A DNA stretch of 64,000 nucleotides, taken from assembly GCA_964579265.1 (NCBI GenBank), contig CAZOFO010000003.1, positions 15,968 through 79,967 on the forward strand, in the 5' to 3' direction. Origin of the DNA: Candidatus Micrarchaeota archaeon. Lineage in GTDB: Archaea; B1Sed10-29. This document shows positions 1 to 64,000 of this stretch, piece after piece. The number at the start of each line of letters is the position of its first letter. Position 1 is the first letter of the stretch. The notes below the pieces were generated by a model. The model saw nothing but the letters and a program-made list of their open reading frames with translations, searched no databases and had not been told where the DNA came from. The position numbers and the translations under genes are program-made.

Positions 1-126
1 GGTATTAATATTATCTACTCTTTTCTTTCCAGTTTTGAAGTTCATATGTTTGTTCAGTTTGTTCTGTTTTAGATCGGTTCGCTTTTTCCGTTCTTTGTAT
101 TTTTTACTCGGATAACTATTTAATAT

Positions 127-1203
127 TTGTGTGATAACAATTTCAATATGTCTATTAGAGAGGTCTTGCTAAGAGGGTTCACTGCCGGATCGATAGAGGG
201 GATTTTCACAATCTCGAATGCTGTAAGTCTTTTATTCCTGGCTTTGGCAGGTATATTGGCCCTTTATATATCTCCTAAAGTACCTTATTGGCTCAACAAA
301 CCTATAAGAAAGGTTTTACGTATTGATTTCTCCAAAGAATCTAAAAAACAGTTTTCAAATATACTAAGATGGACTATTTATGTTTTACTTCTTTTTTCTG
401 CATTTTATATCCTTGGATTTAAGTTAATACATACTAACCCGGTCTTCAGGATGTTATTAATTTTTTATGCTATTAAGGTCACGATAGCAGTTCTTAAACC
501 TTCTATAAAGAATTTAGATAAAAGAATAGAAGGTGCAGATGTTTCTGAAGGATCGGTGTTAATGAGGCTAATGATTTCAGTAGTTTATTTATTTGGTTTT
601 CTTGCTATATTATCTGTATTGGGCGTCAGAGGTGTTTTAATGACTTCTCTAGCAGGTGCAGGTATCATAGGTATAGTTATTGGTTTTGGAGCTCAGGATC
701 TAGTTTCGAATATGCTCTCAGGGATATTCATAGCTCTGGACACACCGTTTAAAACCGGTGATATAATAGAATTTAACGGTTTCATAGGTAGTGTAAAAGA
801 AATGGGATTGAGAACAACTTCAATAAATACTTTTGATAATAAAGTAGTTACTGTTCCTAATAAAGAACTCGTAAATAACCCTGTTACTAATTATACTGCT
901 AACGAAACAATAAGGATCTCAGTTGAAATAGGTGTAAGCTACGATTCAGATATTGAAAAAGCATCAAATACTCTTAAGAATGCATTAAAATCTATAAAAC
1001 CAATCTCGGATGATAAAGAACCAGAAGTAATCGTGAAAGGGTTCGGAGGATCTTCTATAGATCTAGAGGGAAGAGCATGGATAAATCAATCGGAAATAAA
1101 CTGGATAAAAGCCAAATCGGATATCAGGGAAAAGATAGTAGAGGAATTCAGAAAAGAAGATGTTGAAATACCTTTCCCAACCAGGGTAATAATCGAAAAG
1201 TAA
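127..1203 (+). CDS. Small-conductance mechanosensitive channel (MscS family)
   Basis: N-terminal TM helices, then the MscS pore/beta-domain signature GIVIGFGAQDLVSNMLSGIFIALDTPFKTGDII...VTVPNKEL. Confidence 0.85.
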   Translation: MCDNNFNMSIREVLLRGFTAGSIEGIFTISNAVSLLFLALAGILALYISPKVPYWLNKPIRKVLRIDFSKESKKQFSNILRWTIYVLLLFSAFYILGFKLIHTNPVFRMLLIFYAIKVTIAVLKPSIKNLDKRIEGADVSEGSVLMRLMISVVYLFGFLAILSVLGVRGVLMTSLAGAGIIGIVIGFGAQDLVSNMLSGIFIALDTPFKTGDIIEFNGFIGSVKEMGLRTTSINTFDNKVVTVPNKELVNNPVTNYTANETIRISVEIGVSYDSDIEKASNTLKNALKSIKPISDDKEPEVIVKGFGGSSIDLEGRAWINQSEINWIKAKSDIREKIVEEFRKEDVEIPFPTRVIIEK

Positions 1204-1302
1204 AAAAAGAAGCTGAAGTAATCTATCCTCCCTATCTCAAAACACGAACCACCGTGAAACTAATAAATAAAATAAAATACAAAATTAATACAGGAGATCT
1301 CT

Positions 1303-2052
1303 ATGAAATCCTCAACCAAAAATATAGTTTACATAACATTTGGAATACTACTGATCACAATAGCTTCTTCCTTTGCCTTTGCAGCACCCACTTCTTCTCA
1401 ATGTGATGCCTACATTGAAGATGCAAAAGAAGAAGCCACTCAACCATATCCTGATTATCTTTCTTCAGGAGAAAAATACTTCAGCGCTGCTAGATGTTAC
1501 GAAAGAGTAGGAGAAGAATCAAAAGCAGAAGAAGCCTACGAAAAATCAGCAGAACAACTAAGTAAAGTTGCAGAAGTACTAGGAAACCATAGATTAGCAG
1601 CGGAAAGCCATGAAAAAGCAGCAATTTCTTATGAAGCAATAGGAAGAACATCAGAGGCTCTAGAGAATTATGAGAAAGCAATGTTGAGGTATCAATCGGC
1701 AGGAAATTCTGTAAAAGCACAGGAAATGGGAGAAAAAATTGAAGAGATGAAAGAAGAATCTACTCCTATACAGGAAATAAGAGGTAATGCCAGGAGCATC
1801 ATAGGATTAATCTCCCTAACAGTACTTTTCCTCTCAATCTTGGTTCTAATATTGATAGGGATCGCAAACTTCGCTAATTTTGGAAAAGAAGCAGTAGGAG
1901 AAGAAAAGCCAGATGATGAAACACCAGGGTTAGCAAATATAGAATCAAAGGAAAAAGAAAAAGAAGAGGAAGAAAATCTTGAAAGAACAAAAAAGAAGAA
2001 ATCACCAAGACAAAGAGCAATAGAGAAACTCAGAGAAAAGTACAAACCCTGA
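1303..2052 (+). CDS. Hypothetical membrane-anchored protein (signal/TM N-terminus, helical A/E/K-rich ectodomain, C-terminal TM plus basic tail)
   Basis: Hydrophobic N-terminus ending AFA-AP, second hydrophobic segment LISLTVLFLSILVLILIGIA, charged KEKEKEEEE tail. No recognisable family. Confidence 0.4.
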   Translation: MKSSTKNIVYITFGILLITIASSFAFAAPTSSQCDAYIEDAKEEATQPYPDYLSSGEKYFSAARCYERVGEESKAEEAYEKSAEQLSKVAEVLGNHRLAAESHEKAAISYEAIGRTSEALENYEKAMLRYQSAGNSVKAQEMGEKIEEMKEESTPIQEIRGNARSIIGLISLTVLFLSILVLILIGIANFANFGKEAVGEEKPDDETPGLANIESKEKEKEEEENLERTKKKKSPRQRAIEKLREKYKP

Positions 2053-2097
2053 ATTATCTAAAATTCTATAAATAACAAAAAGACAGGAGAAACCACC

Positions 2098-3816
2098 ATG
2101 TCAAATTTTGAAATAAAAAGAAAAGACCTAGCAGGCAGAATCGGTAAATTAAAAACCAAACACGGAGAAATAGAAACACCAACTATTCTGCCAGTGGTAA
2201 ACCCAAATAAAATAACTCTAAATTCTCAAGAACTAAAAGAAACAGGATCAAAAGCAATAATCACAAATGCCTATATTCTAAAGAAAGATCACCTACACGA
2301 AGTAATTACACAAGGGATACATAACTTCCTGGATTTCCACGGACCCATAATGACGGATTCCGGAGCCTATCAACTAATGAGATACGGAAACCTTGAAATA
2401 AACAACAGAGAAATACTGGAATTTCAAGAAAAAATAAACACAGATATAGGAGTAATGCTAGACATCCCAACAGAAAGCGAAAAAGAAAAAGAAATACATA
2501 AAACAGTGAAAAAAACTATAGAAAGAGCAAAAGAAAGCGAAGAATACATAAAAAACAAAGAAACACTACACGTAGGTCCACTCCAAGGATGGAAAAAACC
2601 CAAAATATTCAGAGAATGCGTAAAAAAACAATCAAAACTAGAATTCGATCTCCATGCTCTAGGATCAATAGTGCCGACCATGGAGAAATACAGATATTCA
2701 AAACTAATGGAACCGCTTAGAATAATAAAAGAAGAAATACCTGAAAACAGACCAATACATCTCTTTGGAGCAGGACACCCGATGCTGATGCCTTTCCTAG
2801 TGGCAATGGGTGCAGATATGTTTGACTCAGCAGCTTACTCTCTTTACGCTGAAGAAGGAAGATACCTAACATCTACCGGAACCAAGAAACTTGAAGAAAT
2901 TAATTATTTACCCTGTAATTGCCCGGTATGCACAAAGGCAGAGAATAATCCACAAAATCTGGAAAAAGAAAAAACCAAGAAAAAACTAGCAAAACATAAT
3001 CTACACGTTACCTTCAAAGAAATAAATAAAATAAAACAATCTATAAAAGAAGGAACACTCTACGAACTACTTGAAACAAAATCAAGATCCCACCCATCAC
3101 TCAAAAAACTAATGGATGAACTAACAAGCGATACAAGAACAATAGAAAAAAGAGACCCAGTATCAAAGAAACACATGTTCGTAGTATCGGAATACAGCAA
3201 AAAAAGACCGGACTACAGGAGAGCAATTAAAAAAGCTAAAAAAATAAAAGAAGAACAAGAGAAAACAATAAATACTCCTGAATTTGGAGAAGTTCCTTTA
3301 AGCTTAATGGAACTCTACCCGTATTCACATACAGGAAGAGAAATAAAAGAAGATAAAAGAAAAAATATAGAAGATTTAAAGAAATTAAAAACGGCTAGTA
3401 AATACTGGCTAGGAAAAGATATAGTTCCAAAAGACGTCGAAATAAAAAAATCACCAAAAACAGGTAAAATAAGAAAACTAATCAGAAGAGGAGAACTCTA
3501 CTTAGTGATAAGAGCAAGCGACTACATGTTCCTACTACACGAAGCAGCCAAAAAACTACATAGAGAAACTAAATACCCTAAAAGAAGAATAGTAATGAAC
3601 GAAGAAGCATCTGAATTCGTTGAAAAAGGAAAAACAGTATTCAACAAATTCGTTACAGATATCGATCCCGAACTAAGACCCGGTGAACCAGTATTAATGG
3701 TAAATGAAGAAGACGAACTCCTTGCTGCAGGAGAAACTTATCTATCAGCAAAAGAAATAAAAGAAATGGACAGAGGAGAAGCAGCAAAAAACAGATGGAA
3801 AGCTAAAAGAGACTAA
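2098..3816 (+). CDS. tgtA: Archaeosine tRNA-guanine transglycosylase (ArcTGT) with C-terminal PUA-like region
   Basis: TGT catalytic motifs DFHGPIMTDSGAYQ and LFGAGHPMLMPFLVAMGADMFDSAAY; zinc site CNCPVC; 572 aa fits archaeal ArcTGT; K/E-rich insertion present. Confidence 0.85.
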   Translation: MSNFEIKRKDLAGRIGKLKTKHGEIETPTILPVVNPNKITLNSQELKETGSKAIITNAYILKKDHLHEVITQGIHNFLDFHGPIMTDSGAYQLMRYGNLEINNREILEFQEKINTDIGVMLDIPTESEKEKEIHKTVKKTIERAKESEEYIKNKETLHVGPLQGWKKPKIFRECVKKQSKLEFDLHALGSIVPTMEKYRYSKLMEPLRIIKEEIPENRPIHLFGAGHPMLMPFLVAMGADMFDSAAYSLYAEEGRYLTSTGTKKLEEINYLPCNCPVCTKAENNPQNLEKEKTKKKLAKHNLHVTFKEINKIKQSIKEGTLYELLETKSRSHPSLKKLMDELTSDTRTIEKRDPVSKKHMFVVSEYSKKRPDYRRAIKKAKKIKEEQEKTINTPEFGEVPLSLMELYPYSHTGREIKEDKRKNIEDLKKLKTASKYWLGKDIVPKDVEIKKSPKTGKIRKLIRRGELYLVIRASDYMFLLHEAAKKLHRETKYPKRRIVMNEEASEFVEKGKTVFNKFVTDIDPELRPGEPVLMVNEEDELLAAGETYLSAKEIKEMDRGEAAKNRWKAKRD

Positions 3817-3853
3817 ATAATTTTTTAAATATCTATAAATCTCCTTTTCTCCA

Positions 3854-5542
3854 CTACAATACTTTAAATACAGCTAAACAATTAGTTTCCTGGTCCTTCA
3901 CTTCACAGCCTTCAGGATAATTGTAAACTTCTTCAAACCTATCATCCGAAGATAAATACTCTACAAATTCAATAGTATATGTGTCTCTAGTAGTTTCCTC
4001 ATGAATAAAGCTACTTCTAATAATCAAGTAATCGACTCCTATAGTCTCAACTACATCATAAGACTTATCAAAATGAGTTAAAGCAATATCCATACCAGGA
4101 TATTTATTACTAATGCTCTTCCTCCTACAGTGATAATCAATCATATGATCCCAGTGATAAAAAACCACAGAATCCTCTTCTGTATTTTCTCTTACCCAAT
4201 CACATCCTTCAAAAACCATTTCAGAAGGAGTTAAATCTCTTAAAGATTCAGTATGTCCATAAGAACCAACTAAAAACAACCCAAATACAGATAAAACAAA
4301 TATAGATTTAAATAATATCTTCAATTTATCTTTAATTCTTTTTCTTCCTTTAATATAATCTACTAAGTTTCCTATTTTCCCGTAAATCTTTTCCAACGCA
4401 AAACCTCCGGCCATTGATAAAGGAGCCACTACAAATAAAGTATTTCTCGAAACACTACCAATATCTTTGTCCCAAATTAATAAATAAACAAAAAAGAAAG
4501 ATATCAAAACCCATAGAACAGGTATAAGATACTTCTTCTTCCTTTCAAAGAAATATACAATGAATCCAAGGATTCCAATTAAAAAGATAGGTACGCTGTA
4601 AGCAAAACTTATATAATTAAACAACCCTTCTTCATGTAAATTTCCCCTATGTCCTGTCATAACAGGTAGATCTACATCTATATCAGGTAATTCTTCTTCA
4701 TAGCTACCTTCTTCCCTTAAATCAATTCCAAGAGGATTCAAAACTCTATGTGAATCAAAACCTAGTCCATTTCCTGCTCTATAATTATGAATTATCCAAG
4801 GACCCATCATGAACAGAGTAATAACTATTAAAATACTGAAATCTTTGAAAAACTTATTTAAATCTTTCTTATAAACATAAAGAACTATTAAAAATACAAA
4901 AGGAATAACTAGAACATTTTGAGCAGTTAAAACTGAAAAACCAAATAAAATACCGGTTGAAAATAAATAAAATCTTTTTTCCTCCTCTAAATAACTATAA
5001 AAGAAATAAAAAGACCCTATCAAAAACATCAAAGCCACAAGCTCAACATATATAAAAACAGTATGAGTTATCAAAGCAGGGATAGAAAGATACAAAGCCA
5101 CTGAAAAAACCCCAGACTTTACAGAATGCATCTTCCTAACCAATAAAAATAATAAAAGAGCAGAAATAACTGAAACTATAGGCATAAACATCCTCATACC
5201 TACTTCACCAGCTATAGAGTAAGAAAAACCTAACAAAATAAATAACATTGGTTCTCTAGTAAGAGGACGATCTCCTCTTATTTCAGTTTCTCCAAAAACA
5301 GTTCTAGAAAGTTCAAAACTCTCACCAAAATTTTCTGATCTTGTCAAATAAAATCCCTCATCTCCATAACCTAAAGGCTCGTACAAAGAAAATCTCAAAG
5401 TGATTAGAAAACTAGATAGTAAAATTAAACCTAGTAAAAAATACCATAAATAATCCTCCCTCTCAAAAATACCATAAATCCATCCTTGGTATTTATCTAA
5501 ATCTGAAAAACCCAGACTCATATCACATCTAAATATTACCAA
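3854..5542 (-). CDS. Putative GT-C fold membrane glycosyltransferase (ArnT/PMT-like), ~12 TM plus C-terminal soluble domain
   Basis: Many TM helices; first loop has an acidic YGDEGFY motif resembling the DE motif of GT39/GT83 enzymes; 562 aa. Family assignment is tentative. Confidence 0.4.
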   Translation of the reverse strand: MVIFRCDMSLGFSDLDKYQGWIYGIFEREDYLWYFLLGLILLSSFLITLRFSLYEPLGYGDEGFYLTRSENFGESFELSRTVFGETEIRGDRPLTREPMLFILLGFSYSIAGEVGMRMFMPIVSVISALLLFLLVRKMHSVKSGVFSVALYLSIPALITHTVFIYVELVALMFLIGSFYFFYSYLEEEKRFYLFSTGILFGFSVLTAQNVLVIPFVFLIVLYVYKKDLNKFFKDFSILIVITLFMMGPWIIHNYRAGNGLGFDSHRVLNPLGIDLREEGSYEEELPDIDVDLPVMTGHRGNLHEEGLFNYISFAYSVPIFLIGILGFIVYFFERKKKYLIPVLWVLISFFFVYLLIWDKDIGSVSRNTLFVVAPLSMAGGFALEKIYGKIGNLVDYIKGRKRIKDKLKILFKSIFVLSVFGLFLVGSYGHTESLRDLTPSEMVFEGCDWVRENTEEDSVVFYHWDHMIDYHCRRKSISNKYPGMDIALTHFDKSYDVVETIGVDYLIIRSSFIHEETTRDTYTIEFVEYLSSDDRFEEVYNYPEGCEVKDQETNCLAVFKVL

Positions 5543-5710
5543 TTCCTCGTAATACTTAATTCTATCTAAAAACTTATTTTTACCTCGAAGATAATTAGAT
5601 TAAAGTACTTGGAAACCCAAATTATTAAAGAAAACTAATTAATAAAAAACTAACCAAAAAATTACAAGCAGTATTAATCAATATACTAAAAAACCCAAGA
5701 ACCGATAAAG

Positions 5711-6703
5711 ATGAATATATACGAACAAGGAAGATACAAAAAACTATTCATTATCCCAGTAGTTATGTTAGTAATTCTACTATTCTTCGCAACCCGTTTA
5801 ACCTATGGAATGGATTTCCAAGGAGGAACAAGAATAACATCACCTCTAGAAAATGATGTAGACGTAGCAGAAATGGAAATGGAAATAGGAGAAGAATTTA
5901 ATTTAGTAGACGCTGATGTAAGAAAAACAGAAGGAGTGGAAAGAGTACTAATAGTCAGTTACGTAGGTAATAGAGACATTATGCAGATGGAAGAATTAAT
6001 GGAAGAAGGAAATTACGAAGAAGTAATATCTAGAGCAAGAGAAATAACAGGAGAACTTGAATTAGAAGACCTAGAGGAAGAAGAAAGAGCACAAGAATAT
6101 CTTTCAGCAGCCGAAGAAGAAATAAATTCACAATTAACAAGCTATATATCTGAAAAAACAGGAGCTGAAGAAGGTGAAATGTCAATAGATTCTATAGGAG
6201 CAGCTATGGGAGCACAATTCCTAGATCAATCTAGAAACGCAATAATAGCAGCAGTGATATTCATATCAATACTAGTATTTTACTTCTTCAGAAAAATATT
6301 AGTTTCACTAGCAGTCTTCCAATCTCCTGTCTACGACATCGTGTTCGGGCTAGGAGCAATGGGCCTATTCCAAATACCATTAACACTTGGAACAATAGCG
6401 GCTTTACTGATGGTCATAGGTTACTCAATAGATTCCGACATAATGCTCACTATGAAGGTGCTGGAAAGCAAGGAAGGTACACCTGAAGAAAGAGCTAACA
6501 AAGCTCTAAAAACAGGTATAACAATGGCGGTAACCACAATAACAGCACTATCAGCTCTCTTAATAGTTGCATACCTAACTCAAATAGAATTACTCGTCAG
6601 TATATCACTCATATTGGTCCTTGGATTAATCGGAGACGCAATAACAACCTGGTTCATAAACGCCCCGATAATGATATGGGAATCAAAAAGAACCAGTAAA
6701 TAA
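5711..6703 (+). CDS. secF: Protein-export membrane protein SecF
   Basis: N-terminal TM then GMDFQGGTRI motif; C-terminal SecD/F-type 5-6 TM bundle; precedes secD as in the archaeal secFD arrangement. Confidence 0.75.
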   Translation: MNIYEQGRYKKLFIIPVVMLVILLFFATRLTYGMDFQGGTRITSPLENDVDVAEMEMEIGEEFNLVDADVRKTEGVERVLIVSYVGNRDIMQMEELMEEGNYEEVISRAREITGELELEDLEEEERAQEYLSAAEEEINSQLTSYISEKTGAEEGEMSIDSIGAAMGAQFLDQSRNAIIAAVIFISILVFYFFRKILVSLAVFQSPVYDIVFGLGAMGLFQIPLTLGTIAALLMVIGYSIDSDIMLTMKVLESKEGTPEERANKALKTGITMAVTTITALSALLIVAYLTQIELLVSISLILVLGLIGDAITTWFINAPIMIWESKRTSK

Positions 6704-6721
6704 AAAATAAAGGAGATTCGG

Positions 6722-8275
6722 ATGAAAGAAACATTTAAAAAATTAATCAAAACCAGGAGAATACAGATATTCATAATAGGAATCATATTGATAGGTATAG
6801 TACCCATACCTCTTAGAGAAATCGACCTAGGAATGGACTTTAGAGGAGGAACTATGATAGACCTCAGACTGGATGAAGAAGTCGATTCCGCTACTATGTC
6901 AACCATGACACAGGTACTAGAAGAAAGAGTAGATACTTACGGATTGAGAGACGTATCTGTAACACCACAAGGAAGAAGATATATCAGAGTAGAAGTGGCT
7001 GAAACAGATCCAGAAGCAATAGAAGCTCTAAGACAGATAATAGGACAGCAAGGAAGCTTCGAAACTCTATACGATGGAGAAGTAATACTCCACGGTAGAG
7101 ACGTAGTTGACGTCATAACCGACCCAGAACAAGGATACGGAGCAAGAGGAGGTCCAGAAACAGGATACAGATGGAGCGTACCCTTCAGAATTACTCCTGA
7201 CGCAGCAAATTCATTTGCAGAATCAGTAGAAGGAGAATGCACCCCTACACCTGATGGACAAAGATGCCAAGAACTACTATACATGTTCATAGACAGACCA
7301 CATAACTCCGTAGTCATAATGAATAATGAACTATACGAAGAAGAAAGAGAAGTACCACAATCCCTGGAAAAAGAAGAAACACCAATGGGAGCAGTTGAAG
7401 GAGAAATAGAAATAGAAGAAATAATAAGAAACTCAGGATCCGAATTAATAGTAACCGAAGAAATAGACGAAGAAACCCTAAACAAAACCGAAAATAAAAC
7501 AGTACTAATACCCCAGGATATGTTCAACCCTGAAGAAATACAAAATGCAGAAGAAGTAATAGAAGTACCATACACCGAAAATTACTGGATAGGAAACGCC
7601 CTAAACATAGAAACCATAGTACACCTCACCCCAGGGATAACTCGAGGAGAACCAGTAGACACACCAAGCATAACAGGAGGAGCAGAAACAGAAGAACAAG
7701 CATTCGAAGAAATAGAAAGAATAAGAATACTCCTAAGATCAGGAAGACTACCAGTAGGAGTACAAATAGAAAGAGAAGACAGAATGTCCCCCCTATTAGG
7801 AGAAAGATTCTTAGATTACTCTATAATGGCAGGTATAGCTGCATTAATAGCAGTATCCATGGTAGTTTCATTCAGATACAAGAAAAAGAAAATAGTTGCC
7901 CCGATGCTCATGACTAGTTTCTCAGAAGTACTGATGACACTAGGAGCAGCAGCCTTAATAGGTTGGCAGCTTGATCTACCTGCAATAGCAGGAATAATAG
8001 CAGTAGTAGGTACAGGAGTCGATCACCAGATCATTATGACTGAAGAAGCAATAGAAAAAGAATCAGATGAAGAAGAAAGCCTAGCAAGAAGAATAAAGAA
8101 AGCATTTTCCATAATACTAAGATCAGCAATGACAACCATATTCGCGATGTTCCCACTACTATTCATGGGTCTAGGAGCTCTACAAGGATTCGCTATAACA
8201 ACAATAATAGGAAGCATAATAGGAGTAACAATCTCAAGACCAGCTTACAGAGCTATAATAGATGAAATACTTTAA
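6722..8275 (+). CDS. secD: Protein-export membrane protein SecD
   Basis: GMDFRGGTMIDLRL motif, large periplasmic domain, C-terminal TM bundle with GTGVDHQIIMTEE (the SecD GVDxxI motif). Confidence 0.75.
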   Translation: MKETFKKLIKTRRIQIFIIGIILIGIVPIPLREIDLGMDFRGGTMIDLRLDEEVDSATMSTMTQVLEERVDTYGLRDVSVTPQGRRYIRVEVAETDPEAIEALRQIIGQQGSFETLYDGEVILHGRDVVDVITDPEQGYGARGGPETGYRWSVPFRITPDAANSFAESVEGECTPTPDGQRCQELLYMFIDRPHNSVVIMNNELYEEEREVPQSLEKEETPMGAVEGEIEIEEIIRNSGSELIVTEEIDEETLNKTENKTVLIPQDMFNPEEIQNAEEVIEVPYTENYWIGNALNIETIVHLTPGITRGEPVDTPSITGGAETEEQAFEEIERIRILLRSGRLPVGVQIEREDRMSPLLGERFLDYSIMAGIAALIAVSMVVSFRYKKKKIVAPMLMTSFSEVLMTLGAAALIGWQLDLPAIAGIIAVVGTGVDHQIIMTEEAIEKESDEEESLARRIKKAFSIILRSAMTTIFAMFPLLFMGLGALQGFAITTIIGSIIGVTISRPAYRAIIDEIL

Positions 8276-8389
8276 AAACTAGAAAAATAAATCAAAATCT
8301 ATCTTAGATTCTAATGCTGGGAAAAACCATATAAAAAACCAATCCCTTATTCAAATATCTAAAGCAAAAATACAGAAAAACTGATAGAA

Positions 8390-9142
8390 ATGCCAAAACT
8401 CGGGAGCCAAAAAGATCTTGAAAAAACGGATGAAGATACAATCGAAAGAATCCCAACAGGAGTACCTGGACTCGATAACCTGCTTGAAGGAGGATTTCCA
8501 CATCCATCAACCATACTACTAACAGGTAATTCTGGAACAGGAAAAACAGTCCTAGGACTACAATACTTATACAATGGAGTAAAACAAGAAGATCAACCAG
8601 GAATATACTTATCCGTCCAGGCTCATCAAACAGACGTTACCTGGTACTGTTCCAAATTCAATCTAGACATAGCAGAACTTCAAGAAGAAAGAGAACTAGT
8701 TGTAAGCAATTATGAAATACCTCAATACGAACAATTTCATTCCAAAACAGCAGCAAGAGAAATAAATAAAAAACTAGGAAGAATAATAGACTCAGTAAAC
8801 GCGAAAAGAATAGTTATAGATAGCATAACACCATTTGGTTACCTATCAAACTCAAAAGCAGATTATAGAGAATTACTATATAAAATATCTCAAAAACTAA
8901 AAGAAGAAGAATGCACCACGATAATGATCTCTTCAGGATCACAAAAAGAAAAATTAACTCCTTTTGAAGTAGAACCTTACTTAGCTGATGGGGTTATAAA
9001 ACTAAGTAAAGAAGAAAAAGGCAGAAAAAGAAAGAGAACATTACACATAAACAAGATGACAGCCACTAGAACACCTCTGGAAGATATTAACTTTAATCTG
9101 TCAGAGGAAGGATTCAAACTACTACCTTCCTACTACGGGTAG
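8390..9142 (+). CDS. KaiC-like RecA-superfamily ATPase (single domain)
   Basis: Walker A in IPTGVPGLDNLLEGGFPHPSTILLTGNSGTGKTVLGLQYLYNG; 250 aa typical of archaeal single-domain KaiC homologs. Confidence 0.65.
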   Translation: MPKLGSQKDLEKTDEDTIERIPTGVPGLDNLLEGGFPHPSTILLTGNSGTGKTVLGLQYLYNGVKQEDQPGIYLSVQAHQTDVTWYCSKFNLDIAELQEERELVVSNYEIPQYEQFHSKTAAREINKKLGRIIDSVNAKRIVIDSITPFGYLSNSKADYRELLYKISQKLKEEECTTIMISSGSQKEKLTPFEVEPYLADGVIKLSKEEKGRKRKRTLHINKMTATRTPLEDINFNLSEEGFKLLPSYYG

Positions 9143-9238
9143 TACTCTTGAGAACCAATAAAGATAAAGAAACCAAAAATCAAATAAATAATACTTCCAC
9201 ATTATTTTAACCTGTAAGATAATAAAAACTATACAGAT

Positions 9239-9311
9239 AGTCCTGTAGTCTAGCGGCCAAGGATGTAGGGCTTTGGACCCTAAGACGGCGGTTCGAATCC
9301 GCCCAGGACTA
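9239..9311 (+). tRNA. tRNA-Gln (anticodon TTG), no intron, CCA not encoded
   Basis: Manual fold: 7-bp acceptor AGTCCTG/CAGGACT; anticodon arm TAGGG-CTTTGGA-CCCTA; T-arm GGCGG-TTCGAAT-CCGCC; 73 nt. Confidence 0.8.
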
Positions 9312-9318
9312 TATTTCT

Positions 9319-9813
9319 CTACCACGGTTCTTTTTTTAAACCCAGAGAATAACCGATAAAATTAGTTAACAAATGAATAATAGGAGTAAAAACCAATATA
9401 AGGACTAAAGCTTTAAGAGAAGGTAGTTTTAAAATCGAACCCAAAACAATTGCTCCAAAAACAAAATCAAGCTGATCCAATAATGGGACTAAACCTCCTC
9501 TATTCACCCCTAATCTTCTTTTAAAGAAACTAGCAACTATATCTCCTGATAAAGCTCCAACGGAAGTAAAAAGACCTAACCAAACAAAGAGATTGTTACC
9601 TGTAACTAAAAAGATCATGATACCTATTATAAATCCAAGAAGTATCCCTGAAAACGTTCCCCGTACTGTCTTACCATCTCCCAATATCCTCTTTCCATTA
9701 TATTTCCTTCCTCCGTCTATTGGTCTTCCTCCTCCAAAAACAACTGCTGAAGAATTAGCAACATAAGCTGGAAATATGTAAAGGAAAGCCTCTATTAATA
9801 TTTCTATCATCAA
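9319..9813 (-). CDS. carS: CDP-archaeol synthase (CarS, DUF46 family)
   Basis: YVANSSAVVFGGGRPIDGG...ILGDGKTVRGTFSG matches the CarS/DUF46 signature; 164 aa, multi-TM. Confidence 0.75.
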   Translation of the reverse strand: MMIEILIEAFLYIFPAYVANSSAVVFGGGRPIDGGRKYNGKRILGDGKTVRGTFSGILLGFIIGIMIFLVTGNNLFVWLGLFTSVGALSGDIVASFFKRRLGVNRGGLVPLLDQLDFVFGAIVLGSILKLPSLKALVLILVFTPIIHLLTNFIGYSLGLKKEPW

Positions 9814-9861
9814 ACCACTTCTTATAGATTTAATCTTTTTTTACTATAAATTATTGATGAT

Positions 9862-10551
9862 TCAAAGAAATATAATTAATAGATAGATTAACATCGCTGA
9901 AATGGCTCCACAAGTAGTTGCCAGGAAATTAGTAATAGTGTTACCTATTGCTCCTTTCCCCTCCAGCACAGCTCCGATGAAAGAGTCAGCAAAATTCCCT
10001 AAAATTCCTGAAAGTAATGCTACTGGAACCACTATCCATCCTAATTCAAAGACTGAAATCAAACCTATTATTAATGCTCCTAACCCTCCTGCTAATGTAC
10101 CTAAAAAAGTTATTCCTCCGTTTGTACCTGGTTCAACTTTTTTTAGATTAGTTATTAATCTAGGTTTTGATTTTGAAAGAACTCCTAATTCGGAAGATAC
10201 AGTATCTGCCGTAGCAGTAGCAACGACTCCTATGAACGCTATAAAACCTACTACTCCTCCTAGAAGAGCCATTAAAAGGCCGATACCTGCATTACCCATT
10301 ACATTCCAAGCTCCTCTAGTTTTTTGCATTAAATCAGATTCTTTTTTCTCATCTGATTTGATTCTTGTTACAACTGTTCCGATTAAGTAAAATGAAAAAA
10401 GTATTAGAAACCATGAAAAATTCTGTCTAATTATAAGTATATATGAAAGAAAAATAGCTGAAAAAGCTCCTTTAATAGTTAAAGATCTTTTTTCAAGTCC
10501 GAATAGAGCTATAAATAGAGGTAAGGCGAATTTTATTAGGTTAAAAGACAT
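9862..10551 (-). CDS. DUF92/TMEM19-like integral membrane protein
   Basis: Polytopic membrane protein ~229 aa with RGAWNVMGNAGIG and FADS/GN motifs reminiscent of DUF92. Assignment is tentative. Confidence 0.4.
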   Translation of the reverse strand: MSFNLIKFALPLFIALFGLEKRSLTIKGAFSAIFLSYILIIRQNFSWFLILFSFYLIGTVVTRIKSDEKKESDLMQKTRGAWNVMGNAGIGLLMALLGGVVGFIAFIGVVATATADTVSSELGVLSKSKPRLITNLKKVEPGTNGGITFLGTLAGGLGALIIGLISVFELGWIVVPVALLSGILGNFADSFIGAVLEGKGAIGNTITNFLATTCGAISAMLIYLLIIFL

Positions 10552-10556
10552 TTTAG

Positions 10557-11156
10557 TTATTCTCCCTCTTCTACTTCACATTTAGTTATCTCGATTCTTT
10601 TTATAGGGGCTATTTCCTTTGCTTCTTTGAAAAGAGCTGTTGCTGTCTTACCAAATATCATTTTTTGAACAAGAGAATCAAAGTTGTTCTCTTTACTTTG
10701 TTTATGAAGTTCTTCACTCATTATCTTCCTTATCTTTTTTTCTTTTGATGAGTGTAGTTTTCCAACGGTAAACGCGTAGACAGTGACATGTAGGTTTTTA
10801 TCGTCTACTTCTATATCTTCTATTGTTTTTATAACGCTTCTTCCTTTTCTTATATTCTTTCTTATGTAATCTCTTGTTACTTTGAAGCTTTTGATTTTTG
10901 TTCTTATGGTTTCTCCTTCTATACCTTCTATTTTGAATTTTATTTTTATGTTATTATGATTTCTTTTCCCTGTTAGGTCTCTTAGTGAAGTTTCTATTGT
11001 TCTTTCTTCTAATTCATCTGTTTCTATTGCTGGTGTTTCCCCTATACCTTTTTCTTCAAATATTTCAGGGGCTTCTATTTTGTACCATTCTTTGTCTTTC
11101 CATTTGTTGGCTTTTTTAGCTGTTTTTGCTTTTGGCATATAATCACTATTTTTCAA
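10557..11156 (-). CDS. rps3ae: 30S ribosomal protein S3Ae (eS1)
   Basis: N-terminus AKKANKWKDKEWYKIEAPEIF is the S3Ae hallmark; 199 aa. Confidence 0.85.
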   Translation of the reverse strand: MKNSDYMPKAKTAKKANKWKDKEWYKIEAPEIFEEKGIGETPAIETDELEERTIETSLRDLTGKRNHNNIKIKFKIEGIEGETIRTKIKSFKVTRDYIRKNIRKGRSVIKTIEDIEVDDKNLHVTVYAFTVGKLHSSKEKKIRKIMSEELHKQSKENNFDSLVQKMIFGKTATALFKEAKEIAPIKRIEITKCEVEEGE

Positions 11157-11604
11157 CTAGTAGTTTTGCTTTTTCTGGGTCGTAGTACCAGTTATCTTCT
11201 AATTCTCCTTGTTTTTTATAGTATTTTGTTAGTCTTCTAATCTTTGATTCTATTAGTTTTAGATTTCTTTTGTTCTTTTTATCTTTATTGTGTTTTTCTA
11301 GGTGTTTTCTTACTTTTACTGCTTTTTCCATTAGGTTCATCAGGTCTTCTGGGTATTCTGATTCTTTTCCTTCTTTTTCAAGTATTTGAGTTATTTTTTC
11401 TCCTGTAACTGCTTTGACATCTGGTACTCCGTATTCGTCTCTCAGTATTCTTCCAATATCGCTTGGATTTTTTCCTTCTTCTCTTAATTCTATTATTTTT
11501 TCTCTTATCTCTTTTTCGGATTGGTCAATCCATGTTGGGGGTTCATCTGATGCGGGGGAGGTTGAACCTGATTTTCCCTTGTCTTTTGTGTGCATTCTTG
11601 TCAT
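11146..11604 (-). CDS. rps15: 30S ribosomal protein S15 (uS15/S13e)
   Basis: MTRMHTKDKGKSGS... IGRILRDEYGVPDVK ... ESKIRRLTKYY are conserved uS15 motifs. Confidence 0.85.
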   Translation of the reverse strand: MTRMHTKDKGKSGSTSPASDEPPTWIDQSEKEIREKIIELREEGKNPSDIGRILRDEYGVPDVKAVTGEKITQILEKEGKESEYPEDLMNLMEKAVKVRKHLEKHNKDKKNKRNLKLIESKIRRLTKYYKKQGELEDNWYYDPEKAKLLVEK

Positions 11605-11759
11605 GGTTATCTCTATTTGTCATTTTATAAGTTGATTAAGTAGAATTTTTCTTTGAATTTAAATTTTAGTATTTTTTGCTTGTTTTTTGCTTTTTCTTCT
11701 CTTGCTCTGTATTCCTGTTATTTTATTGTGATTAACCTGCTTTATAAATTTGTCTTAAT

Positions 11760-12374
11760 CTATTGTTTTTCATCTTTTTCAGTGTATCTTCCTCTTTTTT
11801 CTATTTTTCTCATCTTGCTTAATATTCTTTTCTTATTGTATTCTTTTTTTAAGTTTTCCCATATTTCGTTAAATTCTTTCCAGTGTGTGCTTTTGAGCAT
11901 TTTTTTGAATACTAGGAGATCCATTGCTTTGTCTTCTATTCTTTTTGTTTTTTCGGAGAGTCCGAAGTCTATGAAGTATAGTTCTTCTTCTTTTCTTATT
12001 ATATTGGATGTTGTTAGGTCGTTGTGAACTATGTTTTCTTTATGTAGTTTTTTTATTAGTTTTCCTATTTCTTTTCCTATTTTTGAGGGTTTTTCTTTTC
12101 CTTTTTTTATTCTTTCTTTTATTGTTTCTCCTTCTATGTATTCCATTATTATATTGGATTTCTCTGTATCTACTTGGAATATGTAGGGTGTTTTCACTGC
12201 TTTTCGAGATCTTCTCATCATTTTGGATTCGTTGAGGGTTCTTCTTTTCTTTATTGTGTCGTCTAGTTCTTTTATTCTGTGTTTTTTTGGTTTTCTTTCT
12301 TTTTCTACTGTTTTGAATCCTAGGTAGTTATTTTTGTAGAGGGTTGCTTCTGCTCCTTTGTATATTATTTCCAT
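11760..12374 (-). CDS. bud32: KEOPS subunit Bud32 (small RIO-type kinase)
   Basis: ~200-aa atypical kinase: glycine loop region, catalytic HNDLTTSNII and DFG (IDFGLS); located near kae1. Confidence 0.75.
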   Translation of the reverse strand: MEIIYKGAEATLYKNNYLGFKTVEKERKPKKHRIKELDDTIKKRRTLNESKMMRRSRKAVKTPYIFQVDTEKSNIIMEYIEGETIKERIKKGKEKPSKIGKEIGKLIKKLHKENIVHNDLTTSNIIRKEEELYFIDFGLSEKTKRIEDKAMDLLVFKKMLKSTHWKEFNEIWENLKKEYNKKRILSKMRKIEKRGRYTEKDEKQ

Positions 12375-12389
12375 TTTTTCACTTTTTTG

Positions 12390-12803
12390 CTAGAATAGTT
12401 TTTTTCCTACTCTTTTTATTCTTACTTCTGGGTTTGTTAATCTATCGCATTGTCTTTGAGTTTCTAATTCTATTTCAAAACTAGTTTTGTCGTCTGGTTC
12501 CTGGATGTTTTTTATAGTTTCAAATGTTTCTGCTGGTGGTTTTTCCGGTACTTCTTCTATTATTGCTTTTAGTTCTATCTCTTTTACTTCGTATTCGTAT
12601 TCTATCTCTATTTCACCTGTAAAAGTAACTAGACATCTGTTTTCACCGATTTCTTGTTTTTGGATTGGTTCTAGATGGTGTTCTACGTCTGGGTCTGTTC
12701 TAGCTACTTGTATTAAGTTTGAAATGATAGGGTAGGAGAGTACAATTACTACTGCTATTATTATTAAGGTTATTAATGTTTTGTGGCTGGTTCCTTTTTT
12801 CAT
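12390..12803 (-). CDS. Hypothetical membrane-anchored protein inserted between kae1 and bud32
   Basis: N-terminal TM LITLIIIAVVIVLSYPII, acidic E-rich body, no recognisable domain. Confidence 0.4.
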   Translation of the reverse strand: MKKGTSHKTLITLIIIAVVIVLSYPIISNLIQVARTDPDVEHHLEPIQKQEIGENRCLVTFTGEIEIEYEYEVKEIELKAIIEEVPEKPPAETFETIKNIQEPDDKTSFEIELETQRQCDRLTNPEVRIKRVGKKLF

Positions 12804-12847
12804 TTTTTCGCCTCTGTTTTTATTTGTACTTCTTTATTTTTTATATT

Positions 12848-13843
12848 TTATTTTTTTGCTCTGTATTTGTTGGTTCTCCAGTTGGGTTTTATATCTATTT
12901 TTTCCGGTTTTTTAGCTTTTTCTTTGTATATTTCTCCTGTGTAGGCTATCATGGCTCCGTTATCTCCACAGTATTCTCTTTTTGGGGTGTGGAAGCTTGC
13001 TCCGTGTTCTTCTGCCATTTTTTCATCAATTTCTCTTAGTCTGGTGTTCATTGCTACTCCTCCGGTTAATAGTAGTTCTTCTTTTTTGGTGTGGGCTATT
13101 GCTCTTTCTGTCACTTCTACTAGCATTGAGAGAATTGTTTCTTGAAATGAATAAGCTAGGTCTTCTTTTGTATATTCTTCTTTGTTTTTTAGTTTTTTGT
13201 ATTCTTTTTTTGCTTGTGTTACTAGTCCTGAGAAGGATAAGTCCATTCCTTTGACGGTGTAGGGTAATTCGATGTAGTTTTCTCCTTTTTCTGCCATTTT
13301 CATTATTTTTGGCCCTCCTGGCATCTTTAGATTCATTTCTCTTGCAAATTTATCAAAGGCGTTTCCTATGCCTATGTCCAGTGTTTCTCCATGTATTCTG
13401 TATCTTGAACCTGCATATGATATTATTTGGGTGTTTCCTCCTGAAACGTATTGTACTAGTGGGTCTTTTGCTTCTGTATCTTTTTTACTAACTTCTATGT
13501 GGGCTATACAATGATTAACTGGAACTATATTTGCTTTTAATTCTTTAGATAGTTTTTTTGCTAGTTCAACTCCTTGAAGTAGACAGGGGGGCAATCCTGG
13601 TCCGTTTGCAACTGCTATTAAATCTATTTCGTCTTTTTCTATTCCTGCTTCTTCTATTGCTTTCTTTAATGTTTTTTCTCTCGTTTTTTCATGGTGTTCT
13701 GCTGCTTCTCTTGGTATTATCCCTTCTCCTTCTTCTGGTTTGTAGATGCTCTTTTCGTTCGCGATTATCTCTTTGTTTTTGGTTATCCCTATTCCCAGGG
13801 TGTGTGCTGTTGATTCTATTCCAAGACAGTTCATTTTTTTCAC
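12848..13843 (-). CDS. kae1: tRNA N6-adenosine threonylcarbamoyltransferase Kae1 (KEOPS catalytic subunit)
   Basis: MNCLGIESTAHTLGIGI..., HCIAHIE, GGVAMN motifs of the Kae1/TsaD ASKHA fold; 331 aa. Confidence 0.85.
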   Translation of the reverse strand: MKKMNCLGIESTAHTLGIGITKNKEIIANEKSIYKPEEGEGIIPREAAEHHEKTREKTLKKAIEEAGIEKDEIDLIAVANGPGLPPCLLQGVELAKKLSKELKANIVPVNHCIAHIEVSKKDTEAKDPLVQYVSGGNTQIISYAGSRYRIHGETLDIGIGNAFDKFAREMNLKMPGGPKIMKMAEKGENYIELPYTVKGMDLSFSGLVTQAKKEYKKLKNKEEYTKEDLAYSFQETILSMLVEVTERAIAHTKKEELLLTGGVAMNTRLREIDEKMAEEHGASFHTPKREYCGDNGAMIAYTGEIYKEKAKKPEKIDIKPNWRTNKYRAKK

Positions 13844-13846
13844 TTT

Positions 13847-14359
13847 TCAGATTAAATATACTGGTAGTATTGCTACGAGGTTGTAGAAGGTATGGCTTAG
13901 TATCGGGCTGTATACTCCTCCTGTTTTTTCGTATTGGTATCCTAGGAGTAGTCCTAGGAAGAAGGTTCCTACAACCTGTGAAATTGTTCCGTAGGTGATG
14001 TGAAATACTGCGAATATGATTGAGGCTATCCATAGGTTTGTTTTTTCTTGGATAAGTCCTCTGAAGAATACTTCTTCTATGAATGATCCTATTAAGACTA
14101 TTATCAATATTTCATGTATTGGTATTTGTCTTAGTATTTCTGTTGTTCTTTGCACGTCTTGATGCATTCCTAATTGTTGGAAGGTTAAGCTTATTATTGA
14201 GGATACTACGAGCATTATTACGAGAAATATTATGGCTATTGCGGTTTCTCTACTTATTTTTATGTCTTTTTTGAATCCTAGTCTATCGAGTATTGTTCCT
14301 TTCTTTATGTACAGGGTTATTGAGAGTAGAACTAGGTATAGAGCTATTGAGACTATCAT
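13847..14359 (-). CDS. CPBP family intramembrane metalloprotease (CAAX protease/Abi family)
   Basis: EEVFFRG motif 1 and FAVFH motif in a polytopic membrane protein. Confidence 0.7.
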   Translation of the reverse strand: MIVSIALYLVLLSITLYIKKGTILDRLGFKKDIKISRETAIAIIFLVIMLVVSSIISLTFQQLGMHQDVQRTTEILRQIPIHEILIIVLIGSFIEEVFFRGLIQEKTNLWIASIIFAVFHITYGTISQVVGTFFLGLLLGYQYEKTGGVYSPILSHTFYNLVAILPVYLI

Positions 14360-14379
14360 TTTTTCTCAATTTTCCTTTA

Positions 14380-14526
14380 TTATTCTTTCCATCTAGTGTA
14401 TCCGCATTTACCGCAGTGTTCTCTGTCTTTGTGTTTTGCTAGTAGTGTTCCTTCTCCGCATTTTGGGCAGTTTGGATTGTCTTTTTCTATTTCTTTGTCT
14501 TTAACTTTGTATTTTTCTCCTTTCAT
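14380..14526 (-). CDS. rps27ae: 30S ribosomal protein S27ae (eS31), zinc ribbon
   Basis: Not in ORF track. Hand translation gives [48 protein letters not shown] (C4 ribbon). Its ATG overlaps the rps24e stop (ATGA), the conserved rps24e-rps27ae pairing. Confidence 0.8.
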
Positions 14527-14810
14527 TCTTCTTCCTCCTTGTGGTTTCTTTCTTTTTTGTATTTTTTACTGTATTTTTCCCGGTCTTCTGGTGATTCGTA
14601 TGCTTTTACTATGCATTTTGCTTCTTTCTTACCGTATTCTTGTTCTATTTTGTCTATGACTATGTTTTCTTTTTCCTGGTTTAGTTTTGCTGAGATTTTT
14701 TCTAGTACTTCTTGTCTTGAGGGTGTTTCTTCGTAATTCTTTATTTTTAGAGTAATCTTTTTTCTATTTAGTGCGGGGTTTTCTTCTTTTTTTTCTTCTA
14801 TTATCTTCAT
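14523..14810 (-). CDS. rps24e: 30S ribosomal protein S24e (eS24)
   Basis: [28 protein letters not shown] matches the S24e core; followed by rps27ae. Confidence 0.8.
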
Positions 14811-14834
14811 TTTATCACCTTTTTAGTCTTTATC

Positions 14835-15023
14835 TTATCTTTTGATTCTTAATGCGTATTTTCCTGGTGTTTTGACACTTAGTTCTTCCGCTAGTTCTGA
14901 TTCGTCTGGACTTAGGATTATTGTATATCCTTTCCAGCTTTGTGTTAGGTCTGATTCTTTGCATATTGGGCATTGATTTCCTTTGACTATTTTATGGCAT
15001 TTTTTACATGCTTTGTCTTTCAT
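14835..15023 (-). CDS. spt4: Transcription elongation factor Spt4 / RNAP subunit E''
   Basis: KACKKC...CPIC zinc ribbon, then SWKGYTIILSPDESELA; overlaps the rpoE stop (conserved rpoE-spt4 operon). Confidence 0.85.
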   Translation of the reverse strand: MKDKACKKCHKIVKGNQCPICKESDLTQSWKGYTIILSPDESELAEELSVKTPGKYALRIKR

Positions 15024-15586
15024 TTTTGATCACTTTTTTCTTTGTTTTCTTTTTCTTCTTCTATCCATTCTTTTTTTCCTAATCCTGGTTGTTTCATGGT
15101 TAGATTGATTTTTGATTCGTTTACATTGTCTTTTAGTGATACGGCTATTATTCTAGCTCTTACTTTATCGTCTTTTTTTATGCTTCTGTCTGTTTCTTTT
15201 CCTGATAGTGCTCCTGTTTTTTGGTTGTGGGTCATGTAGTCGTCCGTTATTTGAGATACGTGTGCTAGTGCGTCTATTGGTCCGAATCTTACGAACGCTC
15301 CGAAGTCCACTATTTCGTTTACGTATCCTCTTACGGGTTCGTGTAGCTTTGGATTGAATGTTAATGCGTTGAATATTACTTCGTAGTATGCTGATCCGTC
15401 TCCCTGTATTATTTTTCCGTTTTTTATTTCTCTGCATTCGTCTACGCTTATTATTACTCCTAAGTCTTGATCTATTCTTGATTCGTATTTATCTTGTAGT
15501 GCTTTTTTTGCTGATTCTTCTAATGGTTTGTCAAAGTATTTTGGCGGTATTCTTACTGAGTCTTTTGCTGTAATCATTTGATACAT
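15020..15586 (-). CDS. rpoE: DNA-directed RNA polymerase subunit E' (Rpo7)
   Basis: Rpb7-like N domain plus S1 domain (VRGYVNEIVDFGAFVRFGPIDALAHVSQI). Confidence 0.85.
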   Translation of the reverse strand: MYQMITAKDSVRIPPKYFDKPLEESAKKALQDKYESRIDQDLGVIISVDECREIKNGKIIQGDGSAYYEVIFNALTFNPKLHEPVRGYVNEIVDFGAFVRFGPIDALAHVSQITDDYMTHNQKTGALSGKETDRSIKKDDKVRARIIAVSLKDNVNESKINLTMKQPGLGKKEWIEEEKENKEKSDQK

Positions 15587-15614
15587 TTTTTATCCCTCTT
15601 TTTTAGTTTTTTAT

Positions 15615-16151
15615 TTATTTTTGTTGATCGTATTTTTCCATTGCTTTTTTGACTTGTTCGTGTGCTTTTTTTACTCCTAGCCAGTCTTTTACTTCTACCC
15701 ATTTTGATTTTTCCAGTTCTTTGTAGTCGCTGAAGAAGTGAGCTATTTCTTGTCTCTTGTGTTTATTTACGGAACTTATGTCTCTGTATTCTGCTTTTCT
15801 TGGGTCTTTCATTGGTGCTCCTAGTACTTTATCATCTATTCCTTTTTCGTCTTCCATTCTAAGAACTCCTATTGGTCTTACTTCTATTACGCATCCGGGG
15901 AATGTTGGTTCTTCTGTTAGAACCAGTACGTCTAGTGCGTCTCCGTCTTCTGATATTGTTTGAGGTATGAATCCGTAGTCTCCTGGGTAGTGGAATGGTG
16001 AGTGTATTACTCTATCTAGTTTGAAGTATCCTTCTTCGTCTTGGTATTCTATTTTGTTTCTGCTTCGTCTTGGTATCTCTATTACTGCGTTGACTATTTT
16101 TGGAGGGTTTTTTCCTCTTGGTATATCTTTCCATAGGTTTTTTCCTTTCAT
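15615..16151 (-). CDS. ppa: Inorganic pyrophosphatase (family I)
   Basis: NAVIEIPRRSRNKIEY...DGDALDVLVL...DDKVLGAPMKDP are classic PPase motifs. Confidence 0.85.
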   Translation of the reverse strand: MKGKNLWKDIPRGKNPPKIVNAVIEIPRRSRNKIEYQDEEGYFKLDRVIHSPFHYPGDYGFIPQTISEDGDALDVLVLTEEPTFPGCVIEVRPIGVLRMEDEKGIDDKVLGAPMKDPRKAEYRDISSVNKHKRQEIAHFFSDYKELEKSKWVEVKDWLGVKKAHEQVKKAMEKYDQQK

Positions 16152-16215
16152 GTTTTTGGTCTCCTTTTTTGTTCGTTTTTTTATTCTTTCCGTGTTTTTT
16201 ATTTGTCTTTGACTT

Positions 16216-16629
16216 TTACATTTTTTTGTTTTTTACGGGGTTTATTCTTCCCAGTGTCTTATTGCTTCTCAGGTAAACCACTGGTATTTCTTTTTTCAGG
16301 CATCTTTTTTTTAGTTCTTTGTCATTTGTGGCTACTGTTGCTTTTTCTTTTTCAGCGTATTCTAGTATTCTATCGTCCACGTGTTCTTTTTCTGTTTCTA
16401 TTTTTTCTTCTTTAATGTCTTTTTTTTCTATTATCTGTAATGCTATCTTACTTTCTTTTTTTCCAAGTCTTTCTAATTCTTTTTTGATTGATTTGAGCAC
16501 TATTAGTTCTGCTGTTGGTTCTTTTTGTTTTATTTCTTTGAATATATCGATTTTTTTTGTTTCTGGTATTAATAGGAAGTTTGTGTCTAGCACTATTTTT
16601 TCTCTTTTCATTTTTTCTCCTTTATTCAT
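16216..16629 (-). CDS. PIN-domain ribonuclease of the conserved aIF2gamma-PIN-rpoE cluster
   Basis: IVLDTNFLL at N-terminus and ATNDKELKKRC near C-terminus (PIN acidic residues); position matches the conserved archaeal gene order. Confidence 0.6.
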   Translation of the reverse strand: MNKGEKMKREKIVLDTNFLLIPETKKIDIFKEIKQKEPTAELIVLKSIKKELERLGKKESKIALQIIEKKDIKEEKIETEKEHVDDRILEYAEKEKATVATNDKELKKRCLKKEIPVVYLRSNKTLGRINPVKNKKM

Positions 16630-17824
16630 TTATTTTTCCGTATCCTATCAGTCTCCATCTTCCTCTGGTTTTTCTTGATATTGCAATTCTTGATTCTTTT
16701 TCCATTGGCATTTCTTTTTGTAGTTTGATCTTTACAGAGTTTTTAAATATCTTTTTTACTGTCCCGAGTACTGTTCCTGTTCCAACTGTTAGTACTAGTT
16801 TTTCATTAGTTTTTATAGGTTCTACTTTTTCTATTCCCATTTTTCCGCCTATTAGTTTTGGTTTTATCTTTATTTCTTTTTTCAGTGGAGGTGTTGTTCC
16901 TTTTTCTCCTATTATGGATCCTATTAGATTATCTCCTTTGGTTAGTGAGGGGTCTAGTTTTGTTTGTATTCCTATTAATCCTCCTGGTTTTGCTTTTTCT
17001 ATCTGGTGTTTTTCTGTTGATAGTGATTCTATCTCTGTTTCTAGTTTTTTTGTCTTTCCTTTTTTTCTTACTCCTGGGACTATCTCTATTTTGTCTCCTT
17101 TTTCCAGTTCTCCTTGTGTTAGGGATCCTCCTATTACTCCTCCTTTTATTTCTTCTATCTCTGTTCCTGGTTTATTTATATCGAAGGATCTTGCTACGTA
17201 GAGTTTTCCTGGTTTCTCTGGATCTCTTTCAGGGGTTGGTATTTCTTTTTCTATTGCTTCTATTAGTTTATCGTAGTTAATGTCGTGGTGAGCGGCTATT
17301 GGTATTATAGGTGCGTTTTCTGCTACTGTTCCTTTTACAAACTTTTCTATTTGTTTTTTATGTTCTTCTGCTTCTTCTTTTCCTACTAAGTCAACTTTTG
17401 TTTGGACTATAACAATGTTTTCTGTATTTGTTATGTCAAGAGCTGCTAGATGTTCTTTTGTTTGTGGTTGGGGGCATTCTTCATTAGCTGATATTACTAG
17501 TACAGCTCCGTCCATTATTCTTGCTCCGGATAATGTTACTGTCATCAGTGTTTCGTGTCCTGGGCAATCTACAAATGATACTTTTCTCAGTATTTCGGTT
17601 TCTCCTTCACATTTTTCTGGATCATAGGTGTATTTTTTTTCTCCGTTTTTGCATTTGTAGAAGGTTGTGTCGGCGTATCCTAGTTTCATGGTTATTCCTC
17701 TTTTTAGTTCTTCGCTGTGTGTATCTGTCCATTTTCCACTCAGTCCTTTGACTATTGATGTCTTTCCGTGGTCTACGTGACCTGCTAGTCCGATGTTAAC
17801 TTCGGCTTGTTTTGGTTCGTCCAT
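16622..17824 (-). CDS. eif2g: Translation initiation factor 2 subunit gamma (aIF2-gamma)
   Basis: VNIGLAGHVDHGKTS G1 motif, DCPGHE, zinc knuckle C..C/C..C, domains II/III; 400 aa. Confidence 0.9.
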   Translation of the reverse strand: MDEPKQAEVNIGLAGHVDHGKTSIVKGLSGKWTDTHSEELKRGITMKLGYADTTFYKCKNGEKKYTYDPEKCEGETEILRKVSFVDCPGHETLMTVTLSGARIMDGAVLVISANEECPQPQTKEHLAALDITNTENIVIVQTKVDLVGKEEAEEHKKQIEKFVKGTVAENAPIIPIAAHHDINYDKLIEAIEKEIPTPERDPEKPGKLYVARSFDINKPGTEIEEIKGGVIGGSLTQGELEKGDKIEIVPGVRKKGKTKKLETEIESLSTEKHQIEKAKPGGLIGIQTKLDPSLTKGDNLIGSIIGEKGTTPPLKKEIKIKPKLIGGKMGIEKVEPIKTNEKLVLTVGTGTVLGTVKKIFKNSVKIKLQKEMPMEKESRIAISRKTRGRWRLIGYGKINE

Positions 17825-17875
17825 TTTATCGCACCTTAATATCCTTCAATTGGGCGAATCTATTTTTTCTATTTT

Positions 17876-18544
17876 TTATTCTATTTGGTTTTCGATCCAT
17901 TCTTTCAGTGTTTTTCTGTCTTTATTCTGTTCTTCTGCTTCTAGTAATTTTTTGTATTCTTCTTCCTCGAAATCTTGCGCTTTTTCTTTTATTTCTGAGA
18001 CATTTTTTTCTGCTAGTTCTTCGTAATCTGTTTCTTCTTCGCTTTCTTCTGTCTCTTCTTTTTCTTCTTCACTTTCAGTTACTTGTTCATCAGCATCATC
18101 GTCTTCTTCTTCGTCCTCTTCTGCTTCTTCTTCCTCGTCTTTTTCTGGTTCTTCTTCTTTTTCTTCTGGTTCTTCTTCTCCGAATAGTACTGCTAGTTTT
18201 TTCTTTCCTTTATCTGTTACTTTTAGATTTAGTTGTTGCGTTTCTTCTGATACTATTTCTCCTCTCACTGTTTTTCTTTTTCTTTGTCCTGGTTCTTGTG
18301 CTCTGTGTCCTGTTCCTCCTTCTAGAAGAAGCTTTCTTCTTTCCGTTGTTTTTACTCCTCTTTTCATTGGGAATCCTTGTTTGTCGCTTCCTCCTGTTAT
18401 TCGGAAGCTATGTCCTTTTAGATCGATTAGGCTTCCTTCTACTTCTTCTCCTATTTTCTTATCGTGTAGTGCTTTTGCTTTTTTGTCTTCTATCTCTTTT
18501 TGGTATGTTTTTCCTGTTTCTGGGTCGGATACTACTATTTGCAT
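17876..18544 (-). CDS. rps6e: 30S ribosomal protein S6e (eS6) with long acidic tract and C-terminal extension
   Basis: MQIVVSDPETGKTYQKEI...GHSFRITGGSDKQGFPMKRG is the S6e core; poly-D/E tract; C-terminal ~50 aa shared with uS4 (see findings). Confidence 0.85.
   Translation of the reverse strand: MQIVVSDPETGKTYQKEIEDKKAKALHDKKIGEEVEGSLIDLKGHSFRITGGSDKQGFPMKRGVKTTERRKLLLEGGTGHRAQEPGQRKRKTVRGEIVSEETQQLNLKVTDKGKKKLAVLFGEEEPEEKEEEPEKDEEEEAEEDEEEDDDADEQVTESEEEKEETEESEEETDYEELAEKNVSEIKEKAQDFEEEEYKKLLEAEEQNKDRKTLKEWIENQIE
17879..18031 (-). repeat. Copy A of a ~150-bp duplicated coding module (C-terminal extension of eS6)
   Basis: Nucleotide and protein similarity to 33335..33487: shared runs gtgtttttctgtcttt and cttttatttctga. 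Protein DYEELAEKNVSEIKEKAQDF...QNKDRKTLKEWIENQI. Confidence 0.7.
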
Positions 18545-18602
18545 GTTTTTACACCTCTTGTGATTTTTTGTTCTTTTTGTGTTTTGTTGTTTTAGGTAAA
18601 GT

Positions 18603-20348
18603 TTATCTTTTTATTTTCCTTATTTCTTTTAGTAGTTGCTTGTTTTTGAATCCTTCTCTTTCAAGTTCGTATGTTTCGTCTACTGGTACTTCAGTGTAGA
18701 TAGTTTCTCCTTCTTCTATTTGTCTTCCTACAGTGACATCTGTTATTGCTATCGCTGCTTCTCCACCTTGTTCTAGTAGTTTTATTGAGTGTTGATCTTT
18801 TTGTATGCTTTTTATTTCTCCCAGTCTTTCTCCTTCTTTGTTCATTAATGGGTATCCTGGTTTTAGTTTTCCTTGTTGTAGTTTTATTCCTACTATTGCT
18901 GGTTTGCTTTTTCTGAAGGTGTGTTCTGGGAGTATTTTGATTTTTGCTGGGTATACGTATTTTTCGAGTCTTTCTTGTTTTTCTCTTTTTTCTTCTTTTT
19001 CTTTCCATTTCTGGTATTTTTCTTCTAGTTTATATATTATATTTGATTCGAATATAGGAACGTTTAGCTCTTCAGCTTTTTTCTCTATTTCTTCCGGTAT
19101 CTTGGTGTTAAATGCGAATATCGCGCCTAAGTATCTGTCTTTTTCTTTTATGGTTTTTGCTTCCGTTAAGTCTTTTTTTCTCACTTGTCCTATTTCTGCT
19201 CTTCTTATTGGTATTTCTTTTTCTTTGAATAAATCTATTATACCTTCTAGTGATCCTATGGTGTCTGCTCTTATTATTACTCCTTCTCCTTTATTTTTTA
19301 TAGTGACTTTTTCAAGCTGTTCTTCTACTTCTTTCTTTTTTTCTTCTGTTTTTTCATTAGCTATTATTACTGGTGAACCTGCTATTGCTTCTTCAAGTCC
19401 TGGTGCTGCTATCTTTATTCCTTCTGCAGCTTCTACTTTTTTAACTCTTTTAAAGTCTTTTCCTTTTGCTTCTCTCATTTCTTTTAGTTTTTTCGGTTTT
19501 AATAGTGCTCTTATCTTTGTTTCTTTTGCTCCGTTTTTTGTTCCAAATACTATTTTGTCTCCTTTTTCTATTTTTCCTTCGTATATTATGGTGTCTATCG
19601 TGGTTCCTAGTCCTTTGACTTCTTTTACTTCTAGTATGGTTCCTTCTCCTGTTTTTTCTTTTTCTACTTCTAGGTCTTTTTTCATGTATCTTTGTGAAAG
19701 TCCTGCGAGGAACATTAGGAGTTCTGGTATTCCTTCTTTAGTTTCTGCTGATGTTGGGATGATTATTATGGTGTCTTCTGGATTGTCTACTTTATCGAAT
19801 CTGTTGGCGTTTATTCCGTATTCTGCTACTTCTCCTATGATATCGTATATCTTGTCTTGTAGTCTATTTTTTACTCTTTCACTCTGTTTTTTGATTGTCT
19901 TGGTGAATGGTTGTCCTTTGTTTGGTGTCCATCCTTGTATTAGATCTACTTTGTTTAGGGCTATTATGAACGGGCATTTGTGTTTTTTGAGTATTTCTAG
20001 AGCTTCTTTTGTTTGTGGTTGGATACCTTGCATTACGTCTATTACTAGTACTGCGAGGTCTGCGGTTTTTCCTCCTCTTTTTCTCAGGGAGGTGAATGCT
20101 TGGTGTCCTGGTGTGTCTATGAATAGGAGTCCTGGTATTTCTAGTTTGTATCCGTATTTTTCTATTATTTCTTTACTTTGTTTTTCTACTGTCTGGGTTG
20201 GTATGAAACTTGCTCCTACGTGTTGTGTTATTTTACCTGGTTCTCCTTCTAGAACTGTGGATCCTCTTATTGAGTCCAGTATTGCTGTTTTTCCATGGTC
20301 CACATGCCCTAGTACACATATTATCGGTGATCTAATCATTTCTATCAC
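18603..20348 (-). CDS. infB: Translation initiation factor aIF5B (IF2 homolog)
   Basis: IICVLGHVDHGKTAILD, DTPGHQAF, NKVD GTPase motifs; 581 aa. Confidence 0.9.
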   Translation of the reverse strand: MIEMIRSPIICVLGHVDHGKTAILDSIRGSTVLEGEPGKITQHVGASFIPTQTVEKQSKEIIEKYGYKLEIPGLLFIDTPGHQAFTSLRKRGGKTADLAVLVIDVMQGIQPQTKEALEILKKHKCPFIIALNKVDLIQGWTPNKGQPFTKTIKKQSERVKNRLQDKIYDIIGEVAEYGINANRFDKVDNPEDTIIIIPTSAETKEGIPELLMFLAGLSQRYMKKDLEVEKEKTGEGTILEVKEVKGLGTTIDTIIYEGKIEKGDKIVFGTKNGAKETKIRALLKPKKLKEMREAKGKDFKRVKKVEAAEGIKIAAPGLEEAIAGSPVIIANEKTEEKKKEVEEQLEKVTIKNKGEGVIIRADTIGSLEGIIDLFKEKEIPIRRAEIGQVRKKDLTEAKTIKEKDRYLGAIFAFNTKIPEEIEKKAEELNVPIFESNIIYKLEEKYQKWKEKEEKREKQERLEKYVYPAKIKILPEHTFRKSKPAIVGIKLQQGKLKPGYPLMNKEGERLGEIKSIQKDQHSIKLLEQGGEAAIAITDVTVGRQIEEGETIYTEVPVDETYELEREGFKNKQLLKEIRKIKR

Positions 20349-20431
20349 TTTTGTTTTATACCTCGTCTAGCAAGGCTATTTAGAAGTTAGCCTCAGTCTG
20401 GTTGATCCTTTCCGAGGTTTTTCTTTTTAGG

Positions 20432-21043
20432 TTATTCGTTTTTCTTTTCGAGGTCTTCTATCTTTGGTCCGTCTTGTGGTGCTCTCATTATTTCTTCTTC
20501 TGCTCTTTCGTACTCTTCTTCGTATAGTTCGTCTTCATTGAACCAGATTTTGATTTCTTTTTCTGCATTTTCTTTGTCTGCAGCGTGAATTAGATTTCTT
20601 ATGGGTCTATTTCTTTTATTGGCGTATTCGTATGATTCTGTGTGAAAGTCTCCTCTTACTGTTCCTGGTCTGGCTTCTCTTGGTTCTGTTTCTCCTGCTA
20701 CTTTTCTACCTGCTTCTGGCGCGTGTGGTCCTTGGAATACTGCTGCTATTATAGGTGTTTTCTTTATGTATTCTCTTAATTGTTTTACTATTATCATTCC
20801 GTATTCTTCTGTGTCCCAGGGAAATGCTGTTCCTTCTGCTTCGAATTGCTTTTTTGCTTTTTCGCCTATTTGTTCTGCCATTGAGTCTGGATAATGTTCT
20901 TCTAGTTGTTCTTGAGTGGCTTTCGTCATTTTCATTCCTATTAATCTGAGTCCTTTTTGTTCAAATCTTTCAATTATTTTTCCTATTATCCCTCTTTTTA
21001 CTCCGTCTGGTTTTAGTAGTATGAGGGTTCTGGTGTCTTTCAT
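20432..21043 (-). CDS. ndk: Nucleoside diphosphate kinase (with internal insertion and acidic C-terminal extension)
   Basis: TLILLKPDGVKRGIIGKIIERFE and catalytic NLIHAAD. Start placed at the second Met (MKDTRTL) because the upstream ATG at 21073 would overlap rpl24e. Confidence 0.75.
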   Translation of the reverse strand: MKDTRTLILLKPDGVKRGIIGKIIERFEQKGLRLIGMKMTKATQEQLEEHYPDSMAEQIGEKAKKQFEAEGTAFPWDTEEYGMIIVKQLREYIKKTPIIAAVFQGPHAPEAGRKVAGETEPREARPGTVRGDFHTESYEYANKRNRPIRNLIHAADKENAEKEIKIWFNEDELYEEEYERAEEEIMRAPQDGPKIEDLEKKNE

Positions 21044-21057
21044 TTGCTCACCTTCTT

Positions 21058-21216
21058 TTATTTCTTGGTCCATTCTGTCTTTTTTGGATCTCTTTCTAGT
21101 TTTCTATGGTTCTTTTCGCATTTGCTCGAGCAGTAGGGGAATCTTTCTCCGTCCTGTTTGATGTATATTTTTCCTTTTCCTTGTGGTATTTCTTCTCCGC
21201 AGAAGCTGCAGTCCAT
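21058..21216 (-). CDS. rpl24e: 50S ribosomal protein L24e (eL24)
   Basis: Not in ORF track. Hand translation MDCSFCGEEIPQGKGKIYIKQDGERFPYCSSKCEKNHRKLERDPKKTEWTKK has the zinc-binding L24e signature; sits in the conserved L7Ae-S28e-L24e-ndk order. Confidence 0.8.
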   Translation of the reverse strand: MDCSFCGEEIPQGKGKIYIKQDGERFPYCSSKCEKNHRKLERDPKKTEWTKK

Positions 21217-21231
21217 TTTTGTTCACCTTTT

Positions 21232-21438
21232 TTATTGTACTTGTATTTTTCTTGCTTCTTCAGTGTCTCTTAACAGCAGTATGTCTCCTTCTTGTACTGG
21301 TCCTTTTACGTTTCTTCTTTTGATCCTGTTTTTGTCTCTTCCTTCTAGTATTTTTGCCATTACTTGGTTTAGTTCTCCATGTACTCCTGTTTTTCCTATT
21401 ACTTCTACTACTTTTGCTTTTACGGCTTTATCTGCCAT
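21232..21438 (-). CDS. rps28e: 30S ribosomal protein S28e (eS28)
   Basis: [49 protein letters not shown] closely matches S28e. Confidence 0.85.
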
Positions 21439-21457
21439 TTTTAATCACGCTTTGTTT

Positions 21458-21832
21458 TTATTCTTCTTTTTTTAGTTCTTTTACTTTTTCTTTTATTTTT
21501 TCAATTTCTTTTTTCGCTTCGCCTGAATCTACTAGTGCTATTGAAGTTGATCCTACGTTTAAGCCGCTTGCTAGTCCCAGTTCTTTTTGTGAAGGAACGT
21601 AGATGTACGGTATGTCTTTTTCTTCTGATAGTATTGGTAGGTGTGCTACTATCTCTGGTGGTTTTATGTCTGTTGCTATCACTACTAGTTCTGCTTTTTT
21701 TCTCTCTAGAGCTTTTGTGACTTCGTTTACTCCTTGTTTTATTTTTCCAGTGTCTCTTGCTTTCTCTATCGCTTCGTAGGTCTTTTTTGATAGTTCTTCT
21801 GGTATTTCAAATTCTTGGAAGGGTGCTGTCAT
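21458..21832 (-). CDS. rpl7ae: 50S ribosomal protein L7Ae (K-turn binding protein)
   Basis: KKTYEAIEKARDTGKIKQGVNEVTKALERKKAELVVIATDI...YIYVPSQKELG is the L7Ae/L30e fold signature. Confidence 0.85.
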   Translation of the reverse strand: MTAPFQEFEIPEELSKKTYEAIEKARDTGKIKQGVNEVTKALERKKAELVVIATDIKPPEIVAHLPILSEEKDIPYIYVPSQKELGLASGLNVGSTSIALVDSGEAKKEIEKIKEKVKELKKEE

Positions 21833-22068
21833 TCTTGCTCACCTCGCTTTGTCATCGGTTTTTCTTTTTTGAGAATTATGTTCGATGCTCTTTGTTTTAT
21901 CCGTGTATATTATTTTTCGGTGCCGGGGTATAAAAATGTTTCAGAGAGATCCATTTGTAAGAGGTTTGAATTTAAAAAGTACTGGATATAGGGGTGAATT
22001 TTTAAAAATCTAATTGAAAGACCAAAAAAATTCTTTAACTTTAATAGATTTTTTCAAGATTTTATTTT

Positions 22069-23769
22069 TTATTTATGAGCGTAACTGGCTTTTATCTCTT
22101 CTTCTGTTTTCTCATTTATTTTCACGAATCCGTATCTTTCGAACTGGATTACTTCTCCTTTTTTCACTTTTTCCAGTTTTTCTTCACCGTATCCTCTCTC
22201 GGTTTCTCCCGAGGTAAGGGTAACTTCTACCGGTAGGTAGTTCTCCGTTGCCCATTGTAGTATATCAGTTATATCTTCCTCCATCTCAGCCGTGACAAAT
22301 TCAGCTTCAGTATATGAGTCGTTCTTTCCATTTACCTGGATAGTGAATGCTCCTTTGAGCCGTACTTTGTCTCCTTTTTCTTTTTTCTCTAGATCTTCCT
22401 CTGGTAGGTAGAAAATTCTTTCTCCTTCTTTGAATTTATATTTCTTTCTTCCCATTTCTTTTTCCGGGTGCATTGGTACTTCCACTTCCATTTCTGGTAT
22501 GTTCTCAACTCTAACTTTCTTTGGTTCCGGTACGAAGTAGAATCTTCGTGCTTCAGAATCTATTATTTCTCTATTTTCCGCATATAGTTTATTCAATGGT
22601 ACTGTGGAGCTAGATTCACTTATACCTTGGGATAATATGAATTTTTTTATTGCTTCGGGTTTTATTCCTCTTTTTCTAAGTGATCTTATGCTCCATGTTC
22701 TTGGATCTTCCCATCCTGTGTATTCTCCTTTCTTTATCTTTTCTGCTGATCCTGATGAACTTATTTTCACTTTTTCCAGGTTCATTCTTCCTGTGTGTAT
22801 GAATTCAACATTGCTGTAATCTATGTCTAGGCAATCCCATATGTATTTCTCCATCTTAGTTTCCATTGCTAGGTCTTTTCCTCTTAGTATATGCGTCATC
22901 CCAAGAAGATGATCGTCCACTGCCCATGAGAACTCTAGCATGGGCCATACTCTATATTTTTTTCCTACTCTAGGGTGTTCTCTTTCACTTATCCTTAACA
23001 GTACTCTGTCTCTGAATGCTGGGTCTTTATGCTGCATATCGGTCTTTATTCTAAGTACTGCTTCTCCTTCTTCGTATTTTCCTTCCAGCATTTTTTTGAA
23101 TTCTTCATGGTTTTTTTCTACTGAACGCGATCTATGATTGCATTCTTCACCTTCTTCTCTATTTTTTCTCAGTTCTTTAGCTGTGCAGTTGCAGACGTAT
23201 GCTTTTCCTGTGTCTATTATCTTTTCAGCCCATTCGTAGTACTTCTCCATTCTCTCTGATTTCAGGTAGACTTCGTCCGTCTTCAAACCGAGCCATTCTA
23301 TATCTTCTTTTATCATCTCGTAAGCTTTTGGATCTATCTGTTTTTCTTCTGATCCTATCGTGTCGTCTATCACGAGGTAGAATTCTCCATCGTATTTTTC
23401 TTTTGTGTATTCGTGGTTTGGAATTGCTTGCCTGCAGTGTCCAAGGTGTAGAGGTCCTGATGGATAGGGAGCAAACCTCATCTTGATTTTGGAGGTTTTA
23501 CCTTGTAATTCAGGAAGTTTATGTTCGTCTTCTTCTTCCTCTTCTTCAAGTGCTTCTGGATCTATCTCCAGCAGCTTTCTTTCCTGTTGTTCTCTAGTCA
23601 TCTGGTTTACTTCTTCAACTACTTCATTTGCTTTTTTACCTAGTTCCCCCATGTCTTTTTTTAGTTCTGGTTTTTCTCCTATTGCTTTGTTCATCACTGG
23701 TTTTACTTTGGCTTCTCCTTTGTGTTCCCAGGCGTTTTTCAAAGCATGTTTTAGTAGAAGATATCTCAT
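22069..23769 (-). CDS. gltX: Glutamyl-tRNA synthetase (archaeal type) with N-terminal GatB/YqeY-like domain
   Basis: Class I core MRFAPYPSGPLHLGHC (HIGH-type); KMSKS-region VKISSSGS; ~95-aa N-terminal extension LKHALKNAWEHKGEAKVKPVMNKAIGEKPEL resembles the GatB/YqeY domain. Confidence 0.8.
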   Translation of the reverse strand: MRYLLLKHALKNAWEHKGEAKVKPVMNKAIGEKPELKKDMGELGKKANEVVEEVNQMTREQQERKLLEIDPEALEEEEEEDEHKLPELQGKTSKIKMRFAPYPSGPLHLGHCRQAIPNHEYTKEKYDGEFYLVIDDTIGSEEKQIDPKAYEMIKEDIEWLGLKTDEVYLKSERMEKYYEWAEKIIDTGKAYVCNCTAKELRKNREEGEECNHRSRSVEKNHEEFKKMLEGKYEEGEAVLRIKTDMQHKDPAFRDRVLLRISEREHPRVGKKYRVWPMLEFSWAVDDHLLGMTHILRGKDLAMETKMEKYIWDCLDIDYSNVEFIHTGRMNLEKVKISSSGSAEKIKKGEYTGWEDPRTWSIRSLRKRGIKPEAIKKFILSQGISESSSTVPLNKLYAENREIIDSEARRFYFVPEPKKVRVENIPEMEVEVPMHPEKEMGRKKYKFKEGERIFYLPEEDLEKKEKGDKVRLKGAFTIQVNGKNDSYTEAEFVTAEMEEDITDILQWATENYLPVEVTLTSGETERGYGEEKLEKVKKGEVIQFERYGFVKINEKTEEEIKASYAHK

Positions 23770-23870
23770 TTTCTATACCTCTTTTTGTATCCTTAGAGTT
23801 CTAACTTGTTTTATTTATTGAGTTGCCCTTTATACTTCTTTCTTATCCTTTCGATGATTAACGTGGGTAG

Positions 23871-23880
23871 GGTTTATAAT
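23871..23880 (+). promoter_or_regulatory. Putative TATA box (ggTTTATAAT) upstream of the mevalonate-pathway operon
   Basis: AT-rich TTTATAAT element ~22 nt before the first ATG (23902) and ~52 nt before the second in-frame ATG (23932) in a divergent intergenic region. Sequence-only guess. Confidence 0.25.
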
Positions 23881-23901
23881 CCTCTGTGTAGAATAATTTA
23901 G

Positions 23902-25257
23902 ATGAATGTTTTCGATAGGGGGTTCTTTAAAATGTCACTGAGAAGTTTTCTGAAGAGGCAAAGAGAGAGGGAGAATTTGAATAAGGTTTCTAGACAGGTT
24001 AATCCTGACTTTGAAGCAAGTTCAATAGCTTTTGAAGATCAATCAAAACCGGTTGTATTCGAGAATGTGGAAGGTTATCCTGATATCAAGATGGTTTCTA
24101 ATATTGTGTCCTCTAGAGATATGATAGCGGATTCATTGGGTGTTGATAAAGGAGATATACTTTTTGAATTATCAAATGCTTACGATTCTCTAGAAAAATG
24201 CGTTGAATCTGATAAATCTATTAAGAGTTATAATAATTTTGGTAAACCTAACCTGATAGATCACTTGCCTATCCTTAAGTATTATAGTAAAAAAGAAGAT
24301 GGGGAAGTAAAGGATCCTAGGTACCTTGCTTCCTGTATGGTTATAGCTAAGGATCCTGAAGACGGTTCTCAGAATCTATCTTTTCATAGGTTAATGTATC
24401 AAGGAGATAACAAGTTCACAATAAGGATAGTTCCACGTCACTTATATGAAATAAATGAAAAGAAAGAAGGAGATTTAGAAGTAGCTATAATAAGAGGAGT
24501 AGATCCTAGAATAGAGATAGCTGGAGCTACATCAGGTTCTCCTGATATGGATGAACTAGAGTATGCTAATGCTTTAATGGATCAAGATCTCGAGTTGATT
24601 GATCTAGACGGTTTAAAAATTCCTGCAGATTCAGAAGTTGTTATGAAAGCAAGAATAACTCAAGAAAAAGACGTAGAAGGTCCCTTTGTCGACTTATCTG
24701 AAACTTGGGATAAAGAAAGACAACAACCTGTGCTGGAAGTAGATAATTTATACATGAAAGAAAATCCTTATGTTAGGTTCCTCGTACCAGGAAAAAACGA
24801 ACACAAACACTTGATGGGTCTTCCACAGGAACCTAGGATATATAATAAAGTGAGAGAAACAGTCCCTACAGTTCAAAACGTAATAATATCTAAAGGAGGA
24901 TGCTCTTGGCTTCATGGTGTAGTAAAAATAAAAAAGAGGAATGAAGGTGATGCTAAAAACGCTGGAATGGCGGCACTAGCTGGTCATCCTTCCATGAAGA
25001 GAGTGGTTATCGTGGATGAAGATATCGATCCTACAGATCCACAAGAAGTTGAATGGTCAATAGCGACTAGAATGCAGCCTCACAAAGACATAAACTTTAT
25101 AAAAAGAGCAAAAGGATCTTCTTTAGATCCTTCTCAAGATTATAAAAATAGATTAATGACGAAATGGATAATTGACGCTACTATACCTCACGACAAGGAC
25201 GAAGACTTTTCCAAAGCAAAAATACCTCAAGTAGAAGATAAAGATACGGAGGAATAA
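23902..25257 (+). CDS. UbiD-family decarboxylase, candidate trans-anhydromevalonate 5-phosphate decarboxylase
   Basis: UbiD-like N-terminus (VVFENVEGYPDIKMVSNIVSSRDMIADSLGV) and 451-aa length; immediately upstream of acnX/ipk/mvk genes. Confidence 0.7.
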   Translation: MNVFDRGFFKMSLRSFLKRQRERENLNKVSRQVNPDFEASSIAFEDQSKPVVFENVEGYPDIKMVSNIVSSRDMIADSLGVDKGDILFELSNAYDSLEKCVESDKSIKSYNNFGKPNLIDHLPILKYYSKKEDGEVKDPRYLASCMVIAKDPEDGSQNLSFHRLMYQGDNKFTIRIVPRHLYEINEKKEGDLEVAIIRGVDPRIEIAGATSGSPDMDELEYANALMDQDLELIDLDGLKIPADSEVVMKARITQEKDVEGPFVDLSETWDKERQQPVLEVDNLYMKENPYVRFLVPGKNEHKHLMGLPQEPRIYNKVRETVPTVQNVIISKGGCSWLHGVVKIKKRNEGDAKNAGMAALAGHPSMKRVVIVDEDIDPTDPQEVEWSIATRMQPHKDINFIKRAKGSSLDPSQDYKNRLMTKWIIDATIPHDKDEDFSKAKIPQVEDKDTEE

Positions 25258-25258
25258 C

Positions 25259-26437
25259 ATGCATCTAACAAAAGAAGAAGAAAAAATGCTTGAATCTGGA
25301 TCAAAACCGGTTAGAAAAGCAATGGAGCTACTGGTAAGACTAGGAGATATTTACGGAGCTGAAGAAATGATAGAAGTTAACTCAGCTCAAGCATCAGGCG
25401 TATCATATAAATCAATAGGAGACCCAGGTATAGAGTTCCTAGAAGGATTTGCAGAAGAAGGAGCAGAAGTGAAAATACCTACCTTTGCAAATCCAGCTGG
25501 AATGGATCTAGAAAGATGGAAAGAAATGGACGTGTCTGAAGAATTTGCTGAAAAACAAAAAAGGATAATCAAAGCAATGAAGGAAATGGGTATAATTACC
25601 ACGACATCCTGTACTCCTTATCTATTTGGGAACCTGCCTAGAAAAAACGAACATATAGCATGGGCGGAATCCTCTGCAGTTTCATTCGCTAACTCTGTAA
25701 TAGGAGCTAAAACAAATAGAGAAGGAGGTCCATCAGCACTATCAGCAGCTATAACAGGAAGAACTCCTAATTACGGACTACATTTAGAAAAAAATAGAAA
25801 ACCAACTCACCTTATAGAGGTTAAAACTGATCTAGAAACTATTTCAGATTTCGGAGCCCTTGGATCTTGGGTTGGAAGAGAAGTAGAGGATGGAAAACCC
25901 TATTTCAAAGGAATTAAAAATGCTAAGACAGATGAATTAAAATCTCTAGGAGCAGCAATGGCAGCATCAGGAGCAGTAGCACTATACTTCGTGGGAGGGA
26001 TAACTACTGATAGAGAAAAACCTGAAGACCTGGAAAAAATCGAATTTACAGAAAAAGAAAAAAAAGAAGAATACCAAGAACTAAACCAAGCTCAAGATCC
26101 TGATCTAATCGTATTCGGATGTCCACACGCATCAATAGAAGAAATAAAAGAAATATCTGAATCACTGGACGGAGAAACATTGGAAAAAGACCTCTGGGTA
26201 TGCACAAATAGAGCTGTAAAATCCTGGGCCGATAGAATGGGTTACACCGAAAAAATAGAGGAATCAGGTGGAAAAGTACTCTGCGATACCTGTAATGTAG
26301 TATGTCCTCTGGAAGATATGGAATATGAGAACACAGGTACAAACTCAGGTAAAGCAGCTAACTACTTACCTGGTTTCTGTGACCAAGAGATAATTTTCTC
26401 AGATAGAAAAAAATTGATAAAAAAGGCGATAAAATGA
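25259..26437 (+). CDS. Aconitase X large subunit (DUF521), candidate phosphomevalonate dehydratase large subunit
   Basis: DUF521/AcnX-type sequence (SAQASGVSYKSIGDPG...TTTSCTPYLFGNLPRKNEHIAWAESSAVSFANSVIGAKTNREGG); stop overlaps the small-subunit start. Confidence 0.7.
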   Translation: MHLTKEEEKMLESGSKPVRKAMELLVRLGDIYGAEEMIEVNSAQASGVSYKSIGDPGIEFLEGFAEEGAEVKIPTFANPAGMDLERWKEMDVSEEFAEKQKRIIKAMKEMGIITTTSCTPYLFGNLPRKNEHIAWAESSAVSFANSVIGAKTNREGGPSALSAAITGRTPNYGLHLEKNRKPTHLIEVKTDLETISDFGALGSWVGREVEDGKPYFKGIKNAKTDELKSLGAAMAASGAVALYFVGGITTDREKPEDLEKIEFTEKEKKEEYQELNQAQDPDLIVFGCPHASIEEIKEISESLDGETLEKDLWVCTNRAVKSWADRMGYTEKIEESGGKVLCDTCNVVCPLEDMEYENTGTNSGKAANYLPGFCDQEIIFSDRKKLIKKAIK

Positions 26438-26841
26438 AAATCAAAGGAAGATCAATATCAAAAGGTGAAGCAAAAGGAGAAGTAATGATATCTAAGGAAC
26501 CAATAGGGTTCTATGGAGCTGTAAATCCAGAAACAGGTGAATTTATAGAAGAGGGACATGAATTAGAGGGAAAAAATATCTCTGGAAAAATACTAGTATT
26601 CCCAAAAGGAAAAGGATCTACAGTAGGATCTTATGTCCTCTACGGTTTGGCAAAAAATAACAAAGCACCGAAAGCTATAATAAACAAAGAAACAGAAACA
26701 ATCGTTGCAACAGGATGTATACTTGGTGAAATACCTTGTGTGGATAAACTAGAAAAAGATCCTTTAAAAAATCTAAGCGAAGGAGAAAAATTAAAGGTAA
26801 ATGGGGACCAAGGAACTATTGAAAAAATGAATGAAGAATAG
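26434..26841 (+). CDS. Aconitase X small subunit (DUF126), candidate phosphomevalonate dehydratase small subunit
   Basis: ~135-aa swivel-domain protein (ISGKILVFPKGKGSTVGSYVLYGLAKNNKAPKAIINKETETIVATGCILGEIP) translationally coupled to the large subunit. Confidence 0.7.
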   Translation: MKIKGRSISKGEAKGEVMISKEPIGFYGAVNPETGEFIEEGHELEGKNISGKILVFPKGKGSTVGSYVLYGLAKNNKAPKAIINKETETIVATGCILGEIPCVDKLEKDPLKNLSEGEKLKVNGDQGTIEKMNEE

Positions 26842-26852
26842 AGGTATTTTCT

Positions 26853-27635
26853 ATGGATAATTTAAAACTGCTTAAAGTAGGTGGATCAATAATCACTGAA
26901 AGAAAAGCAGAAAAACCTACTCCAAGAGAAAAAGAAATGGAAAGAGTTGCAAAAGAGATATCAAAATCTTACTCTGAATCTATGAAAATGGTTTTAATAC
27001 ATGGGGCAGGTAGTTACGGTCATCCTATAGTTAAGAGAACAGGTATATCTAATGGAATGTCTAATAGAAAAGATAAAGTTAATTTCGCAGAAACCCAAAG
27101 ACTTCAAAATAAATTAAATTCATTATTTACCAAAAAACTAATAGAACAAGGCCTACCAGCTTTTCCCTTCCAGGCTTCGGCTTCAGCAGTGAGAAAAAAT
27201 GAATTAAAAAGAATGGAAGTTGATCTAATTAAAAAACTCTTGGAAGAAAATGTTATACCTGTACTTTACGGTGTACCTGCTTACGATGAAGATAAAGGTT
27301 GTTCAATTCTTTCGGGAGATGAGATAATGCCTTTCTTAGCTAAGGAATTAGATGCAAACCTAATGCTCCATGGTACAGATGTAGAAGGAGTTTATACTTC
27401 TGATCCTTCTGAAGATGATTCTGCAGAATTATTAAAGAATATAGGTTCTTTTGAAGAAGCTAAAAATTATTTAGGAGGAAGTAAACATACTGATGTGACT
27501 GGTGGGATGTTGAATAAAATAGAAAAAGCATTTGAATTAAATGTGGATAGTATTATCTTCAATGCTTCTACCAAAGGTAATATTAAGAAAGTTCTGAATG
27601 GTGAAGAAATTGGGACCTATATAAATGCTTATTAA
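26853..27635 (+). CDS. ipk: Isopentenyl phosphate kinase (amino-acid kinase family)
   Basis: LKVGGSIIT...KMVLIHGAGSYGHP glycine-rich motifs of the IPK/amino-acid kinase fold; 260 aa. Confidence 0.75.
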   Translation: MDNLKLLKVGGSIITERKAEKPTPREKEMERVAKEISKSYSESMKMVLIHGAGSYGHPIVKRTGISNGMSNRKDKVNFAETQRLQNKLNSLFTKKLIEQGLPAFPFQASASAVRKNELKRMEVDLIKKLLEENVIPVLYGVPAYDEDKGCSILSGDEIMPFLAKELDANLMLHGTDVEGVYTSDPSEDDSAELLKNIGSFEEAKNYLGGSKHTDVTGGMLNKIEKAFELNVDSIIFNASTKGNIKKVLNGEEIGTYINAY

Positions 27636-28637
27636 TTATCTTGAAATTGATCCATTTACTCCCATTTTTGTAATAATAGTTTTTCCTCCTTCTTTTTCTA
27701 TTGCTCGGGCTATTCCTTCCTGTTTCTCATTTGATGTAAGTGCGATCATTATGCCTCCTTTTCCTCCTCCGGATAGTTTTGCTCCGTAGGCTCCGTTCTC
27801 TCTTGCAGTTTGAATTAGTCTTTCTAGTTTTGGGTGGCTTACTCCTAATGTCTTCAGTTTCTCCTGGTTTTTGTTCATCAGTTCCCCTAGTTCCTCAGGT
27901 TTATTTTCTTCAACTGAACTTGCTCCTTTCTCGACCAATTCTTCTATTTCATTGAATATTCTGTTATAGCTTTCCGGGTGCTTTTCCCATCCTTTTTTTA
28001 CATAAGGGACTGTTTCACTTGTTTCTGATTTTATCTGTGTATCTCCTATTACTATTTGAAGAGGTTTTGGATCTTTATTTTCGTATTCTATACCTATTTC
28101 TTTTTCTTCTTTCTTCCTAACTGTATTGTATCCTCCTAATGAGCTTGAAATTATTTCACTCCCCGATGCTGCCCCTCCGTGTATCCTTACTTGTATAGGG
28201 TATATTGTTTTGAAGTATTCTTCTGCATTCATCTCTGTATCAGTTACTTTATTTAAGGTTCTTAGCAGTGATGAGGTTACTGCGGTAGAACTGCTCATTC
28301 CTCCTGATTCTTTAGGTATTTCTGTATCTATTTTTATCTGTAGACCTGTTTCTAAGTTTTTATATTCGTTATAGATAGATAAAAGATCGATTAAAGGGTC
28401 TAATTCATGTGTATAATCTTCTGGAGAATTATATTCAACTTTTTTTATTTTCTCTAGTTCTAAGTTTTTTTCTCCGTATCCTTTGGATTTTATATTTATT
28501 TTTTTATCTTTTCTTTTTTCGATTTTTGTCTCTGTATATTTTCCTATTGATGCTATCAATGCTTTTCTTCCATAGACTACGCTATGTTCTCCCAGTAGAA
28601 ATATATTTCCTGGTGCTTTTGCTTTTTTTCTTTTCAT
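27636..28637 (-). CDS. mvk: Mevalonate kinase (GHMP kinase)
   Basis: APGNIFLLGEHSVVYG GHMP motif 1 and GxSSS-type motif (GGMSSSTAVTSSLL); 333 aa; upstream of rps2, a common archaeal arrangement. Confidence 0.8.
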   Translation of the reverse strand: MKRKKAKAPGNIFLLGEHSVVYGRKALIASIGKYTETKIEKRKDKKINIKSKGYGEKNLELEKIKKVEYNSPEDYTHELDPLIDLLSIYNEYKNLETGLQIKIDTEIPKESGGMSSSTAVTSSLLRTLNKVTDTEMNAEEYFKTIYPIQVRIHGGAASGSEIISSSLGGYNTVRKKEEKEIGIEYENKDPKPLQIVIGDTQIKSETSETVPYVKKGWEKHPESYNRIFNEIEELVEKGASSVEENKPEELGELMNKNQEKLKTLGVSHPKLERLIQTARENGAYGAKLSGGGKGGIMIALTSNEKQEGIARAIEKEGGKTIITKMGVNGSISR

Positions 28638-28648
28638 ATTTGATCTTT

Positions 28649-29266
28649 CTATTTGAATTGGAAATCTTCTATCTCTTCGTCAAATTCATCGTTTTCTTTT
28701 ATTATCTCTTTGTTTTTCAGTGTTTCTCTTGCTATTAGGTAGTAGGCTAGTGCCAGAGATTGTTTTCCTTTATTGTTTATAGGTAGAATCAAGTCTATGT
28801 TGTTCACCATGTTTGAAGTATCACATAGGCTTATTACTGGTGTTTTGGATATTCTTGCTTCTTCTATTGCTTGTTGGTCTACTGATGGGTCCGCTGTTAT
28901 TACTAGTTCTGGTTCCAGGAATTTGTCTCCTCTAGGGTTTGTTAGTAGTCCTGGTGGGTATCTTCCGGTTTCTGAGTTTGCTCCTATTTTGTCAGCCATT
29001 TTTTCAGCTGGTTTTTGAGCGTATTTTCTCCCTGCTACTACTAGTATCTTGTTTGGGTCTTTTTCTGCTATCATGTTCGCTGCTTTTTTAATTCTTTCAT
29101 CTATTTTTGCTATGTTAAGTAACCATAATCCATCATCTCTACATTTATAAGTGAAAGGATCCATTTGTCCTGTTTTGTATTTCGATCCTATGTGTGCTCC
29201 TGTCTCTAGGTATTTTTCTACGGATACTAATGGGTTTTCTATTTTTCCTTGTTCGTTTTTTTCCAT
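28649..29266 (-). CDS. rps2: 30S ribosomal protein S2 (uS2)
   Basis: YLETGAHIGSKYKTGQMDPFTYKCRDDGLWLLNI is the uS2 N-terminal signature. Confidence 0.85.
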   Translation of the reverse strand: MEKNEQGKIENPLVSVEKYLETGAHIGSKYKTGQMDPFTYKCRDDGLWLLNIAKIDERIKKAANMIAEKDPNKILVVAGRKYAQKPAEKMADKIGANSETGRYPPGLLTNPRGDKFLEPELVITADPSVDQQAIEEARISKTPVISLCDTSNMVNNIDLILPINNKGKQSLALAYYLIARETLKNKEIIKENDEFDEEIEDFQFK

Positions 29267-29317
29267 TTTTGGTTCACCTGTATTTTTTGTTTATTCGTTA
29301 GTTTTAATATTTTCTTT

Positions 29318-30553
29318 TTATCTGCTTATGTAGTGTTCTATTCTGATCAATTCATTTAGTTTTGCTACTCTTTCTCCTCCTGCTATCCCTGTTTTTATTA
29401 TTGGTATGTTTTCTGCTAGTGCTATGTGAGCTATTGTTGAGTCGTTTGTTTCACCTGATCTATGGGATATTACAGGGGTGTATCCAATTTCTTTTGCTTT
29501 TTTTATTGTTTTTCTTGTTTCGGTTATTGTGCCTATTTGGTTTGGTTTTATAAGGATGGAGTTGCAGGCTTTTTTTTCTATCCCTTTTTCTAATCTTTCT
29601 ATTTTGGTTGTGAATAGATCGTCTCCGCATATTGTCTTTTCTGGGTTTTTTTCTGTTAATTCAGCGTGTTTTTCGTAGTCTTCTTCTTGTAGAGGGTCTT
29701 CTATATATTCTAAGTCGTATTTTTCTATTAGTTTTTGGATGTATTCTAATTGTTCTTCCGGTGTTCTTTCTTTATCTTGGTATTGATACTTTCCTTTTCT
29801 ATAGAATTCAGATGCTGCTACGTCTATTCCTAGTTTTATATCTATTTCAGGGTTTAAACCATTTTCTTTTTCTTTAATTTGTTTTAATGTTTTTTCTCTT
29901 GCTTCTTTTATCGTTTCTAGAGATTTTTCATTATTTAGAGTAGTGGTATATCCATTTTCTAGGTCTTTACCTGCTGTGAAGTGTTTATCTTTCTTTTTTA
30001 GTATTTTTTTCACGTTCTTTTGCATTTTTACATTTACTATGCATGATTCTTTGAATGTGTCTGTTTTTATCGGTATTGATAGGAATTCTTGTATTTCAGG
30101 GCCTTTTCCTGCGTGTTGTCCTCCTCCTATGAGTTTTCCTAGTGGTTGTGGTAGTATGTATTCATTTCTTTCTTCTAGGTGGAAGTATAGTGGTTTTTCT
30201 TCTGTATCTGCTGCTGCTTTTGCTATTGCTGTTGATAGAGAGAGGGTTATTGCTGCTCCGTAGTTTTCTAGATTTTCAGTTCCGTCTATTTCTTTTATTT
30301 TTTCATCTATTTCTTCTTGGTTTTCTGAGTTCATCCCTATTATTGACGGGTATAGCTGTCTTTCTGCTTTTTTAATTAGTTCTTTTGGTTTTTCTGGTGT
30401 TTGTTTTACTTCGTGTTTTCCTGCTGATGTTCCTGTGGGGGTGCTTGCTCTTCCAAATCCTGTTGAGGTATAAACATCTGTTTCTATTGTTTTTTCTCCT
30501 TTTGAATTCAGTATTATCTTTGAATCAATTTCTTTTATATCTGATTCTTTCAT
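29318..30553 (-). CDS. eno: Enolase
   Basis: SHRSGETNDSTIAHIALAEN...IKTGIAGGERVAKLNELIRIE enolase C-terminal signature; 411 aa. Confidence 0.85.
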   Translation of the reverse strand: MKESDIKEIDSKIILNSKGEKTIETDVYTSTGFGRASTPTGTSAGKHEVKQTPEKPKELIKKAERQLYPSIIGMNSENQEEIDEKIKEIDGTENLENYGAAITLSLSTAIAKAAADTEEKPLYFHLEERNEYILPQPLGKLIGGGQHAGKGPEIQEFLSIPIKTDTFKESCIVNVKMQKNVKKILKKKDKHFTAGKDLENGYTTTLNNEKSLETIKEAREKTLKQIKEKENGLNPEIDIKLGIDVAASEFYRKGKYQYQDKERTPEEQLEYIQKLIEKYDLEYIEDPLQEEDYEKHAELTEKNPEKTICGDDLFTTKIERLEKGIEKKACNSILIKPNQIGTITETRKTIKKAKEIGYTPVISHRSGETNDSTIAHIALAENIPIIKTGIAGGERVAKLNELIRIEHYISR

Positions 30554-30600
30554 TTTGGTTTCTCCTATTATGTTTTTCTATTTTCTCGAGACTTAGGTAA

Positions 30601-30708
30601 TGGGGCCAGCGAGATTTTCCTCAAAAGAGTCCTGTGGACTCCTGTTGATCTTGAACTCACGTCACCACCGCCCCGGGGTGGTAGGATGCCAGGCTACCCT
30701 ATGGCCCC
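30601..30708 (-). tRNA. tRNA-Pro (anticodon GGG, tentative) with ~34-nt non-canonical intron in the T-loop region
   Basis: Manual fold on minus strand: acceptor GGGGCCA/TGGCCCC, D-arm GGGT-AGCCTGGC-ATCC, anticodon arm ACCACC-CCGGGGC-GGTGGT (6-bp stem, C33), T-stem GTGAG...CTCGC split by ~34 nt. 108 nt total. Conserved rpoN-tRNAPro position. Confidence 0.55.
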
Positions 30709-30902
30709 ATTCGCGAGTATTTGTTTATTTCATCTATTATGTCTACTTGGGCTGTGAACATTCTTCTACAGCAGTATCTTTCCAATTTTAATTCGTCCAT
30801 TACTTTTTCTGGGTTTTCTCCGTTTTCTATCTTTTCTTTGTATTCTTCCCAGAGGTGTCCTATTGGTTTTCCACAACTGAAGCATCTTACGGGTATCATC
30901 AT
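30699..30902 (-). CDS. rpoN: DNA-directed RNA polymerase subunit N (Rpb10)
   Basis: MIPVRCFSCGKPIGHLWEEY...LERYCCRRM zinc-bundle signature; last 3 codons overlap the tRNA 5' end. Confidence 0.85.
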   Translation of the reverse strand: MMIPVRCFSCGKPIGHLWEEYKEKIENGENPEKVMDELKLERYCCRRMFTAQVDIIDEINKYSRMGP

Positions 30903-30927
30903 TTTTGTTCACCTTTTTTGGGGCACT

Positions 30928-31344
30928 TTATCTGTATGATTTGATTGGTTTTGCTCTTGCTCCTTTTCTCATTGGTTTCTTTGGCTCTTTTCTTCTGTAA
31001 TCATCTACTAGTATTGATCTGTCGTATTCTCTGTATTTTTCTTCCAGTTCTTCTGAGCCACTCCATTCTACTAGTGCTTTCCCTATTGAGGTTCTAGTGG
31101 CTGCTGCTTGTCCTGCTTTTCCTCCGCCTTTCACATTTGTTTTTATTTTTATCTTTTCAAGTTTCTCTTTTCCCAGAATTTTCTCAGCTATTCTTATTGG
31201 TTCTTTTATCATTCTTCTGTATAATTCAGGAGTGTATAAGTCTATTGGTTGATTATTAATTTTTATTGTTCCTTTTCCTTCCTTTATGGTTGTTCTAGCT
31301 ACTGCTTTTTTCTTTTTTCCTTTTTTGAATACATGTTTAGCCAT
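30928..31344 (-). CDS. rps9: 30S ribosomal protein S9 (uS9)
   Basis: GGGKAGQAAATRTSIGKALV and C-terminal ...KPIKSYR. Confidence 0.85.
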   Translation of the reverse strand: MAKHVFKKGKKKKAVARTTIKEGKGTIKINNQPIDLYTPELYRRMIKEPIRIAEKILGKEKLEKIKIKTNVKGGGKAGQAAATRTSIGKALVEWSGSEELEEKYREYDRSILVDDYRRKEPKKPMRKGARAKPIKSYR

Positions 31345-31357
31345 TTTTTCATCCTCT

Positions 31358-31783
31358 TTATTGTTTTAATCCTAATTCTTCACATAGTTCTTTTATTGTG
31401 ATATGTGGTTTATCTTTTTTTATTTTTATATTATCTTCTGATTTTTCTTCTAGTCCTTCTGGAACTCCCAAGTATGCTTTTATTTTTTTCTTAGCCTTTT
31501 TACCTCTTTGTTTTTTCATTGGAAGCATTTTCTCTGTTGCTCTTTTTAGGAATAGATCGGGTCTTCTTGATATTGTTTTTGGACTTTTTCTTGGGTTTCC
31601 TAAGTCTCTTAGATTGAATTTGTCTCTGTATTTTTGCACTATATTCTGTTTTTTTCCCACTATTATTGCTTTTTCAGAGTTTATTATTCTGACTTCTTTT
31701 CCTTTTTGAGCTTCTTCGGATGCTTTTGATGCTATTCTTCCGAGTGGTTTTCCTTCTCCGTTTATTATGTACATTTTGTTCAC
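31358..31783 (-). CDS. rpl13: 50S ribosomal protein L13 (uL13)
   Basis: MYIINGEGKPLGRIASKAS...IINSEKAIIVGKK uL13 N-terminal pattern. Confidence 0.8.
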   Translation of the reverse strand: MNKMYIINGEGKPLGRIASKASEEAQKGKEVRIINSEKAIIVGKKQNIVQKYRDKFNLRDLGNPRKSPKTISRRPDLFLKRATEKMLPMKKQRGKKAKKKIKAYLGVPEGLEEKSEDNIKIKKDKPHITIKELCEELGLKQ

Positions 31784-32148
31784 TTTATTATCTTCATTTT
31801 TTCTTTTGATGGTTTTTTATCTTTCATTTCTTCTATTGTGAAGGCTTTTGATTTTGTTTTGTTTATTTTTTCATTGGCTTTGTTTGAATATGTTAATGCT
31901 GCTATTTCTATTTTTTTATCTTTATTTATTTCTCCGTATCCAAGTACTTTTCCAGGTATTAATATTATTTCTCCGTCTTCCGCTTCTTTGTCTATTTTTC
32001 TTAGGTTTACTTCAGCTCTTTTTCTATTTGGTTTACCTAGTTCTTTTCCTAGGTCTTTCCAAATTCCTTTTTCTTTTTCCAGAGTTCTTATTAGACTTTT
32101 TAGTCTTTTGTTCTGTATTCTGTTTTTCCTTTTACTCATTTTAATCAT
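31780..32148 (-). CDS. rpl18e: 50S ribosomal protein L18e (eL18)
   Basis: Basic N-terminus, ...EVNLRKIDKEAEDGEIILIPGKVLGYGEI matches L18e; position between rpl13 and rpoD is conserved. Confidence 0.75.
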   Translation of the reverse strand: MIKMSKRKNRIQNKRLKSLIRTLEKEKGIWKDLGKELGKPNRKRAEVNLRKIDKEAEDGEIILIPGKVLGYGEINKDKKIEIAALTYSNKANEKINKTKSKAFTIEEMKDKKPSKEKMKIIK

Positions 32149-32166
32149 TTTTTATTGTTGTGGGGA

Positions 32167-32285
32167 TGCGGGGAACGGGATGTTCACCCAAAGAAGCTAA
32201 TAGCTTCTTCTTGGTTTTGAACCCGTGAAGGCACTAAGCCACATGGCCCTCAACCATGCCCTTTTGACCGCTCAGGCATCCCCGC
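32167..32285 (-). tRNA. tRNA-Leu (anticodon GAG) with ~35-nt non-canonical intron at T-loop position 59/60
   Basis: Manual fold: acceptor GCGGGGA/TCCCCGC, D-loop GAGCGGTCAAAA, anticodon arm CATGG-TTGAGGG-CCATG, long variable arm GGC-TTAGT-GCC, T-stem ACGGG...CCCGT interrupted after TTCAAA by a 35-nt hairpin-forming insert. 119 nt. Confidence 0.7.
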
Positions 32286-32894
32286 TTATTCCTGTTCTTC
32301 TATTTTTTCTTGTAGTTCTTCTGCTTTTTCCTTGAGGATTTTTAATGATTGTTCTAGTAGTTCTTCTGGTTCTTTTTTTACGTATGATTCTACAGTGAAT
32401 TTGAATTCGTCTTCTGGATCTTCTTCTGATTCTTTTTCTACATCTGTTTTATAGGTTGCTAGGCAGGGTTTGTGTCTGGCGTGTTCTTTCCCTAATCCGA
32501 GTTCTATTGTTCCTTCTAGCTCTATTTCTTGGTTTTCTTCTAGTTTTATTATTGGTGTTTTTGGGTATATTACTTCTATTTTTGGATCTTCTATTTCCAT
32601 TTGTTCTGCGTGTACTATCCCTGGGTCCTTTGCTGTTAGCGTCATCATTGTTGATGGTGATTCTTCGGTTAATTCGTAGTCTTCTGGGGTGGATATTGGT
32701 GTCATTCCTATTCTGTGTGCTATGTATTCATCGAACATTGGTGATGTATTTTCGAAGAAGCTTACTTTCGTGATTGCTAGGGTAGGTATTTCTCTTTGCA
32801 TTGTTCTCCTTATTGCATTGGCTGTTGGTGGGTTTGAGTCTTTTAGAGTGAATTCTAGCTTTTCTTCTTTTTTTTCTAGGTCTTCTATTTTCAT
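32286..32894 (-). CDS. rpoD: DNA-directed RNA polymerase subunit D (Rpb3 homolog), short form
   Basis: ANAIRRTMQREIPTLAITKVSFFENTSPMFDEYIAHRIGMTPI Rpb3/RpoD dimerisation-domain signature; 202 aa, so lacks an Fe-S domain. Confidence 0.8.
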   Translation of the reverse strand: MKIEDLEKKEEKLEFTLKDSNPPTANAIRRTMQREIPTLAITKVSFFENTSPMFDEYIAHRIGMTPISTPEDYELTEESPSTMMTLTAKDPGIVHAEQMEIEDPKIEVIYPKTPIIKLEENQEIELEGTIELGLGKEHARHKPCLATYKTDVEKESEEDPEDEFKFTVESYVKKEPEELLEQSLKILKEKAEELQEKIEEQE

Positions 32895-32916
32895 TTTTAT
32901 CTTCCTCTATCTCGTG

Positions 32917-33303
32917 TTATACTCTTCTTCCTCTTTTTCCGCCTGGTTTTTTGGTTCCATCGTGTGGGATTGGTGTGACGTCTTCTATTTTTCCTACGTT
33001 TAATCTGCTTCTTGATAGTGCTCTTATTGCTGCCTGTGCTCCTGGTCCTGGCATTTTTGATTTGTGTCCTCCGGGTGCTCTAATTTTTATATGTATTCCT
33101 TTTAATCCTTTTTTAGATGCTTCTTTTGCTGCTCTTTTTGCTGCTTTCATTGCGGTGTGTGGTTCTCCTTTTTTTCTATCTGCTTTTGCTATCATTCCTC
33201 CGCTACATTTTGATAGTGTTTCGGAGCCTGTTGAATCTGTTATTGTTATTATGGTGTTGTTGTTTGATGAATGTACGTGAGCTATTCCCCATTTCTTTTT
33301 CAT
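32917..33303 (-). CDS. rps11: 30S ribosomal protein S11 (uS11)
   Basis: [19 protein letters not shown]...[25 protein letters not shown]. Confidence 0.85.
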
Positions 33304-33322
33304 TTTTTACACCTGTTCTATT

Positions 33323-34063
33323 TTAGTCTTCTTTGTTTATCTGTCTTTTTATCCATTTTTTAAGTGTTTTTCTGTCTTTGTTTTGTTTTTCTGTTTCTAG
33401 TAGTTCTTCGTATTGTTTTTTATTGAAGTTTTGTGATTTTTCTTTTATTTCTGAAATGTTTTTCTTGGATAGTTTTTCGTAGTCTTTTTCTTCTGCTTCT
33501 TCTTTTGTTTCTTTTTTCGGTTTTGTTCTTTTTTGTTTCATTGTTTTTTGTTCTCTGGTTTTCTTTTGTGGTTTTTTACTAGCTTCTGCTTGTTCTATTG
33601 GTCTTCTGTACCAGTCTATTGTGTTTTCTTCTTCTTTTGGGATTATTATTCCTGGTTTTGTGGTTTTTCTGCCGTTGATTTCTATGTGTCCATGAGTTAT
33701 AAGTTGTCTTGATTGTTTAGGTGTTCTTCCGTATCCTTTTCTCCATGCTAGAGTTTGTAGTCTTCTTTCCAGGTAGTCTTTAGTAGTCATTGATAAGACG
33801 TCGTCTATTCCTCCGTTTTCTTTTATGAATCCTTGTCTTCTTAATTTCTTGAGGAAGTTTTCTTTCTTTCTTTTTACTTCTTCTTCTCTCTGTCCGATTA
33901 TTTGTCTTGCTATTTTTCTATATTTTCTTACTTGTGATTGAGCTTTCCATACTTCTTTCTTGTTTTTCAATCCGTAGTTCTTTTTTAGTTCTTTTTCTTT
34001 TGATAAGTTCTGCCAGTTCCAAGGGTGTCTTGGTTTTTGGTATTTCTTGCTTTTTTTCCTCAT
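33323..34063 (-). CDS. rps4: 30S ribosomal protein S4 (uS4) with C-terminal extension shared with eS6
   Basis: S4 N-terminal and S4 RNA-binding domain (QLITHGHIEINGRKTTKPGIII); extra ~70-aa K/E-rich tail ending in the module DYEKLSKKNISEIKEKSQNF...NKDRKTLKKWI. Confidence 0.85.
   Translation of the reverse strand: MRKKSKKYQKPRHPWNWQNLSKEKELKKNYGLKNKKEVWKAQSQVRKYRKIARQIIGQREEEVKRKKENFLKKLRRQGFIKENGGIDDVLSMTTKDYLERRLQTLAWRKGYGRTPKQSRQLITHGHIEINGRKTTKPGIIIPKEEENTIDWYRRPIEQAEASKKPQKKTREQKTMKQKRTKPKKETKEEAEEKDYEKLSKKNISEIKEKSQNFNKKQYEELLETEKQNKDRKTLKKWIKRQINKED
33335..33487 (-). repeat. Copy B of the ~150-bp duplicated coding module (C-terminal extension of uS4)
   Basis: Protein DYEKLSKKNISEIKEKSQNF...QNKDRKTLKKWIKRQI, ~60% identical to the eS6 tail; DNA similarity visible by eye. 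Confidence 0.7.
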
Positions 34064-34074
34064 TTCTGATCACT

Positions 34075-34551
34075 TTATTTTTGAACTTCTCTTTTATCTA
34101 CTTCTACTCCTAGTTCTAGTCCGCTTCTTCCTGTTGTTTGTGTTCTCTGTCCTCTTACTCTTAGACCGTGTTTGTGTCTTATTCCTTTGTAGCAATGTAT
34201 TTCTTTCATGAATTCAATATCTCTTCTTCTTTGTAGATCTAGGTTTGATCCTGTTAAGTGTTTGTTTTCTCCTGTTTTTCTGTCTTTTCTTCTGTTTAGC
34301 AGGTGTTTTGGTATTCCGTATTCGTTTGGTTCTTCTATGATTTTTTCTACTTTTTCTATTTCTTCTTCAGTTAGGTCTCCTACTTTGGTCTCTAGTTTTC
34401 TTTCTTTGTCTGTTTCTTTGATTAGTTCTGTTGCTATTGATTTGGATAGGTTTCTACCTATTCCTTTTATTTCTTTGAAGGCTGTTCTGATTTCTTTTTC
34501 TCCGTTTATGTCTTTTCCTGCTATACGGATTATTTTCTTTGTGTCTGGCAT
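34075..34551 (-). CDS. rps13: 30S ribosomal protein S13 (uS13)
   Basis: IRIAGKDINGEKEIRTAFKEIKGIGRNLSKSI ... GLRVRGQRTQTTGR. Confidence 0.85.
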   Translation of the reverse strand: MPDTKKIIRIAGKDINGEKEIRTAFKEIKGIGRNLSKSIATELIKETDKERKLETKVGDLTEEEIEKVEKIIEEPNEYGIPKHLLNRRKDRKTGENKHLTGSNLDLQRRRDIEFMKEIHCYKGIRHKHGLRVRGQRTQTTGRSGLELGVEVDKREVQK

Positions 34552-34761
34552 TTAGTACACCTTATTAGTGTTTATCTTATCTTTTGATAAGGATAAGATT
34601 TTACTCATCCTTTTTTGGTTTTCTTTTGCTATGGGTCAAAGCCGTTTCTTTTTTGGCTCGCCATCTGAAGTGAGAGTTAGTATTGGTTTTTGATGTAGTA
34701 TTATTTTTTTACTCCTGCTTTATAAAGGCTTTCTAATTATCTTTCTTTTTTGTTTTTTCTA

Positions 34762-34843
34762 CGCTGGGAAGGGGATTCGAACCCCTGTGGCCGTGAGGCC
34801 ACCAGCTTTCCAGGCTGGCGCATTACCGCTCTGCCATCCCAGC
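34762..34843 (-). tRNA. tRNA-Ser (anticodon GGA), class II with long variable arm, no intron
   Basis: Manual fold: acceptor GCTGGGA/TCCCAGC, D-loop AGCGGTAA, anticodon arm CCAGC-CTGGAAA-GCTGG, variable arm TGGCC-TCAC-GGCCA, T-arm AGGGG-TTCGAAT-CCCCT; 82 nt. Confidence 0.8.
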
Positions 34844-34915
34844 TTTTTCCATATTATATCTTATTATTGGTTTGATTAATTTTTTAGATAATTTCTCCTT
34901 TGACATTGTTCTTTT

Positions 34916-35761
34916 TTACTTTTTTGGCTCTATTAGTACTTTTTTGGTTTTTACTATCTTTCCTTTTTCTTTTTTTTCTGTTCTATTTATTTTTTTTAAG
35001 GATTTTCCTATTGCCACTGATTTTCCGTTTTGTGTTAATAGTACTTGTTTTTCTTTACCTATTTTTCCTTTGATTTTTTTTATTCCTGGTGATTTTAGGT
35101 CTTCTCCGTGGCTTATTGATTTTAAAGCTGTTTTTTTTATCTCTATTTCTGGCATTTCGTTTAGAGCATTTTTTAAATTTATTAATGCTTTTTCTAGTTT
35201 TCTTTCTTCAATTAGTTTTTTTATTTCTTCCAATTTAAAAGCGTCTTTCTCTTTCCATTTTCCTATTTCGGTTCTTCTGAGTTCTTCAAGATTGGTTTCT
35301 GTCTTTATTTCTTTGCTCAGGTCTTTTACTAGTGTTCTGATGTAGGTTCCGTGCTGGCATTTAACGCTGAAGGTATGTGTGTTATTTTTTTTGTTTAGGT
35401 GTTTTATTGAATATATCTTTCTTTTTCTTTTTTCTCTTTTTACTGCGGATTTTTCAGGGGGTATTTGTTCTATTTTGCCTTGAAATTTTTTCAAGGCTTT
35501 TTTCATTTTTTCTTTTTTCACTTCTTTGTTTGTTTTTATTTCTACTAGGTATTTTTTGTCTTTTCTTTGTATGTATTCCTGTATCTTTACTGCTTTTCCT
35601 ATTGTTATTGGAAGTAAGCCTGTAGCGTAGGGGTCTAGAGATCCGCAGTGACCTGTTTTTGTTTTTAATAATTTGGATATTTTTTCGGTTATTTCTGGAC
35701 TGGTTTTCTCTTTTGGTTTGTCTATTAGAATTATTCCTTTTCTTTTTCTGGTTTTATTCAT
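34916..35761 (-). CDS. cbf5: H/ACA RNP pseudouridine synthase Cbf5 (TruB family, with PUA domain)
   Basis: TGHCGSLDPYATGLLPITIG is the TruB catalytic Asp motif; conserved cmk-cbf5 neighbourhood. Confidence 0.8.
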   Translation of the reverse strand: MNKTRKRKGIILIDKPKEKTSPEITEKISKLLKTKTGHCGSLDPYATGLLPITIGKAVKIQEYIQRKDKKYLVEIKTNKEVKKEKMKKALKKFQGKIEQIPPEKSAVKREKRKRKIYSIKHLNKKNNTHTFSVKCQHGTYIRTLVKDLSKEIKTETNLEELRRTEIGKWKEKDAFKLEEIKKLIEERKLEKALINLKNALNEMPEIEIKKTALKSISHGEDLKSPGIKKIKGKIGKEKQVLLTQNGKSVAIGKSLKKINRTEKKEKGKIVKTKKVLIEPKK

Positions 35762-36371
35762 CTTTAATCTTTTCTATTTCTTTTTTTATTTTTTCTACGG
35801 CTTCACTTGGTTTTTTGTTAGTTGTATCTACTATTAAATCGTATTTTTCTCTGTCTTCTAGGTAATTAAATCCGTATATGTCTTTCCAGTGTTTCTTTTC
35901 TTTTTCTTGTCTTTTCTTTATTTTCTTTATTTGTTTTTCTATTTCTTTTCTCGTTAGTTCTTTTGTTTCTCTTTCTTTTTCTCCTTTGTCTACTTTTTTT
36001 GCGTATTTTTCTCTACCTATTTTTTTCCTCATGGCTATTCTTTTAGCTCTTTCTTCTAAATTGGCGGTTAGAAGTATTTTTAGTTTAGCGTTTGGTAGGT
36101 GGTGTGCGCTTAGTTTCCCGTTTACTATTACATTTTTCTTTTTTTCTACTTTTTCTTTTTGTTTTTCATCTAGTTTTCTGTGAAATTCTTTTAGTTTTTC
36201 AGGTGTTTTTTCATGTTTTTCCCATAATTGATCTGGATCTAGGTTTTTTTCTTTTGCTAGTTTTTTGTATATTTCTCCTACTTTTATTACTTCGTATCCT
36301 AGTTTTTTGCTTAGCATATCTGCTGTGGTTGTGTCTCCTGCTCCTGGAGCTCCAGAAATAGTTATGATCAT
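35754..36371 (-). CDS. cmk: Cytidylate kinase (archaeal type) with K/E-rich C-terminal extension
   Basis: MIITISGAPGAGDTTTADMLSKKLGYEVIKVGEIY P-loop and archaeal Cmk N-terminus. Confidence 0.75.
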   Translation of the reverse strand: MIITISGAPGAGDTTTADMLSKKLGYEVIKVGEIYKKLAKEKNLDPDQLWEKHEKTPEKLKEFHRKLDEKQKEKVEKKKNVIVNGKLSAHHLPNAKLKILLTANLEERAKRIAMRKKIGREKYAKKVDKGEKERETKELTRKEIEKQIKKIKKRQEKEKKHWKDIYGFNYLEDREKYDLIVDTTNKKPSEAVEKIKKEIEKIKDE

Positions 36372-36382
36372 TTTTCTCAGGT

Positions 36383-36799
36383 TTATTCTTCTTTATTTTT
36401 CTTTCTATATGTTTTGTATATTCCTTCTAGGGTGAGGCTGACTATTATTGAGATTAGTATGTACCACCATAGCCAGGTTAGTCCGATGTTGAGTATTGGG
36501 AGTTCTGCTACGACTCCTGCTCCTTCGTATCTTCCTCTGAGCCAGATTATAACTGCGAATATTGGTATCATTGTGTAGAGCATTGGTTTGAAGTTTTGTT
36601 TCATCATTTTTTTGGATAGGGAGAGCATTTCTTTCTGTGTTCCTTTGTCTTCTGGATTTTCTTTTGATTGTTTTTTGAGTTCATCCATTCTTTCTTTTAT
36701 TTCATCTACTTTTTCCTGGTCTCTGACTAGTTTCTGGATTATTGTTGACATTGAGGATACGATTACGGCTACTATAGCTATTGTTATTTGTGGTTCCAT
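36383..36799 (-). CDS. DUF106 membrane protein (archaeal Oxa1/YidC/EMC3-like insertase homolog)
   Basis: TM-coiled coil-TM architecture conserved between adkA and cmk in the archaeal secY operon. Confidence 0.6.
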   Translation of the reverse strand: MEPQITIAIVAVIVSSMSTIIQKLVRDQEKVDEIKERMDELKKQSKENPEDKGTQKEMLSLSKKMMKQNFKPMLYTMIPIFAVIIWLRGRYEGAGVVAELPILNIGLTWLWWYILISIIVSLTLEGIYKTYRKKNKEE

Positions 36800-36800
36800 T

Positions 36801-37352
36801 TTATCCGTTTTTTATAGTTTTTTCAAGTTCTTTTGCTGCTTTTTCTACTTGGTTTTCTCTGTTTTTTATTATTTTTATTAGTGCGCCTGTTAGTGTGGAT
36901 ACTGTTGCTGCGTAGTATCTGTTCATTTTTTGATGTTGTTTTGGGGGTAGTGTGAAGTCACTTCTTTTTCTTGTTTTATCTTTTTTTCTTCTCTTCTTTA
37001 TCTTTTTTGGTTCTGCTTCTATTAGTATTATTCGGTTTAGATTTATCTTTTCAGCTGCCCATTTTGGCATTCCTGGTATTATTCCTTTTGGTGTTTCTAT
37101 GGATAGATGTGTGTCTATTAATAGGTTTTCTTTCTTTTCTATTTTTTCTGCTGTTTTTTTCTGCAGTTCTTTTGTCTTTTCAGGGGATAGTTTTCTTAAT
37201 TGGTCTCTGTGTTTTACTATGTTTTGTTTTTTTGCTGTTTTTAGCATTTCTGTACCGAAGTTGGTTATTTCGTATCCTTCTAGTTGTTCTGCTGCTTTTT
37301 CTAGGACTGTGGTTTTTCCCACTCCTGGTATTCCTATTATTATAGCTTTCAT
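36801..37352 (-). CDS. adkA: Adenylate kinase (archaeal AdkA type)
   Basis: MKAIIIGIPGVGKTTVLEKA P-loop; archaeal-type adk downstream of secY. Confidence 0.8.
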   Translation of the reverse strand: MKAIIIGIPGVGKTTVLEKAAEQLEGYEITNFGTEMLKTAKKQNIVKHRDQLRKLSPEKTKELQKKTAEKIEKKENLLIDTHLSIETPKGIIPGMPKWAAEKINLNRIILIEAEPKKIKKRRKKDKTRKRSDFTLPPKQHQKMNRYYAATVSTLTGALIKIIKNRENQVEKAAKELEKTIKNG

Positions 37353-37423
37353 TTTATCTTTCCTGTTTGTTTTTTAGGGGGGTCTGTCCTTGGGTGAGCC
37401 GTTGTCTTGTTTTTTGATTTCTT

Positions 37424-38806
37424 TTAGGTCGGTAATTGACCTGGATCTATTCCTGGGATGTCTCTGAATGCTTCTTCGCTTGCTAGTGATTCGTACATTT
37501 GGTAGAGTATTCCTACTAGTAGTAGTATTCCCATTCCTGTTCCTACTGCTCCGGTTAGGTCTGCTATTACTGCTAGTAGTGCTACTGCTGCTGCTGATAT
37601 TACTATTAGTGGCGGTATGTACCGGTCCAGTACCCGTTTTATTACTCTTTTGTCTCTTCTGAAGCCGGGGACATGTAATCCTATTCCTTTTAACTGGTCT
37701 GCTACGTCTTCGCTTGTCATGTTGCTCATTTTTGCCCAGAATTTTCCGAATAGTATGGCTCCTAGCACCATTCCTGTAGAGTATATTATTATCTGCATTA
37801 TCACTCTTGGATTTTGTACGGTTGCTCTTACGTCTGCTGGTGTTCCTAGGGCGCCGTGTGGTGCTTGTAGGTAGTACGCTACTCCTGATACGGGTTCATT
37901 ATCTTGGAATTCTCCTAGTACAGGTGTGCCCATTCTGTCCAGGGCTACTCCCCATAGTTGTATGTTTGCGAATAGTGCTGCTACGAATATTACTGGGATT
38001 ACTGATAGGTACATGAATTTTAATGGGTATTTGGTTCCTCTTCCTCTCATTCTGCTTGAAGTGAGAGGTATCTCTACTTTCATGGTCTGTACATAGACAG
38101 CTATTAAGAATATTATGGCTGTGAAGATTAGTGGGAAGAGTGCTTCGGTTGGTATGTTTCCTATTACGGTTCCTCTCATTATTTGTGGTATTAGTCCTAT
38201 GAATTCATCGGTTCCTGGGATTGTTGCCCAGCTTAGGCTTCTCCACATTATTGTGGATGATACTCCGGCTACAATGAATAGTCCTACTCCTGATCCTATT
38301 CCGTATTTGGATACTACTTCGTCTAGGAATATTATTATGATTCCTCCTGCTGCTAGTTGGAGTACTAGTGCTCCTGATCCTAGTGCTCCTCCTGTTGCTG
38401 GTATGAATCCGCTTATTACGTATACTCCTGCTTCGAAGAAACAGAATGCTATTGCTAGTAATTTTTGAGTTCCTTGGAAAACTGATTTTTGCGCTGGATC
38501 ACTCATGTCCATTTGTATGATGTCTGCTCCTACTAGAAGTTGTAATATAATTGATGCCATTACGATTGGTCCGATTCCTAGAGATGCTAGTGTTCCTAAT
38601 TCAGATGCTGTTATCAGTTGTATGCTTTCTAGGAATTCTCCTTGTTCTCCTATTGCTGATCCTACTGGTCTTACTACGGCAAGTGTTAGGAATATTACTA
38701 GTGCTAGTCCTGTCCAGATTAATCTTTTCTTTAGTTTTGGAGTTACGTCTGGTTCTTTTACTTCTGGTAGAATTTCTATTAATGGTTGTAGTGATTGTAG
38801 GTTCAC
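37424..38806 (-). CDS. secY: Preprotein translocase subunit SecY
   Basis: 10-TM SecY architecture and motifs (GIGPIVMASIILQLL, plug and TM7 regions); 460 aa; downstream of rpl15. Confidence 0.9.
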   Translation of the reverse strand: MNLQSLQPLIEILPEVKEPDVTPKLKKRLIWTGLALVIFLTLAVVRPVGSAIGEQGEFLESIQLITASELGTLASLGIGPIVMASIILQLLVGADIIQMDMSDPAQKSVFQGTQKLLAIAFCFFEAGVYVISGFIPATGGALGSGALVLQLAAGGIIIIFLDEVVSKYGIGSGVGLFIVAGVSSTIMWRSLSWATIPGTDEFIGLIPQIMRGTVIGNIPTEALFPLIFTAIIFLIAVYVQTMKVEIPLTSSRMRGRGTKYPLKFMYLSVIPVIFVAALFANIQLWGVALDRMGTPVLGEFQDNEPVSGVAYYLQAPHGALGTPADVRATVQNPRVIMQIIIYSTGMVLGAILFGKFWAKMSNMTSEDVADQLKGIGLHVPGFRRDKRVIKRVLDRYIPPLIVISAAAVALLAVIADLTGAVGTGMGILLLVGILYQMYESLASEEAFRDIPGIDPGQLPT

Positions 38807-38827
38807 TTATCCACCTTCTTTTTTGCT

Positions 38828-39235
38828 TCAGGTTTTATTGTTTTCTTTGATTTTGATTGCTTCTCCACCTTTTTCTTCTATTTTCTCTTTTGCTGAGTTG
38901 GAGAAGCTTTGAGCTTTTATTTTTACTGGTTTTTCGAGGTTTCCAGAACCTAGTACTTTTTCGTAACCGTGTTCTTGTAGATTTATTTCTTCAGTGTCTT
39001 CAGTTATGTATTTGTTTATGTCTCTTAGGTTTATTCCTGTTTGATCTGGTTTATGGCTTTTAAATCCTTTTTTTTCTGGTATTCCTTTTTTGACTAGGTG
39101 CATATAGTTTTTTCCGCCTTTTCTAGAGGCTGTTCCTTTTTTACTTCCTTTTCCTCTTCCGTGTTTTGTGTTACCTCTTCCATGGGTTCTGCTTCCTCTG
39201 TGTTTCTTTTTTTTCTTTTTAGCCATTTTTAGCAC
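38828..39235 (-). CDS. rpl15: 50S ribosomal protein L15 (uL15)
   Basis: HRGSRTHGRGNTKHGRGKGSKKGTASRKGG basic glycine-rich N-terminus. Confidence 0.85.
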   Translation of the reverse strand: MLKMAKKKKKKHRGSRTHGRGNTKHGRGKGSKKGTASRKGGKNYMHLVKKGIPEKKGFKSHKPDQTGINLRDINKYITEDTEEINLQEHGYEKVLGSGNLEKPVKIKAQSFSNSAKEKIEEKGGEAIKIKENNKT

Positions 39236-39237
39236 CT

Positions 39238-39621
39238 TTATATCATTTTTTCTATTAATTTGTTAATTTCTTCTCCTCTGTACCCTAGTTCTCCTTTTTT
39301 GTTGTAGGGTTTTTTCTTTGATCCTTTGAATCCTCCTTTTGGGGGGTGTAGTTTGAATGTTTTTTCCATTCCTTCTTCTTTTATCTCTTCTATGTCTTTA
39401 TTTTCTTCATTTCCTTTTTTTTCTAATAGTTTTTTCAGAGTTTTTTCGTTTATTTCTCCCCAGGTTATGTATCCTTCTGCTTTTCTGAGCATTCCTTTGT
39501 AGTTTTTATTGTCTGGGAGTATTCTGCAATTGTAAACATTTTTCATCTTGAGCATTTCAAGAGTATCTTTTATTTTTTCCGGTGTTTTTACTTCTCCTCT
39601 TAGTCTTATTGCTGCTATCAT
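39238..39621 (-). CDS. rpl30: 50S ribosomal protein L30 (uL30)
   Basis: MIAAIRLRGEVKTPEKIKDTLEMLKMKNVYNCRIL. Confidence 0.85.
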   Translation of the reverse strand: MIAAIRLRGEVKTPEKIKDTLEMLKMKNVYNCRILPDNKNYKGMLRKAEGYITWGEINEKTLKKLLEKKGNEENKDIEEIKEEGMEKTFKLHPPKGGFKGSKKKPYNKKGELGYRGEEINKLIEKMI

Positions 39622-39635
39622 TTTTCTTCACCTTT

Positions 39636-40241
39636 TTATTTGTCCCTATGTCTTTTTTGTCTTGTTTTTTGAAGGGCTTTTAATGTTGCTTTTCCGTAGT
39701 TTTTGTTTGTTCTTGTTGTTCCTTTTGTTTTTGTCCATACGTCTTTTATTCCTGCTAGTTTTAGTATCTTTTTGGCTGTTTCTCCTGCTACTATCCCTGT
39801 TCCTTTTGGTGCTGGTTTTATCTCAATTTCTACTGATCCTTCTTTTCCTTTTATTGTCATTGGTATTGAATGTGTTTCTTTGCATCCGCATTCCCAGGAT
39901 CCACATCCTCTTTTTATTGATTTCATGTTTTTCTTTGCGTTTTGCACTGCTTTTTCTATTGTCGGTCCAAATTCTTTTCCTTTTTCTTCTCCTATTCCTA
40001 TATGTCCGTTTTTATCTCCTACTGCTACTGTTACGTTTAATGATAGTCTTCTTCCTGAGTCTGTGATTCTGCATACTCTCATTACATCTATTGTTTCTTC
40101 TTCTAGACCTGTTAGTATTTCTTCAGTAATTTGATATTCCATTATTGGCTTTCCTTCTTTGTAGATTTGTTCGAAGTTTTTTATTTCGCCTTTTTTGACT
40201 TTTTTTCCAAGTTCTGTTCTCGGTTTCCATTCTCCAGTCAT
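39636..40241 (-). CDS. rps5: 30S ribosomal protein S5 (uS5)
   Basis: dsRBD-like N domain and GTGIVAGETAKKILKLAGIKDVWTKTKGTTRT. Confidence 0.85.
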   Translation of the reverse strand: MTGEWKPRTELGKKVKKGEIKNFEQIYKEGKPIMEYQITEEILTGLEEETIDVMRVCRITDSGRRLSLNVTVAVGDKNGHIGIGEEKGKEFGPTIEKAVQNAKKNMKSIKRGCGSWECGCKETHSIPMTIKGKEGSVEIEIKPAPKGTGIVAGETAKKILKLAGIKDVWTKTKGTTRTNKNYGKATLKALQKTRQKRHRDK

Positions 40242-40258
40242 TTTATCTTTCCTCCTGT

Positions 40259-40765
40259 TTATTTATTCTTTATTTCTTCTGCTATTTTTTCTACTTCCAG
40301 TTTTTCGTCTCTGTGTTCTTCTATGTGTTCTCCTTCTATCCTTCTTTCATTTGGGAGGATTTTTTCTCCGTGGGGTACTTCTAATCCTGTTTCTAGAACT
40401 CCTTTTAGTAATGCAAATTCTTTTCCTCCTTCTGTAGGTGTTCTTCGACCTATATCGAGTACTGCTTCTTCTATTCCTTTTTCTTTTGATTTTTTCCCTA
40501 TTAATAATCCTGTTAGGTAAGCTGCAGGTGTGTTTGATAAGTTTCCTTTGTATCCGTATTCTCTTAGTTCTTTTGAATTTACTTGGATTATTGTTTCATC
40601 TCCTTTTGGGTTGTATTTGATTATTTGTGCTGTTATGGTCTTGTTTTGTATTCTTATGACTAGTCTTTTCTTTCCTGACTTTATTAGTTTTATTCTTTTT
40701 CTGTAGTCTGTTTTTCCTTCTCTTCGTCTTCGTCTTGGTACTCTATATCTTTTTCCTTCTGCCAT
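40259..40765 (-). CDS. rpl18: 50S ribosomal protein L18 (uL18)
   Basis: [36 protein letters not shown]. Confidence 0.85.
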
Positions 40766-40777
40766 TTTTATCCTCTT

Positions 40778-41200
40778 TTAGTTTTCTTTTCTTAAGTCGT
40801 TTTGTTCTATGTGGTTCATGAGCTGTTTCTTATTTTTGAAGGCGTTTCCTTTGATTTTCTTGTATAATTCTTGATACGCTCCTGGTTTTAGTTGTGGTTT
40901 GATTTGTTTTAATTTTTTTCTCTGTGCTCTTACTTTTTCCATCCATTCGTCTTTTGATTTTTTCCTGGCTTCTTTTGCTCCTTTTCTTTTTCCTTTTCTT
41001 TTTCTTTTCTTTTTTATTTTTTTTGTCTTTCTGCTTGTTCCTTTTTTTGGTTTTTTTGTTATTACTCCTTGTTCTATTTTTTCTTCTACGTCTTGTCTTG
41101 TCATCACTTCTTTTGCTTCTTCTGGATGGACTATTTTCACTCTTTTTTCTCCTATGTCCATTACTTTTGATGCTAATGATTTTACTTTATTTAATTCCAT
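40778..41200 (-). CDS. rpl19e: 50S ribosomal protein L19e (eL19)
   Basis: LASKVMDIGEKRVKIVHPEEAKEVMTRQDV, then a basic K/R tract. Confidence 0.8.
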   Translation of the reverse strand: MELNKVKSLASKVMDIGEKRVKIVHPEEAKEVMTRQDVEEKIEQGVITKKPKKGTSRKTKKIKKKRKRKGKRKGAKEARKKSKDEWMEKVRAQRKKLKQIKPQLKPGAYQELYKKIKGNAFKNKKQLMNHIEQNDLRKEN

Positions 41201-41217
41201 TTTTGATCACTTTTTCT

Positions 41218-41595
41218 TTATTTGTTTAGTATTTTAAGGTCTTTTGACTCTGCCTTTTCAATTATTTTTTCTCTTTTTCTTTTTCCTACGTTTCCAGCTA
41301 TTCTGACAGCGTGTTTTTCTTTGTTTAATTTCTCTATTTCTTTTGGATTGTATATTAATTTTTCCTCGTATCCTGAGGGGTGTAGTCCTCTTATTTCTTT
41401 TGGGTTTCTGTACCCTATCTTTGGTTTTGCTGGTGCTTCTCTTTTTTCTTTCCTGTGTTTGGAGTGCATTCCTCTTGGACTTCTCCATCTTCCTCCTAGT
41501 TTTTTGTATTTTCCTCTTTGTCTTTTGAATTTTGGTTTTTTCCGTTTTTTGGTTCCTACTTTTTCTCCGTTTTTCTTTTCGCTCATTTTGTTCAC
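41218..41595 (-). CDS. rpl32e: 50S ribosomal protein L32e (eL32)
   Basis: KFKRQRGKYKKLGGRWRSPRGMHSKHR...IGYRNPKEIRGLHPSGY. Confidence 0.85.
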   Translation of the reverse strand: MNKMSEKKNGEKVGTKKRKKPKFKRQRGKYKKLGGRWRSPRGMHSKHRKEKREAPAKPKIGYRNPKEIRGLHPSGYEEKLIYNPKEIEKLNKEKHAVRIAGNVGKRKREKIIEKAESKDLKILNK

Positions 41596-41599
41596 CTGT

Positions 41600-42136
41600 T
41601 TAGTCTCTTGGTTTTTTTGTAATGTAGATACCGTCTTCGAATACTCTTGGATCTTTGTTTTTTATCCATGTTGCTTGTTCTAAGTTTGCTGCGGTTTGTC
41701 CTGCTTTTTCTTTGTCTTTTCCTTTTACTGTTATTTCTTCTCCTTTTATTTCTACTTCTGTATCTCCTAGTATGTCCACGTATCTTGGTTCTTGTTCTCC
41801 TGCGAAATTTTCTATTTTTATTTTATCTTTTTCTTTATTTACTCTCATTGGGAAGTGTTGATAGATTATTCTTAATTTGTATTCGTGTCCTTTTTGTAGG
41901 CCTTTTATCATGTTTTGTATTTTTCCTTGTATTGTTCCGAGCATTGCTTTTTGATGTTTTTTGACTGGTTCTTCTGTTGTTATCTTGATCTCTTTGTCTT
42001 CTTTTTTTAGTTTTATTTTTTCTAGGTCGAATTTTTTTTCTAGAGTTTCTCCGTTTTTTGTTGCTTTTACTTTGTTTTTGGAGATCTCCATTTCGATATC
42101 TTCTGGTATTTCTACTTTTCTTTGCATTTTGATCAC
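41600..42136 (-). CDS. rpl6: 50S ribosomal protein L6 (uL6)
   Basis: Two-domain L6 pattern (KKVEIPEDIEMEI...YEYKLRIIYQHFPM...). Confidence 0.8.
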   Translation of the reverse strand: MIKMQRKVEIPEDIEMEISKNKVKATKNGETLEKKFDLEKIKLKKEDKEIKITTEEPVKKHQKAMLGTIQGKIQNMIKGLQKGHEYKLRIIYQHFPMRVNKEKDKIKIENFAGEQEPRYVDILGDTEVEIKGEEITVKGKDKEKAGQTAANLEQATWIKNKDPRVFEDGIYITKKPRD

Positions 42137-42145
42137 TTTTGATTT

Positions 42146-42538
42146 TTAGTATATGTAAGCTAGTGCTCTTCCTCCTGTTTCTCTTTTTTCTGCTTCTTCA
42201 GCTGTCATGATTCCTTTTGGTGTTGTTACTATTAGATGTCCGAAATTTTCTGCTGGTAGGTATCTTTTTTTCCATTTGAGGTATTCGTCTTTTTTGACGG
42301 GGTATCTTGGTTTTATTGCTCTGCAGTTGTTTATATTTCCTTTTAGTTCTATTCTATATATTCCTGCTTTTCCATTGTCTATGTATTCATATTCTCCTAT
42401 GTAGTTTTTCTTTTGAAGTATTTTTAGTATGTTTCCTATTAGTTTTGACGCTGGTTTGACTATGCATTCTTCTTTACTAGCGTCTTCTGAGTTTTTCAAG
42501 TTTATCATTGCTTCTTCTAGTCTATCCATATTTATCAC
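42146..42538 (-). CDS. rps8: 30S ribosomal protein S8 (uS8)
   Basis: ...VKPASKLIGNILKILQKKNYIGEYEYIDNGKAG... ends GGRALAYIY. Confidence 0.85.
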   Translation of the reverse strand: MINMDRLEEAMINLKNSEDASKEECIVKPASKLIGNILKILQKKNYIGEYEYIDNGKAGIYRIELKGNINNCRAIKPRYPVKKDEYLKWKKRYLPAENFGHLIVTTPKGIMTAEEAEKRETGGRALAYIY

Positions 42539-42542
42539 TTTT

Positions 42543-42716
42543 TTATCCGCCGTATTTTTTGAATCCGAGTTCTTCTGCTTTTTCTCTAAAGCATTTTCTA
42601 CATATTTTTAATCCGTATTTTCTTATTACTCCGTTTTTGTTTCCGCAGAATCTGCAGACTCTTTCTTCTTCTCCTTTTCGTGAGTATGAATGTTTTTTTT
42701 CTTTTGTTTCTGACAT
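42543..42716 (-). CDS. rps14: 30S ribosomal protein S14 (uS14, zinc-binding type)
   Basis: Not in ORF track. Hand translation [57 protein letters not shown] (C4 zinc motif) sits between rps8 and rpl5 as expected. Confidence 0.85.
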
Positions 42717-42729
42717 GGTTTCACCTTTT

Positions 42730-43239
42730 TTATTCTTTTATCTCTATGTTGAATTTGTCTGTTAGGTAATCGATTGAGTCTTTTGGTTTTAATCTGTGTT
42801 TTTCAGGGATTTTTTTCTGTTCTTTTTTCCGTTTTTTGGTTCTGTATCCCCATTTTTCCATTGTTATGTTTACATCCATTCCGTACATCCCTATATCTGC
42901 GTCGTATTCTATTCCTGGGATGTCTATGTATTCTGAGATCCCGAAGTTAAGGTTTCCTTGTTGGTCGAAATTTTTTCTTTGTAATTCATTTCCTATTGCT
43001 TCGAATGCTCTTTCAAGGAATTCTTCTGCTTCTTTGTCCCTTAGTGTGACTTTTGTTCCCATTGCTTTTCCTTCTCTTACTCCCCATTGAGGTACTTTTG
43101 TTTTTCCTCTTGTTTTGACGGGTTTTTTTCCTGTGATTCTTTCTAGTAGTTTTTGTGCTTTGTTCAGGCTTTCTCCTGAGGTTCCTACTCCTATGTTGAC
43201 TGTTACTTTTTCTATTCCTATTTTTTCTTTGTCCGTCAT
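42730..43239 (-). CDS. rpl5: 50S ribosomal protein L5 (uL5)
   Basis: [30 protein letters not shown]. Confidence 0.85.
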
Positions 43240-43251
43240 TTTTTCACCTTT

Positions 43252-43956
43252 TTATTCTTTTTTTGTTTGTATTTCTGTTTCTTTTTCTCCTACTGGGAAT
43301 ACGTTCTTTTTTTGTGTTTCTATATCTTCTAATTTTATTAGTGGTGGTCTTGAGCTTGTTCCTGGCATTTCTCCAGTTATTTCTTGTATTTCTCCGAAGT
43401 GTTTTCCGCTCATTATGTATGCTTGGTTTCCTTCTTTCATTTTAATTATTTTTTGTATTTCTTTTTCAGGTAGATTGATTTTTACTGCGTCTCCTGTGTT
43501 TACTTCTTCGTTTATGATGTTTTTTCCATCATGGAGAGTTATTTGGGTTTTTCCTCCTTTGATTTTTTGTTTGTGGTTTACTCTTCCTAGTTTGTAGTTT
43601 GCTTCTTTTCCTTCTTTTATTTCTATGAATATTATTTTTCCTTTTTCGTTGTAAACTGCTCTGTAGTTTTTTTTGCTTGGTTGGATTGTTAATACGTCCA
43701 TGAATCCGACTGAATATCTTGGGTTTTTCACGGTTTTTTTATCCACCTGTATTTTTCCTTCTTTTATTATTCTTTCTGCTTCTTTTGCGTTATCCACTAC
43801 TTCAATGTGGTTTCTTAATGCTGTTTTTAGGGGTATTGATGATTTTTCTTCGTGAGGTCCTGGTGCTGTTTTTGCTGTCCAGGTTTCGGTTTTCCTGTTT
43901 ATTTTCTGGGTGTTAGGTGCGTCTAGTCTTTTTCTACTCTTGCTGTTCTTTGTCAT
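43252..43956 (-). CDS. rps4e: 30S ribosomal protein S4e (eS4)
   Basis: KRLDAPNTQKINRKTETWTAKTAPGPH...S4 and KOW domains. Confidence 0.85.
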   Translation of the reverse strand: MTKNSKSRKRLDAPNTQKINRKTETWTAKTAPGPHEEKSSIPLKTALRNHIEVVDNAKEAERIIKEGKIQVDKKTVKNPRYSVGFMDVLTIQPSKKNYRAVYNEKGKIIFIEIKEGKEANYKLGRVNHKQKIKGGKTQITLHDGKNIINEEVNTGDAVKINLPEKEIQKIIKMKEGNQAYIMSGKHFGEIQEITGEMPGTSSRPPLIKLEDIETQKKNVFPVGEKETEIQTKKE

Positions 43957-44347
43957 CTTTATCCTCCTTGTCTTTAGTTTCTATATTTTTTCCTTTCTTT
44001 ATTTTTTGTTCTCTTTTTGGATCTTCTAAGTCTAGTTTGGTGATCATGAGGTTTGAGGGGTGGAATTTTATGTTTACTCTTTCTTGGTCTTGTGTTTCTC
44101 TTTCTATGTCTTCTATCTCTACTTTATATTCTTTTAAGTTTACTTTTTTTACTTCTCCTGTTTTTCCTTTGTGGTCTCCTCTTTGAACTTTTACTTTGTC
44201 TCCTTCTCTTACTTGGGTTCTTCTTGTTTCGAATTTTTCTTTTAGGCTTGGTTTTAGTGGTATTGTCATTTCTTTCTGTCTTTGGTGTAGTGAGGCGTTT
44301 CTTTCTTTTTTTCTCTGTTTGCTCGGGTTTTTAATTTTTCTTCTCAT
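43934..44347 (-). CDS. rpl24: 50S ribosomal protein L24 (uL24)
   Basis: KOW motif VREGDKVKVQRGDHKGKTGEVKKVN. Confidence 0.8.
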   Translation of the reverse strand: MRRKIKNPSKQRKKERNASLHQRQKEMTIPLKPSLKEKFETRRTQVREGDKVKVQRGDHKGKTGEVKKVNLKEYKVEIEDIERETQDQERVNIKFHPSNLMITKLDLEDPKREQKIKKGKNIETKDKEDKDDKEQQE

Positions 44348-44369
44348 TTTATTTCCCTCTTTTGGTTAT

Positions 44370-44768
44370 TTATACAACGTTTTTAGCGATTGTAGCTACT
44401 TTTGGCATTCTTTCTCCTACTTCTTTTGCTACTACTCCTTTTATTTCGGTTCCTACTGGGTCTCCTTTTTCGTCTATTAGCACTGCGGCGTTGTCTTCGA
44501 ATTCTATCCTTTTTCCATCTGGTCTTTTGAATTCTTTTTTTTGCCTTATTAGTATTGCTCTTACTAGTTCTCTTCTCATGTCTATGTTTCCTTCTATTAC
44601 TGATGCTTTGAATATCTCTGCTATTCCTATTTGTGGTCTTCTTCGTCTTCTCGTTCCTTCTCCTTCTTTTGAAACTACTTGTATCTTCTTTGCACCGCTG
44701 TTATCATCTACTTTTACTTTACTTCCTTTTTGCAGTGATTTTGTCGCGCTTGTTCCTAGTCCTTTCAT
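44370..44768 (-). CDS. rpl14: 50S ribosomal protein L14 (uL14)
   Basis: VDDNSGAKKIQVVS...AVLIDEKGDPVGTEIKGVVAKE. Confidence 0.85.
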   Translation of the reverse strand: MKGLGTSATKSLQKGSKVKVDDNSGAKKIQVVSKEGEGTRRRRRPQIGIAEIFKASVIEGNIDMRRELVRAILIRQKKEFKRPDGKRIEFEDNAAVLIDEKGDPVGTEIKGVVAKEVGERMPKVATIAKNVV

Positions 44769-44779
44769 TTTTATCGCCT

Positions 44780-45064
44780 TTATTCTTCTGTTTCTATAAC
44801 TACGAAGTGTTTTTCTTTGCTTATTGGTTTACACTCTGCTACTTTTACTTTGTCTCCTTCTTCTATTTCTTTGCAGGGAGGTTTGTGAGCTGTTATTTTG
44901 CTGTGTCTCCTTTCGCTTCTTTCATATTTTGGTACTTTTACTAGGTATTCTCTTCTTCCTATGATTGTGTCTTTTGGTTTAGTTGATGTAACTTTTACTG
45001 TGAATCTGTCTCCGTGTGTTTTTATTGATCCGTGTTCAGGACAGTTTTTATCTGTACAGGTCAT
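44780..45064 (-). CDS. rps17: 30S ribosomal protein S17 (uS17)
   Basis: TIIGRREYLVKVPKYERSERRHSKITAHKPPCKEIEEGDKVKVAECKPISKEKHFVV. Confidence 0.85.
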   Translation of the reverse strand: MTCTDKNCPEHGSIKTHGDRFTVKVTSTKPKDTIIGRREYLVKVPKYERSERRHSKITAHKPPCKEIEEGDKVKVAECKPISKEKHFVVIETEE

Positions 45065-45359
45065 TGTATTTCCTCCAGTTTTTCTTTATTCTGTCTTCAG
45101 GTCTGTGTTTTATTTTTTTACCTTTTATAGTGATTTTTTGGTTGTTTATGGTGAATTTGAATTTTGATGTTTTTTTTGGTATTGTTTTTTCTTTTCCTTT
45201 TTTTGTTTCGATTTTTACCGTGTTTTTTGTTTCGTCTATTATTTTTCCAGTTATTTTTTCTTTGTTTGAGTCTGTGCTTTTTTTTACTTCTACTTCTCTT
45301 CCTATTAATTCGCCCATTATTAATTGGGCTTTTTTCTTTCTTCTTTTTTCCTCCTGCAT
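45048..45359 (-). CDS. rnp1: RNase P protein component 1 (Rpp29/Pop4)
   Basis: GELIGREVEVKKSTDSNKEKITGKIIDETKNTVKIETKKGKEKTIPK...HRPEDRIKK matches Rpp29 Sm-like core; conserved position between SUI1 and rps17. Confidence 0.75.
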   Translation of the reverse strand: MQEEKRRKKKAQLIMGELIGREVEVKKSTDSNKEKITGKIIDETKNTVKIETKKGKEKTIPKKTSKFKFTINNQKITIKGKKIKHRPEDRIKKNWRKYNDLYR

Positions 45360-45379
45360 TTTTTTCCTTTTTCTGTGGT

Positions 45380-45694
45380 TTATTTGATGTTTATTTGTTC
45401 TTCTGTGTAGTTCATGTCTTTTAATATTTCTTTCATTTTTCTTTTATGGTTTCCTTGTAGTTCTATTTTTCCTTTGTCTTCTTTGTATGTTCCTCCGCAT
45501 GCTAGTTTCTTTTTCAGGTCGCTTGCCAGTGATTCTAGGTCTATTTCGTCTCCGAATCCTTCTACCACTGTCATTTCTTTTCCGTATCTTTTTTTCTCTA
45601 TTTTTACTGTGATCTCTTGTTCTTCTTTGCTTATTTCTTCACATACACAGAGTTCTTTTGGCATTCCACATGTTGCGCAGACTTCTTGAGCCAT
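45380..45694 (-). CDS. Translation initiation factor SUI1 (aIF1)
   Basis: CATCGMPKELCVCEE zinc knuckle plus SUI1 core ...LKKKLACGGT...IELQGNH. Confidence 0.85.
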   Translation of the reverse strand: MAQEVCATCGMPKELCVCEEISKEEQEITVKIEKKRYGKEMTVVEGFGDEIDLESLASDLKKKLACGGTYKEDKGKIELQGNHKRKMKEILKDMNYTEEQINIK

Positions 45695-45910
45695 TTAGTT
45701 CTTTGCACCTCTTTCTTTTAATATTGTTTTTATCCTTGCGATTGTTCTTCTTATTTCTTTGATTCCTCCAGGGTTATCTGGTTGGGTTCCTGAAGCTATT
45801 GATGCTTTTTCTTGAGCTAGTTCGTTTTGTAGTTGATTTAATTGTTCTTTTAGTTCTTCGTTTCCCATTTCTCTTAGTTCGTGAATTTTCTTTATTGCCA
45901 TTTTAATCAC
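45695..45910 (-). CDS. rpl29: 50S ribosomal protein L29 (uL29)
   Basis: IKKIHELREMGNEELKEQLNQLQNEL. Confidence 0.8.
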   Translation of the reverse strand: MIKMAIKKIHELREMGNEELKEQLNQLQNELAQEKASIASGTQPDNPGGIKEIRRTIARIKTILKERGAKN

Positions 45911-46526
45911 TTTCTTCTTCTTTTATTTCTATGTATTCTTCTGGGTTTTTCTTGTCTCTGAATTGTGCTTCTGGTGGTGCTATTCTTACTTTTATTCCTA
46001 CTTTTCCTTGTGGTAGTACTATGCTGTCTTTTGTTTCTCTTATTTTTTTGGTTTCTTCTCCTGCTTTTTTGAGATATCCTCTTTGTGCTTTTGCTTGTCT
46101 TGAGTAGGTGTTTGCTCCTGTTATGACTCCTGTGATTATGATCTCTGCTCCTATTGCTCCGTCATCCATGATGGCGTTTATTGCTTTTTTAGTCGCTCTG
46201 TTTGCTCTGATGCCTTTTGAAAGCATTGATTTTATCCAGTTACTAACTAGTTCTGGGTGTAGGTTTCTTCTTTCTACTTCTTCAACATCTATTTCTACAT
46301 CTTCTAGTTTTAGGTCTTTTTCTAGTTTCTTTTTTATTCTTTTGACTGTTTTTCCTCTTTTACCTATTATTAATCCTGGTTTTTCTGCTGTTATTCTTAT
46401 TCTGTGGCCTAAGGTTGTTTTTTCTATGTCTATGTTTACTATGCCTGCTTTTGATAGTTCTTCTCTTAGCAGTTCTTTTGCGTTTTGTGTTTTTATTGAT
46501 CCTTTTACGAATTCTTTTTCTTTCAT
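45903..46526 (-). CDS. rps3: 30S ribosomal protein S3 (uS3)
   Basis: KH domain ...ITAEKPGLIIGKRGKTVKRIKKKL...; 207 aa. Confidence 0.85.
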   Translation of the reverse strand: MKEKEFVKGSIKTQNAKELLREELSKAGIVNIDIEKTTLGHRIRITAEKPGLIIGKRGKTVKRIKKKLEKDLKLEDVEIDVEEVERRNLHPELVSNWIKSMLSKGIRANRATKKAINAIMDDGAIGAEIIITGVITGANTYSRQAKAQRGYLKKAGEETKKIRETKDSIVLPQGKVGIKVRIAPPEAQFRDKKNPEEYIEIKEEESD

Positions 46527-46539
46527 TTTTTATCCTTTT

Positions 46540-46983
46540 TTATTTTTTGTTTTGTTTGATTACTATTTCGATGTCTGTTAGGTTTGTTGATCTTGCTCTT
46601 TGGTTTCTTCTTGGTTTTCTTACGGATCCTGATTTTTTTGCTGCTGAGTGGACTATTTTCATGTTTTCTGTTTCTAGTCCTTGGTTTTCAGCGTTGTTTA
46701 GGGCGTTTTGTATTGTTTCTTTTACTTTTTCTGCTGATTTTTTTGGGTATCCGCCCGGTGTTCCTTTTTTTCTGTGTGGTGTTTTTTTGTTGTATCTTTT
46801 GTAGGGGATGTATTCTTCTTTTTTTATCACTTTTTCCAGGTATTCTATTGCTTTTTTGGCTTTCATTTCTTTTACTGCTCTGCATGTTTCGATTGTTTTT
46901 TTTGGTGATACTGTTTCTCTTCTTTTTTTTGCTTTTGCCGTGTTTTCCATTGGTCCTTGGTAGCTGAAACTCATTTTTATCAC
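46540..46983 (-). CDS. rpl22: 50S ribosomal protein L22 (uL22)
   Basis: VSPKKTIETCRAVKEMKAKKAIEYLEKV... Confidence 0.8.
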   Translation of the reverse strand: MIKMSFSYQGPMENTAKAKKRRETVSPKKTIETCRAVKEMKAKKAIEYLEKVIKKEEYIPYKRYNKKTPHRKKGTPGGYPKKSAEKVKETIQNALNNAENQGLETENMKIVHSAAKKSGSVRKPRRNQRARSTNLTDIEIVIKQNKK

Positions 46984-46985
46984 TT

Positions 46986-47387
46986 TTATTTGACGGATAG
47001 GAATTTGGTTCCTCTTGTTGCTCCGATTCCTGGTCCTGAGTGTTTGACTTTTTCTAATCTTGGTAGTGCGAATTCTCCTAGGTAGTGACCGATCATTTTA
47101 GGTTTTATTTCGATTGTTTTCCATTCTTTTCCGTTATATACTTTTATTTTTTCGTTGAATATTTCTGGTAAGATTATGAGGTCTCTTTGATGTGTTTTTA
47201 CGAGTTCGTTGCCGTTGTTATTTTTTATTTTTTCAATTAGTTTTTCTTGTTCGTTTGTTAGTCCTCTTTTTAGAGTTCTTCTTTGTCTTGCGGGTAGTAG
47301 TTCGGCTATTTCTTCTCTGCTCATTTTCTTTAGTTCTTTTGGTGTTTTTCCTCTGTATTTGAATTCTTCTTTAGCCATTTTTTGCAC
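46986..47387 (-). CDS. rps19: 30S ribosomal protein S19 (uS19)
   Basis: ...MIGHYLGEFALPRLEKVKHSGPGIGATRGTKFLSVK. Confidence 0.85.
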   Translation of the reverse strand: MQKMAKEEFKYRGKTPKELKKMSREEIAELLPARQRRTLKRGLTNEQEKLIEKIKNNNGNELVKTHQRDLIILPEIFNEKIKVYNGKEWKTIEIKPKMIGHYLGEFALPRLEKVKHSGPGIGATRGTKFLSVK

Positions 47388-47395
47388 CTCTTATT

Positions 47396-48124
47396 TTATT
47401 TTTTGTTTTTTCCTTTCTTTTTCCCTGTTTGTTTTGATCCGAATGATCCTACGTGTTGTCCAGGAGGGGCTGTTTTTCCTTTTTTGGTGACTGTTTGTCT
47501 TCCAGTTCCTCCGAATGGGTGGTCCACTGCGTTCATTGCTACTCCTCTTACTGTTGGGAATTTTTGTCCTCTTGCTTTTTTCTTGTGGTATTGTTTTCCT
47601 GCTTTTAGTATTGGTTTTTCTGTTCTTCCTCCACCTGCTGCTTTTCCTATTGTTGCTCTGCATTTTGGATGGAATTCTTTGATTGTTTTGCTTGGTAGTG
47701 TGACTTGTATTTTTGTTTTTTCTTTTGCTGTGACCCAGCTTAGTGCTCCTGATGATCTTGCTATTTTTCCTCCGTCTCCTGGAGTGTTTTCTATGTTGTA
47801 TACTGGGTATCCTTCCGGTATGTTTTGTAGTGATGTGATGTTGTGTAGGTTAGGTTCTGCTTTATATCCTGTTTTTATTTTTTCCCCTATTTTTGCTCCT
47901 TCGGGCGCTGGGAGATAACCTTTTTCTCCTGTTTCATATTTTAGCTCCATTATTAACGCGGTTCTTGATGGATCGTTTATTATGTCTTGTATTTGTGCTT
48001 CTGTTTCTTTTTCTGCGTTTTCTCTGTATCTTGTGATGGCTTTGAATCTGTGTGATTTTGCTTTGTAGGTTGGTGTTCCTTTTCCTCTTCTTTGTTGTCT
48101 TAGTCTTCTTCCCATTTTGTTCAC
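47396..48124 (-). CDS. rpl2: 50S ribosomal protein L2 (uL2)
   Basis: ...GVAMNAVDHPFGGTGRQ... C-terminal uL2 signature. Confidence 0.9.
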   Translation of the reverse strand: MNKMGRRLRQQRRGKGTPTYKAKSHRFKAITRYRENAEKETEAQIQDIINDPSRTALIMELKYETGEKGYLPAPEGAKIGEKIKTGYKAEPNLHNITSLQNIPEGYPVYNIENTPGDGGKIARSSGALSWVTAKEKTKIQVTLPSKTIKEFHPKCRATIGKAAGGGRTEKPILKAGKQYHKKKARGQKFPTVRGVAMNAVDHPFGGTGRQTVTKKGKTAPPGQHVGSFGSKQTGKKKGKNKK

Positions 48125-48128
48125 CTTT

Positions 48129-48404
48129 TTATATTAGTTGTAGGTCTGTTGCTAGATCCATTGCGTTGTAGTCTGATGTTAGTTTTACTATTGCTTTTTT
48201 TGTGTTTTCCATTGTATTTAAGGTATTTATGTCTTCTACTTCGACTTCGTATAGTTCTTCTATTGCTTTTTTTATCTGTTTTTTGTTTGCGTTTTGTTTA
48301 ACTATGAATGTTAATTTGTTTTCTAGCTCTATTGAATTCATGGCTTTTTCAGATAGTACAGGGTATTCTACTATTTCTCTTGGTTTTATCTGTTTTTCAG
48401 CCAT
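48129..48404 (-). CDS. rpl23: 50S ribosomal protein L23 (uL23)
   Basis: PVLSEKAMNSIELENKLTFIVKQNANKKQIKKAIEELYEVEV. Confidence 0.85.
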   Translation of the reverse strand: MAEKQIKPREIVEYPVLSEKAMNSIELENKLTFIVKQNANKKQIKKAIEELYEVEVEDINTLNTMENTKKAIVKLTSDYNAMDLATDLQLI

Positions 48405-48416
48405 TTTTGATCACTT

Positions 48417-49235
48417 TTAATTGTTTTGTATTTTGTTTTTTATTTTTTTGATCGCGTCTTCAGTGTATATTGTGAGTCTTCCAGGTTGTCCTCCTGGTGC
48501 GAGTTGTTCTATTGATAGTTCTTTTACTGTTGTTGCTTCTGCTCCAGGTATGTTCCGTGTTGCTCTCTTTATTCCGTTGTTTTTTCCAGTTACTATTAGT
48601 GCTGTTTTTCTATATTTGTTTTTTCTTCCTCTTGCTTTTCCTTTTCCTGCTCTTGTTTTTTTATTTTTTGATTTTTCTAGGTCTTTTTTTATTCCTATTT
48701 CTTCAAGTAGTTTTGTTATTTCTTTTGTTTTTTTGTATTTTTCAGCTTCGTTGTCTATTATTATTGGTAATTCTAGGTCTTCAGGTATTTTATGTCCTCT
48801 TTTTTCTATTGTTTCTCTGTTTGCTGTGGCTTTTATTGCTTCTTCTAGGGCTCTGTTTTTTTCTTTTTTGTTTATTTCTTTTTCTATTTTTTCTTCTGAT
48901 CTTGGTGGATGTGCTCTGTGTCCTCCTCTTGCTTGTGGTACTCTTTTTACTTCTCCAGGTATTCCTCCAGGATGTATTACTCTTGGTAGTCTTGCTCTTC
49001 CGCTGTTTCTTGTTCTTATGTATACTCCTCTTCTTCCTCTGTATCTTGCAGTTGTTCTGAATCCTGCTCTTAAGTCGCTTCCTTTTTGCTGATGTTTTTT
49101 ACTTCTTTCTGATTTGTGAGCTTTTTGGATTAGGTCTTTCCTTTCTGTTTTTTCTTGAAGGATTCTTGGAACTTCTATCTTTTTCTCTTTATTTTTTCCT
49201 GTGCTGTGCACTTTTACTTTTTTTCCTTTTGTCAT
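48417..49235 (-). CDS. rpl4: 50S ribosomal protein L4 (uL4/L1e)
   Basis: ...PRVIHPGGIPGEVKRVPQARGGHRAHPPRSEEK... Confidence 0.85.
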   Translation of the reverse strand: MTKGKKVKVHSTGKNKEKKIEVPRILQEKTERKDLIQKAHKSERSKKHQQKGSDLRAGFRTTARYRGRRGVYIRTRNSGRARLPRVIHPGGIPGEVKRVPQARGGHRAHPPRSEEKIEKEINKKEKNRALEEAIKATANRETIEKRGHKIPEDLELPIIIDNEAEKYKKTKEITKLLEEIGIKKDLEKSKNKKTRAGKGKARGRKNKYRKTALIVTGKNNGIKRATRNIPGAEATTVKELSIEQLAPGGQPGRLTIYTEDAIKKIKNKIQNN

Positions 49236-49248
49236 TTTTATCTCCTTT

Positions 49249-50232
49249 TTATTTTCCTTGATGTGATGTTGTTGCTATTTTTTTGATTTCGAGTGTTCCT
49301 TCTTTTTTTGGAGGTCTTACTGCGTGTCTTAGAAGTATTGGTCTTTTAGCTGGTCCTGGTACGCTTCCTTTTATTAGCATGTATTGGTTTTTTACTTCTC
49401 CGTAGTTTTTGTATCCTCCTTTTGGTGTGGTTTCTTCTCCGTTCTCTCCTATTTTTAGTATTTGTTTATTTAACTCGGTTCTTTTGTGAAATCCTGTCTG
49501 TCCGCTCATTGGGACTGTCCACAGTATTCTTGGAGGGTGCCATCCTCCTAGTGATCCAGGGTGTCTTATGCGTTTTTTTGCTTTTCTTACCTGGGTCTTT
49601 ATTCCAAATCTTTTTACTGGTCCTTGTGTTCCTTTTCCTTTTGTTACTCCTATTACGTCTGTGTATTGTCCTTCTTTGAACACGTCTTCGAGTTTTATTT
49701 CTTTTCCAAGTAGTTTTTCTGCTTTTTCTAGTCTTTTTTCTTGGTTTGGCCCTTGGACTGGTATCTCTAGTATTTCAGGTTTCTTCTTTCCTATTTTGGT
49801 TCTTTTTGGTTGTGTGTGTACCATTAGTCTTACTTCTTCTGTTTTTTCTGTTTCTTTGGTTTTTTCTTCGTTGCCTTTCCCTTCTCCTATCTGTATTTTT
49901 TCTTTTATTTCCTTGTCTATTTGATCTGAGTAGTATTGTGAATGTGGTTTTAGCCCTTCCTGTGTGTTTCTGTAGGTTCTTATCCCGTAAGTTTTTAGTG
50001 GAGGGCATTCTATTGTGGTTACTGGAACCTGTTTTTGTTTTCCATAAGTAGGTGAATCTTGATCTGTGTCTAATGCCATTACGTGAGTCATGCCTGCTTT
50101 GTAACCTAGGAATCCTTCTATTCTTTCTTCTTTTGTTTTTTGATAATTCTTTAAGTTAGGGTATGTCTTTTTTGCTTTTTTGAATGGTCTGTGTGCTTTT
50201 GAACCGTGTCTTGGCCTATTGGTTTTTACCAT
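49249..50232 (-). CDS. rpl3: 50S ribosomal protein L3 (uL3)
   Basis: HRPRHGSKAHRPFKK...FLGYKAGMTHV...; first gene of the L3-L4-L23-L2 block; AGGTGA Shine-Dalgarno upstream. Confidence 0.9.
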   Translation of the reverse strand: MVKTNRPRHGSKAHRPFKKAKKTYPNLKNYQKTKEERIEGFLGYKAGMTHVMALDTDQDSPTYGKQKQVPVTTIECPPLKTYGIRTYRNTQEGLKPHSQYYSDQIDKEIKEKIQIGEGKGNEEKTKETEKTEEVRLMVHTQPKRTKIGKKKPEILEIPVQGPNQEKRLEKAEKLLGKEIKLEDVFKEGQYTDVIGVTKGKGTQGPVKRFGIKTQVRKAKKRIRHPGSLGGWHPPRILWTVPMSGQTGFHKRTELNKQILKIGENGEETTPKGGYKNYGEVKNQYMLIKGSVPGPAKRPILLRHAVRPPKKEGTLEIKKIATTSHQGK

Positions 50233-50467
50233 TTCTTATTCACCTTTCTTTTAGGTATTTTTTGATGGTTATACGTTGCTCCTTTTTTGTTTGGCTCCCT
50301 TTAGAAAAGTAGGTTCTCTCAAACCCACTTTCAACGTATTTAACGTTGTAGTTTGGGAGGTTTAATATGAGATTATAATTAGTTTCTTTCTTTTTCTCTG
50401 TTTTTACTTCTTTTTTGTTGCTGTTTTTTCTCGTATATATCTTTTCCTCATTGGTGTTTATATAAGT

Positions 50468-50914
50468 TTATTTGTTTTGCTTATTTTTTCCCTTTTTTGG
50501 GTGTTTTTTCTTTTTTATGTAATCTTTTACTATTTTATCGTGGTCGAACCCTGTTTCTTCTTTTTCTATTTCCACGGGTTTTTTCCATTTTGTTTCGTTT
50601 GCTTCATAGTTTGTTTTTAATTTTTTTTCTGCTTCTTTTTTATCTTTTTCTTTTGTTATGTATGCTATTGATACGTATCTTCCTCTTGGATCTCTTCCTG
50701 GTTCTGAGTATACTCCTAGTAGTTTTTCTATTTCTATATCTAGGTTGGTTTCTTCTTTTGCTTCTCTTTTAGCTGTTTTTTCTATTTTTTCATCTTTCTT
50801 CATTTTTCCTCCGGGCAGAACCCATTTTCCTTTGAATGGTGTTACGTCTCTTTTTATTAGAAGTATTTCTCCTTTTTTATTTGGTATTACTATATCTGCG
50901 GCTAATTTAACCAT
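50468..50914 (-). CDS. NUDIX hydrolase
   Basis: Nudix box GGKMKKDEKIEKTAKREAKEETNL (GX5EX7REUXEEXGU). Confidence 0.8.
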   Translation of the reverse strand: MVKLAADIVIPNKKGEILLIKRDVTPFKGKWVLPGGKMKKDEKIEKTAKREAKEETNLDIEIEKLLGVYSEPGRDPRGRYVSIAYITKEKDKKEAEKKLKTNYEANETKWKKPVEIEKEETGFDHDKIVKDYIKKKKHPKKGKNKQNK

Positions 50915-50923
50915 TTTTTATCA

Positions 50924-51295
50924 CTATGCGGTCCAGGATATGAAGTATCCGAAGAAGAAAAGCATTATGCTTATTAGGAACTGTGTGCTGGTTACTAGGT
51001 GAATTGTTGTTTGTTTTGTGAGTATTGTTATTGCTATTGCGGTGAGGGTTGGCAGGTAGAGTGATCTTCCTATTATTAATTTAAATTTTCTATTTGTTTT
51101 ACATGTTTTTAATAGTCCTCTGAGCCCTATTAGCGTTAAGAGGGTGCCTAGTATGAAAGTTGATCGTATCCAGGGAACTATTCCTACTAATCCTTTTACG
51201 TATTCTGTTCCGTATATGGTTACATCTAGTGTTATTAGTAGCATTATCAGGCCGATTTGGAATATTTTTCCCCAGAGATATTTTGATAGCACCAT
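50924..51295 (-). CDS. Hypothetical 4-TM membrane protein
   Basis: 123 aa with four hydrophobic segments; no recognisable motif. Confidence 0.35.
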   Translation of the reverse strand: MVLSKYLWGKIFQIGLIMLLITLDVTIYGTEYVKGLVGIVPWIRSTFILGTLLTLIGLRGLLKTCKTNRKFKLIIGRSLYLPTLTAIAITILTKQTTIHLVTSTQFLISIMLFFFGYFISWTA

Positions 51296-51381
51296 GTTTA
51301 TAGATAAGTGGAGCAGGGTTTAAAGTTCTGTTGTTCTCTTCGTTTTTTCAGATGAAGAAGTATTTTTTAAAAAAGTTTGCA

Positions 51382-51463
51382 CGCCGGGAAAGGGATTCGA
51401 ACCCTTGAGGCCGTAAGGCCACCGGCCCTCAAAACCGGCGCATTACCGCTCTGCCATCCCGGC
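51382..51463 (-). tRNA. tRNA-Ser (anticodon TGA), class II, no intron
   Basis: Manual fold: acceptor GCCGGGA/TCCCGGC, D-loop AGCGGTAA, anticodon arm CCGGT-TTTGAGG-GCCGG, variable arm GGCC-TTAC-GGCC, T-arm AAGGG-TTCGAAT-CCCTT; 82 nt. Confidence 0.75.
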
Positions 51464-51584
51464 TTAATTGTATTTCTTAATAATAGTTTAGATTCTTGTA
51501 GTAAAAAACTGCTTGGGTGAGCCTGAGTAAGGGGAGAATATAGGGAATATTTTAGTTTGTTTTTAGGGTAAGATAGTGTATTTT

Positions 51585-52091
51585 TTATTTGTTGTCTCCT
51601 TTTGCTTTCTTTACTTTTTCCGCGTATTCTGTTTTTTCTTTTTCTGCCCATTCTTCAGGATATTGTTTTATTATTTTTCCTTCCTTGTTTTTTGTTATCA
51701 TTTCCTTTATTCCAGCATTTATTAGTACTCTTTTACATCTGCTGCATGGTTTTGATTTTGTTCTTTCTTCTGTTTCAGGGTCTACTCCTATTATGTAGAG
51801 TTTTCCTCCTTTTATCTGTGTTCCTTGTCTAGCTGCATTTACCACTGCGTTTTCTTCTGAGTGTACTGCTGGGCATAAGTCGTATCTTCCGTATCTAGGT
51901 GCATTGGCTTCGTTTTTGAGGCATCCTTCTTTGCAGTTTGTGCTTCCTCTGGGTGGGCCGTTGTATCCAGTTGAGACTATTGCATCGTTTTTAACTATTA
52001 TTGATCCGAATTTTCTTCTTTTGCATGGGCTTCTTTTTCCTACTGCTCTGGCTATTTTTAAGTAGTATTCGTCTTTTTCTGGTCTTGGCAT
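51585..52091 (-). CDS. dCMP deaminase (cytidine/deoxycytidylate deaminase family)
   Basis: Zinc motifs HSEENAV and PCSRCKRVLINAGI (H-x-E ... PC-x-x-C). Confidence 0.8.
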   Translation of the reverse strand: MPRPEKDEYYLKIARAVGKRSPCKRRKFGSIIVKNDAIVSTGYNGPPRGSTNCKEGCLKNEANAPRYGRYDLCPAVHSEENAVVNAARQGTQIKGGKLYIIGVDPETEERTKSKPCSRCKRVLINAGIKEMITKNKEGKIIKQYPEEWAEKEKTEYAEKVKKAKGDNK

Positions 52092-52127
52092 TTTCTTGCC
52101 TCTTGTATTTTTTTGAGTTTTGGAGAA

Positions 52128-52445
52128 TTATTCTTCTTCTTTTAGTTCTATCTCGATTTTTACTTCTGAGGGTACTTCTGTTCTCATTATTTGTCTGAGT
52201 GTTCTTTCGTCGGACTCTATTTCTATTAGTCTTTTGTGTACTCTCATTTTCCAGTTTTCGAATGTTCTGGATCCGTCTCCGCATGGGCTTTTCATGGTGC
52301 TGACTTTCATTTCTTTTGTTGGTAGTGGTATTGGTCCTGAAATGTTTATACCTGTTTTTTCAGCTATCCTTTTGATTTCTTCGCATAGTTCTTCTAGTTT
52401 CTGATGGTCTGGGCTTATTGCTCTTATTTTTGCTTTTTGTGGCAT
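52128..52445 (-). CDS. rps10: 30S ribosomal protein S10 (uS10)
   Basis: KIRAISPDHQKLEELCEEIKRIAEKTGINISGPIPLPTK... Confidence 0.85.
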   Translation of the reverse strand: MPQKAKIRAISPDHQKLEELCEEIKRIAEKTGINISGPIPLPTKEMKVSTMKSPCGDGSRTFENWKMRVHKRLIEIESDERTLRQIMRTEVPSEVKIEIELKEEE

Positions 52446-52516
52446 TGTTCAGCACCTTGTCTGTTTTTTTAGATTTTTCTCCTGTATATTAAAAGAAAAG
52501 GAGAGGGGTTGGGGTT

Positions 52517-53794
<1,278 letters not shown>

Positions 53795-53827
53795 GTAAGC
53801 ACCTCCATTAGTGTTAGTTTTATGATG

Positions 53828-53849
53828 GGTACTGCATTTTCACAGTACC
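53828..53849 (-). other. Perfect 7-bp inverted repeat (GGTACTG-8nt-CAGTACC) in the EF2-EF1A intergenic leader
   Basis: Seen directly in sequence. A possible stem-loop in the tuf 5' leader or fusA 3' end; not followed by a T-run on the transcribed strand. Confidence 0.3.
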
Positions 53850-53919
53850 TTTTCTGCTCTACCTATATTGTTCTTATTCTTATTTAAATACTTTGTAGAG
53901 TCTCTTTGAATTTGCTTTT

Positions 53920-56109
53920 TTAGATTAGTTCTTGCGGTTTTGGTGGTTCGTCTTTTAGTCCTTTTCTTTTTCTTATTTCTCTTATTTTCTCTTGCTGTAG
54001 GTTCTTTGGTAATGGTTCGTATCCGTAGTATTCTTGACTCCAAAGTGCTTTTCCTTTTGTCAAGCTTCTTATATCGTTCGAGAATCCGAATGTTTCTGCT
54101 ACGGGGACTTTTGCTCTTACTTCTGCTGTTCTTCCTTTTTGTTCTATGTTTTCTACTTCTCCTCTTCTGTTTCTTATGTCTTTTGTTATTTCTCCTATGA
54201 AGTCCTGTGGTGTATCTATGTATATCATTTTCTTTGGTTCCAGGAGTTTTGGTTTTCCTGATAGAACGGTTGCTTTTATTCCTTTTTTGAGTGTTGGTAC
54301 TACTTGTGCTGGTCCTCTGTGTACTGCGTCTTCGTGTAGTGATGCGTCTTTTAGGAGTATTTTTACTTTTGATAGTCTTTCTCTTGATAGGGGTCCTTCT
54401 TCTACTGCTTCTTCAAAAGCTTGTACTATTAGGTCTTTTGTTTCGTTTAGGTATTGGACTCCTTTGCTGTCGTCTATAAGCATGTTTTGTCCTTTTATGC
54501 TCCAGATGTTTTTTGCTCTTTTTTTGTCCATTCCCATTTCTCTTAGTTTTTTTGCTAGTTCTTTTTTATCTCTTATTTTCTGTTCTATGTCTCCTTCTTT
54601 TATTGCTTCTGCTATTTCTTCTTCTAATGGTTCTGCTTGTATTACGAATTGATTGTGTCTGTTAGGTGTTTTTGGTTTTAGTTCTCCAGAGTTTTGGGTT
54701 GTTGTTTCTCTGTATACTACGATTGGTTGGCTTGTTGAGCATTCTACTCCTTTGTGTTTTGAGATTTTTTCTTCGGTAACTTCTAGGTGTAGTTCTCCTT
54801 GTCCTGAGATTCTGTATTCTCCTGTTTCTTCGTTTATTTCTACTTTTATTGTTGGGTCTTCTTTTTCTATTTCTCTCATTGCTTTTATTAGGTCTGGGAG
54901 TTCTTTTGGTGTTTTTGGTTCGATTGATTTTGTTACTACTGGGTCTGAGTGGTGTTCTATGCTTTCGAATGGTTCTATGTCTATTTCTGATACTGTTTCT
55001 CCTGAGAATGCGTCTCCTATTCCGGTTACTGCTGCTATGTTTCCTGCTGGTACGTCTTCAAGTTGTTTTCTTCCTGATTCCATTGCTATTCCTACTTGTT
55101 GGATCTTTGTTTCTATGTGAGAGTTCAGAAGTTTTACTTTTTGACCTTCTTTTACGCTTCCGCTGTAGACTCTGGCGTTTGCTACTTCTCCTACATGTGG
55201 GTCTTTGTGCAGATCTGTAACTAGCATTATTGTTTCTTCATCCCTGTTGCATTCCTTCATTATTTTTCCTTCGTGGGATTCTATGTCTCCTTTCCATATC
55301 TCTGGTATTCTGTATTCTTGTGATTCTTTTGGGTTTGGTAGGTGTTTTGCTACCATGTCGAGCACTACTCTGTATACTGGTGTTTTTTCCGCTAGTTCTT
55401 TTTGTTTTTCTTCTTTTAGGTAGTCGTATATGTCTTTGAATGTTATTCCTGTTTTTTCCATGTAGGGTTTGGATATTCCCCAGTTGTACAGGGCTGATCC
55501 AAAGGCTACTTTTCCGTCTTCTACAGTCATTTGCCATTCTTTGGCGAGTTTTTTGTTAGGTGCGTAATTTTTTATTAGTTGGTTAACTTCTTTTATGGTT
55601 TCCATTAGTCTTTCTTGAAGTTCTTTTTCATTTACTTGTAGTTCTGTGATTAATCTATCTACTTTATTAATGTAAAGTACGGGCTTGACTTTTTCTTCTA
55701 AGGCTTGTCTTACTACTGTTTCTGTTTGAGGCATTACTCCTTCTACTGCTCCCACTACTATTATGCATCCATCTACTGCTCTCATTGCTCTTGTTACTTC
55801 TCCTCCGAAGTCCACGTGTCCAGGTGTGTCTATGAGGTTTACTAGGTATTCGTCATCATCGTATTCGTAAACCATTGATATGTTTGCGCTTTCTATTGTT
55901 ATTCCTCTTTCTTGTTCTTCTTCCATTGTGTCCATTACTAGTTCTTCTCCTGCTAGTTCTCCGCTCATTAATCCTGCTCCGTGTATTAAGTTGTCTGATA
56001 GTGTTGTTTTACCGTGGTCGATATGTGCGGCTATTCCTATGTTTCTGATTTTTTCGGTTTCGTGCATTAGGTCGTGGACTCTTTCTGCCATCTTTTCTTT
56101 TCTACCCAT
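53920..56109 (-). CDS. fusA: Elongation factor 2 (aEF-2)
   Basis: IRNIGIAAHIDHGKTTLSDNL, DTPGHVDF, NKVD; 729 aa. Confidence 0.95.
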   Translation of the reverse strand: MGRKEKMAERVHDLMHETEKIRNIGIAAHIDHGKTTLSDNLIHGAGLMSGELAGEELVMDTMEEEQERGITIESANISMVYEYDDDEYLVNLIDTPGHVDFGGEVTRAMRAVDGCIIVVGAVEGVMPQTETVVRQALEEKVKPVLYINKVDRLITELQVNEKELQERLMETIKEVNQLIKNYAPNKKLAKEWQMTVEDGKVAFGSALYNWGISKPYMEKTGITFKDIYDYLKEEKQKELAEKTPVYRVVLDMVAKHLPNPKESQEYRIPEIWKGDIESHEGKIMKECNRDEETIMLVTDLHKDPHVGEVANARVYSGSVKEGQKVKLLNSHIETKIQQVGIAMESGRKQLEDVPAGNIAAVTGIGDAFSGETVSEIDIEPFESIEHHSDPVVTKSIEPKTPKELPDLIKAMREIEKEDPTIKVEINEETGEYRISGQGELHLEVTEEKISKHKGVECSTSQPIVVYRETTTQNSGELKPKTPNRHNQFVIQAEPLEEEIAEAIKEGDIEQKIRDKKELAKKLREMGMDKKRAKNIWSIKGQNMLIDDSKGVQYLNETKDLIVQAFEEAVEEGPLSRERLSKVKILLKDASLHEDAVHRGPAQVVPTLKKGIKATVLSGKPKLLEPKKMIYIDTPQDFIGEITKDIRNRRGEVENIEQKGRTAEVRAKVPVAETFGFSNDIRSLTKGKALWSQEYYGYEPLPKNLQQEKIREIRKRKGLKDEPPKPQELI

Positions 56110-56157
56110 TTCTATCTCCTCGTGTTAATTTTTGTTTTTAGAATTTATATTATTTTT

Positions 56158-56766
56158 CTACTTAGAGCTCTGTGCTATTCTTTCTTCGTTTATTTTCTGT
56201 TTTACTGCGAATGAATCCGAATCTTCTCTTGATGCTTTGATTAATTCGTCTTTAAGTACTTCTGAGACTGATTTTGTTGATTTGTATGTGTTCATTGCTA
56301 CTGATTTACCGATGTTTCTTATTGCGAAGTCTACTCTTCTTTTTGGTGAGGAATCTACTGCTTGGTGTCTTTTGATTCCTCCTCTTTCTATCATTGTTGT
56401 TTCTTCTCTTGGTGCGGATTTTTCTATGGCTCGAACAAGAATTTCTACGGGATTTTTTTCGGTTTCTTCTTCTATTTTTTCGAAGGCTTCTTTTACTTCG
56501 TTGTACATTTTTGTTTTCTTGCCTGTTCCTCCTCTGTGTCTTATTACTTTTCCACTTATTTTTCCTCCGGTTCCTCCTCTCATTAATGTGTTGATTAGCC
56601 TTTCTACTATGTGGATGCTTGCTTTTACTCTTGGTTCTTTTACTTGTCTTCCTTGGTTATGAAGAGGTGTTTCTGGATCTATATTAATGTATTTTTTTAG
56701 TCCTGGGTCTTTTATTTCTATTTCTTCTGTGTCCCATTTTCCGAATACTTTTTCCATTTTTATCAC
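56158..56766 (-). CDS. rps7: 30S ribosomal protein S7 (uS7)
   Basis: ...RLINTLMRGGTGGKISGKVIRHRGGTGKK...EVLKDELIKAS. Confidence 0.85.
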   Translation of the reverse strand: MIKMEKVFGKWDTEEIEIKDPGLKKYINIDPETPLHNQGRQVKEPRVKASIHIVERLINTLMRGGTGGKISGKVIRHRGGTGKKTKMYNEVKEAFEKIEEETEKNPVEILVRAIEKSAPREETTMIERGGIKRHQAVDSSPKRRVDFAIRNIGKSVAMNTYKSTKSVSEVLKDELIKASREDSDSFAVKQKINEERIAQSSK

Positions 56767-56767
56767 T

Positions 56768-57196
56768 TTATCTTTGTGGTTTTTCTACGTTTCCTTTTAT
56801 TACTTCAAGTAGTGATACTCCGTTTACTTTTATTATTTTGTATTTTACTCCGACCATTGTTCCTACTGGGCCTCCTTGTGCTCCTCCTGCTCCTTCTATT
56901 AGTACTTCATCGTGTTCGTCTATTATGTCTACTGCTCCTTTTTTTGGCATGTGTGCGGTGACTACTTTTCCGTTTTTTAGTAGTTGTACTCTTGCGCATT
57001 TTATGATTCCGGAGGATGGTTGTTTTTGTTCTATTCCTTTCTTCTGTAGTACTATTCCTCTTGCTTGTGGAGCTCCTTCTAGTGGGTCGTGGAGTTTTCC
57101 GGCTTTTCTTCTCATTCTTTTTACGTAGTTGGAGTCGCTCCACTTTTGTTTTTTTCTCTTTTTCTTGAGTTGTCTTGCTGCGAATTCTCCTGCCAT
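56768..57196 (-). CDS. rps12: 30S ribosomal protein S12 (uS12)
   Basis: ...[42 protein letters not shown]... Confidence 0.9.
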
Positions 57197-57274
57197 TTTT
57201 CTCTACCTCTTGCGTGTTTGTTTTTTGTGCGTCTGTTTTATATTTATTCTTTATTTTTTATCTTGAAGTGTGAT

Positions 57275-57697
57275 TTATATGATTTTGATGTTTTCTATGT
57301 CGAAGTGTCTTTCAGTGAGTTCTTTTACTTTTTTTACTTTTTTTCCTTTTCTTCCTATTGTTCTTTTTTTGTCTTCTGGATCTACTTCTACTCTTATCTC
57401 TCCGTTTTCTTCTGTTATTTTTTCTGGTTTTACGGGGTAGAAGAGGTTTTCTATGAATTGTTCGAGATCTTCTGAGTATTTGTATACGTTTATTTCTTTT
57501 CCTAGTTTATTTTTTACTTTTTCTATCATTGATCCGTTTTTCCCTATTGCTAGGCCTAGGTCTTCGGGTTTTACGAGGATTGTAGCTTCTTCTTTTTCTT
57601 TGTTTACTATGCAGTCCTTTACTGTGGCTCCTGTGATCTCTTCGAATTGGTTTATGGTTTTGATTTCTTCTGCTCCGTATTTTATCATTTTGTTCAC
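57275..57697 (-). CDS. nusA: Transcription termination/antitermination factor NusA homolog (archaeal, two KH domains)
   Basis: KH GxxG motifs LAIGKNGSMIEK and TIGRKGKKVKKV; conserved position between rpl30e and rps12. Confidence 0.8.
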   Translation of the reverse strand: MNKMIKYGAEEIKTINQFEEITGATVKDCIVNKEKEEATILVKPEDLGLAIGKNGSMIEKVKNKLGKEINVYKYSEDLEQFIENLFYPVKPEKITEENGEIRVEVDPEDKKRTIGRKGKKVKKVKELTERHFDIENIKII

Positions 57698-57725
57698 TTT
57701 GTTCTAGTTTTTTCTGTGCTCTTTT

Positions 57726-58028
57726 TTAGTTTTTTTGTTCTATTTCTTTTTTGTCAATGCTTCCGGTGTCTTTTATTGCTACTGTTGTGGTTAGGTGTGG
57801 TCTTTTGCATGTTTCCCCTAATTCTTTGCTTGTTCCTCTGTATCTTCTTATTGGTGTGTCTTCTTTTTGTGCTTCTTCTTTTATTTTGTTTTCTATCTCT
57901 ATTGGTGTGTTTTGAGCTATTATTACTATTTTGGCGTTTCCTTTTTTTATTTCTTCTAGTGTTTCTTTTGTTCCGTAGGTTATTTTTCCTGTTCTTATTA
58001 TCTGTTTAAGTGCTTTTTCTATTTTCAT
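57726..58028 (-). CDS. rpl30e: 50S ribosomal protein L30e (eL30)
   Basis: LKQIIRTGKITYGTKETLEEIKKGNAKIVIIAQNTP; L7Ae/L30e fold; conserved after rpoA''. Confidence 0.8.
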   Translation of the reverse strand: MKIEKALKQIIRTGKITYGTKETLEEIKKGNAKIVIIAQNTPIEIENKIKEEAQKEDTPIRRYRGTSKELGETCKRPHLTTTVAIKDTGSIDKKEIEQKN

Positions 58029-58034
58029 TTTCTA

Positions 58035-59189
58035 TCACTGTTCTTTTTCTTGTTGTAGGTCTATTTGTAGGTTTACTGATCCTGTTCCGAGTGGTATTGG
58101 GTTTCCCACTATTATATTTTCTGCTATTCCTTCTAGTTCGTCTTTTTCTCCTTTTTGAGCTGCTTTTAATAGGTGTTTTATTTGTTCTTCGAATGCTGCT
58201 CTTGCTAGTACTGATTTTTTGTCTCCTGATATTCCGTGTCTTCCTATTGCTTGTAGTTCTCCATCTCTTGTTATTGCATCGGCGATTAATAATATGTGTC
58301 TTTTGTCAATATTATATTCTTCAGTTATTTGACTTAGTTCTTTGAATATTATTTGTCTTGCTGCTTCTATTCCGAGTGTTTTGTATGTTTCTGGTATTGA
58401 GTTTGATTCTGTTCTTTCTGAGTCTATTCCTTCTATCTCTAGTACTTCTTCTAGATTTGATCCGTCTGTGTGTATCTCGTATCTTGTTTCTCCTTCTTCT
58501 GTTTCTTTTTCTACTAGTGTTGCTCTTTCTATTCCTTTTACTCCTTTTATCCTTGTGTTTTCGGTTTTTTCAATGTATCTTCTTAGTGATTTAAGGCTTG
58601 ATGCGTTTGGTTCGAATATGATTTCGTCTTCTTCGACTTTTTCAGGTTTTCTTCTTATATTTTCTTTTATTTTATCAGCTACTTCTCTTGCTTCTAAGCT
58701 GTATTTTTCCATTTTTTCTTTTTCTGGTTTTACTTTTATTTTTTCTTCATTTATGTCTTCTTCTATTTTTGCTATGTCTTTTGCTTTTGTTTCTTCTATT
58801 TTTTTCGCTATTTCTATTACTTCTTCTTTGTTTTTTTCTATATCTTTTTTTGGTTTTATTCTGCATACTTCTCTTTTTGGTGTTTTTCTTACTTCTAGGA
58901 TTTCTTCTACTCTTGGTAGTCCTTGTACTACGCTGACTCCTTCGGATAGTCCTGCAACGTGGAATGTTTTTAGTGTCATTTGGGTTGCTCTTTCTCCTAT
59001 TGCTTGTGCTGCTAGTGCTCCTGCTGCTTCTCCTGGTTCTATTTCTCTTCTTTTGTATTCTTCATAAGTTTTTTCAAATAGTTTTTCTGTTTCTTTCTTA
59101 TTTAGGTCTTCTGCTTTCTCCTTTGTTTTTTCCAGGAGTTTTTTTGGTAGTTTTTCTTCGTATTTTTTGTATGGGTCTTTTTTTGTCAT
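58035..59189 (-). CDS. rpoA2: DNA-directed RNA polymerase subunit A'' (Rpo1C)
   Basis: EPGEAAGALAAQAIGERATQMTLKTFHVAGLSEGVSVVQGLPRVEEIL (trigger loop/jaw region). Confidence 0.9.
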   Translation of the reverse strand: MTKKDPYKKYEEKLPKKLLEKTKEKAEDLNKKETEKLFEKTYEEYKRREIEPGEAAGALAAQAIGERATQMTLKTFHVAGLSEGVSVVQGLPRVEEILEVRKTPKREVCRIKPKKDIEKNKEEVIEIAKKIEETKAKDIAKIEEDINEEKIKVKPEKEKMEKYSLEAREVADKIKENIRRKPEKVEEDEIIFEPNASSLKSLRRYIEKTENTRIKGVKGIERATLVEKETEEGETRYEIHTDGSNLEEVLEIEGIDSERTESNSIPETYKTLGIEAARQIIFKELSQITEEYNIDKRHILLIADAITRDGELQAIGRHGISGDKKSVLARAAFEEQIKHLLKAAQKGEKDELEGIAENIIVGNPIPLGTGSVNLQIDLQQEKEQ

Positions 59190-59201
59190 TTTTGATCTTT
59201 T

Positions 59202-61727
<2,526 letters not shown>

Positions 61728-61748
61728 GGTTGATCTTTTTTTATTTTT

Positions 61749-63554
61749 TTAGGCTTTGTCTCTTAGTTTTAGTTTTGGTTTGATCCCTATTGATTTTAGC
61801 TCGTTTAGCATTAGTTTGAATGTGTAACTCATTTTTACTCTTTCTACGTCGTTTGATCCGCATGCTTCACAGTATTTTTCTCCTTTTATCTGGTTTTCTA
61901 CTGCTATTGATCCGCATTTTGTACATACGTACTGTAGTGACTCGTCTGATTCATCCATGAATCTTTCTTGTAGTAGCATGCTTGCTCCATGGGCTATTAG
62001 ACAATCTCTTTCCATTACTCCTATTCTTAGTCCTCCTTTTCTTGCTCTTCCTTCTGTTGGTTGTCTTGTGAGTATTTGAACTGGTCCTCTTGATCTTGCT
62101 CTTATCTTTTTTGATACTAGGTGTTCTAGTCTTTCGTAGTAAACTATTCCTGTGAATATCTTTGCTTCTATTCTTTTTCCTGTTTTTCCGTCGTACATTA
62201 CTTCTTTTCCGTTTGGTTGGAATCCGTATTTTTTCAGTTCTTCTTCTATATCTTCTTGTGATTCTGATTCGAAGGGGGTTCCATCGTTTTTTTCTCCTTT
62301 TATCGCTGCTTTTTTGCTTCCAAGTGCTTCTAGTAGGTGTCCTATTGTCATTCGTGATGGTACTGCGTGTGAGTTGAATATCATGTCTGGTTGTATTCCT
62401 GATTCGCTCCATGGTAGGTCTTCTTCGTCTTCTATTAGTCCTACTACTCCTTTTTGTCCGCTTCTTGATGCGAATTTGTCTCCTGTTAGTGGTGGCATGC
62501 TTCTTCTTGTTCTTACTTTGATCAATCTATTTCCGTCTTGGTCTTCTGTTGCCATTACCCAGTCTACTTTTCCTGAGGCGTTTGGTCTTGTGGTTTTTGA
62601 GTCTTCTTTTCTTTTTTCTTCCATTGGTGTTAGTTCGCTTGATTCTTCTAGGAATCTAGGTGGGCTTGTTTTTCCTATTAGCACTCCTCCTGATTTTACT
62701 TCTGTTTCTGGGTTTGCTATTCCGTCTTCTCCTAGGTGGGTGTATGCTTCTTCTCCTCTGTATCCTTGTACTTCTTCTGATGGGGTTTCGAATTTGTCTC
62801 TTTGTCCTGCTGCGTATCTTCTTTCTTTTGCGCTGTATGTTCTTAGGTATGATCCTCTTGCTAGTGCTCTTTCTACACTTCCTTTGTTTAGTACTATTGC
62901 GTCGTCGATATTGTATGCTCTGTATGGCATTATTGCTATTACTAAGTTTTGACCTATTGGTCTTCTGTCTAATCCTGCTTTTTCATCGTATTTTGTTCCT
63001 GTCATGGGTCTTTGGGGGTAGAATAAGTAGTATCCTTGGGTGTCTGTTCTTATGTGTGAGTTTGGTGAGTATAGACCTATTGCTTGTCTCATCATTGAGT
63101 CTCCTTTTGCGGGTCTTACTGAGTGTGAGTATTCTGGGTAGGGGTTTGCTGCTGAGGGTATTCCGAGTGACATTGTAGGATGTATTTCGAGGTGGGTGTG
63201 TTCTTCTGTTAGGTTTTCTTCTTTCATTGCTATGTATGCGTTTTCTTCTTCTTCTGTATCTAGGTATTCTACTACTCCGTTTTCTATTAGGTCTTCGAAC
63301 TCTATTTCTCCGTTTTTGATTTTTTCTATGTGTTCTTCTGTTAGTTTTGGTTCTCCGTCTTCTACTATTATCAACGGTCTTATTGCTCTTCCTTTATCTG
63401 TGTTTATGTGGACTGTGTCTTCATTTTTTGCCACTGTTAGTGTTTTTGGTAGTTCTCCTCTTCTTCTTTTTTCTCTTATTTCTTCTACTACTTCTTCTGG
63501 ATTTTCGTGGAATCCTATTATTGATCCGTCGAGGTATATGCTTCCTTTATCCAT
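61749..63554 (-). CDS. rpoB1: DNA-directed RNA polymerase subunit B' (Rpo2C, C-terminal half of RpoB)
   Basis: Hybrid-binding and anchor motifs (GDKFASRSGQKGVVG, MPPLTGD...), C-terminal zinc ribbon CTKCGS...CEACGS; 601 aa. Confidence 0.9.
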   Translation of the reverse strand: MDKGSIYLDGSIIGFHENPEEVVEEIREKRRRGELPKTLTVAKNEDTVHINTDKGRAIRPLIIVEDGEPKLTEEHIEKIKNGEIEFEDLIENGVVEYLDTEEEENAYIAMKEENLTEEHTHLEIHPTMSLGIPSAANPYPEYSHSVRPAKGDSMMRQAIGLYSPNSHIRTDTQGYYLFYPQRPMTGTKYDEKAGLDRRPIGQNLVIAIMPYRAYNIDDAIVLNKGSVERALARGSYLRTYSAKERRYAAGQRDKFETPSEEVQGYRGEEAYTHLGEDGIANPETEVKSGGVLIGKTSPPRFLEESSELTPMEEKRKEDSKTTRPNASGKVDWVMATEDQDGNRLIKVRTRRSMPPLTGDKFASRSGQKGVVGLIEDEEDLPWSESGIQPDMIFNSHAVPSRMTIGHLLEALGSKKAAIKGEKNDGTPFESESQEDIEEELKKYGFQPNGKEVMYDGKTGKRIEAKIFTGIVYYERLEHLVSKKIRARSRGPVQILTRQPTEGRARKGGLRIGVMERDCLIAHGASMLLQERFMDESDESLQYVCTKCGSIAVENQIKGEKYCEACGSNDVERVKMSYTFKLMLNELKSIGIKPKLKLRDKA

Positions 63555-63572
63555 TTTATCTTCCTCTTTTTC

Positions 63573-64000
63573 TTAATTTCTTTCAACTTCTTCTATTCCG
63601 ATTGATCTTATCTTTTGTTCTATTTCTTCTTGGTCTATTTTTTCGGATGATATTGTGCATCCTGCAGTTAAGTGTTTTATTAGTCCGACGTTTGCTCCTT
63701 CTGGGCTTTCTAGTGGACATATTTTTCCGAAGTGTGTTCCGTGTAGTTCTCTTGGGTCTGTCATTTTTCCTTTTCCTCCTATTGGTGCTTTTACTCTTCT
63801 TAGGTGGCTTATTTTTGACATGTTGTTTACTGTGTCTAGTATTTGTGATACTCCTGTTCTTCCTCTTGCCCATTCTCCTCCTCTGAATGCGAATCCCAGT
63901 CTTTGTGTTAGTGATTCTGATCTTACTAGTGTTTTTATTTTTAGTCTTCTTCCTCTTGCGCTTGTTCTATCCACTTGGTATTTAACGTCTCTTTTGAATT
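63573..64000 (-). CDS. rpoB2: DNA-directed RNA polymerase subunit B'' (Rpo2N), 3' end only (truncated by window edge)
   Basis: C-terminal 133 aa visible (…GKICPLESPEGANVGLIKHLTAGC…); shows rpoB is split into B''/B'. Confidence 0.8.
   Translation of the reverse strand, partial: FKRDVKYQVDRTSARGRRLKIKTLVRSESLTQRLGFAFRGGEWARGRTGVSQILDTVNNMSKISHLRRVKAPIGGKGKMTDPRELHGTHFGKICPLESPEGANVGLIKHLTAGCTISSEKIDQEEIEQKIRSIGIEEVERN

Follow-up and report, generated by a model that had tools for sequence, protein, structure and literature searches.

A predicted four-helix module shared by the C-termini of ribosomal proteins eS6 and uS4 in a salt-loving DPANN archaeon

Why would two unrelated proteins of the small ribosomal subunit end in the same stretch of about 50 residues? 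The question is raised by a 64,000-nucleotide stretch of DNA (the window) from a salt-loving DPANN archaeon, in which the genes for eS6 and uS4, both on the minus strand, carry such a shared extension. Our explanation, to which as a whole we assign a probability of about one half, combines a new folded domain, a history of that domain within one lineage and a role as a tether.

Two ribosomal proteins with the same C-terminal tail

The eS6 gene (17876..18544, minus strand; an open reading frame of 222 aa) encodes an S6e core, an acidic linker and the C-terminal module. The core comprises residues 1–121 (18182..18544, minus strand), aligned to positions 1–124 of the 125 in the Pfam S6e profile, and was recognized by Pfam PF01092 (residues 1–121; E = 9e-44; 149 bits against a cutoff of 26) and by NCBIfam NF003294 (156 bits; cutoff 135). 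A Glu/Asp-rich linker of net charge −33 follows (residues 122–172; 18029..18181, minus strand), and then the module copy, with a net charge of −9 (residues 173–222; 17879..18028, minus strand; profile E = 1.6e-22), which ends at the stop codon (17876–17878, minus strand).

The uS4 gene (33323..34063, minus strand; an open reading frame of 246 aa) has the same three-part build, with a basic linker. Its core (residues 1–155; 33599..34063, minus strand) is of the archaeal type, scoring 174 bits with TIGR01018 over residues 2–154 (cutoff 82) and 207 bits with NF003139 (cutoff 138); the NCBIfam uS4_arch model spans residues 2–154 and the Pfam S4 domain (PF01479) residues 100–145. The linker is Lys-rich with a net charge of +6 (residues 156–193; 33485..33598, minus strand), the module copy has a net charge of about +5 (residues 194–243; 33335..33484, minus strand; profile E = 1.7e-20), and Lys-Glu-Asp and the stop codon complete the gene after the module (33323–33334, minus strand). 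The segments 17879–18031 and 33335–33487, to which a preliminary description of the window had drawn attention, correspond to eS6 residues 172–222 and uS4 residues 193–243. In the window, uS4 lies between uS13 (34075–34551) and uS11 (32917–33303); the gene orders uS13-uS4-uS11-RpoD and aIF5B-eS6-aIF2gamma are both kept in relatives.

The two tails aligned without gaps, with 32 of 49 residues identical (65%) and 46 of 49 positive (BLASTP, composition-adjusted, E = 2e-19), which bears out the proposal that eS6 and uS4 end in a near-identical module. Because 200,000 shuffles of one tail gave at most 16 identities (mean 5.6), Lys/Glu composition does not explain the match, and the positional identity of the tails is real. 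At the DNA level, the tails were 78% identical over 147 nt, while the second-best ungapped alignment anywhere in the window reached 56%, so the proposed DNA similarity also held. A six-frame profile scan of the 64 kb found no copies of the module beyond these two.

A frameshift or an assembly error could have produced such a tail in one gene, and this was excluded: the in-frame fusion recurred in four clusters of eS6 (P0001–P0004) and seven clusters of uS4 (P0121–P0127), which come from independent JGI, ENA and NCBI assemblies. The tail had further been described as non-standard for archaeal ribosomes. In agreement with this, solved archaeal chains of eS6 (125–151 aa) and uS4 (159–218 aa) matched the two cores, and no solved archaeal chain of either protein matched the module tail.

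The copies are similar without being identical. They differ at 17 of the 49 residues and lie 14 charge units apart (−9 versus +5), with the same core and loop residues, and the gap between the linkers is wider still (−33 versus +6).

Fold, selection and age of the module

AlphaFold2 predicted that a 54-residue eS6 construct adopts a compact fold of four helices, at residues 6–9, 14–21, 26–38 and 43–53 (pLDDT 89.3, pTM 0.71; 134-sequence alignment). Two helices had been expected beforehand, and the module had been thought possibly of low complexity; the model instead gives four helices with high confidence (pLDDT 89). On this prediction, either tail represents a four-helix domain of about 50 residues that folds by itself, attached to its ribosomal core through a low-complexity linker.

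In the numbering of the eS6 construct, the conserved positions are Tyr6, Thr/Asn13, Lys18, Asp28, Leu32-Leu33-Glu-Ala-Glu36, Trp48 and a loop, Asn/Gly39-Lys-Asp-Arg42-Lys-Thr-Leu. Conservation across the family is striking for a domain of this size: Glu36 and Arg42 are invariant, Tyr6, Lys18, Leu33, Lys40 and Thr44 are about 90% conserved, and position 48 is aromatic in 99% of sequences. The Glu36–Arg42 pair could be a structural salt bridge instead of a binding site. Both window copies matched the profile from position 1 or 2 to position 54 and contain the motif residues, deviating only at position 28, which is Glu or Gln in place of the usual Asp.

Comparison with orthologues set the module apart from the linkers. 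The eS6 tail was 72–78% identical without gaps, on a par with the eS6 core (74–78%, no gaps); the uS4 tail was 58% identical, again without gaps, compared with 77–78% for the gapless uS4 core. Linker identity was 41–55% for eS6, with 5–10 gap columns and freely varying length and sequence, and 50% for uS4, with 4–5 gap columns. Estimates of dN/dS against orthologues (0.07–0.12 for the eS6 tail and 0.23–0.27 for the uS4 tail) indicate, at the level of sequence, that the module is kept by purifying selection, at about 0.2 within a range of 0.07–0.27.

The domain family is large and apparently undescribed, and the libraries searched (Pfam, NCBIfam, PHROGs and the PDB) contained no counterpart of it. 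No Pfam family covered the module in any of 147 members, NCBIfam and PHROGs gave nothing above cutoff for it, and the PDB gave no match to it. Several candidate identities were rejected. Ubiquitin was hit in the PDB through the sum of nine weak polyubiquitin repeats of 4.7 bits each; a single ubiquitin gave an E of about 0.5–1, the model is all-helical, unlike a beta-grasp fold, and there was no Pfam ubiquitin hit. A C2H2 zinc finger (PF00096) is precluded by window tails that contain no Cys or His and had no Pfam hit. The tails did not conform to the SAP/HeH/LEM/Rho_N helix-extended-helix motifs, with no SAP, HeH or Rho_N hit in Pfam. The C-terminal TPR of Fis1 (PF14853) scored 14.6–17.6 bits over 25–30 residues, below its cutoff of 25.3. 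The C-terminus of the profile for the lipid-droplet-associated Rv1109c family (NF033649) recurred at 12–24.5 bits (E of 2e-5 to 4e-2), far under its 110-bit cutoff; the module is not a member of this family, while a remote relationship to the last 50 residues of its profile is conceivable. Most of these sub-threshold matches run across the acidic linker and may reflect composition, whereas in P0250 (residues 3–56) the module alone was matched, also below threshold (E = 0.01).

How old is the likeness of the two tails? The similarity of their DNA had been taken to imply a relatively recent duplication, a proposal that fails because codon bias accounts for the DNA identity and the synonymous sites are heavily diverged. 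Codon usage in this genome is extreme (AAA for 91% of Lys and GAA for 93% of Glu), and of the 32 identical residues 24 have identical codons, against 22.5 expected from this bias alone. The proportion of synonymous differences (pS) between the window copies was 0.52, within the 0.42–0.70 found for orthologues of different species, and the fusions themselves occur in multiple species.

A derived signature supports ancient copying between the two genes within the lineage. Phe24 ... Glu/Gln28-Tyr29 replaces the family-typical Leu-Asp-Tyr only in the eS6 tails, in the uS4 tails other than P0126 and P0127, and in P0245, a membrane protein of 492 aa from the same soda-lake metagenome. Because P0126 and P0127, the deepest and most divergent uS4 orthologues, keep the canonical Leu-Asp-Tyr, the uS4 fusion probably preceded the eS6 fusion in this lineage; the eS6 and P0245 copies would then have been made within the genome of the lineage's ancestor, and purifying selection would have retained all of them since. 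The tails of eS6 and uS4 in a sister species share 90% identity in protein and nucleotide sequence alike (pS 0.34–0.38). Gene conversion appears to have acted between them, with the two genes, which came from separate assemblies within one ENA project, taken to belong to one genome.

A mobile family with lineage-specific hosts

A profile of 11 tails was searched against 1.84 billion representative proteins and matched 178 of them at E ≤ 1e-3 (32 at E ≤ 1e-10), so that the tail, first typified as SEIKEK...QNKDRKTL, does recur on other proteins. A re-scan located 190 domain instances in 159 proteins, of which 91 were C-terminal, 56 N-terminal and 43 internal. Arrays hold up to four or five tandem copies, and stand-alone proteins of 54–71 residues also exist. 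Long flexible linkers are the rule among carriers. The domain instances have a mean net charge of −6.9, and most copies and linkers are strongly acidic.

Among 147 hits, Pfam identified as ribosomal partners S24e (14), L31e (5), uL24/KOW (2–3), uS3 and bacterial L31; a uL22 host (P0312) was recognized by eye. Other Pfam partners were Rpb1_5 (RNA polymerase A''), ParA/MinD, KaiC, MCP, NuoC, Gins51 and C2H2; a DsbA-like thioredoxin protein is also among the hosts, and some carriers begin with a winged-helix domain (P0241). Transmembrane segments were found in 61 of 148 carriers, with the module N-terminal in 44, C-terminal in 14 and internal in 3. By inferred topology, it occupies the presumed cytoplasmic end of many single-pass and double-pass membrane proteins. 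Membrane-anchored members show conserved synteny, adjoining eL15 or lying between ProRS and Mre11, and these neighbourhoods gave no functional clue. The suggestion that the module is mobile is thus borne out by many unrelated hosts across lineages, and a role specific to eS6 and uS4 or to the 30S surface, as first envisaged, does not fit a domain that other lineages carry on proteins of the large subunit, on RNA polymerase and ParA, and on membrane proteins.

GTDB species genomes contributed 45 loci. Where these are named, most come from hypersaline settings, namely soda lakes, salterns and Danakil brines; this restriction is read from the names of the 45 loci, which a single narrow peptide pattern retrieved and several of which have no habitat label. 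Carriers include Nanohaloarchaeota (Nanohalobium, Nanoanaerosalina and others), Asbonarchaeum (Asbonarchaeaceae) and metagenome-assembled genomes (MAGs) that bear the labels Hadarchaeota and Micrarchaeota. Soda-lake ‘Ca. Iainarchaeum’ MAGs, the window's nearest relatives, have the module on eS6. On eS24, eL31, uL24, uS3 and uL22, it was found in MAGs labelled Nanohaloarchaeota or Hadarchaeota (uL22 without a lineage label), and in two CPR MAGs from Danakil samples it is attached to bL31. Viral contigs scanned with alignment A3 contained no relatives of the module.

In the window itself, eS24 (14523–14810), uS3 (45903–46526) and RpoA'' (58035–59189) are without the module, unlike their counterparts in other lineages. 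Because of this difference, we read the sequences as showing a host protein that differs by lineage and a module that has been captured repeatedly.

A different domain takes the same place in sibling lineages. The next-closest DPANN relatives outside the module clade have a C2H2 finger at the same position of eS6 (P0005) and uS4 (P0128, P0129, P0130, P0135 and P0137), behind a similar Lys/Glu linker; PF00096 matches are precomputed for three of these proteins. Some small proteins combine the finger with the module (P0244, P0256, P0260, P0301 and P0303; loci L014 and L028), and many eS6 and uS4 proteins of DPANN archaea that have no module carry long Lys/Glu/Asp-rich tails. It appears that small domains on a leash are attached preferentially at the C-termini of eS6 and uS4 in these archaea.

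Possible roles and known counterparts

We hypothesize, tentatively and at somewhat under even odds, that the module is a tethered protein–protein recruitment or localization module. Leashed flexibly, it would recognize a partner common to its carriers, possibly further copies of the domain itself, membrane-anchored ones included, and ribosomes, RNA polymerase and some peripheral proteins would be linked to one another or to the membrane. The transmembrane segments beside the module in 61 of 148 carriers are consistent with such a tether, as are soluble carriers (MinD/ParA, an MCP-type transducer and NuoC) that work at the membrane elsewhere, and the existence of stand-alone and tandem forms. 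The ribosomal hosts belong to both subunits and offer unrelated surface sites, so no single ribosomal site or function is served. On the archaeal 30S subunit, eS6, at the foot of the body, does not adjoin uS4, at the shoulder on the solvent side, but with 51 and 38 residues the linkers could bridge distances well above 100 angstroms. An AlphaFold2 model of a natural tandem pair (pLDDT 68, pTM 0.60, from 11 sequences only) was too weak to show whether the domains touch. Counting against the tether, the module often occurs alongside C2H2 fingers, and these replace it on sibling eS6 and uS4; with this co-occurrence and replacement, a nucleic-acid-binding role fits equally well.

That role is the strongest of the rivals, although we consider it unlikely overall. 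The module would be a nucleic-acid-binding, probably RNA-binding, accessory domain contacting rRNA, mRNA or nascent transcripts, and phosphate would be bound through its Asn-Lys-Asp-Arg-Lys-Thr loop, where helix 4 begins. The finger at the same place on sibling eS6 and uS4, the small proteins in which finger and module are joined and the winged-helix domain of carriers such as P0241 are all in keeping with this, but the module has no structural likeness to known nucleic-acid-binding folds and no SAP, HeH, Rho_N or HTH hit in Pfam. Of the polar residues, the most conserved are basic (Lys18, Lys40, Arg42, Lys43 and Lys46), but the mean charge of the domain is −6.9, an objection tempered by the fact that nucleic-acid binders of halophiles may be acidic too. 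Most soluble hosts handle RNA or DNA, but NuoC, ParA/MinD, the DsbA-like thioredoxin protein and the MCP have no obvious need of RNA, and the 61 carriers that are membrane proteins also speak against a general role of this kind.

Slightly less probable again is an effect in cis that needs no partner: the module as an aid to solubility, high-salt adaptation or assembly, a charged and well-hydrated ‘bristle’ by which very basic ribosomal proteins, and other hosts, would stay in solution until they are assembled, much as in the chaperone role put forward for ubiquitin on eS31 and eL40. The mostly hypersaline origin of the named carriers would suit this, as would the diversity of hosts, the lack of a conserved ribosomal attachment point and the long charged tails of many DPANN eS6 and uS4 proteins that lack the module. 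The acidic copies and linkers (a domain mean of −6.9 and an eS6 linker of −33) point the same way, but the uS4 copy (+5) and linker (+6) have the opposite charge and yet keep the same core and loop. Acidity alone is therefore rejected as the working principle, and a purely electrostatic or solubility role is argued against because the charges differ while the core and the Asn-Lys-Asp-Arg-Lys-Thr loop do not. Nor would a bristle need Glu36 and Arg42 at 100%, or Tyr6, Lys18, Lys40 and Thr44 at about 90%, across phyla, and neither stand-alone proteins of 54–71 residues nor tandem arrays would be expected of it.

A fresh duplication or gene conversion, an assembly chimera or Lys/Glu composition as the source of the eS6–uS4 likeness is highly improbable: the 78% DNA identity with its shared runs and the apparent recent conversion in the sister species lend it some colour, but for this window the codon identities (24 against 22.5 expected), the pS of 0.52 and the shuffles (none above 16 of 49) rule it out, and the 4 + 7 orthologue clusters from independent assemblies, the 17 differing residues and the 14 charge units between the copies also tell against it.

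We return to the tether to consider a wider version of it, which is speculative and unlikely. The module would be a new interaction domain and a shared ‘address label’ of ultrasmall DPANN and CPR symbionts, mostly hypersaline, that is exchanged by horizontal transfer; its copies on ribosomal proteins of the two subunits, RNA polymerase A'', ParA/MinD and membrane-anchored proteins would bind one another or a shared hub. If true, transcription, translation and the membrane would be physically coupled in cells with some hundred ribosomes in order of magnitude. Ribosomal proteins rank among the most conserved proteins known, so it is unusual that at least eight of them, and RNA polymerase as well, have repeatedly taken up one small domain; that this occurs in ultrasmall organisms, mostly of one kind of habitat and on both sides of the archaea–bacteria divide, is more unusual still. 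The pattern suggests that DPANN and CPR organisms adapted to salt organize or adapt their gene-expression machinery at a level not recognized so far. The 50-residue domain is well defined and can be expressed and tested directly, and co-cultures of Nanohaloarchaeota with their hosts exist; MAGs of that phylum carry the domain on uL24, uS3, eS24, eL31 and RpoA''. Left untrimmed, the tails will distort universal-marker alignments in DPANN phylogenomics.

Known systems offer several likenesses. The zinc-finger tails of sibling lineages, like the module, are placed at the C-termini of eS6 and uS4 after Lys/Glu-rich linkers, and the fingers on the two proteins resemble each other (CPECG-x-[ST]F-x-SE[KR]GMKIH), so far in different genomes; their fold is zinc-binding Cys2His2, whereas the window tails have no Cys or His. 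Eukaryotic eS6 has a C-terminal extension that, like that of the window eS6, adds about 100 residues and is largely helical and charged. The two are not homologous: matches end at about query residue 120–138, and where 6zvj_r aligned to residue 163 and 6zu5_SG0 to residue 206, through the acidic linker, the module itself was unmatched. The eukaryotic tail is phosphorylated and laid along the body of the 40S subunit; it is not a leashed globular domain.

Ubiquitin is fused to eS31 (S27a) and eL40 in eukaryotes, where a chaperone role has been proposed for it. As with the module, a pair of unrelated ribosomal proteins is joined in frame to a small folded domain whose copies stay alike within a genome, and the proposed role is extra-ribosomal or in assembly, not catalytic. 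Ubiquitin differs in its N-terminal position, its removal by cleavage, its beta-grasp fold and its known function, whereas the module is C-terminal, stands behind a linker of 40–50 residues and is predicted to be all-helical. The functional analogy that we favour is with the tails of the stalk proteins (archaeal aP0/aP1 and eukaryotic P0/P1/P2), in which different ribosomal proteins likewise share a C-terminal element on a flexible hinge. The stalk hinge is often acidic, and factors are recruited by the element, which serves as bait on a tether. It is a short peptide, confined to stalk proteins, with translational GTPases as partners, whereas the module is a folded domain of 50 residues on other hosts. 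The module pair is best described as a new case of the known fusion of accessory domains to ribosomal proteins.

Module copies on eS6, uS4 and a membrane protein

In a sister species, the tails of eS6 (10001-10660 of locus L050) and uS4 (10001-10756 of locus L049) shared 90% identity in both protein and DNA sequence, with a synonymous divergence (pS) of 0.34; the two loci come from one ENA project but lie in separate assemblies. Each tail is much less similar to the orthologous tail of the window than the two are to each other, a pattern that suggests gene conversion between the sister-species eS6 and uS4 genes. P0245, a 492-aa membrane protein (6001-7479 of locus L053), carries an internal copy of the module that belongs to the lineage-specific subtype and has long low-complexity, K/E-rich stretches on either side. 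It was recovered from the soda-lake metagenome that also yielded the relatives of the window, and is a third module host in this lineage.

The eS6 and uS4 of the next-closest DPANN relatives, outside the window, terminate not in the helical module but in a C2H2 zinc finger (eS6, protein P0005; uS4, proteins P0128, P0129, P0130, P0135 and P0137). These fingers are near-identical on the two proteins (CPECG-x-[ST]F-x-SE[KR]GMKIH) and are a second instance of a single small domain being added to both eS6 and uS4.

Module carriers in other archaea and in bacteria

In Nanohaloarchaeota-like genomes, a protein that has two transmembrane segments and bears the module at its C-terminus is encoded in a conserved gene neighbourhood, at around 3000-4200 in each of loci L013, L029, L039 and L048. 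Its gene adjoins a divergently transcribed gene that by eye resembles eL15, and is followed downstream by a conserved 95-aa ORF. Among bacteria, two CPR MAGs of Danakil origin, one of Paceibacteria and one of Magasanikbacteria, had the module on ribosomal protein bL31 (L045 3593-4168 and L047 3572-4156), which implies that archaeal and bacterial ultrasmall organisms share it. An archaeal eS24 with the module (L036 3704-4144) lies on a contig of a MAG labelled ‘Colwellia polaris’; it shares its sample with L025, from a Nanohaloarchaea MAG, and the contig is almost certainly mis-binned.

Composition and gene content of the window

The plus strand of the window (1-64000) is 44.8% T and 20.3% A, an extreme strand asymmetry. 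From about 9.3 kb onwards, the minus strand carries nearly all genes, and their codon usage is A-rich (AAA for 91% of Lys, GAA for 93% of Glu). Where long ORFs run antisense to genuine genes, as at 17812-18699 (+) and 18805-20370 (+), they are artefacts, since this strand and codon bias leaves few stop codons. Three tRNA genes were found: Ser-GGA (34762-34843, −), Ser-TGA (51382-51463, −) and Gln-TTG (9238-9312, +). Both tRNA-Ser genes are interspersed with the ribosomal protein genes, and Ser-GGA itself sits between the uS13 and Cbf5 genes.

Compared with their Pfam profiles, NDK (213 aa, 20432-21073), uL4 (272 aa, 48417-49235) and RpoA'' (384 aa, 58035-59189) each contain insertions of ~35 to 80 residues, in line with reports of indel-rich proteins in fast-evolving DPANN.

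Follow-up and report, generated by a model that had tools for sequence, protein, structure and literature searches.

A gene cluster that very probably encodes the lower archaeal mevalonate pathway in an uncultured DPANN-type archaeon

The archaeal (modified) mevalonate pathway of A. pernix and M. mazei proceeds through mevalonate kinase (MVK), phosphomevalonate dehydratase (PMDh), anhydromevalonate phosphate decarboxylase (AMPD) and isopentenyl phosphate kinase (IPK), as outlined in PMC10040528 (citing Hayakawa et al. 2018 and Yoshida et al. 2020). Mevalonate pathway genes "usually form gene clusters" (PMC11052028), and a string of RpoK-S2-MVK-IPK-IDI (-prenyl diphosphate synthase), with enolase, has been published as conserved in archaea (PMC5817203, Fig. 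2 legend). We analysed a 64,000-nucleotide stretch of DNA, here called the window, in which five adjoining open reading frames at 23902–28637 code for members of these four enzyme families, with corresponding roles as read from the sequence. As in A. pernix and M. mazei, the dehydratase is a two-subunit aconitase-X (AcnX) of type IIb, the decarboxylase belongs to the UbiD family and IPK has the amino-acid-kinase fold; this likeness is one of family and role. Unlike those organisms, the host is an uncultured, AT-rich (~35% GC) DPANN-type archaeon of soda-lake sediment. The cluster and its context comprise the following features:

9319..9813, reverse strand: carS, CDP-archaeol synthase (PF01864, 156.7 bits), context gene outside the cluster
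23874..23880, forward strand: TATA-like box TTTATAA, read from the sequence, putative promoter for the four forward genes
23916-23922, forward strand: Shine-Dalgarno-like AGGGGGT, ~9 nt upstream of the ATG at 23932
23932..25257, forward strand: UbiD-family decarboxylase, putative AMPD, 441 aa (Pfam, NCBIfam, clade, synteny)
25259..26437, forward strand: AcnX type IIb large subunit (AcnX-L), the PMDh large subunit, 392 aa (PF04412, 7cnr_A)
26434..26841, forward strand: AcnX type IIb small (swivel) subunit (AcnX-S), the PMDh small subunit, 135 aa (PF01989, NF003046, 7cnr_B)
26853..27635, forward strand: IPK, amino-acid kinase fold, 260 aa (NF040647, PF00696)
27636..28637, reverse strand: MVK, a GHMP kinase, 333 aa (TIGR00549, GHMP N and C domains)
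28649..29266, reverse strand: rps2, context gene (precomputed Pfam on the identical contig)
29318..30553, reverse strand: enolase, context gene (precomputed Pfam on the identical contig)

The five genes lie where the sequence-only reading had listed them, and the profile searches it proposed matched UbiD, AcnX, AcnX swivel and AA_kinase models, with each protein above curated family thresholds. By Pfam, the UbiD protein carries UbiD_N, UbiD and UbiD_C (core domain E 1.8e-40), the large subunit AcnX (PF04412, 2.6e-152, 507.6 bits), the small subunit the AcnX swivel domain (PF01989, 1.3e-33), IPK an AA_kinase domain (PF00696, 6.9e-45) and MVK GHMP_kinases_N and _C. By NCBIfam, the UbiD protein reaches 338 bits against TIGR00148 (cut-off 245), the small subunit 180.8 against NF003046 (163), IPK 223.2 against the equivalog IPPK_Arch NF040647 (120) and MVK 208.8 against TIGR00549 (163). 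Such scores lie far outside the range of chance. Measured against the closest orthologous loci, dN/dS is at or below about 0.1 for UbiD, AcnX-L, AcnX-S and IPK, a sign of strong purifying selection on each gene of the forward strand. For the cluster, the analysis shows to which families and subfamilies the proteins belong, that catalytic residues and synteny are conserved, and that the forward-strand genes evolve under purifying selection.

The TTTATAA box lies within a 162-bp intergenic region that separates the UbiD gene from a divergent class-I Glu/Gln-type aminoacyl-tRNA synthetase gene (tRNA-synt_1c). The UbiD gene had been read from 23902 as a 451-residue protein; a start at 23932 is most likely, as public gene calls use this ATG, alignments to relatives and to HmfF begin there and the 10 extra residues have no counterpart in homologs. 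A single nucleotide, with GGAGG upstream, separates the UbiD and AcnX-L genes, and an ATGA overlap joins AcnX-L to AcnX-S, in keeping with the translational coupling proposed earlier for this pair. We infer that the four forward genes, from UbiD to IPK, make up a single operon whose translation is coupled or nearly so. The stop codons of IPK and MVK abut (TAA|TTA), and mvk, which follows rps2 on the reverse strand after 11 nt, is probably the last gene of an eno-rps2 transcription unit.

We regard it as very probable that the cluster represents, in a DPANN-type archaeon, the lower half of the mevalonate pathway in its known archaeal (Aeropyrum-type) form, the alternative route that the sequence-only reading had named. 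The substrates and mechanism are inferred. MVK would convert mevalonate to mevalonate 5-phosphate (MVA5P), and the two-subunit AcnX, in which three cysteines would hold an Fe-S cluster and a serine of the small subunit would act as the base, would dehydrate it to trans-anhydromevalonate 5-phosphate. The UbiD-family enzyme would then decarboxylate this product to isopentenyl phosphate; by analogy with Fdc1-type acrylic-acid decarboxylases, the reaction would run by cycloaddition to prenylated FMN (prFMN) with the catalytic triad Arg153, Glu249 and Asp254. IPK would yield IPP. The place of mvk at the end of the probable convergent eno-rps2 operon is the one conserved in archaea.

In the window, as in the conserved rps2 string, mvk is directly downstream of rps2 and enolase and adjoins IPK; unlike that string, the cluster has its UbiD-AcnX-AcnX-IPK block in the opposite orientation to mvk, contains genes for AMPD and PMDh, and lacks IDI. 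In Halobacteria, Nitrososphaerales, Diapherotrites, Aenigmatarchaeota and an unclassified assembly (L015), AcnX-L and AcnX-S are directly preceded by a UbiD gene of the same clade, an adjacency found in at least four archaeal lineages, and UbiX, MVK, IPK or IDI2 often stand beside these loci. A Diapherotrites MAG (L013) has the order eno-rps2-Memo-HAD-MVK-UbiD-AcnXL-AcnXS-UbiX-IPK-IDI2. It shares with the window the neighbourhood and the order UbiD, AcnX-L, AcnX-S, IPK, and the UbiD proteins are 48% identical. However, all its genes are co-directional, whereas mvk is convergent in the window; ubiX (TIGR00421, 209 bits) sits between AcnX-S and IPK, where the window has an 11-nt spacer, and idi2 (TIGR02151, 380 bits) follows IPK, where the window has the convergent mvk. 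The tight grouping next to rps2, which had been called unusually tidy, therefore loses that distinction: the archaeal string is published, and relatives have this cluster or a fuller one. With the pathway and its clustering by rps2 already documented, the cluster is a correct but ordinary finding.

UbiX makes prFMN, which a UbiD-type decarboxylase needs. As had been noted, the window holds no ubiX, idi, HMG-CoA synthase or HMG-CoA reductase among its ORFs (N-terminal sequence screen; Pfam over the leftmost 14 kb and over 14–36 kb), and none occurs in flanks of ~8 kb and 10 kb, for a total of ~82 kb of contig covered. The genes may be intact parts of an incomplete pathway in a reduced genome, lacking UbiX, IDI and/or the upper pathway and drawing prFMN, DMAPP or mevalonate-level intermediates from a host or the environment, for salvage or partial synthesis instead of autonomous production of isoprenoids. 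Consistent with this, ubiX lies inside the homologous clusters of Diapherotrites, Halanaeroarchaeum and L015, and idi2 inside that of Diapherotrites, while both are missing from the clusters of the window and its closest relative (L006); lipid and isoprenoid gene sets are also commonly patchy in DPANN genomes (PMC6107057, PMC11052028). Yet absence from one contig says little, and the Nitrososphaerales (L012) and Aenigmatarchaeota (L007) clusters also do without ubiX, so an unlinked ubiX appears common. The UbiD gene has a dN/dS of 0.06–0.11, and such strong purifying selection implies an enzyme in use and hence a requirement for prFMN supply; carS, found at 9.3 kb as reported, points to downstream lipid steps being present. 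We consider an incomplete pathway improbable.

Both checks that the sequence-only reading had named as able to refute it spoke for the pathway. For the decarboxylase, the active site favours the lower mevalonate pathway. Residues N148, R153, H170, E208, E249 and D254 align with the metal ligands and E(D)-R-E triad of UbiD enzymes, leaving the metal/prFMN ligands and the triad intact; the Asp variant at position 254 also occurs in E. coli UbiD. None of the PDB matches could be recognised from its name as an AMPD structure, and the nearest solved relative is HmfF of P. thermopropionicum (6H6V/6H6X; 226 bits, 34% identity), with which the protein aligns along the full UbiD fold, sharing the metal ligands, the Arg, the first Glu and His296 but differing in having Asp254 where HmfF has Glu. 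This match, a His aligned with the furan-specificity His of HmfF and the JGI automatic annotation of several orthologs as "2,5-furandicarboxylate decarboxylase 1" would fit an HmfF-like (hetero)aromatic acid decarboxylase that simply neighbours the mevalonate genes. We think this very unlikely. Identity is 45–80% to the archaeal clade as against 28–34% to HmfF, AnInD, VdcC and AroY, and the clade stood apart from these four solved enzymes in 200/200 neighbour-joining bootstraps. The clade motifs EGPFVDL[ST]xT, GLPQEPR, GGCSWLH and KGSSLDPSQ are all absent from HmfF, no furan-degradation genes lie nearby and the gene adjoins AcnX-IIb genes across distant archaeal phyla. Several homologs at 50–54% identity bear the UniRef title "Anhydromevalonate phosphate decarboxylase". 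The protein thus groups with the AcnX-syntenic archaeal clade and not with the other decarboxylases tested.

The AcnX pair closely resembles TkAcnX (TK1249/TK1248, PDB 7CNR/7CNS, PMC8184944), whose genes likewise adjoin and overlap. The large subunit matches 7cnr_A (TK1249) at 51% identity (2.1e-108, 366 bits), roughly twice its score against the cis-3-hydroxyproline dehydratase of A. tumefaciens (1e-50, 176 bits), and the small subunit matches 7cnr_B (TK1248) at 55% (7e-40). Mapped against PMC8184944 and PMC10040528, the Fe-S ligands are Cys118, Cys288 and Cys345, and Val347 replaces the type-I "site C" cysteine; site-1 Cys present with site-C Cys absent is the type IIb pattern. Eleven of the 13 listed MVA5P-contact or pocket residues of the large subunit are kept, among them Gly-Val-Ser, Asn78, Glu137, Ser138, Ser139, Lys365 and Tyr369, and the small subunit keeps the catalytic Ser and the Ser-Thr-Val motif in GKGSTVGSY. 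The differences from TkAcnX are Asn53 to Ser and Ala47 to Ser at two contact positions of the large subunit, Leu27 to Tyr in the small subunit and, compared with TK1249, nine inserted residues that follow the PAG(M/I) motif. Although the family includes several subtypes of unknown function (PMC8184944), an AcnX enzyme other than PMDh is scarcely credible given these scores, a rival NCBIfam match of 250 bits against a 700-bit cut-off, the cysteine pattern, the conserved phosphate-binding residues (PMDh-specific Asn included) and the position of the genes between AMPD and IPK.

The description of the cluster as complete holds for the lower pathway, from mevalonate to IPP, but not for the pathway as a whole. 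No prenyltransferase was seen in the available sequence of the contig, nor were GGPP synthase, GGGPS or DGGGPS found. Because these three, the upper pathway, IDI and UbiX were not found there, the wider proposal is graded as plausible only: that this archaeon makes its own isoprenoid lipids.

The ORF list places five adjacent genes of a putative lower mevalonate pathway, followed by rps2 and the enolase gene, as set out here.

Genes of the cluster (from the ORF list) and of its right-hand flank, in window positions
23902-25257, plus strand: UbiD ORF
25259-26437, plus strand: aconitase-X large subunit (AcnX-L); PF04412, 507.6 bits
26434-26841, plus strand: aconitase-X small, swivel subunit (AcnX-S); PF01989, 115.1 bits
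26853-27635, plus strand: isopentenyl phosphate kinase (IPK); AA_kinase
27636-28637, minus strand: mevalonate kinase (MVK); GHMP_kinases_N/C
28649-29266, minus strand: rps2, beyond MVK
29318-30553, minus strand: enolase, beyond rps2

All five ORFs lie where the sequence-only reading had put them, with the junctions that it described, and one gene start is corrected. The plus-strand UbiD ORF is real; its start moves from 23902 to the ATG at 23932, which is used in public gene calls for an identical protein, gives 441 residues, and is where alignments to relatives and to the solved UbiD enzyme HmfF begin. An SD-like AGGGGGT is found about 9 nt upstream of this ATG, and a TATA-like TTTATAA at 23874-23880. 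On inspection of the sequence, the AcnX-L ATG occurs 1 nt after the UbiD TAA, with GGAGG upstream; an ATGA overlap joins the AcnX-L and AcnX-S genes, and an 11-nt spacer separates AcnX-S from IPK. These four genes look like a single operon with coupled translation. On the minus strand, the rps2 stop and the start of MVK downstream of it are 11 nt apart, and mvk looks like the final gene of an eno-rps2 unit. The IPK and MVK genes converge with abutting stop codons (TAA directly followed by TTA, 27633-27638), which leaves zero intergenic space for separate terminators, so that each unit is presumably terminated within the gene opposite.

Four of the five cluster proteins score above curated NCBIfam cut-offs; for the AcnX large subunit no specific NCBIfam model exists. 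The UbiD protein comprises UbiD_N, UbiD and UbiD_C domains (PF20695, PF01977 and PF20696, all exceeding gathering scores), reaches 338.4 bits with the UbiD family model TIGR00148 (cut-off 244.85 bits) and aligns with 6H6V over its full length. AcnX-S scores 180.8 bits with the DUF126/PRK03955 model (cut-off 163). IPK matches the equivalog NF040647 with 223.2 bits (cut-off 120); proB, FomA and argB, the models that rank after it, all fall far under their cut-offs. Similarly, MVK matches the equivalog TIGR00549 with 208.8 bits against 163.05 bits and stays under the cut-offs of the galactokinase, phosphomevalonate kinase and homoserine kinase models. Genes for the enzymes of the putative lower mevalonate pathway are there; the word "complete", earlier applied to the cluster, needs minor correction, as it holds for this lower part only.

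The nearest solved structure to the UbiD homolog is that of P. thermopropionicum HmfF (6H6V/6H6X, 226 bits), followed by AnInD, VdcC and AroY, and an HmfF-like function was for this reason taken as the main rival to a role in the mevalonate pathway. The name "2,5-furandicarboxylate decarboxylase 1", which JGI gives to many orthologs, speaks for this rival; identity to HmfF, at 34%, speaks against it. Identity to the solved enzymes is 28–34% overall, and to many archaeal proteins, from DPANN, anaerobic Halobacteria, Nitrososphaerota and Geothermarchaeales, 45–80%. In a neighbour-joining tree, 16 archaeal sequences, the window protein included, stood apart from HmfF, AnInD, VdcC and AroY in 200 of 200 bootstraps. 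The motifs EGPFVDL[ST]xT, GLPQEPR, GGCSWLH and KGSSLDPSQ are common to this archaeal clade and absent from the solved enzymes, HmfF among them, and the long-range synteny with AcnX genes likewise argues against an HmfF-like function. Several clade homologs carry the UniRef name "Anhydromevalonate phosphate decarboxylase" (AMPD).

The active site has the residues universal to UbiD proteins. Residues Asn148, His170 and Glu208 (441-residue numbering), ligands of the metal and the prFMN phosphate (Mn2+/K+), are intact, and together with the triad D254-R153-E249 they align with their counterparts in HmfF, AnInD, VdcC, AroY and E. coli UbiD. The residues were matched with the help of the Fdc1 numbering. 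The catalytic-acid position, Asp254, is Asp in 16 of 16 clade members and Glu in four of four solved relatives, HmfF included, a further difference from the rival enzyme. In AnInD, the residues are R155 and E266, with Glu266 at the catalytic-acid position (PMC8988006). The Asp, in EGPFVD, was rejected as an AMPD-specific novelty: E. coli UbiD also has Asp (EGPYGDH), a variant for which the published triad, E(D)-R-E, already provides with its "(D)". The histidine that sets specificity in HmfF (H296/297, PMC7976604) was tried as a discriminator; it is conserved throughout the archaeal clade and so does not distinguish HmfF from AMPD.

Active-site residues and clade membership, the two points on which the sequence-only reading had staked its UbiD assignment, both come out in its favour, the first through the aligned ligands and E(D)-R-E triad, the second through the tree, the motifs and synteny. 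On the strength of clade, synteny and rule-based naming, the window protein, a member of the mevalonate-linked archaeal clade, is predicted to be an AMPD. Misnaming of the decarboxylase orthologs is widespread, either as "2,5-furandicarboxylate decarboxylase" or as generic UbiD. The furandicarboxylate label seems to be a systematic annotation error that stems from the HmfF orthology group; among mevalonate-linked orthologs, "2,5-furandicarboxylate decarboxylase 1" is carried by, for example, P0028, P0045, P0047, P0080 and P0113 in JGI/IMG. A six-residue insertion (approximately DGEVKD, within KKEDGEVKDPRY) at about 24295-24312, residues ~122–127 of the 441-residue protein, is confined to the window protein and the two relatives nearest to it (homologs P0002 and P0003) and is missing in the other aligned clade members.

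Against PDB, AcnX-L finds T. kodakarensis TK1249 (7CNR/7CNS) at 2.1e-108 and 366 bits (7cnr_A), with only 176 bits for 7d2r_A, and AcnX-S finds TK1248 at 7e-40 and 139 bits, with 1.7e-13 and 54 bits for the A. tumefaciens enzyme. Identity to the T. kodakarensis subunits is 51% (large) and 55% (small), and by these scores both subunits are nearer to the characterised type IIb enzyme than to enzymes of type I/IIa. In type IIb enzymes, the phosphomevalonate dehydratases (PMDh), the cluster ligands are Tk Cys110, Cys283 and Cys342, equal to Ap Cys122, Cys297 and Cys356, and the type-I "site C" cysteine is absent (PMC8184944, PMC10040528). Residues Cys118, Cys288 and Cys345 of the window protein align with the three T. 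kodakarensis cysteines (sites A, 1 and B), and site C is Val347. By the criteria of PMC8184944 (section 12) for residues that bind mevalonate 5-phosphate and for the catalytic serine of the small subunit, AcnX-L keeps Gly47, Val48, Ser49, Asn78, Glu137, Ser138, Ser139, Lys365 and Tyr369. The contacts to mevalonate 5-phosphate in 7CNS are largely kept, namely the Gly-Val-Ser phosphate loop, Asn79, which has been described as TkAcnX-specific, Glu129, Ser130, Ser131, Lys361 and Tyr365; the exceptions are Asn53 and Ala47 of TkAcnX, both Ser in the window protein. In the small subunit, GKGSTVGSY retains the Ser-Thr-Val segment that carries the proposed catalytic serine. Scores, cysteine pattern and binding residues place the pair with the phosphomevalonate dehydratases and not with the dehydratase of cis-3-hydroxy-L-proline, as had been proposed, and the two proteins probably form an enzyme of the former kind. 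Membership of the NF051439 model was considered for the pair and rejected (250.2 and 82.3 bits, where the cut-off is 700; Val, not Cys, at site C).

The pathway chemistry has been summarised (PMC10040528, PMC9385802, PMC11052028), and we take the reaction steps from this established knowledge. MVK would convert mevalonate to mevalonate 5-phosphate, which the AcnX heterodimer would dehydrate to trans-anhydromevalonate 5-phosphate, with a cluster held on three cysteines; a free iron would serve as Lewis acid and the serine of the small subunit as base. The prFMN-loaded UbiD protein would then decarboxylate this α,β-unsaturated acid to isopentenyl phosphate, from which IPK would make IPP. Sequence comparison supports this interpretation of the cluster as the archaeal route from mevalonate to IPP.

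Set against L005 and L006, the orthologous loci nearest to it, the window shows a non-synonymous divergence of 0.11–0.20 per site, with synonymous divergence saturated at 0.68–0.76, and dN/dS is about 0.1 or less for UbiD, AcnX-L, AcnX-S and IPK. Such low ratios indicate that the decarboxylase is maintained as a working enzyme. The closest genomes with a UbiD ortholog are MAGs labelled Candidatus Micrarchaeota (80% identity), Candidatus Iainarchaeum T1Sed10 (73% identity) and Candidatus Aenigmatarchaeota (56% identity), from which we conclude that the window comes from a DPANN-type archaeon, most likely of soda-lake sediment. The contig to which the window belongs, k141_221138 (114,410 bp), is in metagenome assembly ENA ERZ27266011. 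The same genes occur in several other metagenome samples, including JGI sample SL_8KL_010_SED, and the organism is also present in JGI 3300000557, SRR9330143 and SRR13089369. The GC content is ~30–39%, for the most part close to 35%, and purine loading of the coding strands is strong. AT skew is very strong, -0.5 to -0.65, over long minus-strand gene blocks and flips to +0.1 to +0.2 at 24–28 kb, a stretch of plus-strand genes, which points to a load of purine (A) on coding strands that is unusually heavy.

The left part of the window is the more varied, with genes for MscS, archaeosine TGT, a PMT_2 glycosyltransferase, SecDF, a KaiC-like ATPase, carS and DUF92, and the rest is an archaeal supercluster of ribosomal-protein, RNA-polymerase and translation-factor genes. 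Two of the genes on the left adjoin each other.

The carS-DUF92 pair, in window positions
9319-9813, minus strand: carS (CDP-archaeol synthase); PF01864, 157 bits
9862-10551, minus strand: DUF92 integral membrane protein, adjoining carS; PF01940, 188.8 bits

The DUF92 protein scores 177.8 bits with TIGR00297, under the 205.85-bit cut-off. The pairing of this uncharacterised membrane protein with carS, a lipid-activation enzyme, may be functional; the plant phytyl-phosphate kinase VTE6, a member of the DUF92 family, would suggest a polyprenyl-phosphate kinase role.

Mevalonate-pathway genes "usually form gene clusters" (PMC11052028), and earlier work had recorded their enzymes in Micrarchaeota, Aenigmarchaeota and Diapherotrites (PMC6107057). 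UbiD is linked to AcnX type IIb, MVK or IPK genes in the window, in L006 and in the loci whose gene orders follow.

Gene orders in relatives, from ORF listing and Pfam
L011, Halanaeroarchaeum sulfurireducens (CP011564): UbiD-AcnXL-AcnXS-UbiX
L012, Nitrososphaerales MAG: UbiD-AcnXL-AcnXS
L013, Diapherotrites MAG: MVK-UbiD-AcnXL-AcnXS-UbiX-IPK-IDI2
L007, Aenigmatarchaeota MAG: MVK-?-UbiD-HD-AcnXL-AcnXS-IPK
L015, unclassified assembly: UbiX-UbiD-AcnXL-AcnXS

The Diapherotrites locus L013 (2004-12504, SRR14000038) reads eno-rps2-Memo-HAD-MVK-UbiD-AcnXL-AcnXS-UbiX-IPK-IDI2, all co-directional and beside ribosomal genes, and both its UbiX (TIGR00421, 209 bits) and its type-2 IDI (TIGR02151, 380 bits) were confirmed. 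The sequence-only reading had called it unusually tidy to have all these genes in one tight cluster next to rps2. This does not hold: L013 is tidier, and RpoK, ribosomal protein S2, MVK, IP kinase as well as IPP isomerase, with enolase, form a conserved archaeal arrangement (PMC5817203, Fig. 2 legend), so that mvk sits at its canonical position, extended by the AMPD and PMDh genes. Compared with L013, the UbiD-to-IPK block of the window is inverted, the 11-nt spacer stands at the position of ubiX, and the convergent mvk at that of idi2. The window shares its reduced layout with L006, which of the relatives with a complete locus is the closest. The fuller super-cluster of L013 suggests that the window cluster is a reduced, partly inverted derivative.

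In the locus of Halanaeroarchaeum, an anaerobic haloarchaeon (7001-11502), a haloarchaeal-type phosphomevalonate decarboxylase, MvaD, directly follows UbiX (NF040704, 585 bits against a 475-bit cut-off), which would put two routes from mevalonate 5-phosphate to isopentenyl phosphate side by side; the UbiD homolog there is 52% identical to that of the window, and such homologs occur in several sulfur-reducing haloarchaeal genera. In the Aenigmatarchaeota locus (JBKHHE01), a 253-aa ORF without a Pfam match lies between MVK and UbiD, and the 194-aa ORF between UbiD and AcnX-L (3600-4184), considered as a candidate UbiX, proved to be an HD-domain phosphohydrolase (PF01966, 56 bits). The more distant UbiD homolog of an Archaeoglobaceae genome (L008, 41% identity) showed no linkage to mevalonate genes; its neighbours at 375-4880 are a multi-cluster polyferredoxin, CoaBC (CoA biosynthesis) and a small GHMP-kinase-like gene, which makes the locus uninformative here.

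Neither ubiX nor idi, nor genes for HMG-CoA synthase, HMG-CoA reductase or a prenyltransferase, were seen among the window ORFs (Pfam in the left and middle parts) or in flanks of ~18 kb, which for the window agrees with the earlier observation that ubiX, IDI, HMG-CoA synthase and HMG-CoA reductase are missing from it. Matches of a homolog search with the Diapherotrites UbiX, a protein too conserved and widespread for this purpose, could not be assigned to the window organism; of two candidates inspected, one was a bacterial aromatic-acid locus (L014) and the other the unrelated archaeal cluster L015. As ubiX is missing from the Nitrososphaerales and Aenigmatarchaeota clusters too, an unlinked ubiX is apparently common, and the missing ubiX, idi and upper-pathway genes are most likely elsewhere in the genome. 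As an alternative, this reduced genome might have a partner on which it relies for prFMN, DMAPP or intermediates further up the pathway. The lack of both ubiX and idi2 from the cluster, a point of difference from relatives, is consistent with such reliance, and the two ubiX-free clusters just named weigh against it. In its fullest form, the alternative has the window lineage (the window and L006, probably also L005) descend from an ancestral DPANN super-cluster rps2-MVK-AMPD-PMDh-UbiX-IPK-IDI2 by loss of ubiX and idi2, with possible dependence on a host for prFMN or DMAPP; we consider this very improbable, though among the readings it alone has some novelty. Were ubiX and idi2 truly absent, a prFMN-dependent decarboxylase would be under strong purifying selection in an organism that makes neither prFMN nor DMAPP itself, and a modified flavin cofactor or a C5 isomer would have to be taken from a host; such dependence at the level of a cofactor is not yet known from DPANN symbionts.

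The pathway, its enzymes, their wide distribution (including most DPANN) and their clustering near rps2 are already published, and the exact window proteins are already in public databases; the finding is a further instance, not a new concept. Placement of the missing genes elsewhere in the genome remains our preferred reading, and the absence of ubiX and idi2 relative to relatives defines a genome-wide question of cofactor supply. As read here, a DPANN-type archaeon of a soda lake encodes, and keeps under selection, what would be the archaeal mevalonate-to-IPP route that saves ATP, which bears on the degree of metabolic autonomy in small-genome archaea.

Follow-up and report, generated by a model that had tools for sequence, protein, structure and literature searches.

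In the 64,000-nucleotide stretch of DNA analysed here, referred to as the window, the region between rpoN and the enolase gene raises the question whether an element that standard tRNA finders do not call encodes a functional tRNA, and how an interrupted T-arm and a deviating anticodon loop are to be understood. The combined data indicate that positions 30708 to 30601 very probably constitute a functional elongator tRNA-Pro(GGG) gene that reads the codons CCC and CCU and whose T-loop is interrupted by a 35-nt intron. The host is a DPANN archaeon of soda-lake sediment that resembles Ca. Iainarchaeum. A ribosomal-protein/RNA-polymerase operon harbours the gene, the features of which are compiled in Table 1. 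The 3' end of rpoN (..SRMGP-TAG) extends 10 nt into the tRNA (30708..30699), such that the rpoN stop codon provides U8-A9-G10 of the tRNA. This overlap with the 5' acceptor strand had been proposed in an earlier note on this DNA and is evident from both the sequence and the list of open reading frames, whereas the extent of the element, previously drawn to position 30713, has to be corrected to 30708..30601 (108 nt).

Table 1. Features of the rpoN-tRNA-Pro(GGG) locus of the window (BHB, bulge-helix-bulge)
Feature	Position	Strand	Description or basis
rpoN (RNA polymerase subunit N/Rpo10), 67 aa	30699..30902	minus	ORF list; PF01194 on the homologous gene of relatives
Pre-tRNA-Pro(GGG) gene, 108 nt	30601..30708	minus	Sequence, ARAGORN after removal of the insert, conserved rpoN-enolase locus
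Exon 1	30650..30708	minus	Acceptor 5' strand, D-arm, anticodon arm, variable GAC
Exon 1, 3' part		minus	T-stem 5' strand GUGAG and T-loop nucleotides 54-59 (UUCAAG)
Exon 2	30601..30614	minus	U60, T-stem 3' strand CUCGC, acceptor 3' strand UGGCCCC, discriminator A73
35-nt intron AUCAACAGGAGUCCACAGGACUCUUUUGAGGAAAA, predicted position 59/60	30615..30649	minus	BHB cut rule (PMC4090602); nine variants with compensatory changes
BHB central helix, exon strand U54 U55 C56 A57	30652..30655	minus	Pairs with 30620..30617 (GGAA)
BHB central helix, intron strand	30617..30620	minus	GGAA; UGAA or UGGA in relatives
BHB bulge 1 (A58 G59 / A)	30649..30651	minus	Predicted 5' splice site after G59
BHB bulge 2 (A A / U60)	30614..30616	minus	Predicted 3' splice site before U60
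Intron hairpin	30621..30648	minus	h' UCAA/UUGA, 1-nt bulge, 8-bp helix AGGAGUCC/GGACUCUU, loop ACA
6-bp anticodon helix ACCACC/GGUGGU plus loop	30664..30682	minus	Outermost pair 30682:30664 is 26:44 in the Rfam alignment
Anticodon loop CCGGGGC	30670..30676	minus	ARAGORN structure; the Rfam alignment of homologue L013 puts the identical loop at the model loop positions

The sequence features listed in the earlier note were all located on the minus strand: the acceptor stem GGGGCCA/TGGCCCC followed by the discriminator A, the D-arm GGGT-AGCCTGGC-ATCC, the anticodon arm, the T-stem GTGAG/CTCGC that is split by the insert, and the insert hairpin AGGAGTCC-ACA-GGACTCTT. The interruption of the T-stem was thus recognized correctly, but the insert comprises 35 nt (30649..30615) and not about 34 nt. 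The D-loop AGCCUGGC contains GG, U8 and A9 are present, and the variable region reads GAC. Without the insert, the mature tRNA would have a length of 73 nt, the CCA end being absent from the gene, and the T-loop would read UUCAAGU, a 7-nt loop that agrees with the pattern U54 U55 C56 R57 A58. The resulting structure displays the elements of the RF00005 cloverleaf, namely a 7-bp acceptor stem, a 4-bp D-stem whose loop contains G18 and G19, an anticodon arm with a 5-bp stem and a 7-nt loop, and a 5-bp T-stem. In each of the five compared homologues, which represent three lineages, every one of the 22 cloverleaf pairs is a standard pair, and double changes were found at six of them. The identity set of archaeal tRNA-Pro, known from studies on the M. 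jannaschii ProRS and from Trm5, comprises an NGG anticodon with G35 and G36, the nucleotides G37 and A73, and the pairs G1-C72, G2-C71 and G3-C70. Each of these nucleotides and pairs is present in the element, and the mature tRNA would be charged with proline and would decode the codons CCT and CCC, which together account for 260 of the 813 proline codons in the ORFs of the window.

No ARAGORN call was obtained with the unspliced gene, and a search against Rfam yielded no tRNA match even at E<=10, the gathering threshold of RF00005 being 29 bits. The earlier note had regarded a low covariance-model score as an argument against a tRNA; such a score is indeed seen with the unspliced gene, but it is explained by the 35-nt insert. 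Intron-less homologues reached Rfam tRNA scores of 53.6 bits (L013) and 55.3 bits (L015). Once the 35 nt had been removed, ARAGORN, run at the default threshold on both strands, called a tRNA-Pro(GGG) on the minus strand, as previously assigned, and nothing on the opposite strand. A tRNA gene on the plus strand was rejected on these grounds, and the plus-strand ORF at 30600..30791, which is antisense to rpoN and the tRNA, was taken as spurious. The weak Rfam matches to snoZ107_R87 (16.7 bits versus a gathering threshold of 50), freshwater-2 (19.5 versus 49.9) and PsrR1 were ascribed to chance (E-values of 0.5 to 6), and a role of the intron as C/D-box guide RNA was dismissed, since 35 nt are too short. 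An additional intron in the anticodon loop was likewise discarded, as ARAGORN -i found nothing extra and the arm is, in total, precisely as long as a canonical one. Minimum free energy folding with ViennaRNA preferred a register-shifted anticodon hairpin (-49.9 kcal/mol) over the cloverleaf plus BHB (-44.3 kcal/mol), a preference that was judged uninformative for a tRNA because of the covariation evidence.

The comparison with other rpoN-tRNA-Pro loci that had been suggested revealed the same gene at the same rpoN-enolase position in at least nine independently assembled relatives, which are Ca. Iainarchaeum MAGs of the DPANN superphylum (loci L001-L012, L014 and L094-L099 from NCBI MAGs, JGI, ENA and Logan assemblies). 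The enolases encoded at these loci share 62-100% identity. The exons are identical throughout the clade save for a compensated A:U to G:C change in the outer anticodon helix and for the T-loop positions 57 and 59. Two loci from other assemblies of the same organism (L098 and L099) match the window base for base from the anticodon loop onwards. Together with the intact cloverleaf pairing, this recurrence at one locus goes well beyond anything that chance would produce. The intron sequence varies between the relatives, its hairpin being maintained by compensatory changes. In the nearest outgroup (L015, L017 and L018), the same spot after rpoN is occupied by a tRNA-Pro(GGG) that has U33 and no intron, in line with the earlier remark that many archaea have a tRNA-Pro at this place. 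Since the anticodon loop of the outgroup reads UUGGGGU and its gene lacks the intron, both C33 and the intron are derived.

Archaeal BHB motifs consist of a 4-bp helix between two 3-nt bulges that are cut after the second bulge nucleotide, and introns at position 59/60 are known (PMC4090602). A motif of this type is predicted at the intron of the window, which would thereby be placed in the T-loop at position 59/60. The 3-4-3 geometry was detected in all nine variants of the tRNA-Pro intron and in all three variants of the tRNA-Leu(GAG) intron described below, with four of four central pairs in 11 of these 12 sequences. The exception is the window itself, where an A.G mismatch leaves three of four pairs, as opposed to four in each of the eight other tRNA-Pro variants; this mismatch implies a relaxed BHB that would need a tolerant EndA. 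The second bulge (AAU) is unchanged in nine of nine variants. Helix h is formed by the T-stem, with five of five pairs in every variant, and h' as well as the upper hairpin are backed by compensatory changes. Across the nine intron variants, 94% of the cells are paired (97% for the 8-bp helix, 77% for h') and 15 cells contain double changes. Neither the percentage of paired cells nor the covariation score was reached by any of 500 shuffles, whereas the number of pairs with double changes (five) did not exceed expectation, being reached by 218 of the 500 shuffles. A shift of the 3' partners by one to three columns lowered the pairing to 37-53%. The intron hairpin was reproduced by RNAalifold, which did not predict the weak central BHB helix.

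On this basis, a processing pathway can be proposed. In the precursor, the T-loop nucleotides U54-A57 would pair with the GGAA (UGAA in relatives) near the 3' end of the intron to form the 4-bp central helix, which would lie between the T-stem and the intron hairpin. In each 3-nt bulge, the archaeal splicing endonuclease EndA would cleave behind the second nucleotide, so that the cuts follow G59 and precede U60, and the exons would be joined by an RtcB-type ligase to give the junction ...GUGAGUUCAAG|UCUCGCUGGCCCCA. Cuts at these sites yield a 73-nt tRNA with a 7-nt T-loop, and the mature tRNA plus CCA, with the T-loop UUCAAGU, would be completed through the action of RNase P, RNase Z and the CCA-adding enzyme. 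EndA was not found among the 30 ORFs of the window that were scanned, the other ORFs lying in the ribosomal-protein/RNA-polymerase cluster. Under the 59/60 rule, position 59 of the mature tRNA would be G in some close relatives and U in others. With a junction at 58/59 (UUCAA|AUCUCGC), the T-loop would be an invariant UUCAAAU that is identical to that of the outgroup. This alternative was set aside and retained as a caveat only: each bulge would have to be cut behind its first nucleotide, or the T-stem would be disrupted by a shifted register, in conflict with the BHB cut rule, which assigns nucleotides 34 and 35 to the central helix (PMC4090602).

The neighbouring tRNA-Leu(GAG) gene also contains an insert at the same T-loop position, as had been stated before. 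This insert likewise comprises 35 nt, its central helix is again TTCA/[T or G]GAA, and the 3-nt bulges lead to position 59/60. A model built from the tRNA-Pro introns alone matched the tRNA-Leu(GAG) intron at 33.7 to 40.9 bits, and the identity between the introns of both tRNAs amounts to up to 74%, compared with a shuffle mean of 53%. Within the window, only these two tRNAs carry the intron family. Since the shared T-loop supplies part of the score, the evidence that the two introns are paralogs is moderate.

Non-canonical 59/60 introns have already been reported in archaea, as has C33 in an archaeal elongator tRNA. In Ca. Micrarchaeum acidiphilum ARMAN-2, both pre-tRNA-Pro(GGG) and pre-tRNA-Cys(GCA) possess T-loop introns at position 59/60, and in vitro the endonuclease of this archaeon cleaved a 59/60 intron in pre-tRNA-Cys(GCA) (PMC3239211). 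The gene of the window resembles the ARMAN-2 tRNA-Pro(GGG) in its affiliation to the DPANN superphylum, the isoacceptor, the BHB intron at 59/60 and the failure of standard finders to detect it, but it carries a single intron whereas two T-arm introns (53/54 and 59/60) are present in ARMAN-2. The lack of an intron in the nearest outgroup points to a gain separate from that in ARMAN-2. Non-canonical BHB introns with similar families across different tRNAs have also been described in Thermoproteales and other Crenarchaeota (Sugahara 2008 and Fujishima 2010, as cited in PMC4090602). According to this summary, the crenarchaeal introns share with those of the window the use of 59/60 among the non-canonical sites, a transplantable BHB motif and the occurrence of similar introns in different isoacceptors; the host, a low-GC DPANN archaeon of soda-lake sediment, distinguishes the present case.

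The earlier note had described the anticodon arm as atypical, citing a 6-bp stem and C33 instead of U33. The stem is less unusual than assumed, since the 6-bp helix and a 3-nt variable loop are common to the intron-less homologues, whose arm is aligned by Rfam as a 5-bp stem with a 7-nt loop, a paired 26:44 and a 4-nt variable region. The outer pair (26:44) covaries between A:U, G:C and U:A, and the fifth pair between C:G and G:C. The mature tRNA would accordingly be pictured by us as a standard cloverleaf whose anticodon helix is extended by a Watson-Crick pair 26:44. A 6-bp anticodon stem and a 3-nt variable loop are also features of tRNA-Pyl, but this likeness is superficial. Both tRNA-Pyl and tRNA-Sec were rejected as identities. 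In the element, the acceptor and D stems are separated by two nucleotides, the D-loop has a normal length of 8 nt and contains G18 and G19, the T-loop has the canonical UUCAA, the acceptor stem comprises 7 bp and the T-stem 5 bp, and the anticodon is GGG. Those tRNAs are recognized by a single nucleotide between the two stems, a small D-loop without G18 and G19, a non-canonical T-loop (tRNA-Pyl) or a 9/4 or 8/5 geometry of acceptor and T-stem (tRNA-Sec), and the anticodon CUA or UCA.

The truly unusual feature of the anticodon arm is C33, along with C32 and C38. The loop positions correspond to C32 at 30676, C33 at 30675, the anticodon GGG at 30674..30672, G37 at 30671 and C38 at 30670, and the loop is identical in all members of the clade. 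C33 removes the canonical U-turn nucleotide, U33 being near-universal in elongator tRNAs (PMC5041475). Since exceptions to U33 are known, C33 does not exclude the element from the tRNAs: C33 is genomically encoded in the tRNA-Cys(GCA) of Sulfolobales, whose mature RNA could not be isolated (PMC7668247), and is tolerated unedited in the eukaryotic initiator tRNA-Met (PMC5041475). As in these two cases, the C in place of U33 is encoded and conserved within a clade; the window differs from them in the isoacceptor, Pro GGG, in the lineage and in the presence of C32 and C38 alongside. In the literature searched, C33 had not been described for any tRNA-Pro of archaea. Additionally, C33 was observed in tRNA-Arg(CCU) genes of other DPANN-like contigs. 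A CCGGGGC loop with a nearly identical D-arm and anticodon arm was encountered in the distant Ca. Alkanophaga by means of a sequence pattern that itself demanded CCGGGGC, such that the co-occurrence of C32, C33 and C38 there is partly a matter of ascertainment.

Considering that neither ARAGORN nor Rfam calls the gene, that C33 breaks a near-universal rule of elongator tRNAs and that the outgroup copy is intact and canonical, the element might be viewed as a decaying pseudogene in which an insertion and U-to-C changes in the loop have abolished the tRNA. The pattern of conservation disfavours decay and renders it highly improbable: the exons are nearly invariant among relatives whose enolases are only 62-74% identical, the sole change in an exon stem is compensated, the insert diverges while its helices are kept, the BHB motif is retained in nine of nine variants and no member of the clade deviates from the CCGGGGC loop. 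C33 would rather represent a lineage-specific variant maintained by selection. Even less credible is a tRNA-like signal without decoding function that merely serves as RNase P/RNase Z punctuation between the rpoN and enolase messages. The operon context, the overlap with the rpoN stop codon, the lack of an obvious conserved TATA-like box upstream in L007 and L094 and of a T-run terminator downstream would suit such a role, but punctuation has no need for a conserved anticodon loop, G37, the nucleotides of proline identity or a spliceable BHB that restores a 7-nt T-loop. Moreover, a decoder is required for the CCY codons and an ordinary tRNA-Pro(GGG) occupies the identical site in the outgroup; the two roles can coexist, and punctuation would be an addition to a genuine tRNA rather than a substitute for it.

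Two further readings accept a functional tRNA and concern its loop. In one of them, the ribosome would encounter something other than the genomic C33, either after C-to-U deamination (perhaps also of C32 and C38) or in the form of a loop without U-turn that alters CCN decoding or frame maintenance. An analogue for such a deamination is CDAT8, which edits C8 to U8 in Methanopyrus kandleri. The joint replacement of three loop pyrimidines relative to the outgroup (UUGGGGU to CCGGGGC), the same loop in Ca. Alkanophaga and the C33 of tRNA-Arg(CCU), which hints at tolerance at the level of lineages or at a dedicated mechanism, are in favour of this view. C33 is, however, tolerated without editing in eukaryotic initiator tRNAs (PMC5041475) and likewise encoded in the tRNA-Cys of Sulfolobales (PMC7668247), and the Alkanophaga co-occurrence is partly due to ascertainment; we consider this reading very unlikely. 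The other takes the C32-C33-GGG-G37-C38 loop as an adaptive alternative to the U33 U-turn, that is, as a relaxation or replacement of the U33 requirement at the level of lineages, possibly by way of C-to-U editing at position 33 or of a modified decoding mode for G/C-rich anticodons. It draws on the loop of this Iainarchaeum clade, on its counterpart in the distant Ca. Alkanophaga and on the C33 of tRNA-Arg(CCU) in other DPANN-like contigs. It includes the further possibility that the rpoN stop codon would be lost when RNase P cleaves at the 5' end of the tRNA; a single transcript could then serve either tRNA maturation or translation of rpoN, but not both. Taken as a whole, this second proposal appears unlikely.

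The interpretation as a functional, intron-containing tRNA-Pro(GGG) gene has several implications. As the gene is missed by ARAGORN and by Rfam/Infernal, Iainarchaeota MAGs would seem to be devoid of a decoder for CCC and CCU, and a tRNA dropped in this way distorts estimates of completeness in DPANN archaea as well as inferences on codon reassignment or host dependence. The finding extends the 59/60 BHB introns to the Iainarchaeota (Diapherotrites), which were unsampled in earlier surveys of tRNA gene disruption in DPANN archaea (PMC5829648). With an intron-less outgroup, compensatory evolution of the intron and a similar intron in tRNA-Leu(GAG), the locus offers a natural experiment on intron gain. 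The clade-conserved C33 of an elongator tRNA, together with the tRNA-Arg(CCU) genes containing C33, suggests that the "universal" U33 may be handled more laxly in these archaea.

The intron-bearing tRNA-Pro(GGG) gene proposed in the earlier note for the region between rpoN and enolase was correctly recognised and is well supported. All elements named there were read directly from the minus strand, which from 30708 to 30601 has the sequence GGGGCCA-UA-GGGU-AGCCUGGC-AUCC-U-ACCACC-CCGGGGC-GGUGGU-GAC-GUGAG-UUCAAG(35 nt)U-CUCGC-UGGCCCC-A and encodes no CCA end. The proposed lower end was retained and the upper end moved from 30713 to 30708; likewise, the T-loop insert is present, with a length of 35 nt instead of about 34 nt. 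According to the ORF list and the sequence, the tRNA 5' end overlaps the end of rpoN, as had been noted, by 10 nt (30708..30699), such that the TAG stop codon of rpoN constitutes U8-A9-G10 of the tRNA. In the relative L007 the TAA stop codon of rpoN ends one nucleotide ahead of the tRNA (about 3865-3875), and the nearest outgroup shows a 1-nt overlap (L015, about 1395-1400). The minus-strand gene order of the window is rpoD, tRNA-Leu, L18e, L13, S9, rpoN, tRNA-Pro, enolase, S2 and mevalonate kinase. Additionally, the window contains a cluster of the archaeal-type mevalonate pathway (a UbiD-like decarboxylase, the large and small subunits of AcnX, an isopentenyl-phosphate-kinase-like AA_kinase and mevalonate kinase) and the tRNA-modification enzymes ArcTGT, Kae1 with a Bud32-like kinase, and Cbf5/TruB.

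Features of the tRNA-Pro(GGG) locus and of related genes in the window
Feature	Position	Strand	Description
tRNA-Pro(GGG)	30708..30601; insert 30649..30615	minus	between rpoN and enolase
Helix h		minus	T-stem GUGAG/CUCGC
Central helix		minus	U54-U55-C56-A57 with intron GGAA (relatives: UGAA or UGGA)
Bulges		minus	A58-G59/A and A-A/U60
Helix h'		minus	intron UCAA/UUGA plus 8-bp hairpin
rpoN ORF	30902..30699	minus	ends ...SRMGP-TAG
tRNA-Leu(GAG)	32167-32285; intron 32181-32215	minus	between rpoD and L18e
tRNA-Ser(GGA)	34762-34843		intron absent
Mevalonate pathway and tRNA-modification genes (jointly)	23902-28637; 2098-3816; 11760-13834; 34916-35761

Disrupted tRNA genes are known to be hidden in DPANN genomes (PMC5829648). 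ARAGORN and Rfam at gathering thresholds called the same three tRNAs in the window, tRNA-Pro(GGG) not being among them, and a permissive Rfam scan of 30500..30800 returned no tRNA match even at E<=10 but only chance-level matches. In the ARAGORN check that had been suggested, deletion of the 35 nt from the T-loop resulted in the call of a 73-nt tRNA-Pro(GGG) at the default threshold with both strands searched. A scan of acceptor and T-arms tolerating long inserts yielded five tRNAs in the window, two of which, tRNA-Pro(GGG) and tRNA-Leu(GAG), carry 35-nt T-loop inserts. The Logan contigs L095, L096, L097, L098 and L099, derived from different runs, all start inside the anticodon-arm palindrome CCCCGGGG, an assembly breakpoint explained by the inverted repeat, which would also hamper recovery of the tRNA from short-read unitigs.

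The archaeal splice signal, a motif termed bulge-helix-bulge (BHB), consists of a 4-bp helix between two 3-nt bulges, and in the canonical case the anticodon nucleotides 34 and 35 lie inside this helix (PMC4090602); therefore, both cuts lie two nucleotides into the respective bulge. Application of this rule to the T-loop insert places the intron at 59/60 and gives a mature T-loop UUCAAGU. All nine Pro variants, as well as three Leu variants, show the 3-4-3 geometry, and the central helix is paired at 4/4 positions in all of them except the Pro copy of the window, the motif of which is relaxed because of an A.G mismatch. When the structure was scored on the nine-sequence alignment against 500 shuffles, 94% of the cells were paired and double changes affected five pairs (15 cells). 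None of the shuffles attained the paired percentage or the covariation score of the real alignment; the number of pairs with a double change was not above them, since 218 of 500 reached five. Pairing fell to 37-53% when the 3' partners were displaced by 1 to 3 columns. RNAalifold independently predicted the T-stem and the intron hairpin, though not the weak central helix. With a 59/60 junction, close relatives differ at position 59 of the mature tRNA (G or U), and the alternative 58/59 junction would give an invariant T-loop UUCAAAU, identical to that of the outgroup; the BHB rule favours 59/60 as the predicted junction. BHB introns at the non-canonical site 59/60 are already established. Such an intron occurs even in the tRNA-Pro(GGG) of ARMAN-2, a further DPANN archaeon, whose endonuclease cleaves a 59/60 intron of pre-tRNA-Cys(GCA) in vitro (PMC3239211).

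The earlier note had considered the anticodon arm as a whole atypical, which holds for the C33 loop and not for the 6-bp helix and the 3-nt variable region, as both occur in intron-less homologues, namely in the copies of Ca. Alkanophaga liquidiphilum (L013; ACCAGC/GCUGGU) and of the outgroup (L015; UCCAGC/GCUGGA). Rfam aligned these copies, at 53.6 and 55.3 bits, respectively, with an ordinary 5-bp stem, a 7-nt loop, pairable positions 26 and 44 and a 4-nt variable region. The outer pair of the helix covaries (A:U, G:C, U:A) and is accordingly real. What is truly unusual is the anticodon loop, CCGGGGC (C32, C33, GGG, G37, C38), which is invariant across the clade. U33 has been described as conserved in elongator tRNAs, with eukaryotic initiators and Candida tRNA-Ser as exceptions (PMC5041475). 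No archaeal tRNA-Pro with C33 came to light in a literature search, and tRNA-Cys(GCA) of the Sulfolobales, which has C33, provides a precedent in an archaeal elongator tRNA (PMC7668247). C33 was also observed in tRNA-Arg(CCU) with the loop CCCCUAA on other DPANN-like metagenome contigs (L030 878-952, L063 2431-2505 and L059/L061, the latter at 2200-2276 of L061); the loop alignment was confirmed by Rfam for L030 and L063 (65 and 61 bits), the L059/L061 copy being an ARAGORN call only, and other tRNA-Arg(CCU) genes from that sample carry U33. C33 may thus be less rare in DPANN elongator tRNAs than the textbook rule suggests. In the minimum-free-energy fold preferred by ViennaRNA, the anticodon hairpin (30664-30682, minus strand) is shifted in register and has a GGG triloop, with -49.9 kcal/mol versus -44.3 for the cloverleaf plus BHB, and the C-rich/G-rich arm could misfold.

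Close homologues of the enolase form a small set with 62-74% identity, the next matches falling to 46%. Comparison of the related loci, as proposed earlier, revealed that the respective contigs share the synteny and the same tRNA flanked by rpoN and enolase. When 185,579 species genomes were scanned by pattern, a tRNA-Pro with the CCGGGGC loop was detected in five: three soda-lake MAGs named Candidatus Iainarchaeum (Iainarchaeota, DPANN), a MAG of the same clade named only "archaeon" (JBMCFZ01) and the distant Ca. Alkanophaga liquidiphilum with its intron-less gene. From the anticodon loop onwards, the window sequence is matched exactly in two other assemblies of the same organism. The exons of the clade are invariant but for one stem pair, with a compensated change from A:U to G:C, and the T-loop positions 57 and 59, and the insert occurs in nine sequence variants. 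The nearest outgroup, identified by an rpoN-anchored metagenome scan, has an intron-less tRNA-Pro with the loop UUGGGGU at exactly this site, behind rpoN and ahead of rpoK; both C33 and the intron are therefore derived in the soda-lake clade.

In the outgroup contigs L015, L017 and L018 (about 1398-1600), rpoK is retained immediately behind tRNA-Pro, which corresponds to the classic arrangement rpoN, tRNA-Pro, rpoK, eno; the window clade has enolase directly behind the tRNA (window 30553-30601), and rpoK is missing from that position. The tRNA-Pro(GGG) of L013 (JAPHEF010000049.1, 2412-2484) adjoins an aIF5A-like gene, not rpoN, and is nearly identical to that of the window in the D-arm and anticodon arm and different in the acceptor and T-stems; the common loop may reflect convergence or transfer. 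A tRNA-Leu(AAG) with A34 is common beside rpoN in the sampled DPANN-like contigs L021-L082 (15 distinct sequences), in agreement with reports of A34 tRNAs in ARMAN-4 and ARMAN-5 (PMC3239211).

As the earlier note had observed, tRNA-Leu is interrupted at the same position. Its 35-nt T-loop intron lies at 59/60 with a strict 3-4-3 BHB (TTCA/TGAA), and L001, L006 and L007 conserve it with compensatory changes. A covariance model for which the nine Pro sequences of T-loop plus intron were the sole input matched the corresponding tRNA-Leu(GAG) region at 33.7 bits (rough E of 2.5e-4), the only other significant match in the 64-kb window, as well as Leu orthologues of relatives at up to 40.9 bits (L006); among 79 further rpoN loci there was no significant match (weakest listed E = 0.73). 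Pro and Leu introns share up to 74% identity, with a shuffle mean of 53% and a standard deviation of 6%. Their apparent paralogy, reminiscent of the way in which similar introns have spread between tRNAs of the Thermoproteales (PMC4090602), is moderately supported, and no more strongly because the shared T-loop gives part of the model score. In L012 (PWFL01000039.1, T1Sed10_39R1 MAG; minus strand, 3612-3725) the anticodon stem of tRNA-Ser(GGA) is interrupted in its 5' strand, at about 30/31, by a 33-nt insert, and the window orthologue lacks it; intron gain and loss is therefore ongoing in the clade.

The codons CCT and CCC account for 260 of the 813 proline codons in the window ORFs, and their usual decoder in archaea is a G34 proline tRNA. 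The determinants of archaeal ProRS and Trm5 (G1-C72, G2-C71, G3-C70, A73, G35, G36 and G37) are all present in the window tRNA-Pro. The gene would be transcribed as part of the operon or by means of a promoter within rpoN; no conserved TATA-like box was found in L007 or L094 and no T-run after the tRNA-Pro gene. The anatomy of the gene, its conservation and its covariation are demonstrated. With respect to cut sites, enzymes and decoding, we infer as the most likely course that the precursor would be freed by RNase P and RNase Z, that the splicing endonuclease EndA would recognise the BHB formed by T-loop and intron and cut after G59 and before U60, that an RtcB-type ligase would join the exons, that CCA would be added, since it is not encoded, and that the prolylated tRNA would read CCC and CCU. 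Novel aspects are the Iainarchaeota lineage, a tRNA-Pro(GGG) loop with C32/C33/C38 fixed throughout the clade, an apparent small family of introns to which tRNA-Leu also contributes, and the position of the rpoN stop codon inside the tRNA. Should the tRNA be released from the operon transcript, cleavage by RNase P would deprive the rpoN mRNA of its final codons and its stop codon.

Follow-up and report, generated by a model that had tools for sequence, protein, structure and literature searches.

The window analysed here, a stretch of 64,000 nucleotides, carries on its minus strand a conserved cluster of genes in the order tRNA-Ser(GGA), S13, S4, S11, RpoD, tRNA-Leu, L18e, L13, S9, RpoN, tRNA-Pro, enolase and S2. 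The host is archaeal, as expected for an archaeal bulge-helix-bulge (BHB) tRNA intron, judging from marker genes in the window (CDP-archaeol synthase, archaeosine TGT, Kae1, aIF2-gamma, aIF5B, S3Ae, S6e, L7Ae, L18e, RpoD and RpoN) and from the nearest loci, which belong to DPANN MAGs. The two strands are strongly asymmetric: T makes up 45 % and A 20 % of the plus strand, at an overall GC content of 35 %. Between 9.3 kb and 64 kb almost every gene is located on the minus strand, and the tRNA genes form islands of 60-70 % GC. Between the RIO-type kinase and Kae1 genes there is also a 137-aa ORF (12390-12803, minus strand), for which no Pfam match was obtained at E<=0.001. The gene of interest lies between rpoD and the L18e gene, with the following features:

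32286..32894, minus strand: rpoD (RNA polymerase subunit D; Pfam PF01000 and PF01193), immediately upstream of tRNA-Leu
32167..32285, minus strand: tRNA-Leu(GAG) gene including its intron, 119 nt (sequence, cloverleaf fold and ARAGORN call after in-silico splicing)
32216..32285, minus strand: tRNA-Leu 5' exon, 70 nt, tRNA positions 1-59 including the long variable arm (invariant in five of five copies)
32181..32215, minus strand: tRNA-Leu intron, 35 nt, ACCAAGAAGAAGCTATTAGCTTCTTTGGGTGAACA (59/60 placement by the BHB rule)
32167..32180, minus strand: tRNA-Leu 3' exon, 14 nt, consisting of U60, CCCGU (3' strand of the T-stem), UCCCCGC (3' strand of the acceptor stem) and discriminator A73
Predicted exon junction of tRNA-Leu: ...GGGUUCAAA joined to UCCCGU...
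31780..32148, minus strand: ribosomal protein L18e gene, start codon 18 nt downstream of tRNA-Leu

When positions 32167-32285 are read on the minus strand, they consist of GCGGGGATGCCTGAGCGGTCAAAAGGGCATGGTTGAGGGCCATGTGGCTTAGTGCCTTCACGGGTTCAAA, ACCAAGAAGAAGCTATTAGCTTCTTTGGGTGAACA and TCCCGTTCCCCGCA in succession (119 nt), which can be laid out 5' to 3' as GCGGGGA-UG-CCUG...GGGC-A-UGGUUGAGGGCCAUG-UGGCUUAGUGCCUUC-ACGGG-UUCAAA-[35 nt]-U-CCCGU-UCCCCGC-A. G1 follows immediately after the rpoD stop codon TAA, and CCA is not encoded in the gene. The cloverleaf is complete, with a 7-bp acceptor stem, a D-arm, an anticodon arm (loop UUGAGGG) and a separate variable arm (GGC-UUAGU-GCC); the 5' exon ends in ...ACGGG-UUCAAA, and the T-stem ACGGG/CCCGU encloses TTCAAA, the 35 nt and a T. 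In this form the gene receives no call at all from ARAGORN, whether run with default settings, with -i, with -i0,80 or with a lowered score threshold, and Rfam gives no tRNA match on the region at the gathering threshold or at E<=10, the sole match at E<=10 being a chance match to Chlorobi-1 (E = 8.3). Once the 35 nt following TTCAAA are deleted in silico, the remaining 84 nt are recognized by ARAGORN as tRNA-Leu(gag) with the T-loop TTCAAAT, and removal of the insert thus restores a canonical cloverleaf, as is expected of an archaeal BHB intron. A sequence-only reading of this DNA had described a 119-nt tRNA-Leu(GAG) gene with intact elements, split after T-loop position 59 by a 35-nt insert with its own hairpin, whose removal would leave a canonical TTCAAAT loop and which would be missed by tools that look only at position 37/38; on each of these points it is upheld by the sequence, the folds, the BHB placement and the results of ARAGORN and Rfam.

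The unconstrained fold of the gene (-52.2 kcal/mol, z = -3.55, with 0 of 200 shuffles as stable) is a cloverleaf in which the 35 nt form a hairpin out of the T-loop, apart from the variable-arm hairpin. This also answers the alternative raised in the same reading, that the extra nucleotides might belong to the variable arm: the insert is in the T-arm.

The BHB has been described as a 4-bp helix between two 3-nt bulges, with the first two anticodon bases belonging to the central helix, and the cut rule used here was taken from that description: loop positions 1-4 are helical, and the cut falls after loop position 6 (PMC4090602). In the anticodon arm, the cut comes after loop position 6 (37/38) because the first two anticodon bases lie in the central helix; the T-arm also consists of a 5-bp stem and a 7-nt loop, and the same rule therefore gives a helix at 54-57 and a cut at 59/60, as seen. 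For the BHB fold, the T-stem and the pairing of U54-A57 with UGAA, 3 nt upstream of the 3' T-stem strand, were enforced and the remainder was left free. The result is a strict 3-4-3 hBHBh' motif, with a T-stem of 5 bp, a UUCA/UGAA helix of 4 bp and the bulges AAA and CAU, arranged as follows:

32218..32221, minus strand: 5' strand of the central BHB helix, T-loop U54 U55 C56 A57 (constrained fold)
32183..32186, minus strand: 3' strand of the central BHB helix, intron UGAA (constrained fold)
32215..32217, minus strand: 5' bulge, A58 A59 and A (intron nt 1), with the predicted 5' cut between 32216 and 32215
32180..32182, minus strand: 3' bulge, C A and U60, with the predicted 3' cut between 32181 and 32180
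32187..32214, minus strand: inner helix h' and intron hairpin, CC/GG followed by a 9-bp stem, GAAGAAGCU/AGCUUCUUU, with loop AUU (folds)

Both junctions are located in the 3-nt bulges of the hBHBh', as in archaeal BHB introns, and the cut rule places both cuts between 59 and 60, the position of the 59/60 intron class; because A residues flank the junction, a cut at 58/59 would give an identical mature tRNA-Leu, and the sequence is equally compatible with either placement. The sequence-only reading had paired TGAAC of the intron with GTTCA of the T-loop in what it took to be a relaxed BHB substrate. The pairing of TGAA with U54-A57 and the formation of a BHB both hold, but the C lies in the 3' bulge, G53 is paired to C61, and the constrained folds give a strict rather than a relaxed motif. 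Relative to the MFE structure, the enforced hBHBh' costs +2.4 kcal/mol at 37 C and +0.3 kcal/mol at 80 C, and in the thermodynamic ensemble the central 4-bp helix has a pairing probability of about 10 % at 37 C without protein, which does not count as positive evidence for the motif. Low protein-free pairing of the central helix is usual for BHB motifs. As modelled, the Leu T-loop motif is the canonical geometry of a 37/38 intron, moved onto the T-arm.

Two other kinds of interrupted gene were considered and rejected. Group I and group II introns have a ribozyme core that spans hundreds of nucleotides and contains conserved domains, and a self-splicing intron of this type was rejected as the insert is a simple 35-nt hairpin without an Rfam intron match even at E<=10. 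A split or permuted tRNA gene was rejected as the two exons lie next to each other, in collinear order, within 119 nt.

Orthologous loci were fetched with the RpoD protein as probe and anchor. The nearest reference genomes are two MAGs with 77-79 % RpoD identity, one of which is labelled by its depositor as Candidatus Iainarchaeum archaeon B1Sed10_29 (phylum Iainarchaeota, kingdom Nanobdellati/DPANN), and the next matches are about 78 Micrarchaeota MAGs with 33-42 % identity. In JGI metagenomes, a protein-based search recovered one further close copy, L084, and a DNA-pattern scan of metagenomes with the tRNA-Leu 5' exon returned 0 matches; since the protein-based rescan gave just this one extra close relative, the clade is thinly sampled.

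A tRNA gene follows rpoD in essentially every Micrarchaeota locus examined, and in about 78 of these loci the slot between rpoD and L18e is occupied by tRNA-Leu(GAG). About 40 of these Micrarchaeota genes are intronless (85-92 nt), and about 38 are 98-127 nt long, each with an insert of 12-43 nt which on inspection lies in the anticodon loop, at the canonical site; the T-loops of all of them are intact (GTTCAAATC or GTTCGAATC). The intron-bearing genes (about 38, among loci L006-L083 and L085-L163) are mislabelled by ARAGORN -i as Arg(cct/tct), Phe(gaa) or Ser(gga) because a wrong anticodon is picked inside the intron. The T-loop insert in tRNA-Leu is confined to the window and its close relatives L001, L004, L005 and L084, of which L005 and L084 are identical at tRNA-Leu and may share one source, and the five copies represent three intron alleles (35, 34 and 34 nt). 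Chance is excluded as the cause of the interruption, because the same interrupted gene is present in four more contigs and in a syntenic tRNA-Leu(GAG) slot.

In an alignment of the three distinct tRNA-Leu sequences, 0 of 84 exon columns and 13 of 35 intron columns are variable (Fisher p = 1.9e-8), so that among these three sequences the exons are conserved and the intron sequence is free, as in archaeal BHB introns. All 123 of 123 pair cells of the combined cloverleaf and BHB structure are standard, whereas in slid-register controls pairing drops to 44-54 %. Both partners change in three pairs of the intron hairpin (A-U/G-C/G.U, C-G/U-A/U.G and U-A/C-G/U.G), and the single change in the central helix is from U-A to U.G, in L001, which has UGGA in place of the intron UGAA and keeps the pair as U.G. 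A covariation shuffle control reached 139/500, a test with no power on three distinct rows, and the conclusions on tRNA-Leu lean on the contrast between exons and intron and on the register test of 38 sequences described below, not on this shuffle. The same alignment bears on whether the gene might be a pseudogene, inactivated by insertion of a hairpin, unspliced and non-functional. Such a gene would be rejected by standard tRNA finders, as this one is, but its exons show 100 % identity between lineages that share only 71-90 % identity in the flanking DNA, the insert varies and covaries while keeping the exact 3-4-3 BHB register, and the conserved tRNA-Leu(GAG) slot is occupied by the split gene with no intact copy there; a pseudogene is therefore considered very improbable.

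A second gene with the same type of interruption is located in the gap between RpoN and enolase, where a GC-island scan had flagged positions 30624-30726:

30601..30708, minus strand: tRNA-Pro(GGG), 108 nt, with a T-loop intron at 59/60, RpoN-enolase gap (GC island, fold, ARAGORN after splicing, BHB)
30650-30708, minus strand: tRNA-Pro 5' exon, 59 nt
30615-30649, minus strand: tRNA-Pro T-loop intron, 35 nt, folding as a hairpin
30601-30614, minus strand: tRNA-Pro 3' exon

The unspliced tRNA-Pro gene is missed by Rfam and by ARAGORN in all modes tried, and after in-silico splicing ARAGORN calls it as tRNA-Pro(ggg), 73 nt. Its BHB consists of the T-stem GUGAG/CUCGC, the central helix UUCA/GGAA (3 Watson-Crick pairs and A.G) and the bulges AGA and AAU, and its 5' exon is exactly 59 nt long, in line with a 59/60 cut. 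L001 carries the same tRNA-Pro allele as the window, and L005 and L084 have exons identical to those of the window and a different intron of 34 nt, with a relaxed 5' site in which a 5x3 internal loop stands in place of a clean bulge; as modelled, this relaxed site hints at an endonuclease of broad specificity. The anticodon loop of this tRNA-Pro, CCGGGGC (30670-30676, minus strand), has C33 rather than the near-universal U33, as well as C32 and C38. The loop is identical in L001, L005 and L084, and the Micrarchaeota orthologues have UUGGGGU or similar loops with U33.

The distribution of such genes was surveyed in the window and in all 163 loci with a scanner for T-loop introns, which looks for a T-stem, TTCRA, an insert of 8-120 nt and a matching acceptor stem and validates candidates with ARAGORN after splicing. 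Exactly two T-loop-interrupted genes were found in the window (tRNA-Leu and tRNA-Pro). In about 40 Micrarchaeota loci, the scanner found a tRNA-Pro(GGG or AGG) interrupted at the same site by an insert of 12-32 nt, about 1.7 kb downstream of rpoD (e.g. L008 4836-4922), and it found one tRNA-Arg(TCG) with a 27-nt T-loop insert (L079 248-348). Several of the Micrarchaeota tRNA-Pro genes have the anticodon AGG (A34). The sequence-only reading had called T-loop 59/60 introns rare and lineage-restricted, which is correct for Archaea as a whole but does not apply in this neighbourhood, given a second such gene 1.5 kb away, which that reading had missed, about 40 in Micrarchaeota tRNA-Pro and one in tRNA-Arg.

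Of the 38 distinct sequences of T-arm plus insert, 37 (97 %) have a complete pairing (4/4) of nucleotides 54-57 in the BHB register, compared with 0-3 % of the same 38 sequences in registers shifted by 1-3 nt, the sole exception being the window's own tRNA-Pro (3 Watson-Crick pairs and A.G). This register test is the strongest statistical evidence, drawn from sequence, that the inserts are likely to be endonuclease substrates. It also bears on the proposal that the mature RNA keeps the 35 nt as an enlarged T-loop or variable region, which would make an unusually large tRNA, a proposal to which the MFE fold lends something, in that the stable hairpin of the insert leaves the other arms undisturbed. 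A separate, normal class-II variable arm is already present, however, and retention of the insert would destroy the 7-nt T-loop. A 7-nt T-loop is required for the elbow formed by the D-loop and T-loop. In addition, the 3' end of the insert pairs with nucleotides 54-57 at a fixed distance of 3 nt from the T-stem in 37/38 sequences, which makes sense only as a signal for an endonuclease, and the equivalent 59/60 insert of ARMAN-2 is cleaved in vitro (PMC3239211). Retention of the insert is accordingly regarded as having very little chance of being correct.

The window is a mosaic with respect to its close relatives, being 100 % identical to L001 outside positions ~30,650-32,260 and 100 % identical to L084/L005 inside them. 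The L084/L005-type segment, of about 1.5 kb, covers the tRNA-Leu intron, L18e, L13, S9 and RpoN, and both switch points are located within the identical exons of tRNA-Leu and tRNA-Pro. The Logan contigs L002 and L003 end exactly at tRNA-Leu position 28, which is where a k=31 unitig would stop if two genotypes that share the exon and two upstream A residues co-occur. Because of this break, an assembly chimera of co-occurring genotypes is favoured as the origin of the mosaic, over very recent recombination. Under a related reading, the 1.5-kb mosaic delimited by tRNA exons may be a real recombination event, in which case the invariant tRNA exons would be crossover hotspots between genotypes about 20 % apart.

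The mosaic, with its switch points inside both tRNA genes, and the breaks of the short-read contigs L002 and L003 inside tRNA-Leu might also suggest that the interruption itself is an assembly artefact, produced by a chimeric join or a misassembly within the tRNA. The L001-type, L005/L084-type and L004 sequences, however, each come from their own assemblies and each carry an intron at the same site with a different sequence, and the mosaic alters which allele appears in the window, not whether an intron is present. Of the alternatives to a genuine intron, this one is given the least credence, and it is judged extremely unlikely.

The two T-loop introns of the clade, both 34-35 nt long and alike in architecture, raise the question of a common origin. 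The 59/60 intron of tRNA-Pro is old, being common to about 40 Micrarchaeota loci, whereas that of tRNA-Leu is limited to the clade of the window. The Leu introns are more similar to the clade's Pro introns than are structure-preserving shuffles (z = 1.5-3.4, best p = 0.002), a likeness that is significant against simple shuffles and only suggestive against segment-preserving shuffles. The Leu intron is also closer to the Pro introns of the clade than to any Micrarchaeota T-loop intron of at least 20 nt, a comparison that is confounded by length and composition. On these sequence comparisons, homology of the Leu and Pro introns by copying is suggestive, and the more specific proposal, that the Leu T-loop intron was copied recently from that of the neighbouring tRNA-Pro gene, by transposition or gene conversion between T-arms 1.5 kb apart in one operon, is put forward tentatively, as a possibility on the unlikely side. 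Such copying from Pro to Leu could have been seeded by the shared sequence GTTCAA.

Considering the gene structure, the strict BHB geometry, the conserved register, the invariant exons next to a covarying intron, and the orthology of the locus, it is highly likely that a functional tRNA-Leu(GAG) of a DPANN archaeon is encoded here and that its T-loop is interrupted between positions 59 and 60 by a 35-nt intron of the protein-spliced (BHB) type. The outer helix of the precursor would be the T-stem (49-53/61-65), and the central 4-bp helix would arise from pairing of UUCA (nucleotides 54-57) with a UGAA close to the 3' end of the intron. A58-A59 and the first intron base would form the 5' bulge, the last two intron bases and U60 the 3' bulge, and the remaining intron a hairpin supplying the inner helix, an arrangement that would copy the BHB of the anticodon arm (stem 27-31/39-43, helix 32-35, cut 37/38) onto the T-arm. 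In each bulge, the archaeal splicing endonuclease EndA would then cleave behind the second base, and the exons would be joined by an RtcB-type ligase into an 84-nt tRNA with the consensus T-loop UUCAAAU; since no CCA is encoded in the gene, it would be added after the exons are joined. As nucleotides 54-57 are sequestered in the modelled precursor and the elbow between the D-loop and T-loop cannot form, splicing probably precedes the elbow-dependent steps of maturation.

Cleavage and ligation of the tRNA-Leu intron in vivo are proposed by analogy, EndA cleavage being argued from that of the ARMAN-2 59/60 intron (PMC3239211). It has been described that alpha4 and alpha2 endonucleases require a strict 3-4-3 motif (PMC3239211), which the Leu intron has. 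Genes for EndA and RtcB were not found within the 64-kb window (Pfam on 40 ORFs, with no tRNA_int_endo domain, and a probe search), and phmmer and tblastn with an approximate M. jannaschii EndA query gave nothing convincing, the best match being inside the archaeosine TGT. Diverse EndA architectures have been reported in DPANN archaea, and gaps in the tRNA sets of new DPANN genomes have been taken as a sign that disrupted genes go undetected (Kaneta et al. 2018, PMC5829648). Of the five tRNA genes in the window, two (Leu-GAG and Pro-GGG) are seen by neither ARAGORN nor Rfam, and genomes of this lineage would therefore seem to be without essential tRNAs, leading to wrong inferences on completeness and codon usage. 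The finding leaves the known mechanism of splicing unchanged; what it adds is the presence of T-loop 59/60 introns outside Micrarchaeum, in an Iainarchaeum-labelled lineage and in a new host tRNA, a site at which the canonical 37/38 geometry is reproduced exactly, and an orthologous tRNA-Leu series that offers natural material for the study of intron gain and loss.

T-loop introns at 59/60 are already known from related archaea. In ARMAN-2 (Candidatus Micrarchaeum acidiphilum), as published in 2011, pre-tRNA-Cys(GCA) has an intron at 59/60 and pre-tRNA-Pro(GGG) has introns at 53/54 and 59/60, and the epsilon2 EndA of this organism cleaves the 59/60 intron in vitro (Fujishima et al. 2011, PMC3239211); 59/60 is also among the known non-canonical tRNA intron positions listed in a review (PMC4090602). 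The case described here is like ARMAN-2 in that the host is a DPANN archaeon and the intron is located at 59/60, builds its BHB on the T-stem and is missed by standard predictors; the ARMAN-2 Pro case is a strict hBHBh', as is tRNA-Leu here, and the tRNA-Pro(GGG) of the window shares its 59/60 site. It is unlike ARMAN-2 in its host tRNA, Leu(GAG), which is intronless or carries a 37/38 intron in all of the ~78 Micrarchaeota orthologues examined, in the length of the intron (35 nt, as opposed to 13 nt in ARMAN-2 Cys), in having a single intron rather than the two adjacent introns of ARMAN-2 Pro, and in its lineage, that of Iainarchaeum-labelled MAGs with about 40 % RpoD identity to Micrarchaeota. 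While the enzyme of ARMAN-2 is known by experiment to be an epsilon2 EndA, the system described here is known from the sequence of its tRNA genes. A literature search found no paper specifically on tRNA introns in Iainarchaeota or Diapherotrites.

The motif is also identical in geometry to the canonical 37/38 hBHBh' intron, as far as this is summarized in the review (Marck and Grosjean 2003, in PMC4090602), in its 5-bp outer stem, its helix at loop positions 1-4, its 3-nt bulges, its cut after loop position 6 and the use of the intron hairpin as inner helix; it differs in its site on the T-arm, where the precursor sequesters U54-A57, which take part in the elbow, and not the anticodon. Non-canonical BHB introns, including those at 59/60, are likewise found in Thermoproteales and other Crenarchaeota, to the extent covered in the same review (Sugahara et al. 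2008; Fujishima et al. 2010, in PMC4090602), where similar introns in different tRNAs have suggested intron transposition, and a weaker hint of the same kind is given here by the Leu and Pro introns. These lineages have (alpha-beta)2 endonucleases, often relaxed HBh'/hBH motifs and many intron positions per genome, whereas the Leu motif described here is strict and both introns found occupy one position. A further comparison is with the rpoD-linked tRNA-Leu(GAG) genes of Micrarchaeota, which have the same identity, occupy the same slot and in many cases bear introns, but in which every intron (12-43 nt) is found in the anticodon loop and the T-loop is intact. What is new in the present case is the host tRNA, Leu-GAG, the lineage, and an orthologous series in which the same gene has no intron, a 37/38 intron or a 59/60 intron.
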